A DNA stretch of 64,000 bases from the human T2T-CHM13v2.0 reference genome, Homo sapiens, in assembly GCF_009914755.1 (NCBI RefSeq), contig NC_060929.1. One strand, written 5' to 3'. The notes beneath the pieces were generated by a model. It was given only the letters and a program-made list of their open reading frames with translations, had not been told where the DNA came from and made no database searches. Numbering within the stretch: position 1 is the stretch's first letter; each line of letters opens with the position of its first letter. The position numbers were made by a program, and so were the translations under genes. Shown in pieces: positions 1 to 64,000 of this stretch.

Positions 1-3746
<3,746 letters not shown>

Positions 3747-3759
3747 CTAGAGGAATGAA

Positions 3760-4290
3760 TTTTTAAAATGTGATATACACAATGGAATATTATTCAGCCT
3801 TAAAAGAAGGATATTCTGTCATTTGTGACAACATAGATGAAACTAGAAGATATTATGCTAGGTGCAATAAACCAAGCACAGAAAGACAAATAAATACTAC
3901 GTGATCTCACTTATATGTGGAATCTAAAAGAATCAAACTCATAGTAGGAGAGAGTAGAATGGTTGTTTCCAGAAGCTATGGGTCGGGAAGTGGAGAGGGA
4001 AAGGGAAGACACTGGCCAAAGGGTGCAAAGTTTCAGTTAGAAAAGAAGAATCTGTTTTGGTGATCTATTGCACAGCATGAGTACTGTTAATAATAACGTA
4101 TTCTATATTTCAACATAGCTAAAAAAGTGGATTTTAAATGTTCTCCAAAAAAATGATAAGTATTTGAAGTGATTGATATGTTAACCAGATTTGATCATTC
4201 CACAATGTATACATCCATCAAAACATCACATTGTACTCCATAAATGTATACAATTATTATTTGTCAATTAAAAATAAAATAAAACTATAT
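3760..4290 (+). mobile_element. Old L1M (L1MA/MB-type) 3' end
   Basis: AATGGAATATTATTCAGCCTTAAAA...ATCTCACTTATATGTGGAATCTAAAA...A-rich tail at ~4270-4290. Confidence 0.8.
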
Positions 4291-5780
4291 TTCAAAAAAT
4301 CAATTCACCATAAAAGAATTTATTTTTGGACTATCCTTATGTCTCTATTATACTGTTTTGATTACTATAGCTTTGTAGTAAATTTTAATATTGGAAAATG
4401 TGAGTTTCTTTCTCAGATAGCCAACTGAGACTTTGATAGGGAATATGTTGAATCTGTAGATCAATTTGAGGAATATGACCATTATAACAATAGTGTATCT
4501 TGCTCTTTGGGGTCAGTTTTCTATAAAGGCATTGATGGCAAATGGCACAGATGGCAAAATTTGAATGTGGCCTTAAGGCAAAGAGTACATATGAAGTTCT
4601 TTGGTCTATTCTTGCAATAGAAAATTCAAAAGAAAAAGTTATAAACTTAAAAAGGTGTTCTTCCTGACTGTTGTGTAAAGTGGGTACTAGTAACGTGATA
4701 AATCTGTTCCTATGAAGGAGGTCAGCCTCCAAAAGAGCAACCTCAAAGCACAGCAGTTACTTCAGAATGTTAAATGCCATAGAGAATCTGAGGGGATTTG
4801 CCACACAGGCTGAGTTGTTCAGTAAATTCTCAAGTAAACCATAAGGCTGTGCTCACTTACCCCATTCCCAACACACACATATTACAAATTAAGTTGTTTA
4901 ATCTGAAACCTTGGAAATGTGATTTAACCTGAGACTCATTTACCTTCTGTAAAATGGAAGTAAATAGCGATACCAATAGGTTTTTCTAGGATCTGTGCTA
5001 GATGAGCATTCACGACAGATAAAGTGGGGGACATCTGGAAGATTATAATTGGAAAAGTGGTGCAAAAGCAGTAGTACATAATGGGAACTCAAGTTCACCA
5101 GGCTTTTTGAAATATTTCTCAAGAACAAAATATCAATGTTAAACAGGCTTTCTCCCTCTTTTTCAGTAGCTGTAATTTTATTGGACTCTCCTCAGAAAAT
5201 ACCATGGACTATTCTAAAGTTCCACTAAAGTGAAGAGCTGGACTCATCATAGAGGGAAAAGTGGGACTGACAATGAGGCTGCTAAATAACTCACATTAAC
5301 TTGGATTTTTCTACTTGCTCTCTGAGATGCTCCCTGACAAGTCAGTGAATAAAGGTCATCTTCACTCACTGTCAAGGAATTATACCCACTTCAAGTCAGA
5401 AATGGGACTCTAGAGATCATCTTTACCTCACCTGAGAAACTTATACAGTAATTTTTTTTTAATTTAAAGATGAGTCTTAAATAAGGTTCCCAAATAATAA
5501 GTTGGTAGCATTTAAAAATTTTTCATATTTTGCCTCATAATGACAAAAACTTTATCACAGTCCGGATTTTGAAATTTGGGAACTTCTCATCTGGACTAGT
5601 GATCTTCCCATTACTCCAAGTAGCCAAGAGGACTCCATGAGCATGATCCAGGGGTCATTGTGGAAAGAGGAGTACAAGGAAACCAGGCTGCCACATACCC
5701 ACATTCCCACTTCATCTAACAGCACACTTCTTTTATCGGTTTAATATGTCATGTTTTTACATAGCATTTTCCAACTCTAC

Positions 5781-6270
5781 TGATGCAGGACAGGCAAGCC
5801 CCAAAATTGCGGCTTAGCCAAGGAGGGTTCTTGGTTTCGTGCAGGAAAGAATTCAAGGGCGAGCTGATGGTGTTACACAGCATCTTTTACTGAAGTGGCA
5901 GTATACAGCAGCAGCACAGCTACTGCTCCTTGCTGAGTTAAACGGGGCTAGCCCATAGGCAGTGTGCCCAGAGTAGCAGCTCAGAGGCAGTTCTGCACTC
6001 ATATTTTACCCACTTTTAATTATATGCAAATTCAGGGACAGCTTATGCAGAAATTTCTAGGATGAAGGTGGTAACTATGGGGTTGTCAGGTCATTGCCAT
6101 GGAAAGGGGCAGTAATGTCTGGGTGTTGCCATGGCAATGGTAAACTGACATGGCATACTGTGAGGCATGTCTTATGGAGAAGTCCTTATGCTCTGGACCT
6201 GTTTTGGCTAGTTCCCAATTTGTTCCAGTGTCCAAGCTCTGCCTCAGGAGTCTAGTCCCACCTCTTCCCT
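5781..6270. mobile_element. ERV1-class solo LTR (MER4-group-like)
   Basis: TGATGCAGGACAGG...GGCTTAGCCAAGGAGGGTTCTTGG...AGGAAAGAATTCAAGGGCGAGC resembles MER4-group LTRs; subfamily uncertain. Confidence 0.6.
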
Positions 6271-6509
6271 GACTACTACTTACTCTTATGACCTTGAAAA
6301 ACTTATTTCTCTGTACCTCACTTCATTCATTTTTAAATTCTTGATTGTAATAATACTTGTCTCATTAACTTGTTTTGAAATTTAAATGAGTTAGTATACT
6401 TATAGCAGTTACACTAGTACCCGAGGCATAGTATGTGCTCAGTAAGTATGCTTACTGTTATTGCTATTATCATCACCTTTGCAGGGTGATTCCTTTAATT
6501 CTAATATAA

Positions 6510-7246
<737 letters not shown>

Positions 7247-8038
7247 TCAAACTACATGAGAGCAGTCAGTTTTTCATGGACTGTGGCATATTCAAGATAA
7301 AATACAGTCTCTAAGACAGAGTAAATGCTCATTAATATTTATGAGATGATCAAATGAAGATTAAAAAAAGCCAAGGCTTATAGCGGATAAATAGCTTGTA
7401 CAAGGTCACATGGAGAGTGGTGTAGCTGGCAATTAGTTCAGGTGTGCAAGATTCCCAAAGTTTCAGCTCTCAGAGATAGTATGATGATCTTGTCCCCAGA
7501 TCATACCAGAATAAGTTTCAGCTATCTCTTTACTTTAGAAGGGAAATAAATGTGAAATTCAGCCTTAGATACTAATACTTCCATTAGTAGTATAAAGTGT
7601 CCTCCAATTCTACCTACAACACCTGCAAGAGCTTCTTCCAGAGTTTTCTCATAGTCACTCTATCTGAAACCTAGCCCATTCCAAAATCAGCACTTTTGTA
7701 GCCTTTATTAAAGAATTCAAATGACTCATGGTTTAATTAAGGAACAATTAAAACTTATTAAACCATGGCCAAAAGATTGCTGGCTTGTCTATTGCAAGTT
7801 ATTGTATGAAATGAAAAATGCCACTGATTATGTACGTAATTGTAGTTCAAAGCAAAGCTACCATCTCATTCTTCATCCATCAGCCTGGGTTTGGGGACTA
7901 GCTATTAAAATGGCATGTGCAATTACCTGTCTTTCACAAGAAAAGAATCCCCATGGCTCGCAGACATTTCTGACCTCTTTCTGGAGTTGTACTACTTAGA
8001 AATTGCTATTTCACAATTGAGGCAGGAATTCTTGAAAA

Positions 8039-8045
8039 TATATAA
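8039..8045 (+). promoter_or_regulatory. SPINK9: TATA box of SPINK9
   Basis: TATATAA 85 nt upstream of the ATG. Confidence 0.7.
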
Positions 8046-8123
8046 GGCAGGATCAAAGTGAGCTGGACGGACACCAGGTCACTTCTTTTCCCTACATCTG
8101 ACTGCCTTGGCCACTTCAGTACT

Positions 8124-8178
8124 ATGAGAGCAACAGCCATAGTCCTACTCTTGGCTCTGACACTTGCAACCATGTTCA
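8124..8178 (+). CDS. SPINK9: SPINK9 coding exon 1 (signal peptide MRATAIVLLLALTLATMF)
   Basis: ATG at 8124, hydrophobic leader, donor A|GTGAGT at 8179; phase 1. Confidence 0.96.
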
Positions 8179-8324
8179 GTGAGTATCTCTGATAATACTG
8201 CCCCTGCCCTTGTACTAATAGCTCATGCAGTCTTCTGCCTATGTAATTCTGGGATATATGTAATTCATCACATAAATAATAAGGGAAACTTTTTAAAATG
8301 AATCTTTTGCCTCAACCAACGAAT

Positions 8325-8600
8325 TGCTAAATCACATCACCTCAGGGGTAGAGTGGATGTTAACAGTCATCTAAAGTCAAATGCTTATTCATGAGAATAC
8401 TTTGTATAATTTTTTAGGGAGAGGATCATCCAGACTCTGCTTTGACTTGATGTCACCATTTACAGGGAACTCATTTATTCATAAAACATTACAATCAATT
8501 GTTTGGCACCATGGGCTATTCTTCTATTATTGAGTTAAAATTGGCCTCCCTAGAATTTTCAACCACTGTTCCAACATCTGTCATCTACACCTGTCCACAA
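8325..8600 (-). mobile_element. L3/CR1 fragment in SPINK9 intron 1
   Basis: ATCATCCAGACTCTGCTT...GGGAACTCA...TTATTGAGTTAAAATTGGCCTCCC, typical of the L3 3' region read antisense. Confidence 0.6.
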
Positions 8601-8931
8601 TAGCACATCTCCCTAAATATGACTCACTTATTTCTTCTGTCTCTACTGAGCTCTGGTTATGAAGTAAAAAAGATTAAGACAAAATTCTCATTCATCGTGG
8701 CATCTTTTCCATTTCTTTGACTAGATTCCACTCCCACTCCAAAAAAGAAAAAAAATTTAAAGATACGTGTGAAGAGCTTCAACCTTTGATACAATGCTGA
8801 TACACAGTTGTGAAGAGAGACTTACATTTTTATGACAGGCTGAAAGCTAAAGCATAAATCAAAGATTCTTTTTCTAGTAAGATTAGGTTCTTCCAGAGTT
8901 TAATATTGCCTTGTCTTTGTTTTTCTTCCAG

Positions 8932-8963
8932 GTATAGAATGTGCCAAACAGACGAAACAGATG
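8932..8963 (+). CDS. SPINK9: SPINK9 exon 2 (S-IECAKQTKQM)
   Basis: Acceptor TTTTTCTTCCAG, donor ATG|GTCAGT; 32 nt restores phase 0. Confidence 0.95.
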
Positions 8964-10987
8964 GTCAGTACACCCATCCTACTTTTATGTAATTTTAAAG
9001 TCAATATCAGTAAGGAAATATTTGATACTACACAGTAATTAAATTTCTATATGTTTGAATATTTACTTTATGTGTATGAAAACTGGTTTTATTTCAAAAA
9101 TTGTAGGCAGATCTTTCTAAAATGGAGAGAGTAGAACAAGGTGGTGAGACACTAGCAACAAATTTAGAAAGGCCTGGTCTTTAATTCCACGTTTTTGATC
9201 ACGTGGCCATGGGCAACATACTTATAACATTATTCCAAGACTTGAAGCCATAGTATTTGAAAAGAGCTTAGCACAGTGCCTGGCATAGAGTGAAACTCAA
9301 TAAGGGCAAGTCATGATTCTTATAATTTTTAAATGGGTCACACATATCTTTGTTCTCTGTCTTAGAAAATAAGGACTTTAATTTAGCCTTCCATTCATGA
9401 CTCAGGTTACAGTAATGAGTATTGTTGAAAAAATCTAGGTGTGGTAGCAAAAATCTTATTTGGTACTCAATTTGAGTTCCACTCTAAACTCTGTTGCTTA
9501 TTAACTGTGTGACACTGGGGCCTGGGAAATTTATTTTATGTCTTTGAGGCTTCTGTTTTACCTATTAAAGAAAATAATAGGGTTAAGGATATAAATTTTG
9601 GAGTCAGATGGGCCTGAGTTCAAGCCATCCTTCATGATTTAGTAGCTGTGAGAGGATGTAAAGGATTACTGAAAGTTACGAGCTTGGTAGTTTCCCATCA
9701 CATTGTTGAGTATCACATAAACTCTGTCTCCCTGGGATTTGAGCAGGCAAGAAGAGGAAGTGAAATCACGCTGGCATATACTTATCATCAGGCACTGCTG
9801 TTTCTATTCTGCTGCACTAGCCTCTAAGGTCCTCCTGCCATTATGCCATGCATACCTATCTTTGCATCAGCTCCACTAACCTTAGCCCGATAACAGGAGG
9901 TGTATGGAAGCTGATGAATGAATGAATGAATTAATTAATGAAGCACATCTGGAGGGAAGGAAGAATTCAACTTTAAGTTTGAGTATATTCCAAGCTATTC
10001 AAGTAGAGATAGTCCACAATTAATAAAATATCATGCCTAGACCTCTCAGACAAAACAAGCTGGAGATGCAGTCTTTTGTATACAGCTGGAGTTTGTGTAG
10101 ACCTGAAAGAGAAATCAAAAGATAAAAAATTGTGCCTATTATTCATTCAATATTTTCCATGCAATGTAGTGCTAAGCATTGTACACATATCTTTTCATTT
10201 ACATATTTTTTACTTCCACCCTACAATGTGGTTATTATCTTTATTTTACAGATAAAAAAACTAAAGTTTAGAGAGGTAAAAAAATTTTTACAGGGTCACA
10301 TAGAATTTGCATTCAGATGTGTTTGACTTTACTCTATATGCTCTTCTATATGCTCATAGATTTTTTAAAAAATATGAAAAACTTTTCTTGGGAATTGCCT
10401 ACCTACTTCCACAGGCTTTGCTCTAGGAATTTAGAACACTGGTTCCCAACTACAATATTAAGATATATTCATCTATGTGCTGGTGAAGTATATAACAAGT
10501 AAATTGTTACCAATAATTAGTAGTAAAAATCTGTCAGTAATGTACTAGTCATTAAAATGATAGTAGTTATCCCTACATTTCACACTTGCATTCATATTGA
10601 GCTTTTTCAGTGAAAGACAGAAATAGTAGGATAATTCCTACAGAAAATATATCACACTTCTGAGTACTCCCATGAGAATGGTTGCATTTGAGAATATGCC
10701 ATGTATTTTAAGAACTGATACATCAACCAGTATTGTGAGAAAAAAATCTATTTTTACATTAAGGTATGATTTGGGAACCAACTATGGTAAAGATGTTTAT
10801 CAGTCATGATTTTATATCTGACATAAAACATCTTTACATTTGAAATGTCTTGAAGGGGGTAGATGAGAACCAACAATTGTAATAAGAAACATGCATTGAG
10901 AGCCCTCTGAGCTTGCTTGAAAAATCCTAAATCCTGATAATAAAGATTTGGTTGAAAGAGTTGAAGGTTTTTAATATGTTTTTTCAG

Positions 10988-11115
10988 GTTGACTGCAGTC
11001 ATTATAAAAAGTTACCACCAGGACAACAGAGATTTTGTCATCATATGTATGATCCAATTTGTGGATCTGATGGCAAAACTTATAAAAATGATTGCTTCTT
11101 CTGTTCTAAAGTTAA
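10988..11115 (+). CDS. SPINK9: SPINK9 exon 3, Kazal domain core ([42 protein letters not shown])
   Basis: TTTTCAG acceptor, GTAAGT donor, Kazal signature C-x7-C-GSDG-x-TY-x-N-x-C-x2-C. Confidence 0.98.
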
Positions 11116-11304
11116 GTAAGTATTAAAATGTTTTCTTTTTCATATTTAAGGTAAAAGTATATATTAAGACAAATTAGAAGGTGTGATGTAGGGCCTAAGG
11201 AATATGTGAATCATATCATACTGTCTCTAACAAACAGAACCTTCCAGTTGGTAGAATTTGGGAGTCCCTGATATCACAATATCCCCACATATTCTGGAAG
11301 TAAG

Positions 11305-11495
11305 AGTGAATCAGAGAATTCTAAAATCTCCAAGTTGAAAGGAAATATATGGTCATCTAGTTCAACTTCCACTTGATAATCTATTGCTTAAACTTCCTCT
11401 ACAGAAAAGTTACCAAGTAGTCTCACAGTCCACCTGGATTATTTCCAGGGTCAAGGAGTATCCTCCCTCCTAAGCATCCCATCCACATCTGGTAG
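11305..11495 (-). mobile_element. L3/CR1 fragment in SPINK9 intron 3
   Basis: GTTGAAAGG...GGTCATCTAGTTCAAC motif. Confidence 0.55.
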
Positions 11496-12176
11496 AATGA
11501 GCCATGTTTTTGTTCAGCTTTAGCAACTAGGCTTGGATATGTTAGAGCCCCCTAATGCCTGGTACAAAGGGGATAATATCTGCAAAATCTGAAGAACTTT
11601 TTCTGTTTCAGAGTATTATATCTCAACAGAATATATGTTGGTGCTATAGTAAAAATTACACTTAAAAAATCAGGTAGCCAAAAGTAGTTTAAAGATTATA
11701 AACTAATCATCTCCAAGATATATTAACATTAGTTCAAAAATTATAAAATAATGAATGATATACTGGAATGTATAAAAACATATGGGTCATTTTAAATATT
11801 TTAAAAAATATAGATGAATTAGATGAAATACAAACGAGCATCTAACATATGTGGCATATTGTTCTGGTTCTTTTTTTAATAAAAGAAAAATAACAATTTT
11901 TATGAAAAGAGACTTCTAAATGTGTGTTTCCCTTAAATTAAAAAAAAATTAAAACATTTCTGTTTTCAGGGATATAAATTGTGATGTATTTGAGCATCAT
12001 CCTTATATAATCAGCACCAGTTTCAAAAATATTTCTAAATTGCAGTCACTCCTTTTAAAAACATCAATAAGCGGGGAAACTTGAATACATTTTTGGGATT
12101 CATTAGTGAAGTTTGGATGCTAATGAAATGCCTATGGGCTCAGCATTTCTCATTTGTTGCTATATTCTCTCCACAG

Positions 12177-12222
12177 GAAAACTGACGGCACACTTAAATT
12201 TGTACATTTTGGAAAATGTTAA
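12177..12222 (+). CDS. SPINK9: SPINK9 exon 4 (K-KTDGTLKFVHFGKC*)
   Basis: CTCTCCACAG acceptor; sixth Kazal Cys then TAA. Spliced CDS is 55+32+128+46=261 nt = 86 aa, matching the SPINK9/LEKTI-2 sequence as I recall it. Confidence 0.97.
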
Positions 12223-12340
12223 ATCTATCTTGTGAGTCCAAAATATCTTTTAATGCATCTATTCACAAGAGTCACATTTCTGTTCCCATATTATCTATGC
12301 CACATTGCCTACTCATCACCATATGTAGATTTCTTTGTAG

Positions 12341-12366
12341 AATAAAGCAGATATAAGGGAAATAAA
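12341..12366 (+). terminator. SPINK9: Tandem polyadenylation signals of SPINK9
   Basis: AATAAA at 12341-12346 and 12361-12366, followed by T/G-rich sequence. Confidence 0.75.
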
Positions 12367-13857
12367 TGTGCACCTGACTCTTTTTTTGGGGGGGAACTGA
12401 GTTGAATTTTCTAGATTTGTTTTTTACTTTTGGGTGCTGTCTAATAGATAATTTTAGGGAGAAAAAAAGGGCCAATTAAGACTAGTAATAGGAACTAGAA
12501 AATTAAAGGCCCTGAAGCTGATGCACTGTTCTTACCCAGGCTAGGAAAACACTCCATGTACATTACTCAGTTATTGAACATCCATGAAATGTGAACAGAT
12601 AAAGAGAGACCCTTCAGGCACAAGAATCAGAAAACACTGCTTTGCTAGATGTCTCTTGGGTTTAAGACACTGAGAATTGCTCTGGATTGGGACTGCTCTC
12701 CAACTGTTTCCTACCAGAGAATATGTTTGTAAAATGCGGCTGGTAAAAAAAAATGGTTGGTAAAGTTGTGCAATTTCTCACATATTAGTTGACGTCTCTG
12801 ATACTTTTCTTTCTTGAATGTTTGATCTCAGGTCTGAGACCTGAAATTTAGCTTATCCTACTATTATATCATAAGTTTCTTAAAGACCAGAGAATATGCC
12901 TTGTAAATCTTTGTAATCCATTTGTGCATATATTCAATCACAAGTATCTATTAAGGCCTACTTTGTCAGTGTCAGTGTTCTGCCTTGGAGAATACAATGT
13001 TGAGCAGAGTAGATATGGTCTCGCCACCTTGGAGTTTATATTCTGTGAAGAAATTTCCTATGCTTGGTACAGCATCTTGCATAAAACTGATATAGAAACA
13101 TGCTCAATAAATTTAATTGAAATTAAGCAACATTTTCATTAGATTATAACAGAGTCACCCATGAATTTAACATATGAAAACCTACCTATATATTATCTAT
13201 AAAGAGGGAGAAAAAGAAAATGTAGTCAATCCATTTTTGAGCTATGATCTGGTCTTGCAAATTCATCAGAGATTTAGGGAACAAGACTGTCTATCAGAAT
13301 GACCCATGTTAACCTCCACAGAATTCAGGTACAATGGTGTTTGTTGTTTCTTTTCTTTTCTTTCTATTTTACATTTTTTTTAAACTTTCGGAATGATGCA
13401 AGACCATCACTAACATTACTTAAAAACACTCTCTTTAAAATTTGTTGATTGGAATTTAGGGAGGGAAAAAAAGTGCTCTTCAAAGAAACTCTTTAAAGGA
13501 ATTAAAAATATTAACCTAGAATTTATTCATCCATCTTTTCACCAAATATTTATTAAATATTCACTCTGCCAGATGCTGCTAGAAATGAATCAGAGAGCAA
13601 ATAAATATAAACATTAGTCTTTTCTTCATGGAGCTTTAAGTATAGAGGGGAAGAACTATGTTAACAATACATCAATCTTAAATATACATATTTGAAAAAA
13701 CTAGACTTAGACTGGGTAATCAGGAAAGACTTCCCTGAGAAGGTAACTTATAAGCAGAAACCTGAAGGATGGATAGAAGTCAGCAAAAGAAAATGGTGGG
13801 CAAGAGCAGTGAGTTGGAGTTGGGGGAGGTTGGCCATGGGGTTGAGAAATGAGAAGC

Positions 13858-14215
13858 AGCCAGGCACAGTGGCTCATGCCTGTAATCCCAGCACTTTGGG
13901 AGGCCAAGGCAGGAGGATTGCTGGAGCCTAGAAGATAAAGACCAGCCTGGGCAACACAGTGAAATGCCATCTTTACAAAAAATAGAAAAAATTAGCTGGT
14001 GTGGTAGTATATGTCTGTAGTTTCAGCTACTTGGGTGGCCAAGGCAGAAGAATCAATTAAGCCTGGGAAGTCCACTTGAGCCCGGGAGGTTGAGGCTGGA
14101 TGTCAAGGCTGCACTGAGCTGAGATTGCATCCCTGCACTCTGGTCTGGGTGACGAAGTCAGACTCTGTCTCAAAAATAATAATAATAATAAAAGGAAAAA
14201 GAAAAGAAAAAAAAA
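13858..14215 (+). mobile_element. AluJ-type element with internal partial duplication in the right arm
   Basis: Alu consensus; ~360 bp; flanked by GAGAAGCA direct repeats. Confidence 0.9.
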
Positions 14216-14289
14216 GAGAGAAGCATCATTCCAAGCAGAGTGAACACATGAGACTGCAATGTAGAAAACCAGCATAAAGAGTTGTTGGC

Positions 14290-14790
14290 CAATTCATGTT
14301 TTCCAACCACTCTTCCTTGTTATCCTCTCTACCACCCACTTCCCACAATCCATTTTCTAACAGCCTTCAGAGTGGTATTTCTAAACATAGACCTCATCAT
14401 CCATTCCCCTGGTAAGGTTGCTTCAGTGAGTCTCACTGCTTACAGCCCCATCAATATCGGCCACCTCACTCTGCAAACTCATCTCTCTCCATTCCACACT
14501 TTGCCCCAGACTGGTCACCACTCTCAGAACCTCCCATGCACTCTGAAATTTTGCACATGCTCATCCCTCTTTCTACAATTCTCTTTCCCACTTTTCCATC
14601 TTACCAATTTCCACATCATCTTTCAGCCTTAATGTCATTATCTTTAAAAAGTATCTCTTATGTATTTGGTCCTCCTAAATTAGCATACTTTATATTATTT
14701 TCACTTTAGCTCTGTAACCATCTGTTTCCACTGGCATACTGCAGGCTTGCAGTTGGCATGCCATAGGTGTTCAATTAATACCTTATAAAT
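14290..14790. mobile_element. L2 fragment
   Basis: Pyrimidine-rich degenerate L2 3' region (AACAGCCTTCAGAGTGGTATTTCTAAAC...TAGGTGTTCAATTAATA). Confidence 0.5.
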
Positions 14791-16159
14791 TAACTAAGTT
14801 AAATTAAAATGAATTGAATTTGGCTTCTGTCAACAAGTAAGCAAGGAAACCATGATGTCTTTTCCCAGATAACTCTGAAGTCAAGTGTCTTCACTCCCGA
14901 TCCAGCTCCAACATTAGAATATATATCTATTTGCATTCTGCATCAACCCAAACTCTGCTTCTTCAAGCTCCCTATAAAGAATCCACAAACATACAAACAA
15001 TAGAGAGCAATAAATGCTTTTCTGGAGATTGTGGAAGAGTCATCAAAATGGCCATTACCTTGCACAGCCCACAGCCCAAGATTCCTTATTACATTGCTTT
15101 CATCTCTTGCAAAACCACCTCGTAAAATCCTTGTCATTTGTAACATGAAAAAAATTACCATAAATTTTTAAAGATATACAAATAAAATAAGATGAAAACA
15201 ATTAAATAATTACCAAAACCTGTTGCTAGAACTGAAGCCTACACAAATTCTAAGAAATCTCATTTTGTTTCATTTTTAATTAGCTCTTCCTCACATTTAA
15301 GCAAACCACACATTACTATATCCAATAAACCAGTCCTTGTAAAACAGGTAACTCATGTCTGTCAGAGAACAATTTTAAGCTAAAGTATTGACTTTGGAAT
15401 GTTGATTAACAATAAGGGTGCAGATCAAGGAGATGGAATCCAGAGTTATAAATATGTTCCTTAACAAAACACATCCACATGGACACATTCTGGAAATATT
15501 TCAGAACTTCCTTTAAAAATAACTCTAAATCCAAACACAGCAGTCAATAAAAAATTAAGCTTTTTAAGAGCACCTGCTTAAAAATAGGAAAAAGGTTACT
15601 GGAGTTCTGTGAGATGCTTCTGGAGAGTTCAGGAAACTGGTGCATCACTCCCAGTTGCCAGACTCGAAGTGCTCCTTTCTAGGACATGAGGCATTTCATG
15701 CTCACAAATAGGTGTGGAAGTTAAAACAACTGAGGCCCCACCCAGCCAAGCCCTGCATGACTAATCAAAGAGTAAGCCTGGCTTTGGGTTTCTTTCTATC
15801 CTTGTGCCCAGTTTCTGAATCTTATTCTGCCTGCCCGTGAAACCCCTGGTGACTGCTGCATCCCCAGCCTGAGCCCCTGACTCTGTAATGTGCCCAGGAG
15901 CCTAGTCCTCTGGTACTTTGCACCTCTAGGTTGTGCTCCTTGCTTCTCTCTTCTCCACTTTACTACTTCTAGAATGGCAGCCCAGTGGCAAACACTCTTA
16001 AAACACTGGCCACCCTACTTCTGTTTTGGCTGCCTGTCTGGGCTCCAGTTGTTTCTTATACATCTCTGAGGCCCACCAATTGCTTGAACTACCATCTGTT
16101 TGCTGCCACACCCTTTAGATATTAACTTGTCCTCCCTGTGAAACTAAAATTATTTGTGA

Positions 16160-16385
16160 AGCCTGTAGAATATAATGGTTAAGAACTAAGGGGTTTTGGG
16201 CAGAGAAAGTCCTGGGGTCAAATTTAGGTTTGCCACTTCCAAGTAGCCTTGAGTTAGTGGCTTAATCTCTTGAGTTTCGGTTCCTGCATTTCGAATGGAG
16301 ACAATAACAGTTCCTTCCAGATTAGCATGAACTAATATGTATACAGCACATAATATTGTGCCTGGCATGTAATTAGCTAACAGGA
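16160..16385 (+). mobile_element. MIR
   Basis: MIR core (GGCTTAATCTCTTGAGTTTCGGTTCCTGCATTT...GTGCCTGGCATG). Many other MIR/L2 fragments are scattered through the window and not listed. Confidence 0.6.
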
Positions 16386-19300
16386 AATGGTAGATTTAAA
16401 ATATAATAACAAAAATCTGTAGTTGTAATAAGTTTGCCTCGTAAGCCTATGGGTGGTTCTAATTTAGGTTCTGGCACTTCCTAGTATTTTCTGCAACCCC
16501 ACCCTATCGCAACCACCACTCCCACTTGACCCTATCCTGAGATACAGCACTGAGAGCCTCCTGTTAGAGTAGATACTCACAGGGACAGCCACAGAGGTCA
16601 GCAGAGAGGCTTGACTGCAATGAAATGAAGACACAAACCTCCATTAGGGCTTCTGGAAGGACATTTAAAAAATTATCCTAAGTGTTTTTTAGAAACAAAA
16701 TAAAATTATATATATATCTTCTGGTTTTGAGCCCTTTAAGAGTAGGGAATTGGGTCTTGTTCATCCTTGTGTCTCAAATAAATATTCATCTCTTCTGCCT
16801 GACGCATAGTAGGCAACGCCTGACATATATATGTAATTTTTAAACTGTCAGGGTAAACGACATCAAAACAAACTCTACTGTGAGGGAAAACAACATCAAA
16901 ACCAACTCTAGGATAAATATATTTAAAAACACATATGTAATATCCTAAGGGCACAAAGAGCCCCATAGTGAATTCTACATTGCCTGAAAATTACAAAAGA
17001 GACCAGTATTATTTAGCCAAGGCCAGAGAACACCACCAACTGAATACCTCCACAGATGAAGAAATGTTTCTAGAATCTGTGGTTGCGTGAGTGTCCTTCC
17101 TAAAAGAGAGGAAGATGGAAACAGAATTAGAGGAGAGCTGGTAGCCTGAGCAGCAGTAAAGAATGGCAGCTGGAGGGGAGGCATACAAACAGTTTAAAAG
17201 ATAGAGCCCACGTGCTATTTCATAAACTGACTGATAAGACGTATGAGCATGTGTATTGTCATTATCATTATTATTTAAACTGTATATTTATTATATACAT
17301 TGTGTATATACAATATATGACGAAACAGAGAAAAGATTAGAAGGACAAGGAGAAAATAAGTAGGTGTTCTCAGGAATAAATTGGCCATGAATTTGAAAAC
17401 ATTTGCTTTGTGAAAAGCATCAATATATTTGCATTTAAGGTATTTTCTTAAAGACACCTTCTCTAATATCTTCAGTCCTCTTTGATCACAAGGACTTTTT
17501 TCCCTCAAGGGAATTACTTTTCTACTAAAATAGTATTAAGTTGACCAGGAAATCCATCCACATAGGGGCCCACTTTACAAAGAATATAATGCAGACTGGA
17601 GTAGGGCATTACGTTGCTTAACTGTGGTGAATATTTCCACTTTCTCTGTGACAGCTTCCACGAAGAGCAAAGCAAAGCATCAAGAGCATTTTCTGACAGA
17701 AACTTTTGGTCAAAGAAGACACCTTAAATATTGAACCAGTGATTCCGAAATCTAAAGATTTCTGGATATCACAGACCAATTACATTTTTTATAATTATTT
17801 ATTGTAAAATAAAGCAAAAACCAAAATAGAAATTCTATTTGTTGCAAGACAAAAATCACCCACAATTTTTAGGAAACTATGTCATCATTTTAGCCCTTAT
17901 CTATATAAAGGCACAAAATTCACATATTGGCAATAATATAATAAATAAATGTTGTATTCCCTTTGGCTTAATGTTAAAATGCAAGAATACTTGCATTTTT
18001 GGGTCTGTTTTTCTTTCCTCCCAAACAGTAACCTCCTAAAATAACTGAAACAAGCAGTAAACATAATATTTATATAAAGTAACTACTGGAAGAGTAATAG
18101 TGGCATTTAACAACCACCGAGGAAGACCAGTGGTCCTCAAATGGCATTCTAAGGAAATTTAGGAATTCCCAAGTATGCTGCAGCAGCTCAGTAAAGAAAA
18201 AGCAGGACCAACAAACTAGACTTCTCTACTCCAACTTCAATTCAGAGATGCATCTCTTTTATATATTTTTTATACTGGGTTATGGTTAGATTCCCAGCTT
18301 CACTACTGGCTAGCTGTATGAACTTGTGCAAGTGTTTAATTTCCGGGATTCAGTTTCCTCTTCAGTTACATAGGGATCCTGTTTGTGCCCACTTCATAGA
18401 ATTTGTGTAAGCATTAAACAACTTCATGAATGAAAGTGCTTAGAATATTTATGGTACATAATTAGCATTCAACAAGTATTAGTATTACTGTTAAAAAGTA
18501 CAAAATACTGATGGCTACAATCCTCACACTCAATGCAGGAATTGTCTCCATGGGATTCTTAACAGATATTCATGTACCTTCATGGATCCCTGGAGTGAGC
18601 AGGAGCTCATCATTTCTGGAGGCAGTAATTAATGAGGAATTTTACTACCAAAAGGTCATCAAGTTAAATTGACCATGTATTATTTACCCCCTCATGTGTC
18701 CTAAATGTAGCTCTTGGGGCCACAGAGAAAAAGTCTAGTTGAGAACACTTTTGGTATTTTTAAGATAGTTCTCGCATGCCTCCTGAGTTTACTAACATTC
18801 ATTGAAGAATATCTGATACCAGGTTCTTACTAAATGCTTTACATCATAATCTTATTTAAATCCCAAAACAACCTTATGAATACAGACCTTTTAATGTCAC
18901 CAGCTTGGAAACTTCCTTGAAGACAGTGTTTATAACATTTACTAGGGTATATCTAACACCTAATATAGTAATGAACGTAGTAGGAGTTCAAAAAACCAAA
19001 AACCAAAAGTAATAAGTTAATGAATGAGTCCTCTTTTTTCTCACTTGTGAAAAATGAGATTCAGTGAAGACAGACTATGTTGTTCAACACAAATAGGAAA
19101 TTATGGAATTGTGATTGGCAAGGGCATTTACTGGGTCCAGAACCCAAGCTTTTAAACACTGCTGTACTCTGTTCCCTAGGCAACATCATAATTCCTATCC
19201 CCACAGCAGCTCATCTGAACAGATTCTGGCTGTTTTATTGATTTACAGGGAAATAAATGTAAGTAAGCTCTCTGTAATCCAACCTTTTCAGGCTGTAGGT

Positions 19301-20339
19301 GCTACGTTCATTAGTGTCACAGAGTGCCTTCCTGCCCATGAACACAAAGGGCCAGAGGAACTGCCAGTGGTCTTATTGTAAAGCCATAGAATGGCTCTTT
19401 GAAAATGCCATTTTGCACAGTCAAAGCCAAAGGGCATAAATAAAGAATATTTTCTTGAAATCTTCATTCCTGGTAACTAAGTTATTTCCTAATGTTTGGC
19501 ATAGTGAGAAGCGCAAATGTTGCCCTTCCTTTAGAAATGGCAATGCAGTTGATGATCACTAGCTAAGTATGCCCCTTGAGACTGAACACAATGGAGGTCT
19601 CTGGTTCTTGATGCATCAAAATATATGTGGCCTCTTAGAGTTAGCCATGTTTGGAGATATGGCAATCATGGTCAAAGCATCAGGGACAGTCCAGCTTCTG
19701 TACCATCTGATTCTTAAGATATACACATGGATCCTTATTCTAGTGCCTGAGAATGCTACTGATCTTCCCTCTAAGGAAACTTATATAAGAAACTTCCAAC
19801 AGAGAACAGGTAGATTCATAGCAGGTGTTCAGTTAGCTCTCTCCCTATCTCCATTATTGCACCACCAAATTCTACACTCTTAACAAAGTCATTCTCTGTT
19901 AAGAAGATGGGTTACTAGTTGAGCCTTGTCAACCAAGATCAGTGAATGGATTCCTCTGCTTCATGACCAGTGTAGAACTTGACCTGACAGGGTTCCAGAA
20001 GAGGGATCTGGGTAGAGAACCAAGACAGCTGGTGATGAGAGCCTTACTGATCATTGCAGCAGACTCACATGAAAATGGTGCCATTGTAGAAAATGAGTTC
20101 TGAACCCAAGAATCTATTTTTAAGACTTATTTTAGAAATTTACTAGTTATGAGATTTTGAGCAAGTTATTTAGCTTCTCTAAGGGCCAATTTCCTCCTCT
20201 ATAAAATGGAGATGATGGTAATATCCACCCCAGACTTATATGTGAGTCTAATAACATAACATAATATATGTGAACACAGTAAGAATTATTCATGTACCAT
20301 TCAAATGTAACATAGCACTAATTTGGGTCATATTATGTA

Positions 20340-23300
20340 ATAATATTCCACAGGAATTATTTCCAATGATTCATTATTTTAAACCTGTTCTAGTGCCATG
20401 ATCGGGGAAACAGTCATTTCTTAATAGAGATGACACATCTAACTAGGACATAATTCAAGCCTTTAATGGGCTAGGTTAATAACAGCAGGTTACTTCTTTT
20501 GCCTCCACCTTTAGCCACTTTCAGCATCATAGAAGCAATAATCTCTCTTGATCCTACCACTTTGATTTATCTTCTGAACTGAGAACCTGAGTCCAAGAAA
20601 TTCTAAGATTCTTTCATCTCAAAAATAAGCAAGTCTATTTTGTTTTTGTTTTTGTTATGCATTTTTCTCTCTCCATCAAGAAATCACTGAATCACACTGT
20701 CTCAGGAGTGGAGTGGAGCATAAAGCTCATCTAACCCAACTTCTTACTGTATAAGAAAGTTTCCTGTGGGATCCCTGAAGGTGATCACAATCCAATCTCT
20801 GCTTTGATGCAACAACTCTCTTGTCAAAACAACAACAACAACAACAAAAAAAAAACCCAGCCCATTATTGACCCGTTTGTTTACAGAATATTCTTACTTT
20901 ATTGAGTAGAAATCAACGTTGATTCAACTCATCATCTGTGACTGACACAAGATTTTAAAGGTTTAAAAATATATCATGCTTTTATCCATTCCATATTTAT
21001 TGAGTACTAAATATGGTCTGGCATTATTTACTAAACTCATCTCTCATGATGATGATGGTCACTTTCCCAGGCCAAGGCCCTTTTTCCTGTGTTCTATTCT
21101 CCCCTCAACCTCTCTCAAAGAGCAACCATAGCATTCCCACACTTGCTGAGCGAATCAACCCTGATAATTATTTTAATTCAAAGCCTTGAAGAGAACCCTA
21201 TTTCAGTGGCACAGACTAATAACTGAAGCAAATAACCATATTTTTTTCAAAAAATGGTTTTTATTTTATTCTAGATGTAAAACGTGTGTCCCAGAGAAAA
21301 TGGTCATTCCACAACATGTAGTATATATTATTTTTATGTAATCTAAAAGTTGGGGTAAATTTTTCCATCTCAAAAATCAAAAGCCCTTTCATATATTTTT
21401 CAACATGTAAAATACATGATTTAGAGTCACCTATCAGAAATATATTTGATATGCCATATAATTTTGTTATGTAGCTAATATTTACCCATTTGAATATCAA
21501 AGCTGGTTTCACTGAAAGTATTTTAGATTCAAATCATTATTAAATGAAGTTAATAGAACATAGTAGCCATACATGTACTGGCTTTAGAGTCAGGCAAAAT
21601 TCTGTTGATTCCCAGCTTTGTCACAATGTGGCTAGAATAAATGACTTTTTCTGGACTTCAGTCTCCTCATTTACAAAATGAAAATAATTATAATACCTGC
21701 CTCAATGGATTGCTAGGAGCTTAAATGCCATAAGTCTTACAAAGAGCTCAACATAGCCCTTTGCACATTGTAAAAATTCTAGGAGGGCTCCCATATTAGG
21801 CCATTCTTGCATTGCTATAAAGAAATACTTGAGACTGGGTAATTTGTAAACAAAAGAAGTTTAATTGGCTCATGATTCTACAGCCTATATAGGAAGCATG
21901 GTGCTGGCATCTGCCTGGCTTCTGGTGAAGCCTCAGGGAGATTTCAGTCATGGTGGAAGGCAAAGCGGGAGCAGAAACATCACATGGTGAAAGTAGAAGT
22001 AAAGGACTGGCGGTGCCACACACTTTTAAAGGACCAGAACTTGTGTCAACTCAGAGCAAGAGCTCACTTATCACTAAGAGCTCACTTATCACTAAGATGG
22101 CCCAAACCATTCATGGGAGATCTGCCCCCATGATCCAAACACATCCCAGCAGGCTTCACCTCCAAGACTGGGGATTACATTTCAACATGAGATTTGGGTG
22201 GGGACAAATACCCAAATTATAGCAACTACCTTGTATTATTACAAAATGGTCATATATGTCTTTACTTACCCATCAAGGGATGAAGAACATGATTTAGCCT
22301 TTCTATTTTGATTCATTGTGAAAATTGTTAATATATTTTAGACAATTCTCATATAAGGCAATAAAAACTTTCAATTAGTGGGCAAGCAACCTAAGCATCA
22401 CACTTAGTTGTCTTTGAGGCTGAGACTTGTAAGTAAAACAGTATAAAATAAGCATACAAATCAAGATTATTGACTTTAAAGTCATAGGGTTGGGCTCAAG
22501 TAATAGGTTCATCAATTAACAGCTATATGATCCTGAAAATTTTACTTAACTTTTCTGTTTTGGTTTCCTTTTCTTTAGGAAAATGTATAGTATTTACCTC
22601 AAAGGATTACAAGAGTTAAGCAGTAACCACATGTAGGGTTTTCAGAGGGCTCCTGGTAGCTGGCCAGTGTTGGATAAATGTCAGCTATTGCCATTTTGTT
22701 TTCCCAAGATGCATGCGTTCTGTAAAAGAAGTGGCAGAGGAGTGTTTGTGAAATGATGAGTAAGTTGGTTTTGAACAATAAGTAGGAGTTTTTTTTCTAA
22801 GCAAGCAATGAGAGGCTGCAAATCGTAGGGATTAAAGTACTTTACCTTGAATTGGGAGCAGTGAGAATTTGACTGGAACTAAAATGAAGTATTTGTCTGA
22901 GGGTTGTGGGTACAGGTTTGGTAGTGGGACTCAAGAGCTCTCCTAGCGCTATGAAGAGCCCTGAGGTAGCTTGGGGTAGTGAAGACCACTCCACAGTGTT
23001 GGAAAAGTCAGCCTCCATCTTGCAGCCACAGCAGCATACATATTGTTAATAGGGAGTTTCTAGCAGGCCTGTGCTTGAGAAAAATTTCTTTCCAGACAGA
23101 AGTAGTAAAAATAATGATAGAAAATACATATAGTCCTTTTTTACATGACAACTACTATTCTAAGTGCTTAATTCATATAAATGCATTTAATGTTCAAAAC
23201 AACTATATGAGGTAGGTACTATTCCCCCATTTTACCTAAGGAAAAGGTCACATAAAGGTTAAGCAATTTGCCCAAGTTTAGGTGAGATTTGAAACCAAAA

Positions 23301-25545
23301 ATTTAGCAGCACAGTCTCTACTTTTAAACACTACACCATACTGCTTCTGCATAGTAGTGAGGTGAAGAGATGCTGAGAAATAAAAAAAGAAAGGAGAGGA
23401 GAGGGCAGCTCTCTGCTGAGTTATGGAGGATGGAGGATGGGTAGAATGAGGAGAGAGAGCAAAGGAGAAAAGTTAGGATATATTTGGAAATTATAATGTG
23501 GATCTAAATAAAATTAGTCAACAGGAGAAAAAAGCAGGGCATGGAAGATTGGAGATAAATTTCAGAAACAGAACTTAAAAAGAGTTGGCAAACTATTTAT
23601 ATGCATGATTAGGAGAACTTAAATATTTAGGATGGTGTTGATGTTTTTGGTTTGGACCATTGCTTACACGATAACGTTATTACTTCTCAGTCAGTTTTCT
23701 ATAAAACTAGGTGCAGAATTTGTTGTCCTTAATGTGTTCCAACCCTTCCTACTTAATGTGCAATGCTGCCTTACATTGTGCAAGAGATTTTGTCATTCTT
23801 GTCTCCACTAGAGTCTGTGGTGGTATTTGGCCAGCATTGTGTCTTATATAATCTCAGAACCCTTCCCAGTGCCTTAAAAACAATAGGGTCACAACATGTA
23901 GAAGAATAAGTAAGTGGTAGGAGCAGGTTGAGAGGAGGAAGACGAATTAAATTTTGGACACCTTAAGTCTGCAGATACTGCAAGATACTCAAGTAGAGAT
24001 GTTTGGCAATTGATTAGAAATTCAGAGTAGGTACTCTGGGATAGTAAAAAATACTGATGGAAATTTTGTAATCATCTGGGTGGATAACTTAAGACAAAAC
24101 TAAATATAATGACTAAAATTTAGCCCTTACTGTTTGTAACACACTATACCAATCCTAAACATGTTTGATTTCTTTTATTATTCCTCACTACAAATACATG
24201 AGATAGATGTGATTAGATCCACATTTTATAAAGAACAAGAGCTTTGAGAAGGTTAGCAATTCACAGAGATTTGCCTCTTTCATTTATCTCATAGGAGGTA
24301 GATAAGACAGGATTTTTTGTACTTACAGTCTGACAGATTTAATTGAAAAATCCAAATCCCTGAAATTAATAATAGCTCAGAACAGTTAATATCCATCATT
24401 TAAAAATATAAAAATATCTTCTTAGAAGAAGCTGTCACTAACAGTGGTAATTTACAAAAGATGACAAACCTATAGGCAAAATCTATTCCAAAAATTAACA
24501 TTTTTGCTCCAAAGTTAAATATATAAAGGGCTTATTTCCTATACTTAAGTTTTAAAGTAAACTTCATTTCAGAGATTTCTTTTAGAATTTAATGTGTCAT
24601 ATGGTCCCTCTAAGGAATAGTATTCTGCTGATGTACAGCAGGTTTAGAAAAATTATGTTGTTTTTCTCATAGCACACGCTGGTTACTAAGATGAGCCAGA
24701 GGATCATAAAATATCCTCTCATCAAATCTATTGCTTCAATTCTTTCCCCAGGAAGCCCACCAAGTTGTCTACCAGGCCACATTACATACTTCTAGTGACA
24801 GGAAACTCACTTTGTCTGTTTGCACAACACATTCCTGAACAGCTCTGACAGCTAGAAAGAGCTCAGATTTTTTGTTCTTATACGTTAAAAATTAGCAAAT
24901 GGTTTAAATGTTTTGCTAAACCTAAGACACTTTCCTTGTGCTAGAAGCCTCAAAGGTGGATATGAAGGATTTATGATATAGACTGAAATTGTCTAATACT
25001 TTCAAAGTGATCATCTCAAAAGACACATTAATACTATATCAAAAAGTTAATAAAATTACAGTCAAATCTGAAGAAGTACATATCCTTCATTTTAATTATT
25101 TGCAAGACATAATATTTGTGAAGAAAAACAAGCATAAAATTTATCTGGCAGTTTATTCAGATCCTCTCACCCTCTACCTACCCCCTGAGAAAACACTAAT
25201 AATCTAGAATAAAAGGAAGCTTCTAAGCTATTTTGATCACCTTGAAAATAAAAATTAATAAAAATGACAAAAGTTATTAATTAAAAGATATTTCTATTTA
25301 ATACATTACATCAGTCGCTAAGATATTATTGGGCTGCAGTCCTTTCCATTAAAATTGACAAGTTGCAAGGAGTCTTCTGAGTCATAATGGTCAAGTGTAA
25401 TGCTAAGAAAATGCTTACAGGCTTAGTATTCAGCATTTGTCTTTCTTTTCATGAAGCACATATTAATGCATGTAAGTGTTTACAAATGGGAAGGTAAAGA
25501 GGTTCTAAAATGTCTTACAGTGCATTCTGAGCACAAGAGGCAATT
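20340..25545 (+). pseudogene. Unprocessed SPINK9-like pseudogene psi-A (four exon remnants)
   Basis: Exon 1 ~20482-20586 (ATG->ATA at 20529). Exon 2 21275-21302 with AG/GT kept. 3' half of exon 3 at 24475-24518 (GKIYSKN*HFCSKV). Exon 4 ~25457-25497, preceded by a 31/41-nt match to SPINK9 intron 3. Intronic L3/L2/MIR fossils are collinear with SPINK9. Confidence 0.85.
21793..22224. mobile_element. MaLR solo LTR (MSTA/MSTB-like)
   Basis: TATTAGGCCATTCTTGCATTGCTATAAAGAAATAC...TTTCAACATGAGATTTGGGTGGGGACAAATACCCAAATTATAGCA. Confidence 0.85.
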
Positions 25546-27361
25546 ATTTTCCAGGAAAAGGATGCTTTTTTAAGTAAAAGGCTTAAAAATTATTTTTTAA
25601 GTAAGATGCTTTTTAAGTAATTGCACTTAAAGGAAATTCTTTTGAAGTAAAATGCTTAATTTTAAGCACTGCTTAATTTTATTTTTAAATAAAATGGAAC
25701 TTAAGGAAATTCTTTCTAAAAATTTTGGTATGGAATTATATCTTTTGGATTTACTTTAGTCATAAATAATGGCTAATAGCCTCTTTCTGCCAGAAATTTC
25801 CCTCTTGGCGAATCATGGGAATCAGTAGCTCAAGAGCCCAAAACATGCTTTTTTCTAACCCAGGCCATGGAAATAAACCCTATGGTTTGCTTGCTTTGTG
25901 TAGATTCTTTACTGAAACCTGAAAAAAATAAAGGAAAATGTTTCATAAATAAGAAGATTGCAGCCTCAACTTCTGATAACCAGAAAATGTACTTTTACCA
26001 GCAGCAGCTGACATCCCCTGAAGTATGGCATAGAGAACTGCCCTAGATTAGGATTCTGACTCTTCCTAACCTCCCAAGTGGATTGGTCTGAAGTGTAGAG
26101 AAAGAGAATCAACATAAAGTCATGCATGTTCCATTGGGTCATTTTTTTTTTATCTTTCCACTACTTTTTAAAATTTTTGATCCCTAAGACCAGGTCTGAA
26201 ATTTGTCTTACACCCCTAGTTGGATACATAATTTTTGGAGATCAATGAAGGTGCCTTGATCATCCTTAAAACTCTTTCATATATTAATCATCAAACAAAA
26301 AATCATTCAATTCCTAAATACATGGTATGGTGCTGACATCTGGGGATAAAACAATGAACAGCATCGACATTATTTCTGCCCTTACTGAGTTTTCTTTGTA
26401 GTTGAGAAGATATGATGTACTTGGAAGATATAACCTAAATACAATTCCTTACATTTAATTGCCAATCGATAAATACTTTTGAATGAACAATAACTGAGTT
26501 TGAGCAGCATTTTCATTGTGTTACTTCTTACTTGAAAATTTCCAATGGCTACTCTTTAGGAATTCAAAGAAACATAAAGTGTTCCTGACTTTATGGAACT
26601 TGCATTTGGGAGACAGGTCATTTGCAAAAAGAAAGAAATAATACCAAAATCCAGAGGATAAATACAAAATAACAGATTCTACATATCACAGGAGATCAGA
26701 GGATGAAACAATCACTAGCCAGGAACACTGGGAGAATGCTTTCGGAAGACATAGGCCTTACCCTGTAAATGTGACTGAAGACTGCTTCCCCATCCTTCAG
26801 CTAGAACCTCTTCTTTGATGACTTATTTGCTCACTCTCCTCCAACAATATTTGCTGTCTCAATTTTTGATACCACTACTATACTAAATGTTATATATTTT
26901 TCTGTTATTTGCCACATTGAAATGTAATTGTCTGCTGATAAGCAAAACTCCACTACTGGAGTATGGACCTCTTGAAAAGTGGAATTGCATCTAAATTATC
27001 TCCTGCTCCCGTGGCCTAACATAGAATGTAAACAAACTTAGAGGTCACATTTAATAAACACGTGTTGAACAAATGTTAAAGATTATTCTAGAAGACACAC
27101 TCTGAAATCACCACAGGATATCACTGGACCCAGCCATGTATTCAATAGCCTGATAAAATAGTTCATCTTCCTTCCATAATGGGTTCCTAAACACTTGATG
27201 ATGGGGTTAAAGAAATAAATGTTAGTGAGTTGCCAAAAAAAAAAAAAAACAAACACTGAGAGTGTAACTGTTACTTGATTACTCCACAGGCAAAAAAAAT
27301 ATTAGGGTCCTTAATGAGATGAGGTCTCCAGAAGTAAGGTAGGACTAATAAAAAATAAAAG

Positions 27362-28915
27362 CTAGGTAGTTTTCATATCTTGGCTATTGCAAATGATACT
27401 GTAATGAACATGGGAGTGTAGATATACCTCTGAGATCCAGATTTCAGTTTCTTTAGATACATATCCAGAAGTGGGATAGCTAGATCAAATAGTAGTCCTA
27501 TTTTTAATTTTTTGAGAACTCTCCTACAGCAGATGCACCAATTTCCATTCCCACTAACAATATACAAAGGTTCCAACTTTTCCACATCCTTTCTAACACT
27601 TCTCTTTTCTTTTTGTTTTTTCACTGATAATAGCCATCCTAACAGGTGTGAGATGGTATCTCATTGTGGTTTTGATTTGCATTGCTCTGATAATTAGTTA
27701 TGTTGAGTACCTTTTCACGTACCTGTGGTCCAGTTGTTCCTCTTTGGAAAAAAATGCCTATTCAGGTTATTTTTCCCATCTTTAAACAGGTTATTAGGTT
27801 TTTTGCTATTGAGTTACAGGAGTTTCTTATGTATTTTGGAATTTATTCCTTATTAGATATATGGTATGCAAATATTTTTTTCCTATCGTGTAGGTCACCT
27901 TTAAATTTGTTGTTTCCTTTGCCATGTAGCAGCCATTTAATTTTATTTAATTCCACTTGTCTATTTTCCTTTTTGTTATCTGTGCTTTTAGTACCATTTC
28001 CAATCAATTATTGCCTAGTCCAATGGCTATAAGCTATTTCCCTATGTTTTCTTCTAAGAGTTTTATTGTTTTGTCTAACATTTAACTTTTTAATGTATTT
28101 CAAGTTGACTTGTGTACATGGTGTGAGATAAGCGTCCAATTTTATTCTTTGCAAGTTGATATCTAATTTTCCCTACATCATTTATGAAGGGCATTATCTT
28201 TTCCCCATTGTGTATCCTTGTCATCCTTGTCAAAGATCAATTGACTATATATGTGTGGGTTTATTTCTGGGCTCTCTACTCTGTTCTATCAGACATCAAT
28301 AAATGAATGAATTTTTAAAATGTGCTACATACCACATATATAATGAAATATCATTCAGCCTTTTAAAAAAGAAGGAAATGCTGCCATTTGCAATAACATG
28401 GATGACCTGGCAGACATTATGCTAGTTAAAATAAGCCAGACCCAGAAAGACAAAATATCACATGATCTCACTCACATGTATAAACTAAAATAGCCAAACT
28501 CATAGAAGCAGAGAGTATAATGGTTGTTGTCAGGGAATGGAAGGAGAAGGAAATGAGGAGATGTTGATCAAAGGGTACAAAGTTTCAGTTATGCAAAATA
28601 AGTAAGTTTTAAAGATCTACCTTACAACATAGGGCCTGTGGTTAACAATACTGTATTTTTATATTTAAAATTTTGCTAAGAGGATAGATTTTTATTTTAA
28701 GTGCTTTTATCAGAAAAGGAAAAACAAAAGAAAACAAAGCACACAGTAAAAGGAGGCAGAAGGAAACTTTTGGAGATACTGGATAAATGTATTGCATTAA
28801 TTGTTATGATGATTTCAGAAGTATATACTTATTTATCTTCAAATACACTGTTCTATATTTTAAATATATACAGATATTTATGTCAATCATATTTCAATAA
28901 AGCAGTTTTAAAAAT
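27362..28915. mobile_element. Old L1M (L1MA/MB) with 5' inversion
   Basis: Minus-strand ORF2 3' segment (27362-28290) abuts a plus-strand 3'UTR segment (28292-28915). Confidence 0.8.
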
Positions 28916-30105
28916 TTTAGTCTCACTTTATGATCATAAGAAAGTTACTTGGTATCGATCTCAGAATTTTTAACACACTTTTAGAGTTAGAGTAATATCC
29001 AGGCCCATTCCTAACATGTGTTGGGCTCCAGGCAAGAATTAAAATGGAAGCTCTTGCATTCTATATCTACAATGTATTTAGAAACTATTTAAAATTTATA
29101 GATAACACATTTAAATACAACTCTATTCTTATATCTTGGCAAATATGTCTTCATTGCAACATGAAAGCTCAGACTCAAATTTAAGATTCTCAAACTCCTT
29201 AAGTGTTTCTTGTGGGAATCTAGCAGCATGAGAGAAATTAGCTACAGAGCATCAGTCTCTCTCCTGGTCTGCCACTGGTCTCTATCCAACTCAGTTCTGT
29301 TATGCCTCATAAGAGCAGTGTGAACATGGGCCTGCATACCAAAGCCTGCATGTCCAATCTTCATCCAAACTACTGTAAATATTCACCCTTAGGTCATACT
29401 TTGGAGTAAAGAAGGTGCATATCAGAAACATAGTCTTCCTTGAGGGAGATGACCTGAAGAAGAAGTTTATATAGGCCCTGTAAGCAGGTTAAAGTTTGCT
29501 TAGGAAGCGAATTCAAAAGTTTAGGATTCCAAGTTATAAACAAGAAGGGGATTAAAGTCTTGTGCTGGGCAGATGTCCTTGACCTACAAGCTCCAAGCAC
29601 TTTGGAGAGAGGCATGGATGGAGAAGACCTGGAGGGAGGCTCTTTAAAACAGGGCTCTAGGGCAAAGGAGACCCTCTTGCATAGATGTAAAAGTGGTATT
29701 GGTGATACCTACTTTTCAAAACTATTATGAAGATTAACAGATATGGAAGGAAAGTACCTAGAAAATATAACAATTTCAACTTATGTAAATGATGTTGTTT
29801 ATGTTGTTGTTATTGTTGGCATTGTTATTAGAATATGCTTGCAAAACCATTAGGTGATACAGGAACACAGGTAGTATTTCAATAAAACTAATTACTATGG
29901 ACCCTATAACACATTGAAAGACATTTTCATTAGTTATTATATGAAGGTGAATCTACATTTGTGATGGCTGTTGATTTGAAGAAGCTCTCCAGATCAGCAG
30001 CATAGGGGGTATTCCTGAGGGATTTGAGGTCATGTATACCCATATCTGTTTTCTGGTTCTAAGCATTCTTTTTCTAAATGAAGCCTTCTCATAGGTCCGC
30101 AAATA

Positions 30106-30440
30106 TAGTTGGCCCTTTATATCCATGGGTTCCACATCCATGGACTCAACCAATTGCATATCAAAAATATTTGGAAAAATAAAAGATGATTATATCTGTA
30201 CTAAACATGTATAGATTATTTTGTTTTTATTCCTTAAACAATATAGTATAATATTTACATTGCATTTACAATGTATTAGGTATTATAAGTAATCTAGAGA
30301 TGTTTTAAAGTATATGGGAAGATGTGTGTAGATTATATGCAAATATTACACCATTTTATAGAAGGGACTTGGGCATCTGTGATTTGGGTATCTGTGGGGA
30401 ATCCTGGAACCAATTCCCCATGGACACTGAGAGACAACAG
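30106..30440. mobile_element. Tigger3-type DNA transposon (non-autonomous)
   Basis: TA-flanked; TAGTTGGCCCTTTATATCCATGGG...CCCCATGGACACTGAGAGACAACAG terminal inverted repeats. Confidence 0.8.
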
Positions 30441-31044
30441 TATTTCTAGCGTGTGTTTTACTACCTTGAATTACTAAAAGGTAATTTAATAATCGACATG
30501 GAATCTCTTGCTTGAATATAATGGGAGTATGGGGATTTGGCTGATATTACCAGGTCACCTCTTTTGAATCCACCTTACCACCATGGTCACCTCAACGCAA
30601 GAGAGTGGCATTTGCCTCCTGTCCCTTTCTCTTTGCCTTTGCCTCTGCCTCTGTCTTCAGTGTATATCTCCCTTCCACCATTGTCATTACCCTTCCCAAG
30701 GCAACAGCAGTCCCTTGAATACCTTCTGTCCACAGAGTTTAGAGATACTGTCGTCTCACAGATGGGTGAGTATACTTTTCAGCTGGAGGGAATTTTGGAA
30801 ATTCATTTCTATGACTATTGAGAAATCTTGAATCATAGAATCACAGCGTCTGAAAAAAGACTATGTAAAGACCTTCTGCTTCAACTTTTCACTCATAAAG
30901 AAATCTTATTCCACATCTTTGAGAGATCATCATTCACCTTTTGCTTCTGTCGCAATAGCCCTGAAGACGAGGTATTAAGGCCTCCATAAGGCAGCTTGTT
31001 TTAATTGTTAGGCATCTTGAGTGTTCAGAAAATCATTCCTTCAA

Positions 31045-31122
31045 GACACCGTGGCTTGCGCCTATAATCTCAGCTACCTGAAAGAGTAGGTGGGAGGACT
31101 GCTTGAGGCCAGGAGTTTGAGA
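31045..31122 (+). mobile_element. Alu monomer fragment (FLAM-like)
   Basis: GTGGCTTGCGCCTATAATCTCAGCTAC...GAGGCCAGGAGTTTGAGA. Confidence 0.6.
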
Positions 31123-31748
31123 AAATTGCTTATTCACTTAATCTTTTAACCCATATAATGTGTCAGGCATTGGGCTAAGAGCCTAAGATGCAATGATAAA
31201 TAGAATAGTCTGTATCTTCAATGAACTCTTTCTGTTGAACCAAAATGCTAAATAATATAGTAAAGTTGGCAAGCTCTGGAGTCAGATTTCCTAGGTTTGA
31301 ATTCCACTGATAACATTTGTTATCACTGTGGCCTTGAGAGAACAATTTAACCATTTTTGCCTCAATCTTCTCATCTGTGTATTGGAGATACTTATATTAA
31401 TAGTAACTACTAACAGAGTTTTTATGAGAAATAATGTAAATGTTAGCTATTTGTCCTAATCTGTGCCTGGAGACCAAAAATGAGCTTTTTATTCTACTTG
31501 AAGGCCCTAAGGAGCTGAAAGACACCTCATGTCTTCCTAAATATTTTCATCTCCATAGTAAATTATCCCAGTTCTTTTATCCATTCATGAGACTTAGTGC
31601 CCAGATCCATCAACATCTTGATCTCCCTAGAGCTTCACTCCAGGTGTAGCATTGGAACTACTCCAAATTTGGTCTGATTGGAGAGTATTTTCCTAACTGG
31701 TCTAGACATTATGCCTTAGAATTTTTTTTTTTGGTTTAGTAGTTGTTC

Positions 31749-34335
<2,587 letters not shown>

Positions 34336-34640
34336 TATATTATATATATGCAGTCTGAGTCATACTCAGAATCTACCAAATAAGAATCTTGAGATTGCTG
34401 GAGCAGAATTAGAAGGCAAACATGTAAATTTTGAAAACCTTTCCCAGAATTACTCATACTAAGTTAATCTTTTTCACATTTGTTTCTTGCAAGAAAAAGC
34501 AGAATGTACTTCCATAGAACTGAATAATAATCAAACCATCAAACAAAACAATGTTAAATCACGCTGTCATACCACAGCGCTACAGCCTGTTAAGGATGAA
34601 ATATTTTCCCCTGGAAGCCTTCTTGGTCTTTGATGGCCTG

Positions 34641-35103
34641 ATGCTATGGTATTGATGTGACTTGTCCCCACCAAAATTCACATTCAAATTTGACCCCCTT
34701 TGTGGTGGTATCGGGAGGTATGGCCTAATGGGAGATGTTTGGATCATTAGAGTGGATACCTTATTAATAGATGAATGCCCTCTCTCAGGAATGGATGAAT
34801 TCTAGATCTCCTGGGAATGGATTAGTTCCCTCAAGCTAGTTATTAAAAAATCTGACTTCCGCAACTTCTCTCACTTGCTGTCTCCCTCAACATGTAATCT
34901 CTTTGCACAAGTTCACTCTCCTTCCATTTTCCACCATGAGTGAACACAGACTGAGGCTCTCCCCAGAAGTCAAGTAAATGCCAGCACATGCCTCTTGAAC
35001 TTGCCAACCTGTAGAACTGTCAGCTAAATAAATCTCTTTCTTTAAAAATTTATAAACCCAACCTCAGGTATTCAGTTATAGCAACACAGAGCAGACTAAG
35101 ACA
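34641..35103. mobile_element. MaLR solo LTR (MSTC/MSTD-like)
   Basis: TGCTATGG...GTCCCCACCAAAATTCAC...GTTATAGCAACACAGAGCAGACTAAGACA. Confidence 0.8.
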
Positions 35104-36937
35104 ACTGGTGACTTTGTCCTAAGTGCCACATGTAAATAGATCATTTGCCAAGTGACTTCATAATGGGGTCTGAGGTTCTCACAATAGAACCGTAGTCTTA
35201 GATTCAGCAAGAGAACTCAGCCTTTAGGAATTTGCTAGAAAACTCTGGACTAAAAAAACTCAGGTGGATGAATCACTTTGTTCCTTATGGAAAAGATGGA
35301 AACATTCGTCATGGTTATCTTGGCTACTGGCTATTTTTCATGTAAGGATTTGTTAAAGAAACTTGGGGAAAGAATAAACATTTGATATTCCAGGGGAAGT
35401 AACAAGCTAACAATAACTGCTTTCTAGATGTTGTAATTTTCGAAACTTTGAGACTTTTCTCAGAGATGAAAAATTCTCTATCTTAAATAGAGTAACTATC
35501 AGCGGTTTAATCCATTTTTAATATTCCAAGAATTCTGCCAAAGATAGCTTCAGAATTGAGATATCTTAAGGAATGATCTATGAAAGTTGTACTCAATATC
35601 TGACTAATAATTTGGCCTTCTAAATTCATAATCAATTTTGGTTCTGCTCCCTCTTTTTCCTAATTATTTGCCATCATACTCTCACACACACTGGTATTTT
35701 GTTGTTAGCCTGTACACAGAAATGCATTCTATGCAAACCAGTGTCAGTTTTTTACATGGCTTACTATTAGGACACCACCAGATGTTATCAAATTCCAAGA
35801 CAGCACTCGACTTTTTCTAATTAACTCCAACAAAATGGCACCAATAAGGTAAGCCCATGTAAGACTCGATCTGCTAGCTGAATGGTGCAGGTTGAATGAG
35901 GAAGCAAGGAGAAAGCTCATCTGCAGTAGCTGAAAGAAGTCAGGGCTCTCAAGTAAAACATCAAATATGAAGGTTAAATACAGTGTTAATAGTTTGGGTA
36001 AACAGATTTTGACACAGAGGTCCCCAGCAAAAGAGGCTTCCTTGTATGCCAGTTGAATTTAGAGAAGGGGTACATTCAAGATGCAATAATCTGAAAACAA
36101 AAGCAGGTATCTAAGATTTCTGTCAGTAAATAACCAAGATGACTATGAAGAATGAAACCTTTCTCTAAAATGAGACTGCATGATGTTTGAACAGCTCAGC
36201 AATGGATGATACTGCTGAGCCCCAGAGGATAATGCTTGGGTTTAAATACCCCCTGCCTAAGGTCAACATTAAACCTAGGAACAGGATAAGGTTGAATTCC
36301 CAGGTAAGACATTAGATGTCTCAGTAGGACATTAAGAAGAAGGAGGAAACAGTGTTTGGGTAACAGAAGACATGGCCAGATATTTTTGTGTGTGAAGAAG
36401 CCACTTATTTTTTCATGACTTTCATGGTTATTAATTTATCTGTGATTACTTAATAGGGCTAGTTAGCTATACACATTTCAACACTGCATTGTTTAATATT
36501 TTATTCTAAACATTTTTATTTCAGATATTTTTGGTAACAATCCTTTTAAGATAAGTTTTCCACTTTCTGCCTAAGAATAATTTTTTTAATCTTAGCCTTA
36601 TAGAATTTCTATTAGGTTGAACATACAAAACTGCGAATATCTGACCGTTTTCAGTCTACATAATGGCAATTTCATATGGCTCAATTTAAATACCTCTGTC
36701 AAAATAGGTCCTGAGAAAATCAGGACACATCTCTGACTCTTACTGCTTCTGCATTCCCTTAGATACCACTGGCAATTCAAGCTCCTAATTTTTGTTTTTT
36801 AATGTATTTTCTTTCCTCTTTGTAACTTCAATACTTTTGCCTAGGTTAAATCCTCCTTGTTACTTGCCCATAGTGTTGTGATATGCATCTAGTGCATCTA
36901 GATACCATCTAGTGGTTTCCTTGCATTTAGTCTGATT

Positions 36938-37132
36938 CAGGAGTTGGCAAACTATTGCCACCTGTTTTTGAAAATACAGTTTCTTGGAACACAGGCACAC
37001 TTTGTTTATATGTTATCTATGGCCATTTTCAAGCTGGTACAGAGCTGGGTTGTTGCAACAGAGGCCAAATGACCTAAAAATTATAAAACATTTACTACCT
37101 GGCTCTTAACAGGAAAAGTTTGCTAACTCCTG
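36938..37132. mobile_element. MER58A-like hAT MITE
   Basis: TIRs CAGGAGTTGGCAAACT / AGTTTGCTAACTCCTG. Confidence 0.8.
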
Positions 37133-39963
37133 CTCTAATCTCTATAACCTTGAGAATGGACTTTCTAAAATCCAAATCTCATTGAGACTTCTCCTTATTT
37201 AAAACAATGACTCTCAGTATTCTCAGGATACATTTTTTGTATGTTTTACAATACCCCCCAACTTAACCCAGCCTCTTTCTACCTAAAAGGATAACTTCCT
37301 TAATAGTTAAACTATTTTGGAGTTCATGCTATTCCAGTTTTGTGTCTTGGTGCATATAATTCCCTCTAATTAAATATCCTTCTTTCTATATACATATTCA
37401 ATTTTCAAAGTCATGTGCATCTCTTAAAAGCCCAGTAAAGCATCTAGTCTTTGGTAAAGTCTTTCCAAGTCTATATCATGTAGGCTAAATCACTAAAACA
37501 GGAGATAAGAGACATACACTGTTTCTCCAAAGAATGATTTGAGTACCTTCTGATAGTATTAATAATAATTTTAGTTAATAGGCCAATGAATCTCTTTCAT
37601 TTCAATAATTGCAGCTGTTCTTTCATCTGTTAGAAAAAATATGTTTACAACTTCAAACCCAAGATATCATGGACATTCACATTTAGGACAAATCTAAGAT
37701 TGGTAGGCAAATTTAATAAGTGAGCCAATTTAAAGCAAAATATTTGTAAAGAAAAATGACACACGAATTTTGAAGGAATCATAAACCAAGTTACTGAAGT
37801 TTGGGAAACACTGCTGTGATGAGAGGCAGTGAAGTCTTACAGCCTGATATACTGGATAAATGGACACACTGTAATCTGAATCACTAGAGTAGGAGACTGT
37901 GGCAGCTCATTCCTAATCTCGTTATATAATAATTACAAACTTTCCAAGCCTCCTCCCATCCACAGAAAAATAATTCTAATATTCAAGGTCCTCTAACTCT
38001 GGTGATACTGAGAAAAGCAAAATAAAATGGGAAGATTTAGGAAAACATAAACCTGGTAGCTTATTATTCCAGAATCCTAATCCCCAGAGGACTAAAGTAC
38101 ACTCAAAGCTAGAGTGGGACCACAAAACACATCCTTTTCCAGGCACCACAGTTAAAAGGGGGAATTTGATGAACCAAAATGATTCCAGAGGAACATGGAC
38201 AGTGCTTATAGTAATTCCCAGACAGTAGTTATAGTCATTTTTCTCATTTCTCAGAATGGTTTCTTTTTATTCTAACAAATTGTAGATATGCGTTACACAA
38301 CCAAGGACCTGGGCTGTACAGCCTCAGTTACCCCACAAGATAGAAACCCCAGCAACCCCAAAGGCTCTGGTTGCTGAACTTAAGATAATATAGTTTTGAT
38401 GCTTGAGGTTTAAAAGATATTTTATCATTATCTCCTCTCTACATAAAGTAAAACACCAGAACACTTATATTAGAAGCCATTAACAGATCATTGCAGGATA
38501 CAAAGTTTGACCTGTGAGTTTCGTTTTAGGTCCGTCAGTGCAGTCATTATCAAAAGAAGTTTACACAACAGAAACATATATGCTCCATGAAAGTCAGCCC
38601 ATTATGTGCATCTAATAACATTATTAATCCTAATTCCTGAGTGTACTGCTTCCTAATATGTAAATGAAAACATGAAACCAAAAATAGAACCCTCTTTTGA
38701 GAATTTAACATGTAACTGACTGCAATCAACTATTTACTGTTTTGGAAAATGTATGTGAATTCCTCAAAATGTGATTCTGTAAACTAAAAAGAAAAAAAAA
38801 GTCACTGAAATCTCAGTTCCACTCACTGAACCTGAGGGAATAGGGGGACAGGCAGTAAATAAACGGGACTTCGAATTCCATCTCCAACTTTAGAAGAGAA
38901 GCCTCCCTTTATCTGTTTTAAACATTAATTTCAACATGGGATTCCATGAAAAAAAAAAAAAAGGTTCTTTTCCTAAAATGTAAATCACAGCTGTAGGAAA
39001 CATTACTTTTTTCAAGATAAGACTAAAATAATAGGTTTCAGCACTTGAGGTCAAAAGCCCTTGGGTTGAATCCTGCTCCTGTGTTTGAGTGATATTGGGA
39101 AGTCTCATAATGCTTCCAAACCTCAAGTTGTCATCTATAAATCTGGAATATTTGGAATGATATTTACTGCTTCACTTGCTACATATGCTCCATCCACATT
39201 ATTGACTCTTCTTTTCCGATATTTTCAAACCTGGAAAGCTCTTTCCTGCTTCAGAAACTTTGGGCAATCTGTCTTCTCCTACAAGAATGTTTTCCCATCC
39301 ACTTCACAGGGCTAATTCTTCTTCATCATTTGGATTTCAGTCTAAATATAACTTCCCACGGATGGATTCCCTGACCATTCTATCTAAAATATATTCACCT
39401 CTGATATTTTTTATGTTAATTTATTTCTATTTCCTTTGTAATACTTGTCATAATGACCATATATTTTAATTTTCTGTTTATTTTTGGTCTATCACCCAAT
39501 GTAAGCTCCATGAAGTCAGAAGGCAGGTTTCTGATTAATTCCTAGCACTTAACACAGTATCTGCACCAAGTAAGACCTCAACAAGTACATTTTGAATGAA
39601 TGAATAATTCAAAGGGTTCTTGGGCAGAATGAATGTGATAGTGGATATAAAACATATTTGTAAACCTAAATCACCCTTTATAGGTAATTTTTTTAAAAAA
39701 ATTCACTACTTATTTTGGCTCAAACTCTCTGAATGGAATGTGGGTTTAAGAATGAAGACTCTGATCCTATAGAACTAGATTGGGACCTCAGCTCTTCTGC
39801 TTAAACTTATGTGACTTAGGGCAGAAAACATAATCTCAGTCATTATCTTAGAGGTTGGCTATGAGGATTGAAAAAGATAATGGATCAAGAGGGCTTAGCA
39901 TAATCCCTGTCACATAGCAAGCCCTTAGTAAATAACAGATGACTGACCTTTGTTGCTACTAAC

Positions 39964-40073
39964 TAGGGGACCAACCATTTCAGTTTTCCATGGACTAAGG
40001 GTTTTCCTAGACATGAGACTTTGCATATTAAAATAAGAAAGTCACAGACAAACCAGAATGGTTGGTCACTCTA
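39964..40073. mobile_element. MER81-like hAT MITE
   Basis: TIRs TAGGGGACCAACCATT / AATGGTTGGTCACTCTA, 110 bp. Confidence 0.7.
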
Positions 40074-40429
40074 TCATAAACACGCCTTTGTACTCAGCCC
40101 CTAGTGCTCCTTCCATATTTCCCAACTCACTCAGACCAGATAACCTATACCATAGTCAGCCTTAGCCAGTACAGCAGTATCTTCCAAATGATCTCAAAAC
40201 CTCATCTGATAGGCCTTCATGTTGTGGTCATAATTCGACGGCATACAAAGGGATTCCATAGAAGGGAGAGAAACTGCATGGATGATTGCTACTTCTTCTC
40301 CCAAATGTTTTATTAGCTAACCACATTTCATCCTTTCTCCAAATCTACTGTCTTACCCTTCTCTGCAATCCCAAGGATTCAGGGAAATAAAAAATAACTC
40401 TCAGTGCTAAAAATGTATTCTTAGGATTT

Positions 40430-41830
40430 AAATTTTAATAGGATAAATAATAAATGTACTCTCTTAAACTATACAATTCAGTGGTCCTTAATATATACAG
40501 AGAGTTGTACAACCATCACTGCTGTTTAACTTCAGAAAAATTTTCATTAAAAAGAAACCTCTACCCCTCTGTCATCTCCCCCACCCCAGTACCTGGAAAC
40601 CACTAGTCTACTTTTTGTCTTTATAGATTTGTCTATTATGGACAATTCATATAAATGGAATCATATAACATGTGGCCTTTTTTGTCTTCTTTCACTTGGT
40701 ATAGATTTTCAAAATTCATCCATGTTGTAGGATGCATCAGTTATTTGTGCCTTTTTATGGCTGAATAATACTTCACTGTTTAGATATATCACTTTTCATT
40801 TATCCATTCATCCATTAATGGACATTGGGTTGTTTCCACTTTTGGCTAGCATGAATAATGTTGCTATGAACATTCATTTACCTTGGGTATAAACCTAGGA
40901 GTTAAATTGCTGGGGTATATGAAAACTTTAACTGAGGAACTACCAAACTGTTTTTCAAATCAGCTGCAGCATTTTACAATCCCAGTAAAAGTATATGAGA
41001 GTTCTAATTTTTCCATATCTTTACCAACACTTGTTATTGCTCATCTTTTTAATGATAACCATCCTAATAGGTGTGAAGTGGTATCATAATCATGAAAACC
41101 ATGGTTATGATTTTCATTTCCCAAAAGATTTAATGATGTTATATATCTTTTCATAGGCTTCATTGAAGAAATGTCTATTCAAATCCTTTGCTCACATTTT
41201 ACTCAGATTATTTACCTTTTTATTGTTAAGTTGTAAGAGTTTTTTATATATTCTGGATACTAGTTCCTTAATGGATGTTGACTTACGGATATTTTCTCTC
41301 ATTATGTGGGTTTCTTTTCACTTTATTAACAGTGTCCTTTGAAGTGCAGGAGATTTTAATTTTATAAAGTACAATTTATCTATTGCTGCTTGTGTTTTTG
41401 GCATCATATCTAAGAAAACATTGCTTAATCCAAGGTCACAAATATCTCCTCTGTTTTCTTCCAAACGTTTTAAGTTTTAACCGTTACATTCAGATCTTTG
41501 ACTCATGTTGAGTTAGATTTGTATATGGTGTGAGGCAGGGAATTCAACTGTATTGTTTTGTATGTAAATACACAGCTATCCCAGCACTGTTCGTTGAAAA
41601 TACTTATCTTTCCTCATTTAATTGTTTTATAACCTTCATTGAAAATCAATTGACCACAAATTTAAGGATTTATTTCTGAACTTTCAATTTTATTCTATTG
41701 GTCTATATGTCTATCTTTGTGCCAATACCACACTCTCTTGATTATTGTAGATTTTCATAGTAAGCTTTGAAGTCAAGAAGTATGGGTTCTTAAAATTTGC
41801 TCATTTTCAGACTGTTTGGCTATTCTGGGT
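40430..41830 (-). mobile_element. Old L1MB/MC fragment
   Basis: Degenerate L1 3'UTR and ORF2 end in antisense. Confidence 0.8.
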
Positions 41831-43506
41831 ACTATCCTCAGGAAGTATTAAACGTATTGTCAAAGAATAATGCATAGATATGTTCTGCACAGTAGTTCTA
41901 AGGGTAAAATACAAAAAAAGATCTAATAACATATAATTAGTTTCTAATAATATAATACATAATTATAGCACATCTATAATTAATACTTTCTGGAAAAGAG
42001 TTAGTAAATGGAATTGTGTCACTGTCTATGGTAATGCTACAAATATCAATGCTCTAATGCCCACTAACTTTATTTGCATGAAAGCCAATATTTTCCAAAC
42101 TTTCCATTTTCCAAATAGTTCTTAGCATCTCCAGACACAATAGTGGAACTCGAGGGAAGTACAGTTTTCTTACGTAAGATCTTCTTTTCCCATTGTTGTG
42201 CTGCCACTTAAATATCCTTGTCCATGATTCTCTGATGTTTACTACACCTCCACCCTACTGCTCAGCTTCTTCTTATTCCAGGTCAGTTGTGAAATCCATT
42301 TTGCTTCCCATGCCCACTATTTCAGAGGGAGTTTATGCATAAGACTGATCTGGTTCCTCAACTTTTCTACTTATCTCTGTTAGCCTGAAGTTGCTTTCTT
42401 CTAAGATTATCAAGGCATTCCAAATGTGTGGCCAGGTCATGTTCATAACAAAGTGAGGGGGACAAGCGTATCTTTACACTAACTGTACATGTGCCTCCCT
42501 CCATCCTTCAAACCCCAGCTCGGGTTCTAACTGGTACTGTGTTTCTGCATCTTGGGGAAGTCAAAGGTTGATCCACTTTAGTGCACCAAATCTCTCTGGC
42601 TTTTTGCTTATAGGCTCATCCTTTTTTAGCGCTATATGATTTAAAAAAAAAAAAACTTCACTAGACATCACCTATTAACTTTTCAAAAAATAATCATGAC
42701 CTAACATTAAGTTTACAAAATGTATCAAATGATGCATATTGTATGATTAAACTTTAAAAAATGTATTTATTGTATATACTCAGAAACATAAAATATTTAA
42801 GAGAATAAATAATGAGGAAACTTTTGAAAACCTACAAATAGGCCTGATTTCAATTTAGTGCTTATTACATACCAAGCTCTGTCCTTGGTACCACATAGAA
42901 ATTATCTCATTCAGTATTCGAAACAATCCTACAAAGCTGAAATTGGCATTACCTTTCATTTTATAGATGATGAAACTGACACTTAGAGAGATTTAGGGAC
43001 CCAAGATATAATTGCTTATAGGGAGAAAAACCAAGAAACAAATCTAGGAATTTGACTCCCAGAGCCTACAAGTTTAAATTCCTATTATCTTATCTTATGA
43101 CTAGAAACTTTTATTTGGACAGAATTTTAGGAGTTTTCAAAACAGGTTCTTATATTTATCCCAAGAATGTTTAATAAACACCTAGAAAGTTCCAGACACT
43201 CTGCTAGGTGCTGAGAAAACAAAATAAAAAATAAGATACTATTATTCTCAAGCTACTACTACAAATAATATATGGTTATAAGCTTACGACAGTTAGAAAG
43301 TACTTTCCCAAACAGGACCCCTGTAAGTACATGGAAGGCAGGGGAGAGATATTTCCTTTTACATATAAAAATGAAGTACTCCAAAGTTGATTGCCTTGCC
43401 CAATGTCAAATAGGAAGTATGTACGGAAGATGAATAATATTCCTTATAACTTCACAGTAGCTCCTATGTGGCTATTGTTAAATTTTTTAAAAATGGGCCA
43501 CTTTTT

Positions 43507-43801
<295 letters not shown>

Positions 43802-44253
43802 TTAGTATAAAATTTAGTATTTTGCTTGGTATTGTTATTACATTTCTGCTGAAGAAGACAGATATTTTTCATTTATGTTTTCTACACTCCTGAGTTTATC
43901 CTGTTCTTAACCATTATGGTCTTTGCCCCAGTAATGCGTATGCTTCTTGTATTATGGTCTTTGTCTCAATAATAAGTATTCTTGAAGTTCATAGAGCATA
44001 TCCAAAGTGATCCTCAAAACAGCCTATTTCCAAAGTGATCCTCAAAAGAGCCTATCTCAGTCGGTATCCATCATTATGGTCATTTTATCAACAAGGTAAT
44101 TCTGATTCAGAGAAGTGAAAAGATTTTCCCAAGGTACCTTATCAATTTATTGATTTCCTCATGCTCTACTTTTTAACATACAGGTTTACACATTCGTTAA
44201 AAGCTCTAATAATGTTTTGCCATGATTACAAATCAGAAGCATCTCCAGGGTGA

Positions 44254-44532
<279 letters not shown>

Positions 44533-45134
44533 TAGGCCGGTCAAGAAAGATTATATTTCATTTTAATGGTTTGTAAATATTTATATCAATTTCTCTTAGA
44601 GCTTTGAATCTCACTCTCAACATTCAATACCATGGAAAATGCAGAAAGTCCCCTGCATCTTGAATATGAAGTGATTTTTCTTTGTTTTTCATGAATGAAA
44701 CCATTTGAAATAAGCATCATCTCTCATTCATAAAGTAGAATTCATTATATTACCTTATTTTTTAAAGAAAAGCAATAAATCTTATCTTATGGAGAGTTCC
44801 TCTTTGACTCGAGATATATTTAATTACATACATCAGAACTGTTTGGTTCTAGAAATACAGAGCTGAATAGGAAGTAACCCCTGACATTGGGCAATTCACA
44901 GTCTAATCAGCTAACTGGACAATTCAGTCACTTACTCACTAAATACTCTTTAAGTACTTATGAGATTGGGAGACTTGTCTAGACTCAGTCTTCAGTGGTC
45001 ATCAAAACAGGTTTGTGCACTCATGCACTTTACAGTCCAGTGAGGGAGCAATAAAACAAAAGATTATTAAACAATATGATAAAATGTGAGAAGGAGTAAA
45101 ACAACCCATGGCATGCAGAAGCTTGCCTTAGCAT

Positions 45135-45640
45135 TGTAACACGTTGGTCTTCTACTTACATCTGGGCCTTCATGTTCTCCATTTGAGATAAACAATTTCA
45201 TAGAATGTTTACATCTGACAAACTACTCTGTGACTATGAAGAAATCAAGACTAAGATAATACCACTTAATAATCATGACTAAACACAGGCAAAACATGAA
45301 CATTATCAAAGTCACAAAATACCAAATATCGACTTATCTAGACTAATGTGACTGCTGCTTCTTCACCAATTACAACTTTAGCCTTAAGCTACTCTTCCCT
45401 CCTCCTAAATAATTACTCCCACTTTCTGAGGGCATTCAAACCAAAGCAAAGCCTCTTTTCCTTAAGCCTTCCACCAAATTAACCTAACAATCTCAAATCC
45501 TACAATAAGACCTTTCTAATACCCTTCTATTGACATGCCTTATGGCTCCCAGGGGTGTGTGTTCTCACAGGCTGCAGTTAATCATAAGCCCTGTTTGTAC
45601 AACTATAGGTGTGTTCCTAGTAGTCTTTGGCTGGAAGAGT
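45135..45640 (+). mobile_element. ERV1-class LTR (MER31-like)
   Basis: TG start; GACTGCTGCTTCTTCACCAATTACAACTTTAGCC...; subfamily uncertain. Confidence 0.5.
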
Positions 45641-46612
45641 ATGACAAAGGCAAAACTTGAAGGCAGCAATAATACCATTCTTGTTGCTCCTTTCCTCTCT
45701 TCTCCACAGGAATTCACAGGGGCATGAAGAAAATGAAAATAGATGGTCATGAACTCTTAAATTAAGGGGTAGGAAATATTTTACTCATGTATGTATTTAT
45801 TCATTGAGTCATATGTTTTCTTCCAAAAATAACTTACAGTGGCTGATCTTATTCAGTGGATTCAAAGGTACAGAGTAGAGGGCAGCTCCCTGAGAACTGT
45901 TATATAAAGACAACATCCTGGCAAAAGAAACACCCAACAATAATGAAAATGGTAGGATAAGGGCACTCCAAATGACTCTGATGTTTAACAGGATACCCCT
46001 TTTTCCCACAGCTGAGGTTCCTCCTATGCTTTTCTTAACCAGGGATGATACATTAATCACCTACTGTCAGGTTCTACTTGGCTCCTGTCACCATAAGTAT
46101 CTTCTCCCCTTCAACAGAAATTCTTCATTCCCCTCCCCATTCTCAGTCCCTATTCCCTACAGATAGCAAGCTCAGTCTGGTCTCGGGATCTAGAAAAAAA
46201 AATCCTCATTTTTTAGTCTTGAAGCATTTAAGAAGCTCTAGTTCAATCCTCAGGCAAATCTAAATCAATCAAGTCACTCTTGGCTTAACCTAATAATTTT
46301 CTAATAGAGCAGTACTATTCCCATAAAGGGTATTTAAAGTATGTGGGGACTTAATTTTTACTTGTCACAATGACTGTCCTGCATAGGGAAAAATTAACCC
46401 ATCCAGGATCCTGATAGTGCTCCTATTGAGAAACATCTCACCATAGATGTCACATGTCTATCACATCCAACCATCCTGCTTCTCCCCACGCCCACATTAG
46501 ATATCAGTAATCAAATAGTACATGCCACTGAGCTGTATGTGGCCTCAAAATGTTTATCAACATAGTAATCCAGGCATGCCTTGTCATCAGATTTGATATG
46601 GAACATAAAACC

Positions 46613-46763
46613 TATTTGCGATTCCTGCACATAACCTTTTAAAAAATGTGCTATTTTTTGTGGGTACATAGTGAGTGAGTATATATATTTGCGATTCCTG
46701 CACATAACCTTTTAAAAAATGTGCTATTTTTTGTGGGTACGTAGTGAGTGAGTATATATATTT
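46613..46763. repeat. 73-bp direct tandem duplication
   Basis: 46613-46685 and 46686-46758 differ at one base; TATTT microhomology at the edges. Confidence 0.95.
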
Positions 46764-47215
46764 ATGAGGTACATTAGACATTTTGATACAGGCATACAAT
46801 GCATAATAATAACATCAGGGTAAATGGGATATCCATCACCTCAAGCATTTATCCTTTCTTTGTGTTACAAACAACCCAATTATGTAGTTATTTTTAGATG
46901 TACAATAAATTATTGTTGACTGTAGTCACTCTGCTGTGCTATCAATACTAGAGCTTACTCATGCTATCTAATTATATTTTTGTACCCATTAACCATCCCC
47001 TCTTCCCTGCCCCCAATACTCTTCCCAACCTCTGGTAAACATTATTCTACTCTCTATCTCCATGAGTTCAATTGTTTTAAATGTTAGCTACCACAAATGA
47101 GTGAGAACGTGCATAATTTGTCTTTCCGTGCCTCGTGTATTCCACCTAACATAATGACCTTGAGTTCCATCCATGTTGTTACAAATGTCAAGATCTCATT
47201 CTTTCTTATGACTTT
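46715..47215 (-). mobile_element. L1MA (MA2/3-like) 3' end
   Basis: TTTTTGTGGGTAC...GATACAGGCATACAATGCATAATAA...CATCACCTCAAGCATTTATC. Confidence 0.85.
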
Positions 47216-48649
47216 TTCTTTTTAAGACAAAAATAGCTTCATGGTTAAGATGAAGTCCTTCATCCTGCTCTATTTGCTATGCCTGTAGTCAGGCCTTGGT
47301 CATGTGACCACTCTTCAAGTCCTTCTGAGACAGGGCCCCTTTCAGGGATGTGAGCCCTGTGGCTGAGACCTTGCAACATTTCAACAGATCTCTGACAGTA
47401 AATGCCTCCCAGCATTACCTCTCTGAACATTCCTTGCTCCTAATGCACAGTGAGCTACACCCTCTAGTGGGCAAACCACATGCAGTACATTGAACTTTGG
47501 AAGAGTAACATCCTCTGTCTACTACCAACCACCTCCAGTAATGATCAGGCTCCCCAGATTTCACAAGAAAAAAAAAGCAGGGGATAGGGGGAAGAGGGGA
47601 ACGGGAGATTTTATGGCTCTTCTGCCTGACAACTCCAGGTGAATCTGAATTTAGTAACAGCTGGATTCAGGGTCTCCAAAACTTCTGCTGGAAATTTCTT
47701 TCTCCAGCTCTTGGATCCATCCATTCTTTCTCCAGTGTGGTTTTTATTCATAGGCAGGCTTTCCCCACCCCACACCACCTCTATCTGCAGTGGTAGACCC
47801 TGGCAGCTTAGAGTTACGATGTCGTCAGTGGAAGAGAGCTTTCCTTTTCCAAGAAGTCTTCTAACAAAAGGTTTGAGTCTTATTACACTAGTTGGAATAA
47901 AAGGCTTATTCTTGAACCAGTCATAGCTACAAGCATGCTTAATTCTCATTGAAATGGACCAAATTATAAGGTCCTACAGGAGCCAGAGGTAAGTTGGCCT
48001 TACTGTATGAACTAGAAGATGATAAAGAATTGTTCCCCAAAGGAATATTGAAGAACTACTGCCAGAGGAGAAATAAACGCAGGTCAAGCAAACAACAGAT
48101 GCTTCAACACTATACTTTCTATATGCTATCTTTGAGTCTAAGATTGTTCTCAGGCCTGGCCCAAGCTCAATCCCTTGCTATACTGCTGTCCTTATTGCAG
48201 TAAACTGTTTTGCCTGTTTTTGCTATAATAAGACTTGATACTGCCAGGATCAGAAACTTTTTATCTTGGTAGAAAGCATGAAAATGTCACCTAGAGATCT
48301 TAGCCTTCTGATGCCCACACTTTCATATCCAAATGACATGACTTGACCTTCCATTCCACAAATCACAGGAAGTCTGGTGTCCTCCCGATTGCAGAGGATC
48401 CCAGGACCTCTATGTCCTTATGGTAACTACTTGCTCTGTATCTCTAATTTTGCAAAGTTCTCCATCGGCACCTCATTTCATCTTTGGATGCTGCTGCCTC
48501 ACTCCCCACCACTTTGGTGCAGATGACTCCACAGCCACTGCACACCCGCTATCTTCCTTCATTCCTCAAGCACTTTAAAGGCTATTTAGGGTAACAAATG
48601 TTTTCTGAAGGTTTGGAGTACTGGAGGAGGACAATGGCTAACACGGCCT

Positions 48650-48960
48650 ATGAAATATGTCAGGATACTTTCAGTTAAGAGAGATGAAAATCTAAATGAA
48701 ACAGCTTAGGTCAAGCAAGAAATGTGTAGGCTCATGCAATTAGGAGGATTCAGGGTGGGTCGTAATTCAGGCACAGCTTTATCCATGGACTCAGGTATTG
48801 TCAGAAGTCTCAGTCTCCATCTCTGCCCTCTGCTTGTCTCTGGATTTTATTAAATGCTGGTTTCATCATCTCCCATACAAACTCTATCTACCAGATAAGA
48901 AAAATGGCTGCAGCCACTCCAGTCTCATGTCCTTACAGCTCATGATTAGAAAAAAAAAGG
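48650..48960. mobile_element. MLT1-type MaLR LTR fragment
   Basis: TGTCAGGATACTTTCAGTT...TTCAGGCACAGCT...GGACTCAGG...AAATGGCTGCAGCC. Confidence 0.5.
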
Positions 48961-50799
48961 CGGGGGTGGGGTTGGGAATGGGAAGAAGAGAATCCTGGAG
49001 CCCAGTCAAACATTCCCCGCAATCAGTATGCAACTGCGGTCCCCAGATAAGAGAAATAGAAGGTTTTCTTACAATGTCTATGCCAAAAGGTCAAATTTAA
49101 GCAAAGAAATGAGGATTAAATCATATCTATTATTATTATCTGGCACTAAGAAACAGTAAATGAATAATTAATACATAAAATGTCCTATTTTCAAAAACTA
49201 TAGCATGTTAAGGAATTAGATAGATGAGCCTTATCATTGAAATTTTAAACTTTTAATCAAGTATTGGCTTAAACTTAGAATATTAAGTTGAAGAGATGAG
49301 AATTTTATTAAGACTAAAGATTATTGGCTGTTTGAGAAGTCGTCATTTGCCATATGTGTATGTTTAATAGAGTTATGAGTTTTATTTAAATATTTAGGAA
49401 GGTTTGGTTTATTAAACCATTGAAATGCTTAAAAGGAAAAATCGAGTGTATTATATTTATCCATTTATTCATTAATTCCTTTACTGGACAAAACTTAACT
49501 ATGTATCTATCCCTATCTGTTTATTTTTGAAAAATTGGTCTATCAGTATGGTTATTTGATTTCTGTTCCCAAACTCCTCAACCAAACTGAACTGCAGGTA
49601 GAAACATATCTACTTCTCATCATAATTGTTTTATTGTACCTAACAGTGTCTGGCCCTAGAGCAAGCACTCAGAAAATACTTGCTGAATGAATGAATGAAC
49701 CATGTGAGGCTCAAAATATAACCAACTTACATAAGAAGCACAACTGTTTTATCCCAGTTACTTGTGGAACACAAGGACCATCAGTTTCTGTCCCAGTATT
49801 ATACTCACCTAGATGGGCCCAGCTCACCAGCATCTTCCTTCTCTTTCCTTGCAAGAGCTGAATAAGGTTGATCCACCTTCTGCCTACAGGGGAGCAAACT
49901 GTTCACTCGCCTAGGGCTACAGAGTCATCAGGTATATGAGGGGAAGCAGTGAGTCCTACGCTCAGCTGAAATATGCTATGTGTGAAGGGAAATAAGACTG
50001 AAAAGGCAGGCTGAAACCAATGCATATTGTACATGGGAACTCTGATAAGCAAGTTATATATATATTATTTAAGCCTCAGTTTAAGCAAAAAAGAGACATT
50101 GAAAGTTTTTTCTAAAAAAAAAACTACTTTATTGAAGTATGATTGACATACAAAAATTACATATATTTAATATATAAAACTTGATGCGTCTGAAGATATA
50201 TACCTGTGAAACTATTACCACAATCTATGCCATGAACCTATTCATCACCTCCAAAAGTTTCTTCCTGTCTTTTCATTATGTTATGTGTGAGTAGAATACA
50301 TAAGATGTATCCTCTTAACAAATTTTGTAAATACACTCTACAGTGTTGTTTGATCTCTAATCTTGTATAACCAAGTTTGTACCTTGTGACTAATACCTCC
50401 CCATTTCCCCTTCCCTCCAGTCTCTGGCAAATACCATTGCACTACCTTACTCTACGAATTTCATTATATTATGCCTCTCCTCTGTGCTACTTAGGCATCC
50501 TGGTATTCCACTGTGACAGAATTTCCTAAATTTTGCTGAAATGTTCTTTATAGATCGTGTCTCCCCACTAACTTGAGAGTAGAGACTGTTTCCTAGTCAT
50601 CTCTGCAGCCCTGGTGCCTAACATATTCCCAGGTCTCAAACAGACGTTTAATAAATGTTGGCTGCCTGAAGAAATGATGGAATTCAGAATTTTTGGCATT
50701 TCAGTGTACTTTCTTTCCTAACATCTTTGCTGTCTTTCCTCTGGTAATCAAACTAAAACATCTGAACTAGAAGTAGTGACAGAGAAAATATGATTAGAT

Positions 50800-51614
50800 T
50801 AGTCTTAGTCTGTTTTCTGCTGCTAAAACAGAATACCTGAGACTGGGTAATTTATAAAGAACAGAGATTTACTTCTTACAGTTCTTGAGTCCAGGAAGTA
50901 AAAGTTCAAGGGACCTGCATCTAGAGACTGCCTTCTTGTTGTGTCATCCCACAGCAGAAGGTAGATGGGCAAGAGAGCAAGAAAGAGAGAGAGAGTGTGC
51001 ACGTGAGAGAGAGCATGAGAACGAGAGCAAGTGAGAGAGAAAGGGCCAAACTCCAAACTCCTTCTTTTATCAGGAACCTACTCCTCTGGTAACAGCATTG
51101 ATCTATACATGAGGGAGGGCTCTCACGACCTAATCATCTTTTAAAAGTTCCACCTCTCAACACGATTGCATTAGACATTAAGTTTCTGTATTAGTCCATT
51201 CTCACACAGCCATAAAGACATACCTGAGACTGGGTAATTTATAAAGAAAAGAGATTTCATCAGGTCATGGTTCTGTGGGCTGTACAGGCTTCTGCTTCCT
51301 GGGAGGCCTCAGGAAACTTACAATCATGGCGGAAGGTGACAAGGAAGCAAGCACATCTTCACATGGCCTGCAGGAGAGAGCAAGCAAAGGAGGAAGTGAT
51401 ACATGCTTTAAAAGAATCAAATCGCATAAGAACCCACTCACTTTCGTAAGAACAGAAAGCAGGAAGTCTGCCCCCATGATCCAATCACCTCCCACCATGC
51501 CCCTCCTCCAACACTGAGAATTACAATTCAACATGAGATTTTGGTGGGGACACAGACCCCAACCATATGAGTTTGCAACACATGAACTTTGGGGAACACA
51601 TTCAAACCATAACA
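50800..51614. mobile_element. MST-type LTR containing a nested MSTA/THE1-like LTR (51187-51570)
   Basis: Two copies of ATACCTGAGACTGGGTAATTTATAAAGAA; inner element flanked by GTTTC/GTTTG. Confidence 0.85.
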
Positions 51615-52129
51615 CTGAAGGGTAATTTTTTAAAAAGAAGTTTACTGAATTTGCTTTTTCACTCTTAACCTTTTCACTTCCTTGTCACATAAACATGATC
51701 TTGTGCAGTATAGCACAAATTAAAAATGAACTGCAGTGTCCTTAATTTTTAATATTGTTTAATGGTCACTCAGAGTTCATGCTTATGGAAGTGTAAAAGT
51801 CTTCAATGCAGGCTTTTGTTTTTGTTTTCTCTTAATCTACCACCATGTGTTGGTTTTGAAATTGCAATTCTCTATGTATACACCTACATACAACAGCCTT
51901 TCACAGAATTTTCTTATGTAACTTGGGAAAAATTAGGGCACTTTGAAAGTAAACTTCAGAAATATCATATGCTAAGAATTCAGCCCTTATCACTTCAACT
52001 ATCTAGAAATAGCTGAGAAGCAGGAAGGAAAAGAGGTCTCTGAACAATCAAATAATAACAGCTAACATTTATAGAGTGTTTGCTGCCTGCCAAGCACTGT
52101 TCTATCTGGATTACAAACATTACCTCACA

Positions 52130-53620
52130 AGAAACAAATGAGGGTGAGGATGTGGAGAAATTGGAACCTTTGTACACTGTTGATGAGAATGTAAAACAGT
52201 GTAACTGCTATGGAAGAGTATGGTGGCTCCTCAAAAAATTAAAAATAGAATTATCCTATGATTCAACAATCCCACTTCTGCATCTATATGCCAAAAGATG
52301 AAAACAAGATCTCAATAAGATATTTACACTCTCATGTTTATTCCAGCATTATTCATAATAACCAAAATGTGGAAGTAACCCAAATGCCCATTGATGGATG
52401 AATAGAAAATGTGATATATACAGGCAATGGAATATTATTCAGCCTTAAAACCTTGAGGACTTCATACTAAGTGAAATAAGTCAGTCACAAAAAGACAAAG
52501 TGTGTGAAGCTACTTCTATGAGGTATTTAATGTAGTCAAACTCAGAAACAGGATGTAAAACTGTGGTTTCCAGAGCTAGGGTAGGAGAAAATGGAGAGCT
52601 CTTGTTCAATGGACATAGAGTATCAGTCTCGCAATGAAAAAGTTCTAGAGATCTGCTGAACAACGTGAATATGGTTGATACTACTGAACTGTACACTTAA
52701 AAATGGGCTCAAAAATTTTTTTAGCTCCCACATATGAGTGAAAACATACAGTGTTTATCTTTCTGTGCCTGAGTTATTTCACTTAACATAATGTCCTCCA
52801 GGTTCATCCATATTGCCTCCAATGACAGGATTTCATCCTTTTGTATACATATTTTGTGTATATGTTCCACATTTTCTTTATTCATTCATCTGTTAATGGT
52901 AGGGTGAATACAGTTAATGATAGTTTATTGTATATTTTCAAGAAGCTAAAAGAGAGGATTTTGAATGTTTGCAACACAAAGATGATAAATGTTTGCGGTG
53001 AATGGATATGCTAATTAGCCTGCTTTGATCATTATAGATTGTATACATGTATTGAAATATCACTCTGTATCCCATGAATATGTACAATTATTATGCATTA
53101 ACTAAAAACTAAAAATGAATGGAAATACATAACTAAAATGGTAAATTTTATGTTATGTGTTTTTAATCACAATGAAAAATAAACAACAAATAAATAACAT
53201 AAAGAATGAATTGATAAACAAAATGTGAAATATATATGCAGTGGAACATTATTCAGATTTAAAAAGGAATTAAATTCTAAATACATGCTACAACATGGAT
53301 GAACCCTGAAGATATTATGCTAAGTGAAAAAATTCAGACATAAAATGACAAATATTGTTATGATTCCACTTATATGAGTACCTAGAGTGGTCAAAATCAT
53401 AGAGTCAAAAAGTAGAATGGTGGCTGCCAGGGACTGGGGGAAGGAGAGCATAGGGAATTGTTGTTTAAAGAGTTTCAGTTTGGGAAGATAGAAAAGTTAT
53501 GATGATTGGCGGCGGTGGTGTTTGCACAATAATGTGAATGTGCATAATTCCACTGAACTGTATACTTAAAGAGGTTAAAATGACAAATATATATATTTTG
53601 CCACAATTTTTCTTAAAAAA
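52130..53620 (+). mobile_element. Cluster of old L1MB 3' ends with a nested inverted L1MA (~52715-53115)
   Basis: GAGGATGTGGAGAAATTGGAACC...ACTGAACTGTACACTTAAAAATGG, resuming at ~53131; second L1MB end at 53205-53620. Confidence 0.75.
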
Positions 53621-53744
53621 TAATGTATGACATTATTCATGCACAAATGCAAGACTGGGCTGGAGGGACTACAAGCCTTACTTTTTGATGCTTGTGCTAA
53701 TATTCATACATCCAAAAATCTAAAAATTAAAAACAATGAGGTAG

Positions 53745-54255
53745 TGTGGTAAATTACAGATGGCCACAAAGTCTTTGCTACATCTTCAATTAAGAGGTGG
53801 ACTCTTATTCTTCTCTTGAATCTGGGCTGGCTTAGTGGCTTTTTTGACCTAACACGACGTGATGGAAGTCACTCCTGGGACTGCAGAGGCTACATTATAT
53901 GAAGTTTTGTAGCTTCCTCCTGTTTTGCTTGGAACAGCTCCCTTTTTTCCCATTCTACCTCCAAGTGCTCCCTGTCAAAACCCAAACACCACGGTATAAG
54001 AAACCCAAATCAGAGGGAAAGCCCAAGTGTAGGCACTCTGATAAATAGCTCCAACTGAGCATCTAGAGATCAGCCAGCCTCAACTGCCATCAATATAACA
54101 TCTATTAGAGGCTGACATTAACTACAGCCCCAGTTTGATATCTGACTGTAAATGCCAGAGACTGCAAGCTAGGACTGCCCAGCCTAACCCAGTTACCCTA
54201 CAGAATCAGGGCAGATAAAATTTTTAGCCACTAAATTCTGGAGTGACTTGTTACG
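53745..54255. mobile_element. MLT1-type MaLR LTR
   Basis: TGTGGTAAATTACAGATGGCCACAAAG...CTTGAATCTGGGCTGG...AGCCACTAAATTCTGGAGTGACTTGTTACG. Confidence 0.7.
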
Positions 54256-56149
54256 TAGGTACCATAATGTCTATTTTAAAGAAACCTGAACCTTAGAGCT
54301 GAAGTGATTGCCCATTGTCTCTCTGCCAGTAAGCAGAGGAACTCACAGTTAACCAAGTCTTTCTGGTTCTAAAGCCTGCATTGCTGACTACTAAATACAC
54401 AACTTCTCAGTCAAAACAGCTACAATAGTTTTTTTTTTTCCTTTTTACCTTCAAAAAAAATCCTGTATTTGAATTCATAGTGGAGTTCTGCCATATACGC
54501 CAAGTCTAAGGGTAGTTAAGAATAGCCTTGATATGCATAGCACCTTCTGCAGTTGTGCACTGAACAGGCTCCATAGCCATATGAACCTGTCCTGAGCAAA
54601 CTCCAACCACTATCCCTGACCAAAACTTCTCTTGAGTATTAGTCATCATTTTAACAAAGGGATTATCTGTTGTTTAGGTACCTAAGGAATTTCAAGGAAG
54701 AACACGGGCTGATACTAGAACTCATGGAAGAATGAAAAGAGATACTTTAGAATTTAATTAAAAAGTGGGGATTGAAAATTAAAACAACACAGCGGTTTAA
54801 GGTCATTTACTGTAGGGCAAACTTTCCTGCAGCGCTCAGGGACCCCATGATGGTGCCACTGTACAGGAGAAATACTAACTCAGGACCTTTTTAATGAAAA
54901 CCTGTAACATCAAGGTACAAATAAATCCTAGAGATGAAGGGATACATATAACATGCTCTACCTGAAAATGTTAAAACTAGTTTTGATATCTTATTATATA
55001 TAACACTCATAGCAGTGAGAAAATATCTTTAACATTTATTACAATGATTTGTGGTAGGAAATTTTCTAAACTTGAGGTAGGAAACCTTTCTTACTCATGA
55101 GTATTCATTTCAGGTCCCACTACAGTGCTTTTTACAAAAGGAGGAATGCTAATAAAATGAAAATCATATTCCATTGAATTAAAAATTCAGGCCAATTGTG
55201 CTGAAATAAATCTTACTGAATGCCTTCTAAATATGCCATGCCCTGCACTAGAAACTTTCGTAATTCCTATTTATTCTTCAGAATAACCTGGGAAACAGAA
55301 AAAGCTAAAGTCTGTTTCCTTTATTAAAGTTTGAATATGAAGAAACCGACAGAAGCAAATAGCATAAAAATTCATTTTTGTCTTCAATTACAGGAAGAAT
55401 GTAACATGAAAGCTGAGATTACAATGAATAGTACATGAATATGATGAGGTTTTGTTTTGTTTGTCCTACCAGAGCTCCAAATAAAAACACAGATATATGG
55501 TTTGACATACGGAATGGGATAGCTAAAACTGTGACTGCCTAAGACAAGCTGAAACCTAAGGTGCCGAACCATATTGGGGAAAGAGGGGAAAAACCAGTAG
55601 GTCTGCTATCAATCAAGAAAAGAATAAGAAGAAATGGGATTCCCAAGCCTTCTTCAGCTTTTTCTTCTCCAGCAGAATAGCCTAGTCAATGCTACGTCTT
55701 GTCAAATTGTGTCTCACATGGCTTTAATGCACACTAACTTTCCTAAGAAGTATTTGTATCTATTTAAATCTAGGGATTTTAGCCCATATTAATTACATGT
55801 ATATTAGGGCAAGAACACAGGATGTAAAAGGTAAAAATCTGAATTTCAGTCCATCTGCGAGACATTGTGAAAATCAATTACACTCTCTGAAGACAATTCC
55901 TTATCCATTAAACAACAGAAAAGGTGATTAAGTTGATCCTTGCCTACATGTCAGAGTCGTGTAGAGTTTTTAATGACACTCATGTGAAATTCCTTTGGAC
56001 TGTAAAATACTATTACTTACGTGCAAAGATAATGTCCCGAAATCACAGAAGGGATGACTTAACATTAACATCTTTAACTGCGCCCCCGTCCTTCCTCTCA
56101 AAAAAAAAAAGTTCTCTATTTTTAGTTGAATGATTCTGGGAAAATCTCT

Positions 56150-56900
56150 ATTGGAACCTATCGACTTCGCAAATGACAAAGGCGAGGTCCAGAGACTTAT
56201 CCAAGACCCCAGAGTACCAGTGGAAATCAAGACCAAACCACACGGTGGAGACTGGTTCCGACGTATCAGACTCAGTGCTTCCGGCATGGCGCTTTAGTGT
56301 CAGGTGAAAGAACAGCAACCCGCCCCGCTTCTCCACCCCTGACAAGCCTTCCGAAATGCCACGCTGAACATGGCTGCCGCGCTTCGATGCTTCTTCACAC
56401 ACACAATATGGACACGGGTTTGAGGCTCCAGCCCCGGATGACAACACTCCGGAAATATGCGAGCGGCGGCGGAAGCGGAAGTGCCTCAGCGGTAGGGGCC
56501 GGGGAAGTGTCTGTAGCGTCCCTCCCTCTCAACCACAATAACAGGCGGAGGGTCGGCGTAGGTGAGGCGGCGGCTGAGTGGGCCTGGGGACCGGGAGCGG
56601 GGTGGCAAAGCCCGGAGTGCGTGCGGCAGGGCTGAGGTAGCTGGGTGGGGATTCTGGAACTTCCGACCGCTTAAGCTCGGCCTCTGGCCCCCTTGGGGCC
56701 TAGAGCTCCTTGAGAGATCAGGGGTTGAATTTGTAGTTCCTGGCCTTCTAGGCCGTGCTTGCGGGGGTTGCCTGCTTGTCTGAACCTGGCCCCAAAATCC
56801 AGCATAAAGAACTCTCTCTGGGCCCCAGTTTCCTCAATGAAATGGGTGAGGGTGTTGGACTGGACAGCTTCTGTGACTGTCTCCCACCCCGGGCGTCACG
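56150..56900. promoter_or_regulatory. FBXO38: CpG-island, TATA-less housekeeping promoter
   Basis: Only CpG-dense non-repeat stretch in the window. Tandem ETS/GABP sites CGGAAGCGGAAGT (56470-56482), CCGGAAAT (56449) and YY1-like AACATGGCTGCC (56367). Gene name from recalled synteny downstream of SPINK9, not from coding sequence. Confidence 0.8.
56470..56561 (+). other. FBXO38: Non-coding first exon (5' start approximate); the rest of the window would be intron 1
   Basis: Strong donor TAG|GTGAGG at 56562 just downstream of the ETS cluster; no FBXO38 coding exon recognised in the window. Confidence 0.7.
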
Positions 56901-59249
56901 AATTTCATGATTTTAATGTTAAGTCGGTGTTTCGGCCAGTAAAGTGAAGGAGGTCTGTGTTCAGCGTAGTGAGGAGATGTCCCTGAGCAGGAAGCAGTGA
57001 ACACATCTTTGGCTGCCACGCCTGAGTATCAGGAGCCCTGAATTCTAGTTTCACCCCTTCCACCTACACACCGTGTGACCTTGTCTAGGTCCATTAGCTT
57101 TTCTGTGCTGCAGTTTGCTTATCTGTGTTGGATGCCTTTGATGTCCGTGCCCTAGCTGTGGAAATCAGATTCTTAACTCCCTTTTCATGGAGTCTTTACA
57201 GACCTGAAAAGCATATTCTCCCTGCACTCTGCACACCCAGAATTTGACTAAGAGATGTCTACCGTGTTTCTTTGCAGACACCAAGCTGGCCAAGGGCAAC
57301 TGGTCACTTAGGAAGGTTCCTGTGCAATGAGAAGCTCTGTCCAGAAAACTTTGTTTTATACACCTAAACCAGCAGTGTAAATCACTACAAAGTGAAAAAC
57401 AGGAGACCTTGATTTTTGTTCCAAAGTTGCTATTAACTTGATGGTTTACTTTGGCCAAATCCCTTCCTCTCTCTGAACTTGAGATTTTTTTATCTGCTAA
57501 AGGAAGACGTTGGATTAGGTCACTGGTTTTTAATCCCCTTTCCCATTCCCCCAGCACAAGTGAAGGATAAAATAATAGTTCTATAAAGCCATGATTTTCC
57601 CAGGGAAGGAGGAGGTCCAGTCTGGAGGGTATGTATTACATAGGCATAGACTGAAAAAAATCCGCTTGTAATTTTTAACTTTCATTTTGAGAATTAACAT
57701 TTTAGATTATCTGTAAGCCTTCTTTCCCCTCTTTAAAATATGTGATGCTGTAATTCTGATGTCCTCCTTGGGTAAAGAATGTAGAGTTTTGTGTGCCTCT
57801 TTGTTTAAATGGCTGTGTGCCCAGAGGTACACACTTTATATTTAGTCAAACAGATACTAATGCATAGCAGAGGAGAAAAAGGGACAACTAGATTCCAGTA
57901 AGATAGGGTGATATAGTGAAGTAAAATTGGTGGTATACTAAAATGAAATAAGGTGGTATAGTGAAATAAAATTAAAAAGGAGTTGAAGACCTGTATCCCT
58001 GCTTCACACTGGTACATCCTGCCTCTGTGACTTTGGACAAGCCATCTAACATCTCTAGGCCTCACTTTCCTTATCTGTAAAACGAAGGGTTGAGCTGGAT
58101 GATTCCTAGGCCTTTTTCAGCACCATCATCCTGTTGGGGGGTTTTTGTTTTGTTTTGTTTGTGTGTGGTTTTTATCTGAGCAGTTTGGTTTATGTGGTGT
58201 GGTATTTCTTTAGACAAGAGAGGCTGTCCTGGTCAGTAGATACACAAGATAGTCTATGATGTCAATTAAGGTCTGTGAGGTCAAATTAAGTGATATGCAA
58301 GATTACTTTGATATGAGCAAGCTGAAACCAATAGAAACTAAAGAAAGGCATGAGAAACTTGAAGGGCAGGGAAGCCCTTGACCAGATAGGATCATTGAGA
58401 ATATAGGGAAGTTTCAAGTGAGAGGGGGTATTTTTCACGAGGGTAAAGAAAAGTAATTTGAGTTTGGGATGGGAAGGAGATTTGAATTGACGAGATAGGA
58501 GAACACTTTTTGGAAACAACTCTGGTTTAAGAATGTGCTTGCAACACCAAGACAAAAGTAATGCTTCCTGTGGCTAAGGTCAGCTAAGCAGGCAGCCACA
58601 GAGTGACTGTAATATACCAAAGGTGGCCATAGACCACTGCATGGGAGCCTAAATTAAATGGACCATAAATCCTAATTGGTGAAGGTAGGGTGTGGTCAGA
58701 TGCAGTTCTATCAGAGCATCTAGAAGCCTTTCTCCAAGCACTAGGGCATTGCTCTGGAATGCAGGAAGACAACCACAGTGACAGAGGACTGACTTGATGA
58801 TAGAATGTTTACTGTAACCTGGGAAGTCTGTATCCCAGCCTGAACCTTGACACTATTTAATCTTGGGCAAGTGATTTGTCACCTTATCCTCTCTGGTTCT
58901 GTTTGTTCATCTTAAAAATTTGGGATCACTAGATGAGCTTCGATGTCTGTGAATATGAACCCCCTGAAATCGTGTATGTATTTCTGCTTGCATGAGTCTG
59001 GAAAACGGATGTGCCACTTTCATCGTATTCTCAGATGGGTTTGTGACCCACAAAAAATTGAGAACTGTGTGATTAGGTAGTGTCTCTGGTCCTCTTCAAC
59101 TTTTAACATTCTGGGATTCTGTAATTCTGTCATTTCTGACATTTCCTTAAGGTTCAGAGTCTTAGGGTCTAGAAGTTGCTAAGCCTATAGGTAACACCTG
59201 GTACCGCAAAGTATAGTCTTTATATATAATACTCTCCTCCTTATTTATT

Positions 59250-61950
59250 CAGGCATAGCTCAGAGATACTGCAGGTTTGGTTCCAGACTACTGCAATAAA
59301 GCAAGTCACAAAGTTTTTGGTTTCCCTGTGTATATAGAAGTTATATTTTACAATGTAGTATAATCTATCAAGTGTGCAACAGCATTATATCTAAAGTAAT
59401 GTATACGCCATAATTTTAAAGTACTTAATTTAAAAAAAATGCTAACAATTAATCTGAGCCTTCAGCGAGTCATAATATTTTTGTTAATGGAAGATCTTGT
59501 CTCTGTCTTGGTGGCTGCTGACTGATCAGGGTGGTGGTTGCAGAACATTGGGGTGGCTTGGCAGTTTCTTAGGACAACAGTGAAGTTTGCCTCATTGATT
59601 GGCTCTTCCTTCTAGGAAATATTTTGTTGTAACATGCGATGTATGATAGCATTTTACTCACAGTAGAACTTCTTTCAAAATTACATTCAGTTCTCTCAAA
59701 CCCTGGTGCTGCCGTATCAACTGAGTTTATGTAGTATTCTAAATCCTTTGTTGTCATTTCAATAATGTTCACAGCATCTTCACCAGAAGTAGATTTCATC
59801 TCAACAAACCACTTTCTTTGTTCATCTATAAGAAGCAACTTCTCATCTGTTCAAGTTTTATCATGAGATTGCAGCAATTCAGTCACATCTTCAGGCTCTA
59901 CATCCGATTGTAGTTCTCTTGCTATTTCCTCCACATCTGCAGCGACTTCCTCCACTGATGTCTTTTGTTGTTTATTATTTCAATCCTGCTCCTCCTATAA
60001 CCACAGAAGTCTTGAATCCCTCAGAGTCATCCATGAGGACTGGATTCCAAACTCTTGTTAATGTTGATATTTTGACCTCCTCCCATGAATCACAGACGTT
60101 CTTAACAGCTTCTAGAATGTGTATCCTTTCCAGAAGGTTTTGAATTTAGTTTGCCCATATCCATCAGAGGAATCACAGTCTATGGCAGCTATAGCCTTAG
60201 GGAATTTATTTCTTTTTTTTTTTTTTTTTTTTGAGATGGAGTCTAGCTCTGTTACCAGGCTCGAGTGCAGTCGTACGATCTTGGCTCACTGCAACCTCTG
60301 ACACCCTGGTTCAAGCAATTCTCCTGCCTCAGCCTCCCAGGTGGCTGGGATTACAGGCACATGCCACCACACCCAGCTAATTTTTGTATTTTCAGTAGAG
60401 ATGGGGTTTCACTATGTTGGCCAGACTGGTCTCGAGCTCCTGACCTTGTGATCTGCCTGCCTCGGCCTCCCAAAGTGCTGGGATTACAGGTGTGAGCCAC
60501 CGGGTCCAGCCAGGAAATTTGTTTCTTAAATAATATGACTTGAAAGTTGAAAGTTCTTGATCTAGTTGATCTATTAGCTGCAGAATGGATATTGTGTTAG
60601 CAGGCATGGAAACAATATTAATCTCCTTGTGTATCTAATGGACCTCTTGAATGACTAGGTCCATTGTCAATGAACAGTAATATTTTAAAAGGAAACTTTT
60701 CTGAGCAGTAGATCTTAGTAGAAGTCTTATTTAGTATACTATACTGTAAACAGATGTGCTGTCTTTCAGGCTTTGTTGTTCCTTTTATAGAGCACAGGCA
60801 GAGTAGATTTAGCATCATTCTGAAGGGCCCTAGGATTTTCAGAATGGTTAGTGAGCATTGGCTGCAACTTCATGTCACCAGCTGCATTCTCTAACAAGAT
60901 AATCAGCCTGCCCTTTGAAGCTAGGCATTTACTTCTCCCTAGCAGTGAAAATCTGATATGGAATATTATTCCAATGGAAGGCTGTACGTACTGAAAATCT
61001 GTTGTGTAGTGTAGCTACTTTCAGCCGTTATCTAAGTTAGATCTTTTGGATAACTTGTTGCAGCTTCTCCATCAACATTTGCTGCTTCACCTTGTGCTTT
61101 TCCGCTATGGAGACAACGTCTTTCCATAAACTCATGAACCACCCTCTGCTAGCTTTCAACTTTTCTTCTAAAACTTCCTCACCTCTCTCGGCCTTCATAG
61201 AATTGCAGAGACTTAGGGCCTTGCTCTGGATTAGTCTTTGGCTTAGGGAATGTGGCTGGTTTGAACTTCTGTCCATAAAACTCAGACTTTGTGTATATCA
61301 GCAATAGGCTGTCTTGCTTTCTTATCATTTGTTTATTCACTGGAGTAACAATTTTCTCAAGAACTTTTTATTTGTGTTCACAACTTAGCTAATGTTTGGC
61401 ACAAGAAGCCTAGCTTCTGGTCTGTCTTGGCTTTCAACATGACTTCCTCACTAAGGTTAGTCATTTCTTGGTTTTGATTTAAAGTGAGAGATGCTCAACT
61501 CTTCCTTTCACTTGAACACTTAGAGGCCGTTGTAGAGTTCTTAATTGGTCTAATTTAAATATCATTGTGTCTCAGGAAATAGGGAGGCCTAAGGAGAGGG
61601 ACAGAGATAGGAAGAACAGCTAGCCAGTGGAGCAGTTAGAACGACACCATATTTATCAATCAAGTTTGCCATCTTATACAGCATGGTTTGTGGTACCTCC
61701 AAAACAATTAAAGTAGTAACATCAAAAATCACTGATCATAGATCACCGTAACACATATAATAATAATGAAAGGATATGAAATATTGTGAGAATTACCAAA
61801 ATGTGACACACAGACATGAAGTGAGCATGTGCTGCTGGAAAAAGGGCACCAATAAACTTGCCTGACGCAGTGTTGCCACAGACCTTCAATTTGTGAAAGA
61901 CACATTATCTTTGAAGCACAGTAAAGTGAATCACAATTAAGGTATACCTG
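59250..61950 (-). mobile_element. Full-length Tigger1 DNA transposon (decayed), interrupted by an Alu
   Basis: Termini CAGGCATAGCTC... and ...AGGTATACCTG|TA; ~2.4 kb without the Alu. Transposase remnants: CENP-B-type HTH (ASRGWF, 61037-61276) and DDE region (FKILLFIDNGPSH, 60618-60818). Confidence 0.92.
60213..60511 (-). mobile_element. Alu (AluSc-like) inside Tigger1
   Basis: Poly-T then antisense Alu; TSD AGG(G/A)AATTT(A/G)TTTCT. Confidence 0.93.
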
Positions 61951-62268
61951 TATTCACCTGTCCCTCATGCTCCATGACTTCTCAGCAAGACTTCCTCCAA
62001 GTCATCTTTCTCTAATGCCGATAACTGGACTTTCCCCTCCTTTACTCTTTCTTTTTTAACCTACTACTGCTTTGTACGTTCTCTGCATTACTGAGTTTCT
62101 CAAGTGAGTTGAAGGCAGGGTGTTTAGTGGCAAGTGGTATTTTGGAGGTAGGAGTGAGAAAAAAACACAAGGCTAGTGATGGCAGTTTTCTCCTCACTTT
62201 CTTTGGTTCCTCTTCCAACTAAAAAGAAAAGCAAATAAGAGAAAGGGTGCACATTAAAAAGGGATACC

Positions 62269-62583
<315 letters not shown>

Positions 62584-64000
62584 TTACTTGGGACTTGTGG
62601 TGTGTGAATTTCAAGTGTTCTTTCTCATATAGGGAAACCAGGTCCCTATTCATCAGTACCTGAGATGAAATACTCAGCATAGCCCAGCTGGGTATTTCAC
62701 TTAAATGAAGATGAAGCCAACTTTAGCTGAAGCAACTTTGTTGTCCTTTATCAAGACTGAGTAAGGGTGGGGGAAAATAAAATATTTTTTGACCGAGGAA
62801 GCTTTTTATCTCCTGAACATTTTCAGAGACATCTACTTGGACTTGAGAAGGCTGCTAGATTTCTCCAGGCTATAAGTCCTGTCAATCTCCTATATATAAG
62901 ATAGAGATGTTTTCTTTTACCCTAGTGTTTATCTCCACAAGTTCCTTCCCCACGATAGGCTTAGGGTAGGGGCCTCACTATTCACCTGCCTGGTAAGAAC
63001 TAAAAGACCCAAGTCTTCAATTCTAGCCGTGATGTAAGAAACAGGAATAGTTTTACCTAAAATTTTGTCAGTCCTGCTAATTTAAAATTTAGGCTTTTTG
63101 CTAGTTAGTGTTAAAGGATATTGTAGGTTAAGAAGGTTTTTGTCAGCTTCCTGGAGATCTAACCTCAGTATAATATTGTATAACATCATTTCTGTGAGTA
63201 AATATTTGTTAACTCTCAATAAGTGGAGTTTTATAAACTCAATGATATTTAAGGTGCAGGGTATTTAGTCTAAAAATTTACGTATAGTTTGTGCACTAGG
63301 GCTACTAAATCTAATTCACACAAAAGCACCACATTGCAGAATCCTAAGGAACAATCAAAGGTGGAATCAGTAGAGGAAGGTGTTATTAGGTGGTGTGAAT
63401 TTGAGGAAGAAAAAGGAGGAAGAAGGGATTAAAAAAAAGCTTTTTATTAAAGGAATAAAGAATCGAGCATCATCTCGATGAAGGATTGTCAAGATTCTTA
63501 AAGCTGAACATGTGCTAAAGTATAACAACTGGTGGATTGGTCTGAGCATCTAGGTAATTTGTGGGTGGATTAGTCTTTGCTGGTTAATCGTCCTGTTGAG
63601 GCTTTTACATGCTACAGAGTAGCTGTTAGGTGTGTCACTGCAGTAAAATCTGATTGCATTATTGTCTAGGTTATAAGTTTGTTGCTGAGATCATTGAATG
63701 CTGTGGTAGCAAACGTCTCATAAGAGCATGAAATGGTTTTTAGCAGCAGCCTCGAAGCTACTGGATGTATATAGAATAATGGAAAGACTGGTGGATATTC
63801 ATACATTAGATATTTGAGGATATATTGTGAGCAAGGACTTGTTGTCACCTAGAGGCAAGATTTTTTAGCAGAAACATGACTAATAAATCACTACACAAAC
63901 TGCTGTGGAAGCATATGTTAAGTCCCACAGGGAGCTCAAATGAAGGAGTCAGTAGGGGAAGCTTTTACAGAGGACTTACATTTAAGCTAGATTTTTACAG

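What the first reader, a model, noticed from the sequence alone, without database searches (positions are those of the whole stretch)
20340..25545. Hidden decayed SPINK9 paralogue (psi-A) with all four exons in order
Seen, compared with SPINK9: exon 1 GCCACTTTCAGCATC-ATA-GAAGCAA vs GCCACTTCAGTACT-ATG-AGAGCAA (start lost at 20529). Exon 2 TTCTAG|ATGTAAAACGTGTGTCCCAGAGAAAATG|GTCATT (21275-21302; 28 nt vs 32 nt, Cys->Arg). Exon 3 3' half is a gap-free 44-nt match, GKIYSKN*HFCSKV vs [14 protein letters not shown] (24475-24518), with donor GT->AT; its 5' half appears deleted. Exon 4 follows a 31/41 identity (25400-25440 vs 12117-12157) and ends KCLQMGR* vs KFVHFGKC*, with a matching 3'UTR. It is invisible to the ORF track. 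Inference: a lost Kazal inhibitor gene; I do not recall an annotation for it, but cannot verify that.
Basis: partly seen in the sequence, partly recalled or inferred. Interest (0 to 1): 0.85.

Follow-up and report, generated by a model that had tools for sequence, protein, structure and literature searches.

The report
Decayed tandem copy of SPINK9
About 12 kb downstream of the human skin protease-inhibitor gene SPINK9 lies an old, thoroughly broken duplicate of the whole gene, which is an ordinary gene fossil that records how this inhibitor cluster grew and shrank.

Summary
SPINK9 (window 8071-13140) aligns collinearly with 20482-26517 through exons, introns and the 3' flank. The chain has 17 HSPs and scores 642 bits, against 72-184 for 20 shuffles. 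It is the best place in the window, and SPINK9 is by far the best partner among five human SPINK loci.

- ATG is ATA at 20529-31.
- Exon 2 is 28 nt with its AG/GT kept and a Cys codon changed to Arg.
- Exon 3 has a 29/44-nt ungapped 3' match with a stop and a GT-to-AT donor.
- The 31/41 match lies before exon 4.
- The final Cys codon is lost.

One correction is needed. The 5' part of exon 3 is scrambled, not simply deleted (87 vs 109 nt).

Exonic and non-exonic columns are equally diverged (70.0% vs 69.3% identity, K2P about 0.39-0.40). The copy is therefore an unprocessed pseudogene that has drifted neutrally for a long time. I infer that the duplication is about as old as placental mammals. 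RefSeq lists nothing here, and GENCODE could not be checked. Orthology to rodent Spink10/11/12 could not be tested. Two further Kazal relics flank the pair. The feature is genuine but ordinary, so interest is low to moderate.

The parts
20386..20481 (+). Promoter-proximal relic upstream of the exon-1 relic
   Evidence: It aligns to the second relic (30454-30576, E 5e-6). The three-way alignment with SPINK9 shows a shared TATA-like ATATAA/ACATAA block and a shared CAGGTYACYTCTTTT block at the SPINK9 transcription start.
20482..20578 (+). Exon-1 relic (5'UTR plus signal-peptide part). ATG is ATA at 20529-20531, and the donor-equivalent GT is CT at 20579-20580 (this last from a weak alignment).
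   Evidence: 8071-8133 vs 20482-20538 is 44/64 identical, and 0/300 and 0/500 shuffles reach the score. ATG vs ATA is printed. The donor reading comes from the global alignment and is inferred.
21275..21302 (+). Exon-2 relic, 28 nt against 32 nt (frameshift). AG and GT are kept, and the Cys codon TGT has become CGT.
   Evidence: 0/500 mononucleotide shuffles reach the score.
21794..22227 (.). Interspersed repeat of about 430 bp inserted in the intron-2 relic and absent from SPINK9 intron 2
   Evidence: The whole-genome DNA search lists 39 other copies at 76-79% identity. This repeat also explains the significant hits of psi-A to the SPINK7 and SPINK14 loci.
24426..24518 (+). Exon-3 relic (Kazal core). 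It has three in-frame TAA stops, a 12-nt loss where C-G-S-D would be, one Cys codon turned into TAA, and a donor changed from GT to AT at 24519-20.
   Evidence: Translation. The 3' 44 nt are 29/44 identical without gaps. tblastn with SPINK9 gives E 0.02 in the 64-kb window. The gapped match to a marsupial relative shows the 4-residue gap. DNA significance alone is weak, 28/500 shuffles.
25457..25542 (+). Exon-4 relic with the start of the 3'UTR relic. The acceptor AG is kept. A 2-nt gap shifts the frame, the final Cys codon is missing, and a stop is retained.
   Evidence: It is part of the 624-column HSP 11675-12274 vs 24979-25542, E 4e-16. Alignment, frames.
25815..26517 (+). Homology to the SPINK9 3' flank, which marks the end of the duplicated unit
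   Evidence: HSPs 12488-12626, 12809-12940 (E 3e-6) and 13114-13140 continue the chain.
8069..12362 (+). SPINK9, the intact sister copy, given for reference
   Evidence: Annotation supplied with the finding. The CDS translates to 86 aa. Kazal_1 scores 48 bits on exon 3.

Best explanation
Window 20386-26517 is an unprocessed pseudogene. An ancient tandem duplication, with a period of about 12.4 kb, copied the whole SPINK9 unit: promoter, four exons, three introns and about 0.8 kb of 3' flank. One copy stayed the working Kazal inhibitor SPINK9. The other lost its start codon, its reading frame, two splice donors and most of its cysteine codons, and has since drifted as neutral DNA. It now lies, antisense, inside an intron of FBXO38-DT and most likely does nothing.

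Shown: the homology, its extent, the lesions, and the equal divergence of exons and non-exons.

Inferred: the mechanism of duplication, the age (around or before the placental radiation), early loss of function, and present lack of function.
For: - Collinear chain through exons and introns. It scores 642 bits, against 72-184 for 20 shuffles and 178 for the reversed subject. It is the best of 62 sliding windows.
- SPINK9 is the specific sister. The chain scores 594 with SPINK9, against 52-251 with the SPINK7, SPINK13, SPINK6 and SPINK14 loci, the upstream interval and the second relic. The few significant hits to SPINK7 and SPINK14 lie in an inserted repeat.
- Introns are retained, so it is not a retrocopy.
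- Identity is 70.0% over 213 exonic columns and 69.3% over 1629 non-exonic columns, K2P 0.389 vs 0.398. Only 1954 of 5070 SPINK9-unit bases are alignable.
- The stretch is single-copy in the genome, with 1 match, itself.
- There is no Rfam family, and no ORF of 60 aa or more lies on the relic exons.
Against: - Exons 3 and 4 are individually weak. 28/500 and 8/500 shuffles reach their scores.
- The exon-3 read-through matches no Pfam family.
- Equal exon and intron divergence is only soft evidence for early death. SPINK9 protein itself evolves fast (human exon 3 is 72-76% identical to sloth, bat and colugo orthologues), so a once-constrained copy could look similar.
- Transcription, chromatin state and conservation in other mammals were not testable, so a non-coding role is not excluded.
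- The age rests on recalled neutral-rate figures and not on a computed calibration.
Confidence: 0.9

Rival explanations
1. Unitary pseudogene of recent death. The copy was a working second inhibitor gene for most of mammalian history, is still intact in other mammals (for example as one of the rodent genes Spink10, Spink11 or Spink12), and was lost only on the primate or human line.
For: - The duplication is old enough to have been inherited by other placental orders (K2P about 0.40; the dating is inferred).
- A paper states that mouse Spink10 has no known human orthologue and that Spink12 is only a putative orthologue of SPINK9 (passages of PMC10291479).
- Some mammals carry two annotated SPINK9-type proteins. 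For example, armadillo has two whose listed longest contig has the same length.
- The exon-2 relic reads V-K-R-V-S-Q-R-K. This is nearer to the V-E-C-V-K-Q-R-K of many non-primate orthologues than to the human I-E-C-A-K-Q-T-K.
Against: - Exons are no better preserved than introns.
- Every exon carries several independent lesions.
- Neither profile search returned a mouse or rat protein (best 120 of 434 hits listed; best 120 of 135), so the comparison could not be made.
- No protein in hand is closer to the relic than human SPINK9 and its orthologues. The best scores are 25.0 and 24.6 bits.
- The tree placement is unresolved.
Confidence: 0.12
2. Chance resemblance of AT-rich, low-complexity DNA, with no true homology.
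For: Individual exon matches are short and about 60-70% identical. Exon 3 alone is reached by 28/500 shuffles. One tblastn hit in the same region (24802-24912, exon-1-like) did turn out to be chance.
Against: The chain of 17 ordered HSPs has seven with E<1e-3 and a best E of 4e-16. It far exceeds the shuffled, reversed and other-window controls. Exons fall where the intron anchors predict them.
Confidence: 0.01
3. The coding function is dead, but the stretch has been re-used as a regulatory element or as part of a non-coding transcript.
For: It lies inside the FBXO38-DT transcription unit (annotation supplied with the finding). The promoter-proximal block is the best-kept part shared by all three copies.
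Against: No annotated exon or functional element lies in 20340-26517 (supplied table). There is no Rfam match. Divergence equals that of surrounding non-exonic DNA.
Confidence: 0.05

Closest known systems
SPINK9 (LEKTI-2), the adjacent intact gene at window 8069-12362
   Same: It has the same four-exon layout, the same order, splice-site positions and promoter/5'UTR block, alignable introns and an alignable 3' flank.
   Different: The copy has no start codon. It has frameshifts in exons 2 and 4, three stops in exon 3, and two lost donors. At most 2-3 of 7 Cys codons are kept, and a 430-bp repeat is inserted in intron 2.
Unprocessed (duplicated) pseudogenes in tandem gene clusters
   Same: It arose by tandem copying with introns and promoter, was disabled by point lesions and small indels, and decays neutrally beside the parent.
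   Different: It is much more decayed than most catalogued examples. It is below the reach of protein-profile detection, which probably explains why RefSeq does not list it.
Rodent Spink10 / Spink11 / Spink12. These names come from papers, and no sequences could be obtained.
   Same: They are single-Kazal genes of the same family. One paper says Spink10 lacks a known human orthologue (PMC10291479, passages). That they lie in the same cluster is recalled only.
   Different: Orthology is untested. No mouse or rat protein was returned.
Two other Kazal relics near SPINK9: upstream at L003:3728-3859 and downstream at window 30415-38664
   Same: They are broken Kazal exon-3 relics on the same strand in the SPINK7-FBXO38 interval.
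   Different: Their introns no longer align with SPINK9 or psi-A, so they are older or come from other branches of the family. Their exon 3 is better kept than that of psi-A (Kazal_1 27.6 and 15.5 bits, against none).

Membership tests
Unprocessed (duplicated) pseudogene | Homology to a parent gene across exons and introns, in the same order and orientation | tested here: met
   The chain runs from 8071-13140 to 20482-26517 and scores 642 bits, against 184 or less in shuffles. All four exons are located.
Unprocessed (duplicated) pseudogene | Disabling lesions in the coding frame or splice signals | tested here: met
   ATG is ATA. Exon 2 is 4 nt shorter. Exon 3 has three TAA stops. The exon-3 donor is AT instead of GT. 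Exon 4 has a 2-nt gap.
Unprocessed (duplicated) pseudogene | Not a retrocopy: introns present, no poly(A) tract at the end of the homology | tested here: met
   Intron HSPs have E values from 1e-4 down to 4e-16, and homology continues past the SPINK9 3' end to 13140/26517.
Unprocessed (duplicated) pseudogene | Neutral evolution (no excess conservation of exons) | tested here: met
   Identity is 70.0% over 213 exonic columns and 69.3% over 1629 non-exonic columns.
Unprocessed (duplicated) pseudogene | No functional product (not transcribed or translated) | not testable with these tools
   No expression data are on hand.
Kazal-type inhibitor domain (Pfam PF00050 / PF07648) | Profile match above the curated cut-off | tested here: not met
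   The exon-3 read-through matches 0 families at E<=10. SPINK9 exon 3 scores 48 bits in the same call. The relic is not among 85 genome matches to Kazal_1.
Kazal-type inhibitor domain (Pfam PF00050 / PF07648) | Six conserved cysteines (this pattern is recalled from general knowledge of the family) | tested here: not met
   One TGT at 24433-35 and the TGC of HFC remain. The others are CGT, deleted, TAA or missing.
Unitary pseudogene (orthologue intact in other species) | An intact gene at the syntenic position in another mammal | not testable with these tools
   No mammalian genome other than the window's own is held. Protein searches gave no decisive relative.

The most novel reading that the evidence does not exclude
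SPINK9 may be the sole human survivor of an ancestral placental array of at least four SPINK9-like Kazal genes between SPINK7 and FBXO38. The other members would be the upstream relic, psi-A and psi-B. Some of them would still work in other mammals, possibly as the rodent epididymal/skin genes Spink10-12 that are said to lack human orthologues. The relics would then date a primate-lineage loss of secreted protease inhibitors.
Probability: 0.3. Interest if true: 0.4.

Novelty: new member of a known kind. Interest (0 to 1): 0.25.

Why it matters
It adds a dated birth-and-death event to the 5q32 SPINK cluster, whose members control kallikrein proteolysis in skin and mucosa. It also gives candidate human counterparts for rodent Spink genes said to have no human orthologue. 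It shows that relics below protein-profile sensitivity can still be recovered through intron collinearity with a neighbour. No phenotype or new mechanism follows from it.

Tried and rejected
- **Exon-1-like hit inside the intron-3 relic.** A tblastn hit at 24802-24912 came from 2 of 121 proteins whose models read through the 5'UTR. It has no DNA support: 105/300 and 99/300 shuffles reach the score. I treat it as chance.
- **Search of 1.84 billion representatives with the SPINK9 profile**. It was of no use for orthology.
- **Profile searches for rodent paralogues**. No mouse or rat protein was listed. Only a wombat 'SPINK12-like' protein appeared.
- **Direct search with the psi-A read-through.** I did not pursue it.
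- **Protein tree with psi-A and psi-B exon-3 read-throughs**. psi-A fills only 27% of the kept columns, and no well-supported set holds either relic. Placement is unresolved.
- **First K2P script**. It used a greedy chain that dropped the longest HSP. One search replaces it.
- **'psi-B exon 4' at 41772-41813**. It lies in 41158-41806, which matches L003:68-726 at 63% over 668 columns. That looks like a shared repeat, so I do not accept it.
- **Possible third downstream relic at 46470-46706.** tblastn gives about 23 bits and Pfam gives 0 families. Not supported.
- **Literature**. None of the listed titles or the passages read describes a SPINK9 pseudogene, and 'SPINK9P' occurs in 0 papers. Wapenaar et al. 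2007 (PMC1914236) is not held.
Full report
**Observation.** I read both regions and compared the SPINK9 locus with the whole window using a sensitive blastn (word 7, +1/-1). Apart from Alu-type repeat hits upstream of the gene, the hits on the + strand form one ordered series from 8071->20482 to 13140->26517.

A dynamic-programming chain of these HSPs scores 642 bits with 17 members. The terminal members, at 7521 and 13350, are weak and I do not count them as part of the unit. Seven HSPs have E<1e-3. They are:
- 8290-8445 -> 20649-20807
- 8994-9151 -> 21420-21573
- 9463-9578 -> 21575-21688
- 9970-10125 -> 23960-24109
- 11378-11453 -> 24725-24800
- 11675-12274 -> 24979-25542 (E 4e-16)
- 12809-12940 -> 26164-26290

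Twenty mononucleotide shuffles of the subject give chains of 72-184 (mean 118), and the reversed subject gives 178. Among 62 sliding 6.5-kb windows on both strands, the six best (265-523) all overlap this place. The best unrelated window scores 194 and the median is 115. The homology is therefore real and covers promoter, exons, introns and about 0.8 kb of 3' flank.

All are present.
- Exon 1: 8071-8133 vs 20482-20538 is 44/64 identical, with ATG opposite ATA at 20529-31.
- Exon 2: 21275-21302 is 28 nt against 32. The AG and GT flanks are intact and TGT has become CGT.
- Exon 3: 24475-24518 matches 11072-11115 without gaps at 29/44 nt. It reads GKIYSKN*HFCSKV, and the donor GTAAGT has become ATATAT.
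- 25400-25440 vs 12117-12157 is 31/41.
- Exon 4 keeps its acceptor AG. It has a 2-nt gap and a 3-nt gap that removes the last Cys codon, and it ends ...KCLQMGR*. The alignment runs on into the 3'UTR to 25542.

Within the intervals delimited by intron anchors, the numbers of 500 mononucleotide shuffles reaching the observed score are 0 for exon 1, 0 for exon 2, 28 for exon 3 and 8 for exon 4. Context-preserving swaps give 2, 1, 29 and 12. Exons 3 and 4 are convincing only because they sit where the chain predicts.

One correction is needed. The 5' part of exon 3 is not a clean deletion. The interval between anchors is 87 nt against 109 nt. The single frame 24427-24519 reads RSCH*QW*FTKDDKPIGKIYSKN*HFCSKVK. 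It therefore keeps an R-x-C-H, a P-I, a 4-codon gap where C-G-S-D would be (gapped tblastn match), three TAA stops, and one Cys codon turned into TAA.

**What it is.** SPINK9 is the specific sister of this stretch. The chain of psi-A against SPINK9 scores 594 (reversed control 151). The scores against other loci, with reversed controls in brackets, are:
- SPINK7 locus: 205 (100)
- SPINK13 locus: 194 (105)
- SPINK6 locus: 158 (114)
- SPINK14 locus: 251 (137)
- second downstream relic: 201 (75)
- interval upstream of SPINK9: 52 (48)

The significant HSPs to the SPINK7 and SPINK14 loci fall in 21777-22206. This is an interspersed repeat of about 430 bp with 39 other listed copies in the genome at 76-79% identity. 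It is inserted in the intron-2 relic and is absent from SPINK9. One further HSP to the SPINK7 locus (21597-21681, E 4.5e-4) and two to the SPINK6 locus lie outside that repeat and were not explained.

The 1.3 kb around exons 3-4 is single-copy in the genome. Introns are retained, so this is not a retrocopy. No Rfam family matches. Of the two ORFs of 60 aa or more in the span, neither covers a relic exon. At the protein level the relic is beyond recognition. Pfam gives 0 families at E<=10 for the exon-3 read-through, whereas SPINK9 exon 3 scores 48 bits in the same call. A Kazal_1 scan of the whole genome (85 matches listed) contains SPINK9 and SPINK7 exon 3 but not this place.

**How it came about and its age.** Over the chain, 213 exonic columns are 70.0% identical (K2P 0.389) and 1629 non-exonic columns are 69.3% identical (K2P 0.398). 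Only 1954 of 5070 bases of the SPINK9 unit align at all. Equal divergence means that the copy has not been under coding constraint for most of its life. This is soft evidence, because SPINK9 protein itself evolves quickly.

About 40% alignable sequence at about 69% identity resembles human-mouse neutral DNA. From recalled figures (about 0.17 substitutions per site on the human line since that split), two copies both evolving on the human line would need somewhat longer than that split to reach K of about 0.4. I therefore infer a duplication in stem or early placental mammals. This was not computed against a calibration.

SPINK9 orthologues are annotated in Xenarthra, Afrotheria, bats, carnivores, ungulates, Glires and primates. 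Marsupials have several paralogues of their own. A protein tree including the exon-3 read-throughs could not place psi-A, which fills only 27% of the columns and sits in no well-supported set.

The three-way alignment of promoter and exon 1 shows a shared TATA-like block and a shared start-site block in SPINK9, psi-A and psi-B. The ATG is lost in both relics.

**Orthology to genes of other mammals.** A paper states that mouse Spink12 is the putative orthologue of SPINK9 and that Spink10 has no known human orthologue (PMC10291479, passages seen). A 2026 review lists SPINK10-12 as human 'SPINK-like' genes without evidence (PMC13639018, passages seen). The RefSeq table supplied for this window shows no such gene here.

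I could not obtain rodent Spink10-12 sequences. The profile searches listed the best 120 of 434 hits and the best 120 of 135 hits, with no mouse or rat entry. The representative search returned unnamed multi-Kazal proteins. Among 147 small Kazal proteins in hand, 130 hit the psi-A exon-3 relic. The best hits are an opossum paralogue (25.0 bits) and human SPINK9 (24.6 bits), so nothing stands out. Whether any mammal keeps this copy intact is therefore open.

**Known or new.** The annotation supplied with the finding has no gene or pseudogene in 12363-51223 on either strand apart from the FBXO38-DT intron. Seven literature searches turned up no listed title or read passage describing a SPINK9 pseudogene. 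Wapenaar et al. 2007, the paper that described the cluster, is not held. GENCODE and pseudogene tracks could not be consulted, and supplements were not examined. I rate the stretch as a new member of a known kind, if it is indeed unannotated.

**Verdict.** It is an ordinary, very decayed duplicated pseudogene. Its value is as a marker of birth-and-death evolution in the SPINK cluster, together with the two other relics noted in passing. Confidence in the main reading is 0.9 and interest is 0.25.

Noticed in passing
window 30415-30670 and 38530-38664: A second, older Kazal relic ('psi-B') on the + strand. Its promoter and exon 1 align to SPINK9 (7948-8189, E 9e-6; 81/124 identical, 0/300 shuffles) and to psi-A. 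Its exon-3 relic reads CSHYQKKFTQQKHICSMKVSPLCASNNIINPNS*VYCFLICK (tblastn E 3e-4; Kazal_1 15.5 bits, below the cut-off). Introns no longer align. A large masked repeat (31712-33905) lies between the two parts..
   Followed up: partly
L003:3728-3859 (chr5:148,856,728-148,856,859, about 5.2 kb before the window start): A third Kazal exon-3 relic lies between SPINK7 and SPINK9, inside the first intron of the long SPINK9 isoform. It has one stop and scores 27.6 bits on Kazal_1, above the cut-off. 145 of 147 small Kazal proteins hit it..
   Followed up: partly
window 21794-22227: An interspersed repeat of about 430 bp in the intron-2 relic of psi-A. 39 other genome copies are listed at 76-79% identity. 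The family was not identified.
   Followed up: no
window 46470-46706: A weak Kazal-like frame (PICDSCT*PFKKCAIFC...) is hit by 24 proteins at about 23 bits, but Pfam gives 0 families. It is probably chance.
   Followed up: partly
window 15586-15708: The tail of a colobine monkey 'hypothetical protein' (P0004) matches this non-coding stretch at 88% over 41 residues with one stop. The monkey gene model seems to have joined SPINK9 exon 3 to a spurious downstream exon.
   Followed up: no
L003:5261-5395: The alternative coding first exon of the long SPINK9 isoform (the N-terminus of the 107-aa protein P0003) lies about 3.7 kb before the window. It is also present in New World monkey models.
   Followed up: no
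window 25560-25690: Just after the exon-4 relic there is a run of imperfect repeats of a TTTTAAGTAA-like unit (seen). It was not analysed.
   Followed up: no

What the first reader, a model, noticed from the sequence alone, without database searches (positions are those of the whole stretch)
30510..38865. Third SPINK unit (psi-B): a divergent Kazal gene broken up by transposons
Seen: CTTGAATATAAT TATA region (SPINK9: CTTGAAAATATATAA). Exon 1 AAG-AGA-GTG-GCA...GTCTTCA|GTGTATATCTC vs ATG-AGA-GCA-ACA...ATGTTCA|GTGAGTATCTC, still hydrophobic (KRVAFASCPFLFAFASASVF). Exon 3 remnant IICHHTLTHTGILLLACTQK (35663-35722) keeps SPINK9's 13-residue Cys I-II spacing; after an apparent deletion of the PxCGxDG segment it continues FYANQCQFF (35727-35753). 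Exon 4 AACTGACTGCA...TTTTGGAAAATGT (38714-38752) vs AACTGACGGCA...TTTTGGAAAATGT, acceptor CAG->CAT, AATAAA at 38858. A weak exon 2 candidate (TTTCTTGCAAG...GCAGAATGT) is at ~34485-34530. Inference: the reactive loop C-T-Q-K differs from SPINK9's C-H-H-M, suggesting a different ancestral protease target.
Basis: partly seen in the sequence, partly recalled or inferred. Interest (0 to 1): 0.8.

Follow-up and report, generated by a model that had tools for sequence, protein, structure and literature searches.

The report
Dead Kazal inhibitor gene beside SPINK9
The interval does hold a dead Kazal protease-inhibitor gene, but it is a fairly well-kept four-exon pseudogene of a different Kazal family that is still intact in other animals, lying beside a separate small SPINK9-like promoter relic, and not a SPINK9 copy shattered by transposons.

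Summary
Partly confirmed, re-interpreted.

Its translation finds 8 short Kazal proteins, 56-73% identical, among 1.84 billion representatives. These map colinearly onto four + strand exons:
- 35287-35341, start ATG intact
- 36525-36556
- 38539-38659
- 44600-44663, with AATAAA at 44774

Exon sizes and phases are SPINK-like, and a read-through is 53 of 90 identical to P0125. Lesions: exon 2 donor TT, TGA at Cys IV, a 1-nt gap near the end of exon 3.

Searched with P0125, the human genome's best match is this broken exon (65%); SPINK9 follows at 36%. So this is an unprocessed, probably unitary, pseudogene of a separate Kazal family.

The L1 (31722-33835) lies between relic and gene. The family's name (Spink10 or Spink11 type?) could not be tested.

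The parts
30415..30670 (+). SPINK9-type promoter and exon-1 relic ('psi-B' proper): TATA-like box 30510-30521, AAG in place of ATG at 30599-30601, hydrophobic leader, GT at 30660
   Evidence: blastn vs SPINK9 E 1.2e-6 and vs psi-A E 4.7e-6. Top of 766 windows. 0 of 1000 shuffles vs either paralogue. Three-way alignment.
31722..33835 (-). Young 5'-truncated LINE-1-like insertion, with its T-run at 31722-31735. It lies between the relic and the pseudogene.
   Evidence: 14,048 first-look candidates genome-wide. The 39 long matches among 41 non-self rows are 95-96% identical. Open frame of 647 aa, 31984-33927, minus strand. Masked in NCBI's file at 31712-33905. The name L1 is my reading; no repeat library was on hand.
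35287..35341 (+). Pseudogene exon 1, coding part: intact ATG, signal peptide, 55 nt as in SPINK9, donor T|GTAAGG
   Evidence: tblastn E 2e-4 (P0122), 4e-3 (P0125), 1.1e-2 (P0127), all at this place. 3 of 3 leader peptides have their window-wide best hit here; 0 of 60 shuffled windows reach any of them. Sequence.
36525..36556 (+). Pseudogene exon 2: 32 nt as in SPINK9, acceptor TTTCAG kept, donor reads TT where GT is expected
   Evidence: The P0121 peptide has its window-wide best hit at 36521-36556, 8 of 12 identical, 0 of 60 shuffles. The other 2 of 3 peptides (P0127, P0125) hit elsewhere at chance level. The acceptor flank aligns in register with SPINK9 exon 2. Sequence.
38539..38659 (+). 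Pseudogene exon 3, the Kazal core: Cys I-III and V kept, loop C-S-M-K. It has two in-frame acceptors (TTTTAG before 38530, CAG before 38539), a 1-nt gap after 38652 and donor GTAAAT.
   Evidence: phmmer vs 1.84e9 representatives: 8 short Kazal relatives 56-73% identical, E 1.3e-10 to 1.2e-7. Own-family profile 57.3 bits. Pfam Kazal_1 15.6-16.7 bits, below the cut-off of 21. PDB: 4 of 4 hits are Kazal. SPINK9-family profile 11.3 bits, 0 of 100 whole-window shuffles.
38638..38640 (+). TGA where all relatives have Cys IV
   Evidence: The own-genome search reports '1 TGA' inside the match.
38714..38752 (+). Status open.
   Evidence: Score 17 vs SPINK9 12180-12219. 1 of 1000 local shuffles. Top of 766 windows, but only 2 points above the next. 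It is not the best hit of the relatives' C-terminal peptides.
44600..44663 (+). Pseudogene exon 4, coding part: acceptor TCTTAG, Cys VI in a G-K-C motif, six more codons, TGA at 44661-44663
   Evidence: tblastn E 0.059 (P0125) and 0.12 (P0121). 2 of 2 C-terminal peptides have their window-wide best hit here, 0 of 60 shuffles. Sequence.
44774..44779 (+). AATAAA about 110 nt after the stop
   Evidence: Read directly.
35663..35753 (+). It lies in intron 1 of the pseudogene.

Best explanation
The interval holds two separate relics of the SPINK tandem array.

(a) 30415-30670 is the promoter and first exon of an old SPINK9-type unit. No other part of that unit can now be recognised.

(b) 35287-44780 on the + strand is an unprocessed pseudogene with the classic four-exon SPINK layout: signal peptide, short linker, Kazal core, C-terminal strand with Cys VI. 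It belongs to a Kazal family distinct from SPINK9.

By inference from the Kazal family, the ancestral product was a small secreted single-domain inhibitor acting by the standard mechanism: a rigid loop after Cys II sits in the protease active site like a substrate. In 8 of 8 relatives the loop reads C-S-I-R, so P1 would be Ile by the usual Kazal numbering (recalled). That points to an elastase- or chymotrypsin-like target rather than a trypsin-like one.

In man the gene is dead:
- the exon 2 donor reads TT;
- the Cys IV codon is TGA, which cuts the chain before three of the six cysteines;
- one base is missing near the end of exon 3;
- positions invariant in the relatives have drifted (I-R to M-K in the loop, V-T-Y to I-I-N).

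No intact copy was found elsewhere in this human genome, so it is probably a unitary loss.

Shown: the exons, the lesions, the family tie, and the absence of an intact human copy within the search's reach. Inferred: the mechanism, the target class, the unitary status, and any name for the family.
For: - Exon 3's translation has 9 hits at E<=1e-3 among 1,835,955,588 representatives. Eight are 79-125 aa proteins, 56-73% identical over about 39 residues.
- All 8 pass Pfam Kazal_1 (25.9-45.5 bits, cut-off 21).
- Their other parts map in order on the same strand. Exon 1: 3 of 3 peptides. Exon 4: 2 of 2 peptides. Exon 2: 1 of 3 peptides. Each hit is the window-wide best, and 0 of 60 shuffled windows reach it (tblastn E-values).
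- Exon lengths of 55 and 32 nt equal SPINK9's. Acceptors AG, AG, AG and donors GT, (TT), GT flank the exons.
- With N at the 1-nt gap, the read-through is 273 nt in one frame. It is 53 of 90 identical to P0125, 45 of 70 to P0121 and 47 of 69 to P0127.
- The own-family profile gives 57.3 bits at 38536-38655, against 20.7 for SPINK9's exon 3.
- Searching the whole human genome with P0125, the best of 13 matches is chr5:148900536-148900655 (65%, E 6.2e-11, 1 TGA). Next is SPINK9 exon 3 (36%, E 0.009).
- For relic (a).
Against: - Exon 2 rests on one relative's peptide. The other two peptides find nothing.
- The genome-wide Pfam Kazal_1 scan (85 matches at E<=10) does not list this exon. Alone it stays under the Pfam cut-off.
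- Only 2 of 8 relatives (P0121, P0125) carry a complete 49-position Kazal domain. The other six end in aberrant tails. They may be faulty gene models or decaying genes, so 'intact elsewhere' rests on two predicted proteins of unnamed origin.
- Neither names nor gene order in other species could be seen, so orthology and unitary status are inferred.
- One haplotype (T2T-CHM13) was read; whether the lesions are fixed is unknown.
- The SPINK9-like 39-mer at 38714-38752, 54 nt after exon 3, is not explained by this model.
Confidence: 0.85

Rival explanations
1. One reading: one SPINK9-derived unit from 30510 to 38865, with exon 1 at 30599, exon 2 near 34485, exon 3 at 35663 and exon 4 at 38714, its introns stretched by transposons.
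For: The promoter and exon 1 relic is real. The 38714 piece resembles SPINK9 exon 4 (1 of 1000 local shuffles). An L1 and four older repeats lie in between.
Against: Exons 2 and 3 of this model are at chance level with no Kazal signal. The only Kazal exon between 30.7 and 38.7 kb belongs to another family and has its own exons 1, 2 and 4. No SPINK9-family profile hit lies between 30.7 and 35.2 kb.
Confidence: 0.04
2. Relic (a) and gene (b) form one transcription unit. The 30.5-kb promoter and exon would be an upstream alternative first exon of the pseudogene, much as SPINK9 itself has a far-upstream start in the RefSeq table.
For: Same strand, 4.7 kb apart. The donor GT is kept at 30660. Two relatives (P0121, P0128) carry unrelated N-termini that suggest alternative first exons in their gene models.
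Against: Those alternative N-termini find nothing at 30.4-30.7 kb. The relic is homologous to the coding first exon of SPINK9 and psi-A, not to a non-coding leader. The pseudogene has its own ATG exon of the canonical 55 nt.
Confidence: 0.08
3. The 35.3-44.8 kb gene is not dead in man. The lesions would be private to this haplotype, or bypassed by the other in-frame acceptor or other splicing.
For: ATG, 5 of 6 splice sites, 5 of 6 Cys codons, the stop and AATAAA are all kept. Only one genome was read.
Against: Three independent disabling changes, plus drift at positions invariant in 8 of 8 relatives (loop I-R, V-T-Y). There is no gene row here in the RefSeq table supplied.
Confidence: 0.03

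Closest known systems
SPINK9 (LEKTI2), the live neighbour at window 8069-12362
   Same: Same strand and same array. Same four-exon plan, with 55-nt and 32-nt coding parts in exons 1 and 2. 13 residues between Cys I and II, and 7 between II and III. A shared C-S-H-Y start of the domain.
   Different: Only 32-36% identical in exon 3. Loop C-H-H-M against C-S-I-R in the relatives and C-S-M-K in man. G-S-D-G replaced by A-S-N-N. Introns, exon 1 and exon 4 are not alignable at DNA level.
Rodent Kazal genes without a human counterpart (Spink10; also Spink11)
   Same: Mouse Spink10 is said to have 'no known human ortholog' (PMC10291479, passage read). It lies on mouse chr18 at 62.82 Mb (PMC4295473, table passage) and marks cauda epididymis principal cells (PMC7426093, passage). 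From recall only, Fbxo38 and Htr4 are its neighbours, which would match this pseudogene's place next to FBXO38. The Atlas lists a 'Kazal-type 11-like' cluster among the nearest three to P0125 (0.92).
   Different: No mouse sequence could be brought in, so identity with either gene is untested. The Atlas scores do not separate it from 'ovomucoid-like' or 'Kazal-type 13' (all 0.92).
psi-A (window ~20386-25542) and the Kazal relic upstream of the window (chr5:148856731-148856856)
   Same: Dead units of the same array, on the same strand.
   Different: psi-A is colinear with SPINK9 through its introns at 59-65% identity but keeps only the second half of exon 3. The present pseudogene keeps all four exons but shares no alignable intron with SPINK9.

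Membership tests
Kazal-type serine protease inhibitor domain (Pfam PF00050) | Profile score at or above the curated cut-off (21 bits) | tested here: not met
   Human exon 3 alone scores 15.6 bits (38533-38664) and 16.7 bits (38539-38652). It is not among the 85 genome-wide matches at E<=10. All 8 of 8 relatives pass. The exons could not be sent joined, so the whole domain was not scored.
Kazal-type serine protease inhibitor domain (Pfam PF00050) | Six cysteines with Kazal spacing | tested here: not met
   Cys I, II, III, V and VI codons are kept with family spacing. Cys IV is TGA at 38638-38640. It is a relic of a Kazal domain, not a working one.
SPINK gene architecture | Four exons: leader (55 nt coding), 32-nt linker, core ending in phase 2, C-terminal exon | tested here: met
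   55, 32, 121 (+1 missing) and 64 nt give 273 nt in frame. Splice signals are read.
   57.3 bits on its own family's profile against 11.3 on the SPINK9-family profile. None of 120 SPINK9-like proteins stands out (scores 55 +/- 8, top 75). The tree is unresolved.
Unprocessed pseudogene | Introns kept, with disabling lesions | tested here: met
   Introns of 1183, 1982 and 5940 nt. Donor TT, TGA and a 1-nt gap.
Unitary pseudogene | No working paralogue in the same genome | tested here: met
   Own-genome search with P0125: best hit is the broken exon itself; next is SPINK9 at 36%. The search works exon by exon and scores only the best candidates.
Unitary pseudogene | Intact orthologue at the syntenic place in other species | not testable with these tools
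   The relatives come from a library without names or context. No other mammalian genome is on hand.

The most novel reading that the evidence does not exclude
This is the human grave of a Kazal inhibitor gene that other mammals still use, most likely the rodent epididymal Spink10 or Spink11 type. It was lost on the primate line by point lesions and is not annotated in RefSeq. If so, the SPINK7-FBXO38 stretch once held at least five units, of which man keeps one (SPINK9). Human male-tract or epithelial proteolysis would then lack an inhibitor with an unusual Ile-Arg reactive site. The kept ATG, splice sites and AATAAA would also allow a spliced non-coding transcript antisense to FBXO38-DT.
Probability: 0.4. 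Interest if true: 0.45.

Novelty: new member of a known kind. Interest (0 to 1): 0.35.

Why it matters
It corrects the map of a medically relevant inhibitor cluster; SPINK5, 7 and 9 control kallikreins in skin and oesophagus. Between SPINK9 and FBXO38 lie not just faded SPINK9 copies but the remains of a separate family member with a distinct reactive loop.

If the loss is specific to primates or to man, this is a clean case of a lineage-specific loss of a secreted protease inhibitor. It would explain why a rodent Spink gene 'has no human orthologue', which bears on using mice to model SPINK biology.

As a class of object, an unprocessed pseudogene in a birth-and-death array is ordinary.

Tried and rejected
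1. Plain and sensitive blastn of SPINK9 against the interval gave only the promoter and exon 1 and, weakly, exon 3. No intron is colinear.
2. An exon 2 candidate of my own at 38247-38323 (psi-A flank 5 of 1000 shuffles, SPINK9 188 of 1000) was dropped once the relatives placed exon 2 at 36525.
3. My first reading of 'intron 3 cut down to 54 nt, with exon 4 at 38714' was dropped for the same reason.
4. Own-genome searches with the exon 3 translation and with the relic DNA found only themselves.
5. The search for homologous proteins with the exon 3 translation found no candidate by shared words. Searches seeded with SPINK9 gave only SPINK9-like proteins, none close to this exon.
6. A tree of 68 exon-3 rows was unresolved, with an end branch of 8.7 changes per column for the human relic.
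7. The psi-A-downstream similarity 27530-28289 vs 40961-41698 (63.7%, E 1.5e-62) looked like a shared duplication unit. It is an interspersed repeat with 10,918 first-look candidates genome-wide.
8. Naming the family failed. The two Atlas calls give only generic Kazal neighbours. A motif search of papers found 0 papers.
9. Paper searches found nothing describing a pseudogene here:
   - SPINK9 + pseudogene + SPINK7: 0 papers
   - SPINK + gene cluster + pseudogenes + Kazal + gene duplication, at least 4 of 5 terms: 27 papers, none relevant in the listing
   - SPINK10P, SPINK11P, SPINK12P or SPINK9P: 0 papers
   - 'unitary pseudogene' + Spink: 2 papers, both irrelevant in the listing
10. Rfam found 0 matches in the window. 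Tandem Repeats Finder found only a (TTA)n run inside the L1 tail.

Full report
WHAT WAS CLAIMED. It comprised a promoter and exon 1 at about 30.5 kb, a weak exon 2 at about 34.5 kb, an exon 3 remnant at 35663-35753 and an exon 4 at 38714-38752, with introns swollen by transposons and a reactive loop C-T-Q-K.

CHECKING THE PIECES AGAINST SPINK9. I cut SPINK9 (exons at 8069-8178, 8932-8963, 10988-11115, 12177-12362) into pieces. I scanned each over 766 windows of 300 nt on both strands, leaving out SPINK9 itself.
- Promoter and exon 1: the best hit in the whole window is 30451+ (score 26; mean 9.9, sd 1.7). psi-A at 20401+ follows (20).
- Sensitive blastn gives 7948-8189 vs 30415-30670 (61.7% of 264, E 1.2e-6) and psi-A 20386-20511 vs 30454-30576 (63% of 127, E 4.7e-6).
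- 0 of 1000 dinucleotide shuffles reach either score.
- A three-way alignment puts the TATA-like hexamers and the CCAGGTCAC start region in register.

SPINK9 exon 3 aligns to 35560-35860 with score 12, in a different register, and 187 of 1000 shuffles do as well. The translation of 35663-35755 finds no Pfam family and no PDB chain at E<=10. The exon 2 candidate scores below most shuffles (963 and 862 of 1000).

A REAL KAZAL EXON THAT WAS MISSED. The window-wide best hit of SPINK9 exon 3 is at 38401+ (score 20, next best 16). The alignment is 10982-11128 vs 38524-38670 and includes the acceptor and donor flanks. 0 of 1000 shuffles reach it. Further support:
- The frame reads a Kazal core with 13 residues between Cys I and II, 7 between II and III, and TGA where Cys IV belongs.
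- Pfam Kazal_1 gives 15.6 bits (E 0.017, under the cut-off of 21).
- All 4 of 4 PDB hits at E<=10 are ovomucoid or pancreatic Kazal inhibitors.
- A profile built from 78 SPINK9-like proteins and run over the six-frame window gives SPINK9 exon 3 83.9 bits and this exon 11.3 bits. Everything else scores 1.4 bits or less. 0 of 100 shuffles of the whole window reach 11.3; their maximum is 6.5.
- Against this, the genome-wide Pfam scan (85 matches at E<=10) does not list it.

IT IS NOT A SPINK9 COPY.
- Word-seeded protein searches found nothing close, and a tree was unresolved.
- The exhaustive phmmer search of 1.84 billion representatives gave 9 hits at E<=1e-3. Eight are proteins of 79-125 aa, 56-73% identical to the human exon over about 39 residues (E 1.3e-10 to 1.2e-7). 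The ninth is a 491-aa multi-Kazal protein at 25%.
- The eight share a loop C-S-I-R-V and A-S-N-N where most Kazal domains have G-S-D-G.
- All 8 pass Pfam Kazal_1. Only P0121 and P0125 cover the full 49 positions; the other six end in odd tails.
- A profile of the canonical parts of seven of these proteins (P0122 left out) scores the human exon at 57.3 bits and SPINK9's own exon 3 at 20.7.

THE RELATIVES REDRAW THE GENE. tblastn of the eight proteins against the window, and a peptide-by-peptide test against shuffled windows, place the exons as follows.
- Exon 1, 35287-35341. All 3 of 3 leader peptides have their best hit here and 0 of 60 shuffles reach them. E is 2e-4, 4e-3 and 1.1e-2.
- Exon 2, 36525-36556. 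1 of 3 peptides (P0121, 8 of 12 identical) hits here, with 0 of 60 shuffles. The other two peptides find only chance hits elsewhere.
- Exon 3, 38539-38659.
- Exon 4, 44600-44663. Both of 2 peptides hit here, with 0 of 60 shuffles. E is 0.059 and 0.12.

Read directly:
- ATG at 35287, 55 coding nt, then T|GTAAGG.
- TTTCAG|, then 32 nt, followed by TT where GT is expected.
- CAG|TGC opens exon 3. A second in-frame acceptor lies 9 nt upstream.
- GTAAAT follows 38659.
- TCTTAG| opens exon 4. Then come Cys VI in G-K-C, six more codons, TGA at 44661-44663, and AATAAA at 44774.

The 55 and 32 nt equal SPINK9's, and the exon 2 acceptor flank aligns in register with SPINK9's. With N at one missing base after 38652, the four exons give 273 nt in one frame. 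That read-through is 53 of 90 identical to P0125, 45 of 70 to P0121 and 47 of 69 to P0127.

LESIONS.
- The exon 2 donor is lost.
- Cys IV is TGA.
- There is a 1-nt gap.
- Positions invariant in all eight relatives have drifted.

NO LIVE HUMAN COPY. Searching the whole assembly with P0125 gives 13 matches at E<=10. The best is this broken exon (65%, E 6.2e-11, 1 TGA). The second is SPINK9 exon 3 (36%, E 0.009). The RefSeq table supplied has no gene row here. The locus lies in an intron of FBXO38-DT, on the other strand.

WHAT LIES BETWEEN.
- 31722-33835 is a high-copy element. There are 14,048 first-look candidates, and the 39 long matches are 95-96% identical. It has a 647-aa open frame on the minus strand and a T-run at its low end. 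I read it as a young 5'-truncated L1; that name comes from recall, not from a repeat library.
- Older repeats lie at 31044-31123, 34188-34338, 34642-35103 and 36956-37140, and at 40961-41698 in intron 3.
- The L1 sits between relic and gene, so 'broken up by transposons' is not what killed the gene.

THE LEFTOVER. It resembles SPINK9 exon 4, with one exact 13-mer and one 7-mer at nearly the same spacing. 1 of 1000 local shuffles reaches its score. Over the whole window, though, such a score is expected by chance about once every two windows. It may be chance, or an old duplicate of an exon 4. I leave it open.

NAME AND HISTORY.
- Papers say mouse Spink12 is the putative orthologue of SPINK9 and that Spink10 has no known human orthologue (PMC10291479, passages).
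- Spink10 lies on mouse chr18 at 62.82 Mb (PMC4295473, table passage) and marks the cauda epididymis (PMC7426093, passage).
- That Fbxo38 is its neighbour is my recollection only. The Atlas could not name the family.
- A 2026 review states that the human genome contains SPINK10-12 (PMC13639018, passage). The own-genome search gives no support for an intact member of this family.
- In SPINK9-seeded searches, several mammals show two or more SPINK9-like proteins on contigs of the same length. That fits a birth-and-death array but was not followed up.
- No paper describing a pseudogene at this place was found.

VERDICT. The object is an ordinary kind of thing, an unprocessed and probably unitary pseudogene next to an older promoter relic.

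Noticed in passing
window 20386-25542 (+): psi-A is colinear with SPINK9 through promoter, exons and introns at 59-69% identity. Only the second half of exon 3 is recognisable (24475-24521).
   Followed up: partly
L003:4731-4856 = chr5:148856731-148856856, about 5.2 kb before the window start: A further Kazal exon-3 relic lies between SPINK7 and SPINK9, inside the RefSeq span of SPINK9. It scores 24.4 bits on Pfam Kazal_1 in the genome scan and 11.6 bits on the SPINK9-family profile, has a stop inside, and is followed by GTAAAG.
   Followed up: partly
window 39212-39295 and 55432-55605 (+): The odd C-terminal tails of two relatives match human DNA downstream of exon 3. P0126 matches at 53.6% over 28 aa (E 4e-5) and P0127 at 39% over 61 aa (E 1.2e-6). 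Either these are alternative 3' exons in other species or their gene models run into conserved non-coding DNA.
   Followed up: no
window 38660-38691 and about 38800-38839 (+): The tail of P0129 reads like a translated intron 3. It matches the human sequence just after exon 3 and again about 110 nt further on, skipping the stretch that holds the SPINK9-exon-4-like piece and an A-run at 38787-38802. That stretch might be an insertion.
   Followed up: no
window 30583-30831 (+): The relic carries an ATG in a strong start context (ACCACCATGG) in another frame. It opens about 82 codons through the old leader (stop-to-stop ORF 30568..30831). In the alignment it falls opposite TTGG of SPINK9, so it is probably accidental.
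   Followed up: no
literature: A 2026 review (PMC13639018, passage) lists SPINK10, 11 and 12 as human genes. Another paper (PMC10291479, passage) says Spink10 has no known human orthologue and treats Spink12 as the SPINK9 counterpart. The two statements conflict.
   Followed up: partly
window 27530-28692, 40961-41698, 46892-47208, 3748-4135: Copies of old interspersed repeats give long 64-70% matches between the flanks of the SPINK units. They can be mistaken for parts of the duplication unit.
   Followed up: yes
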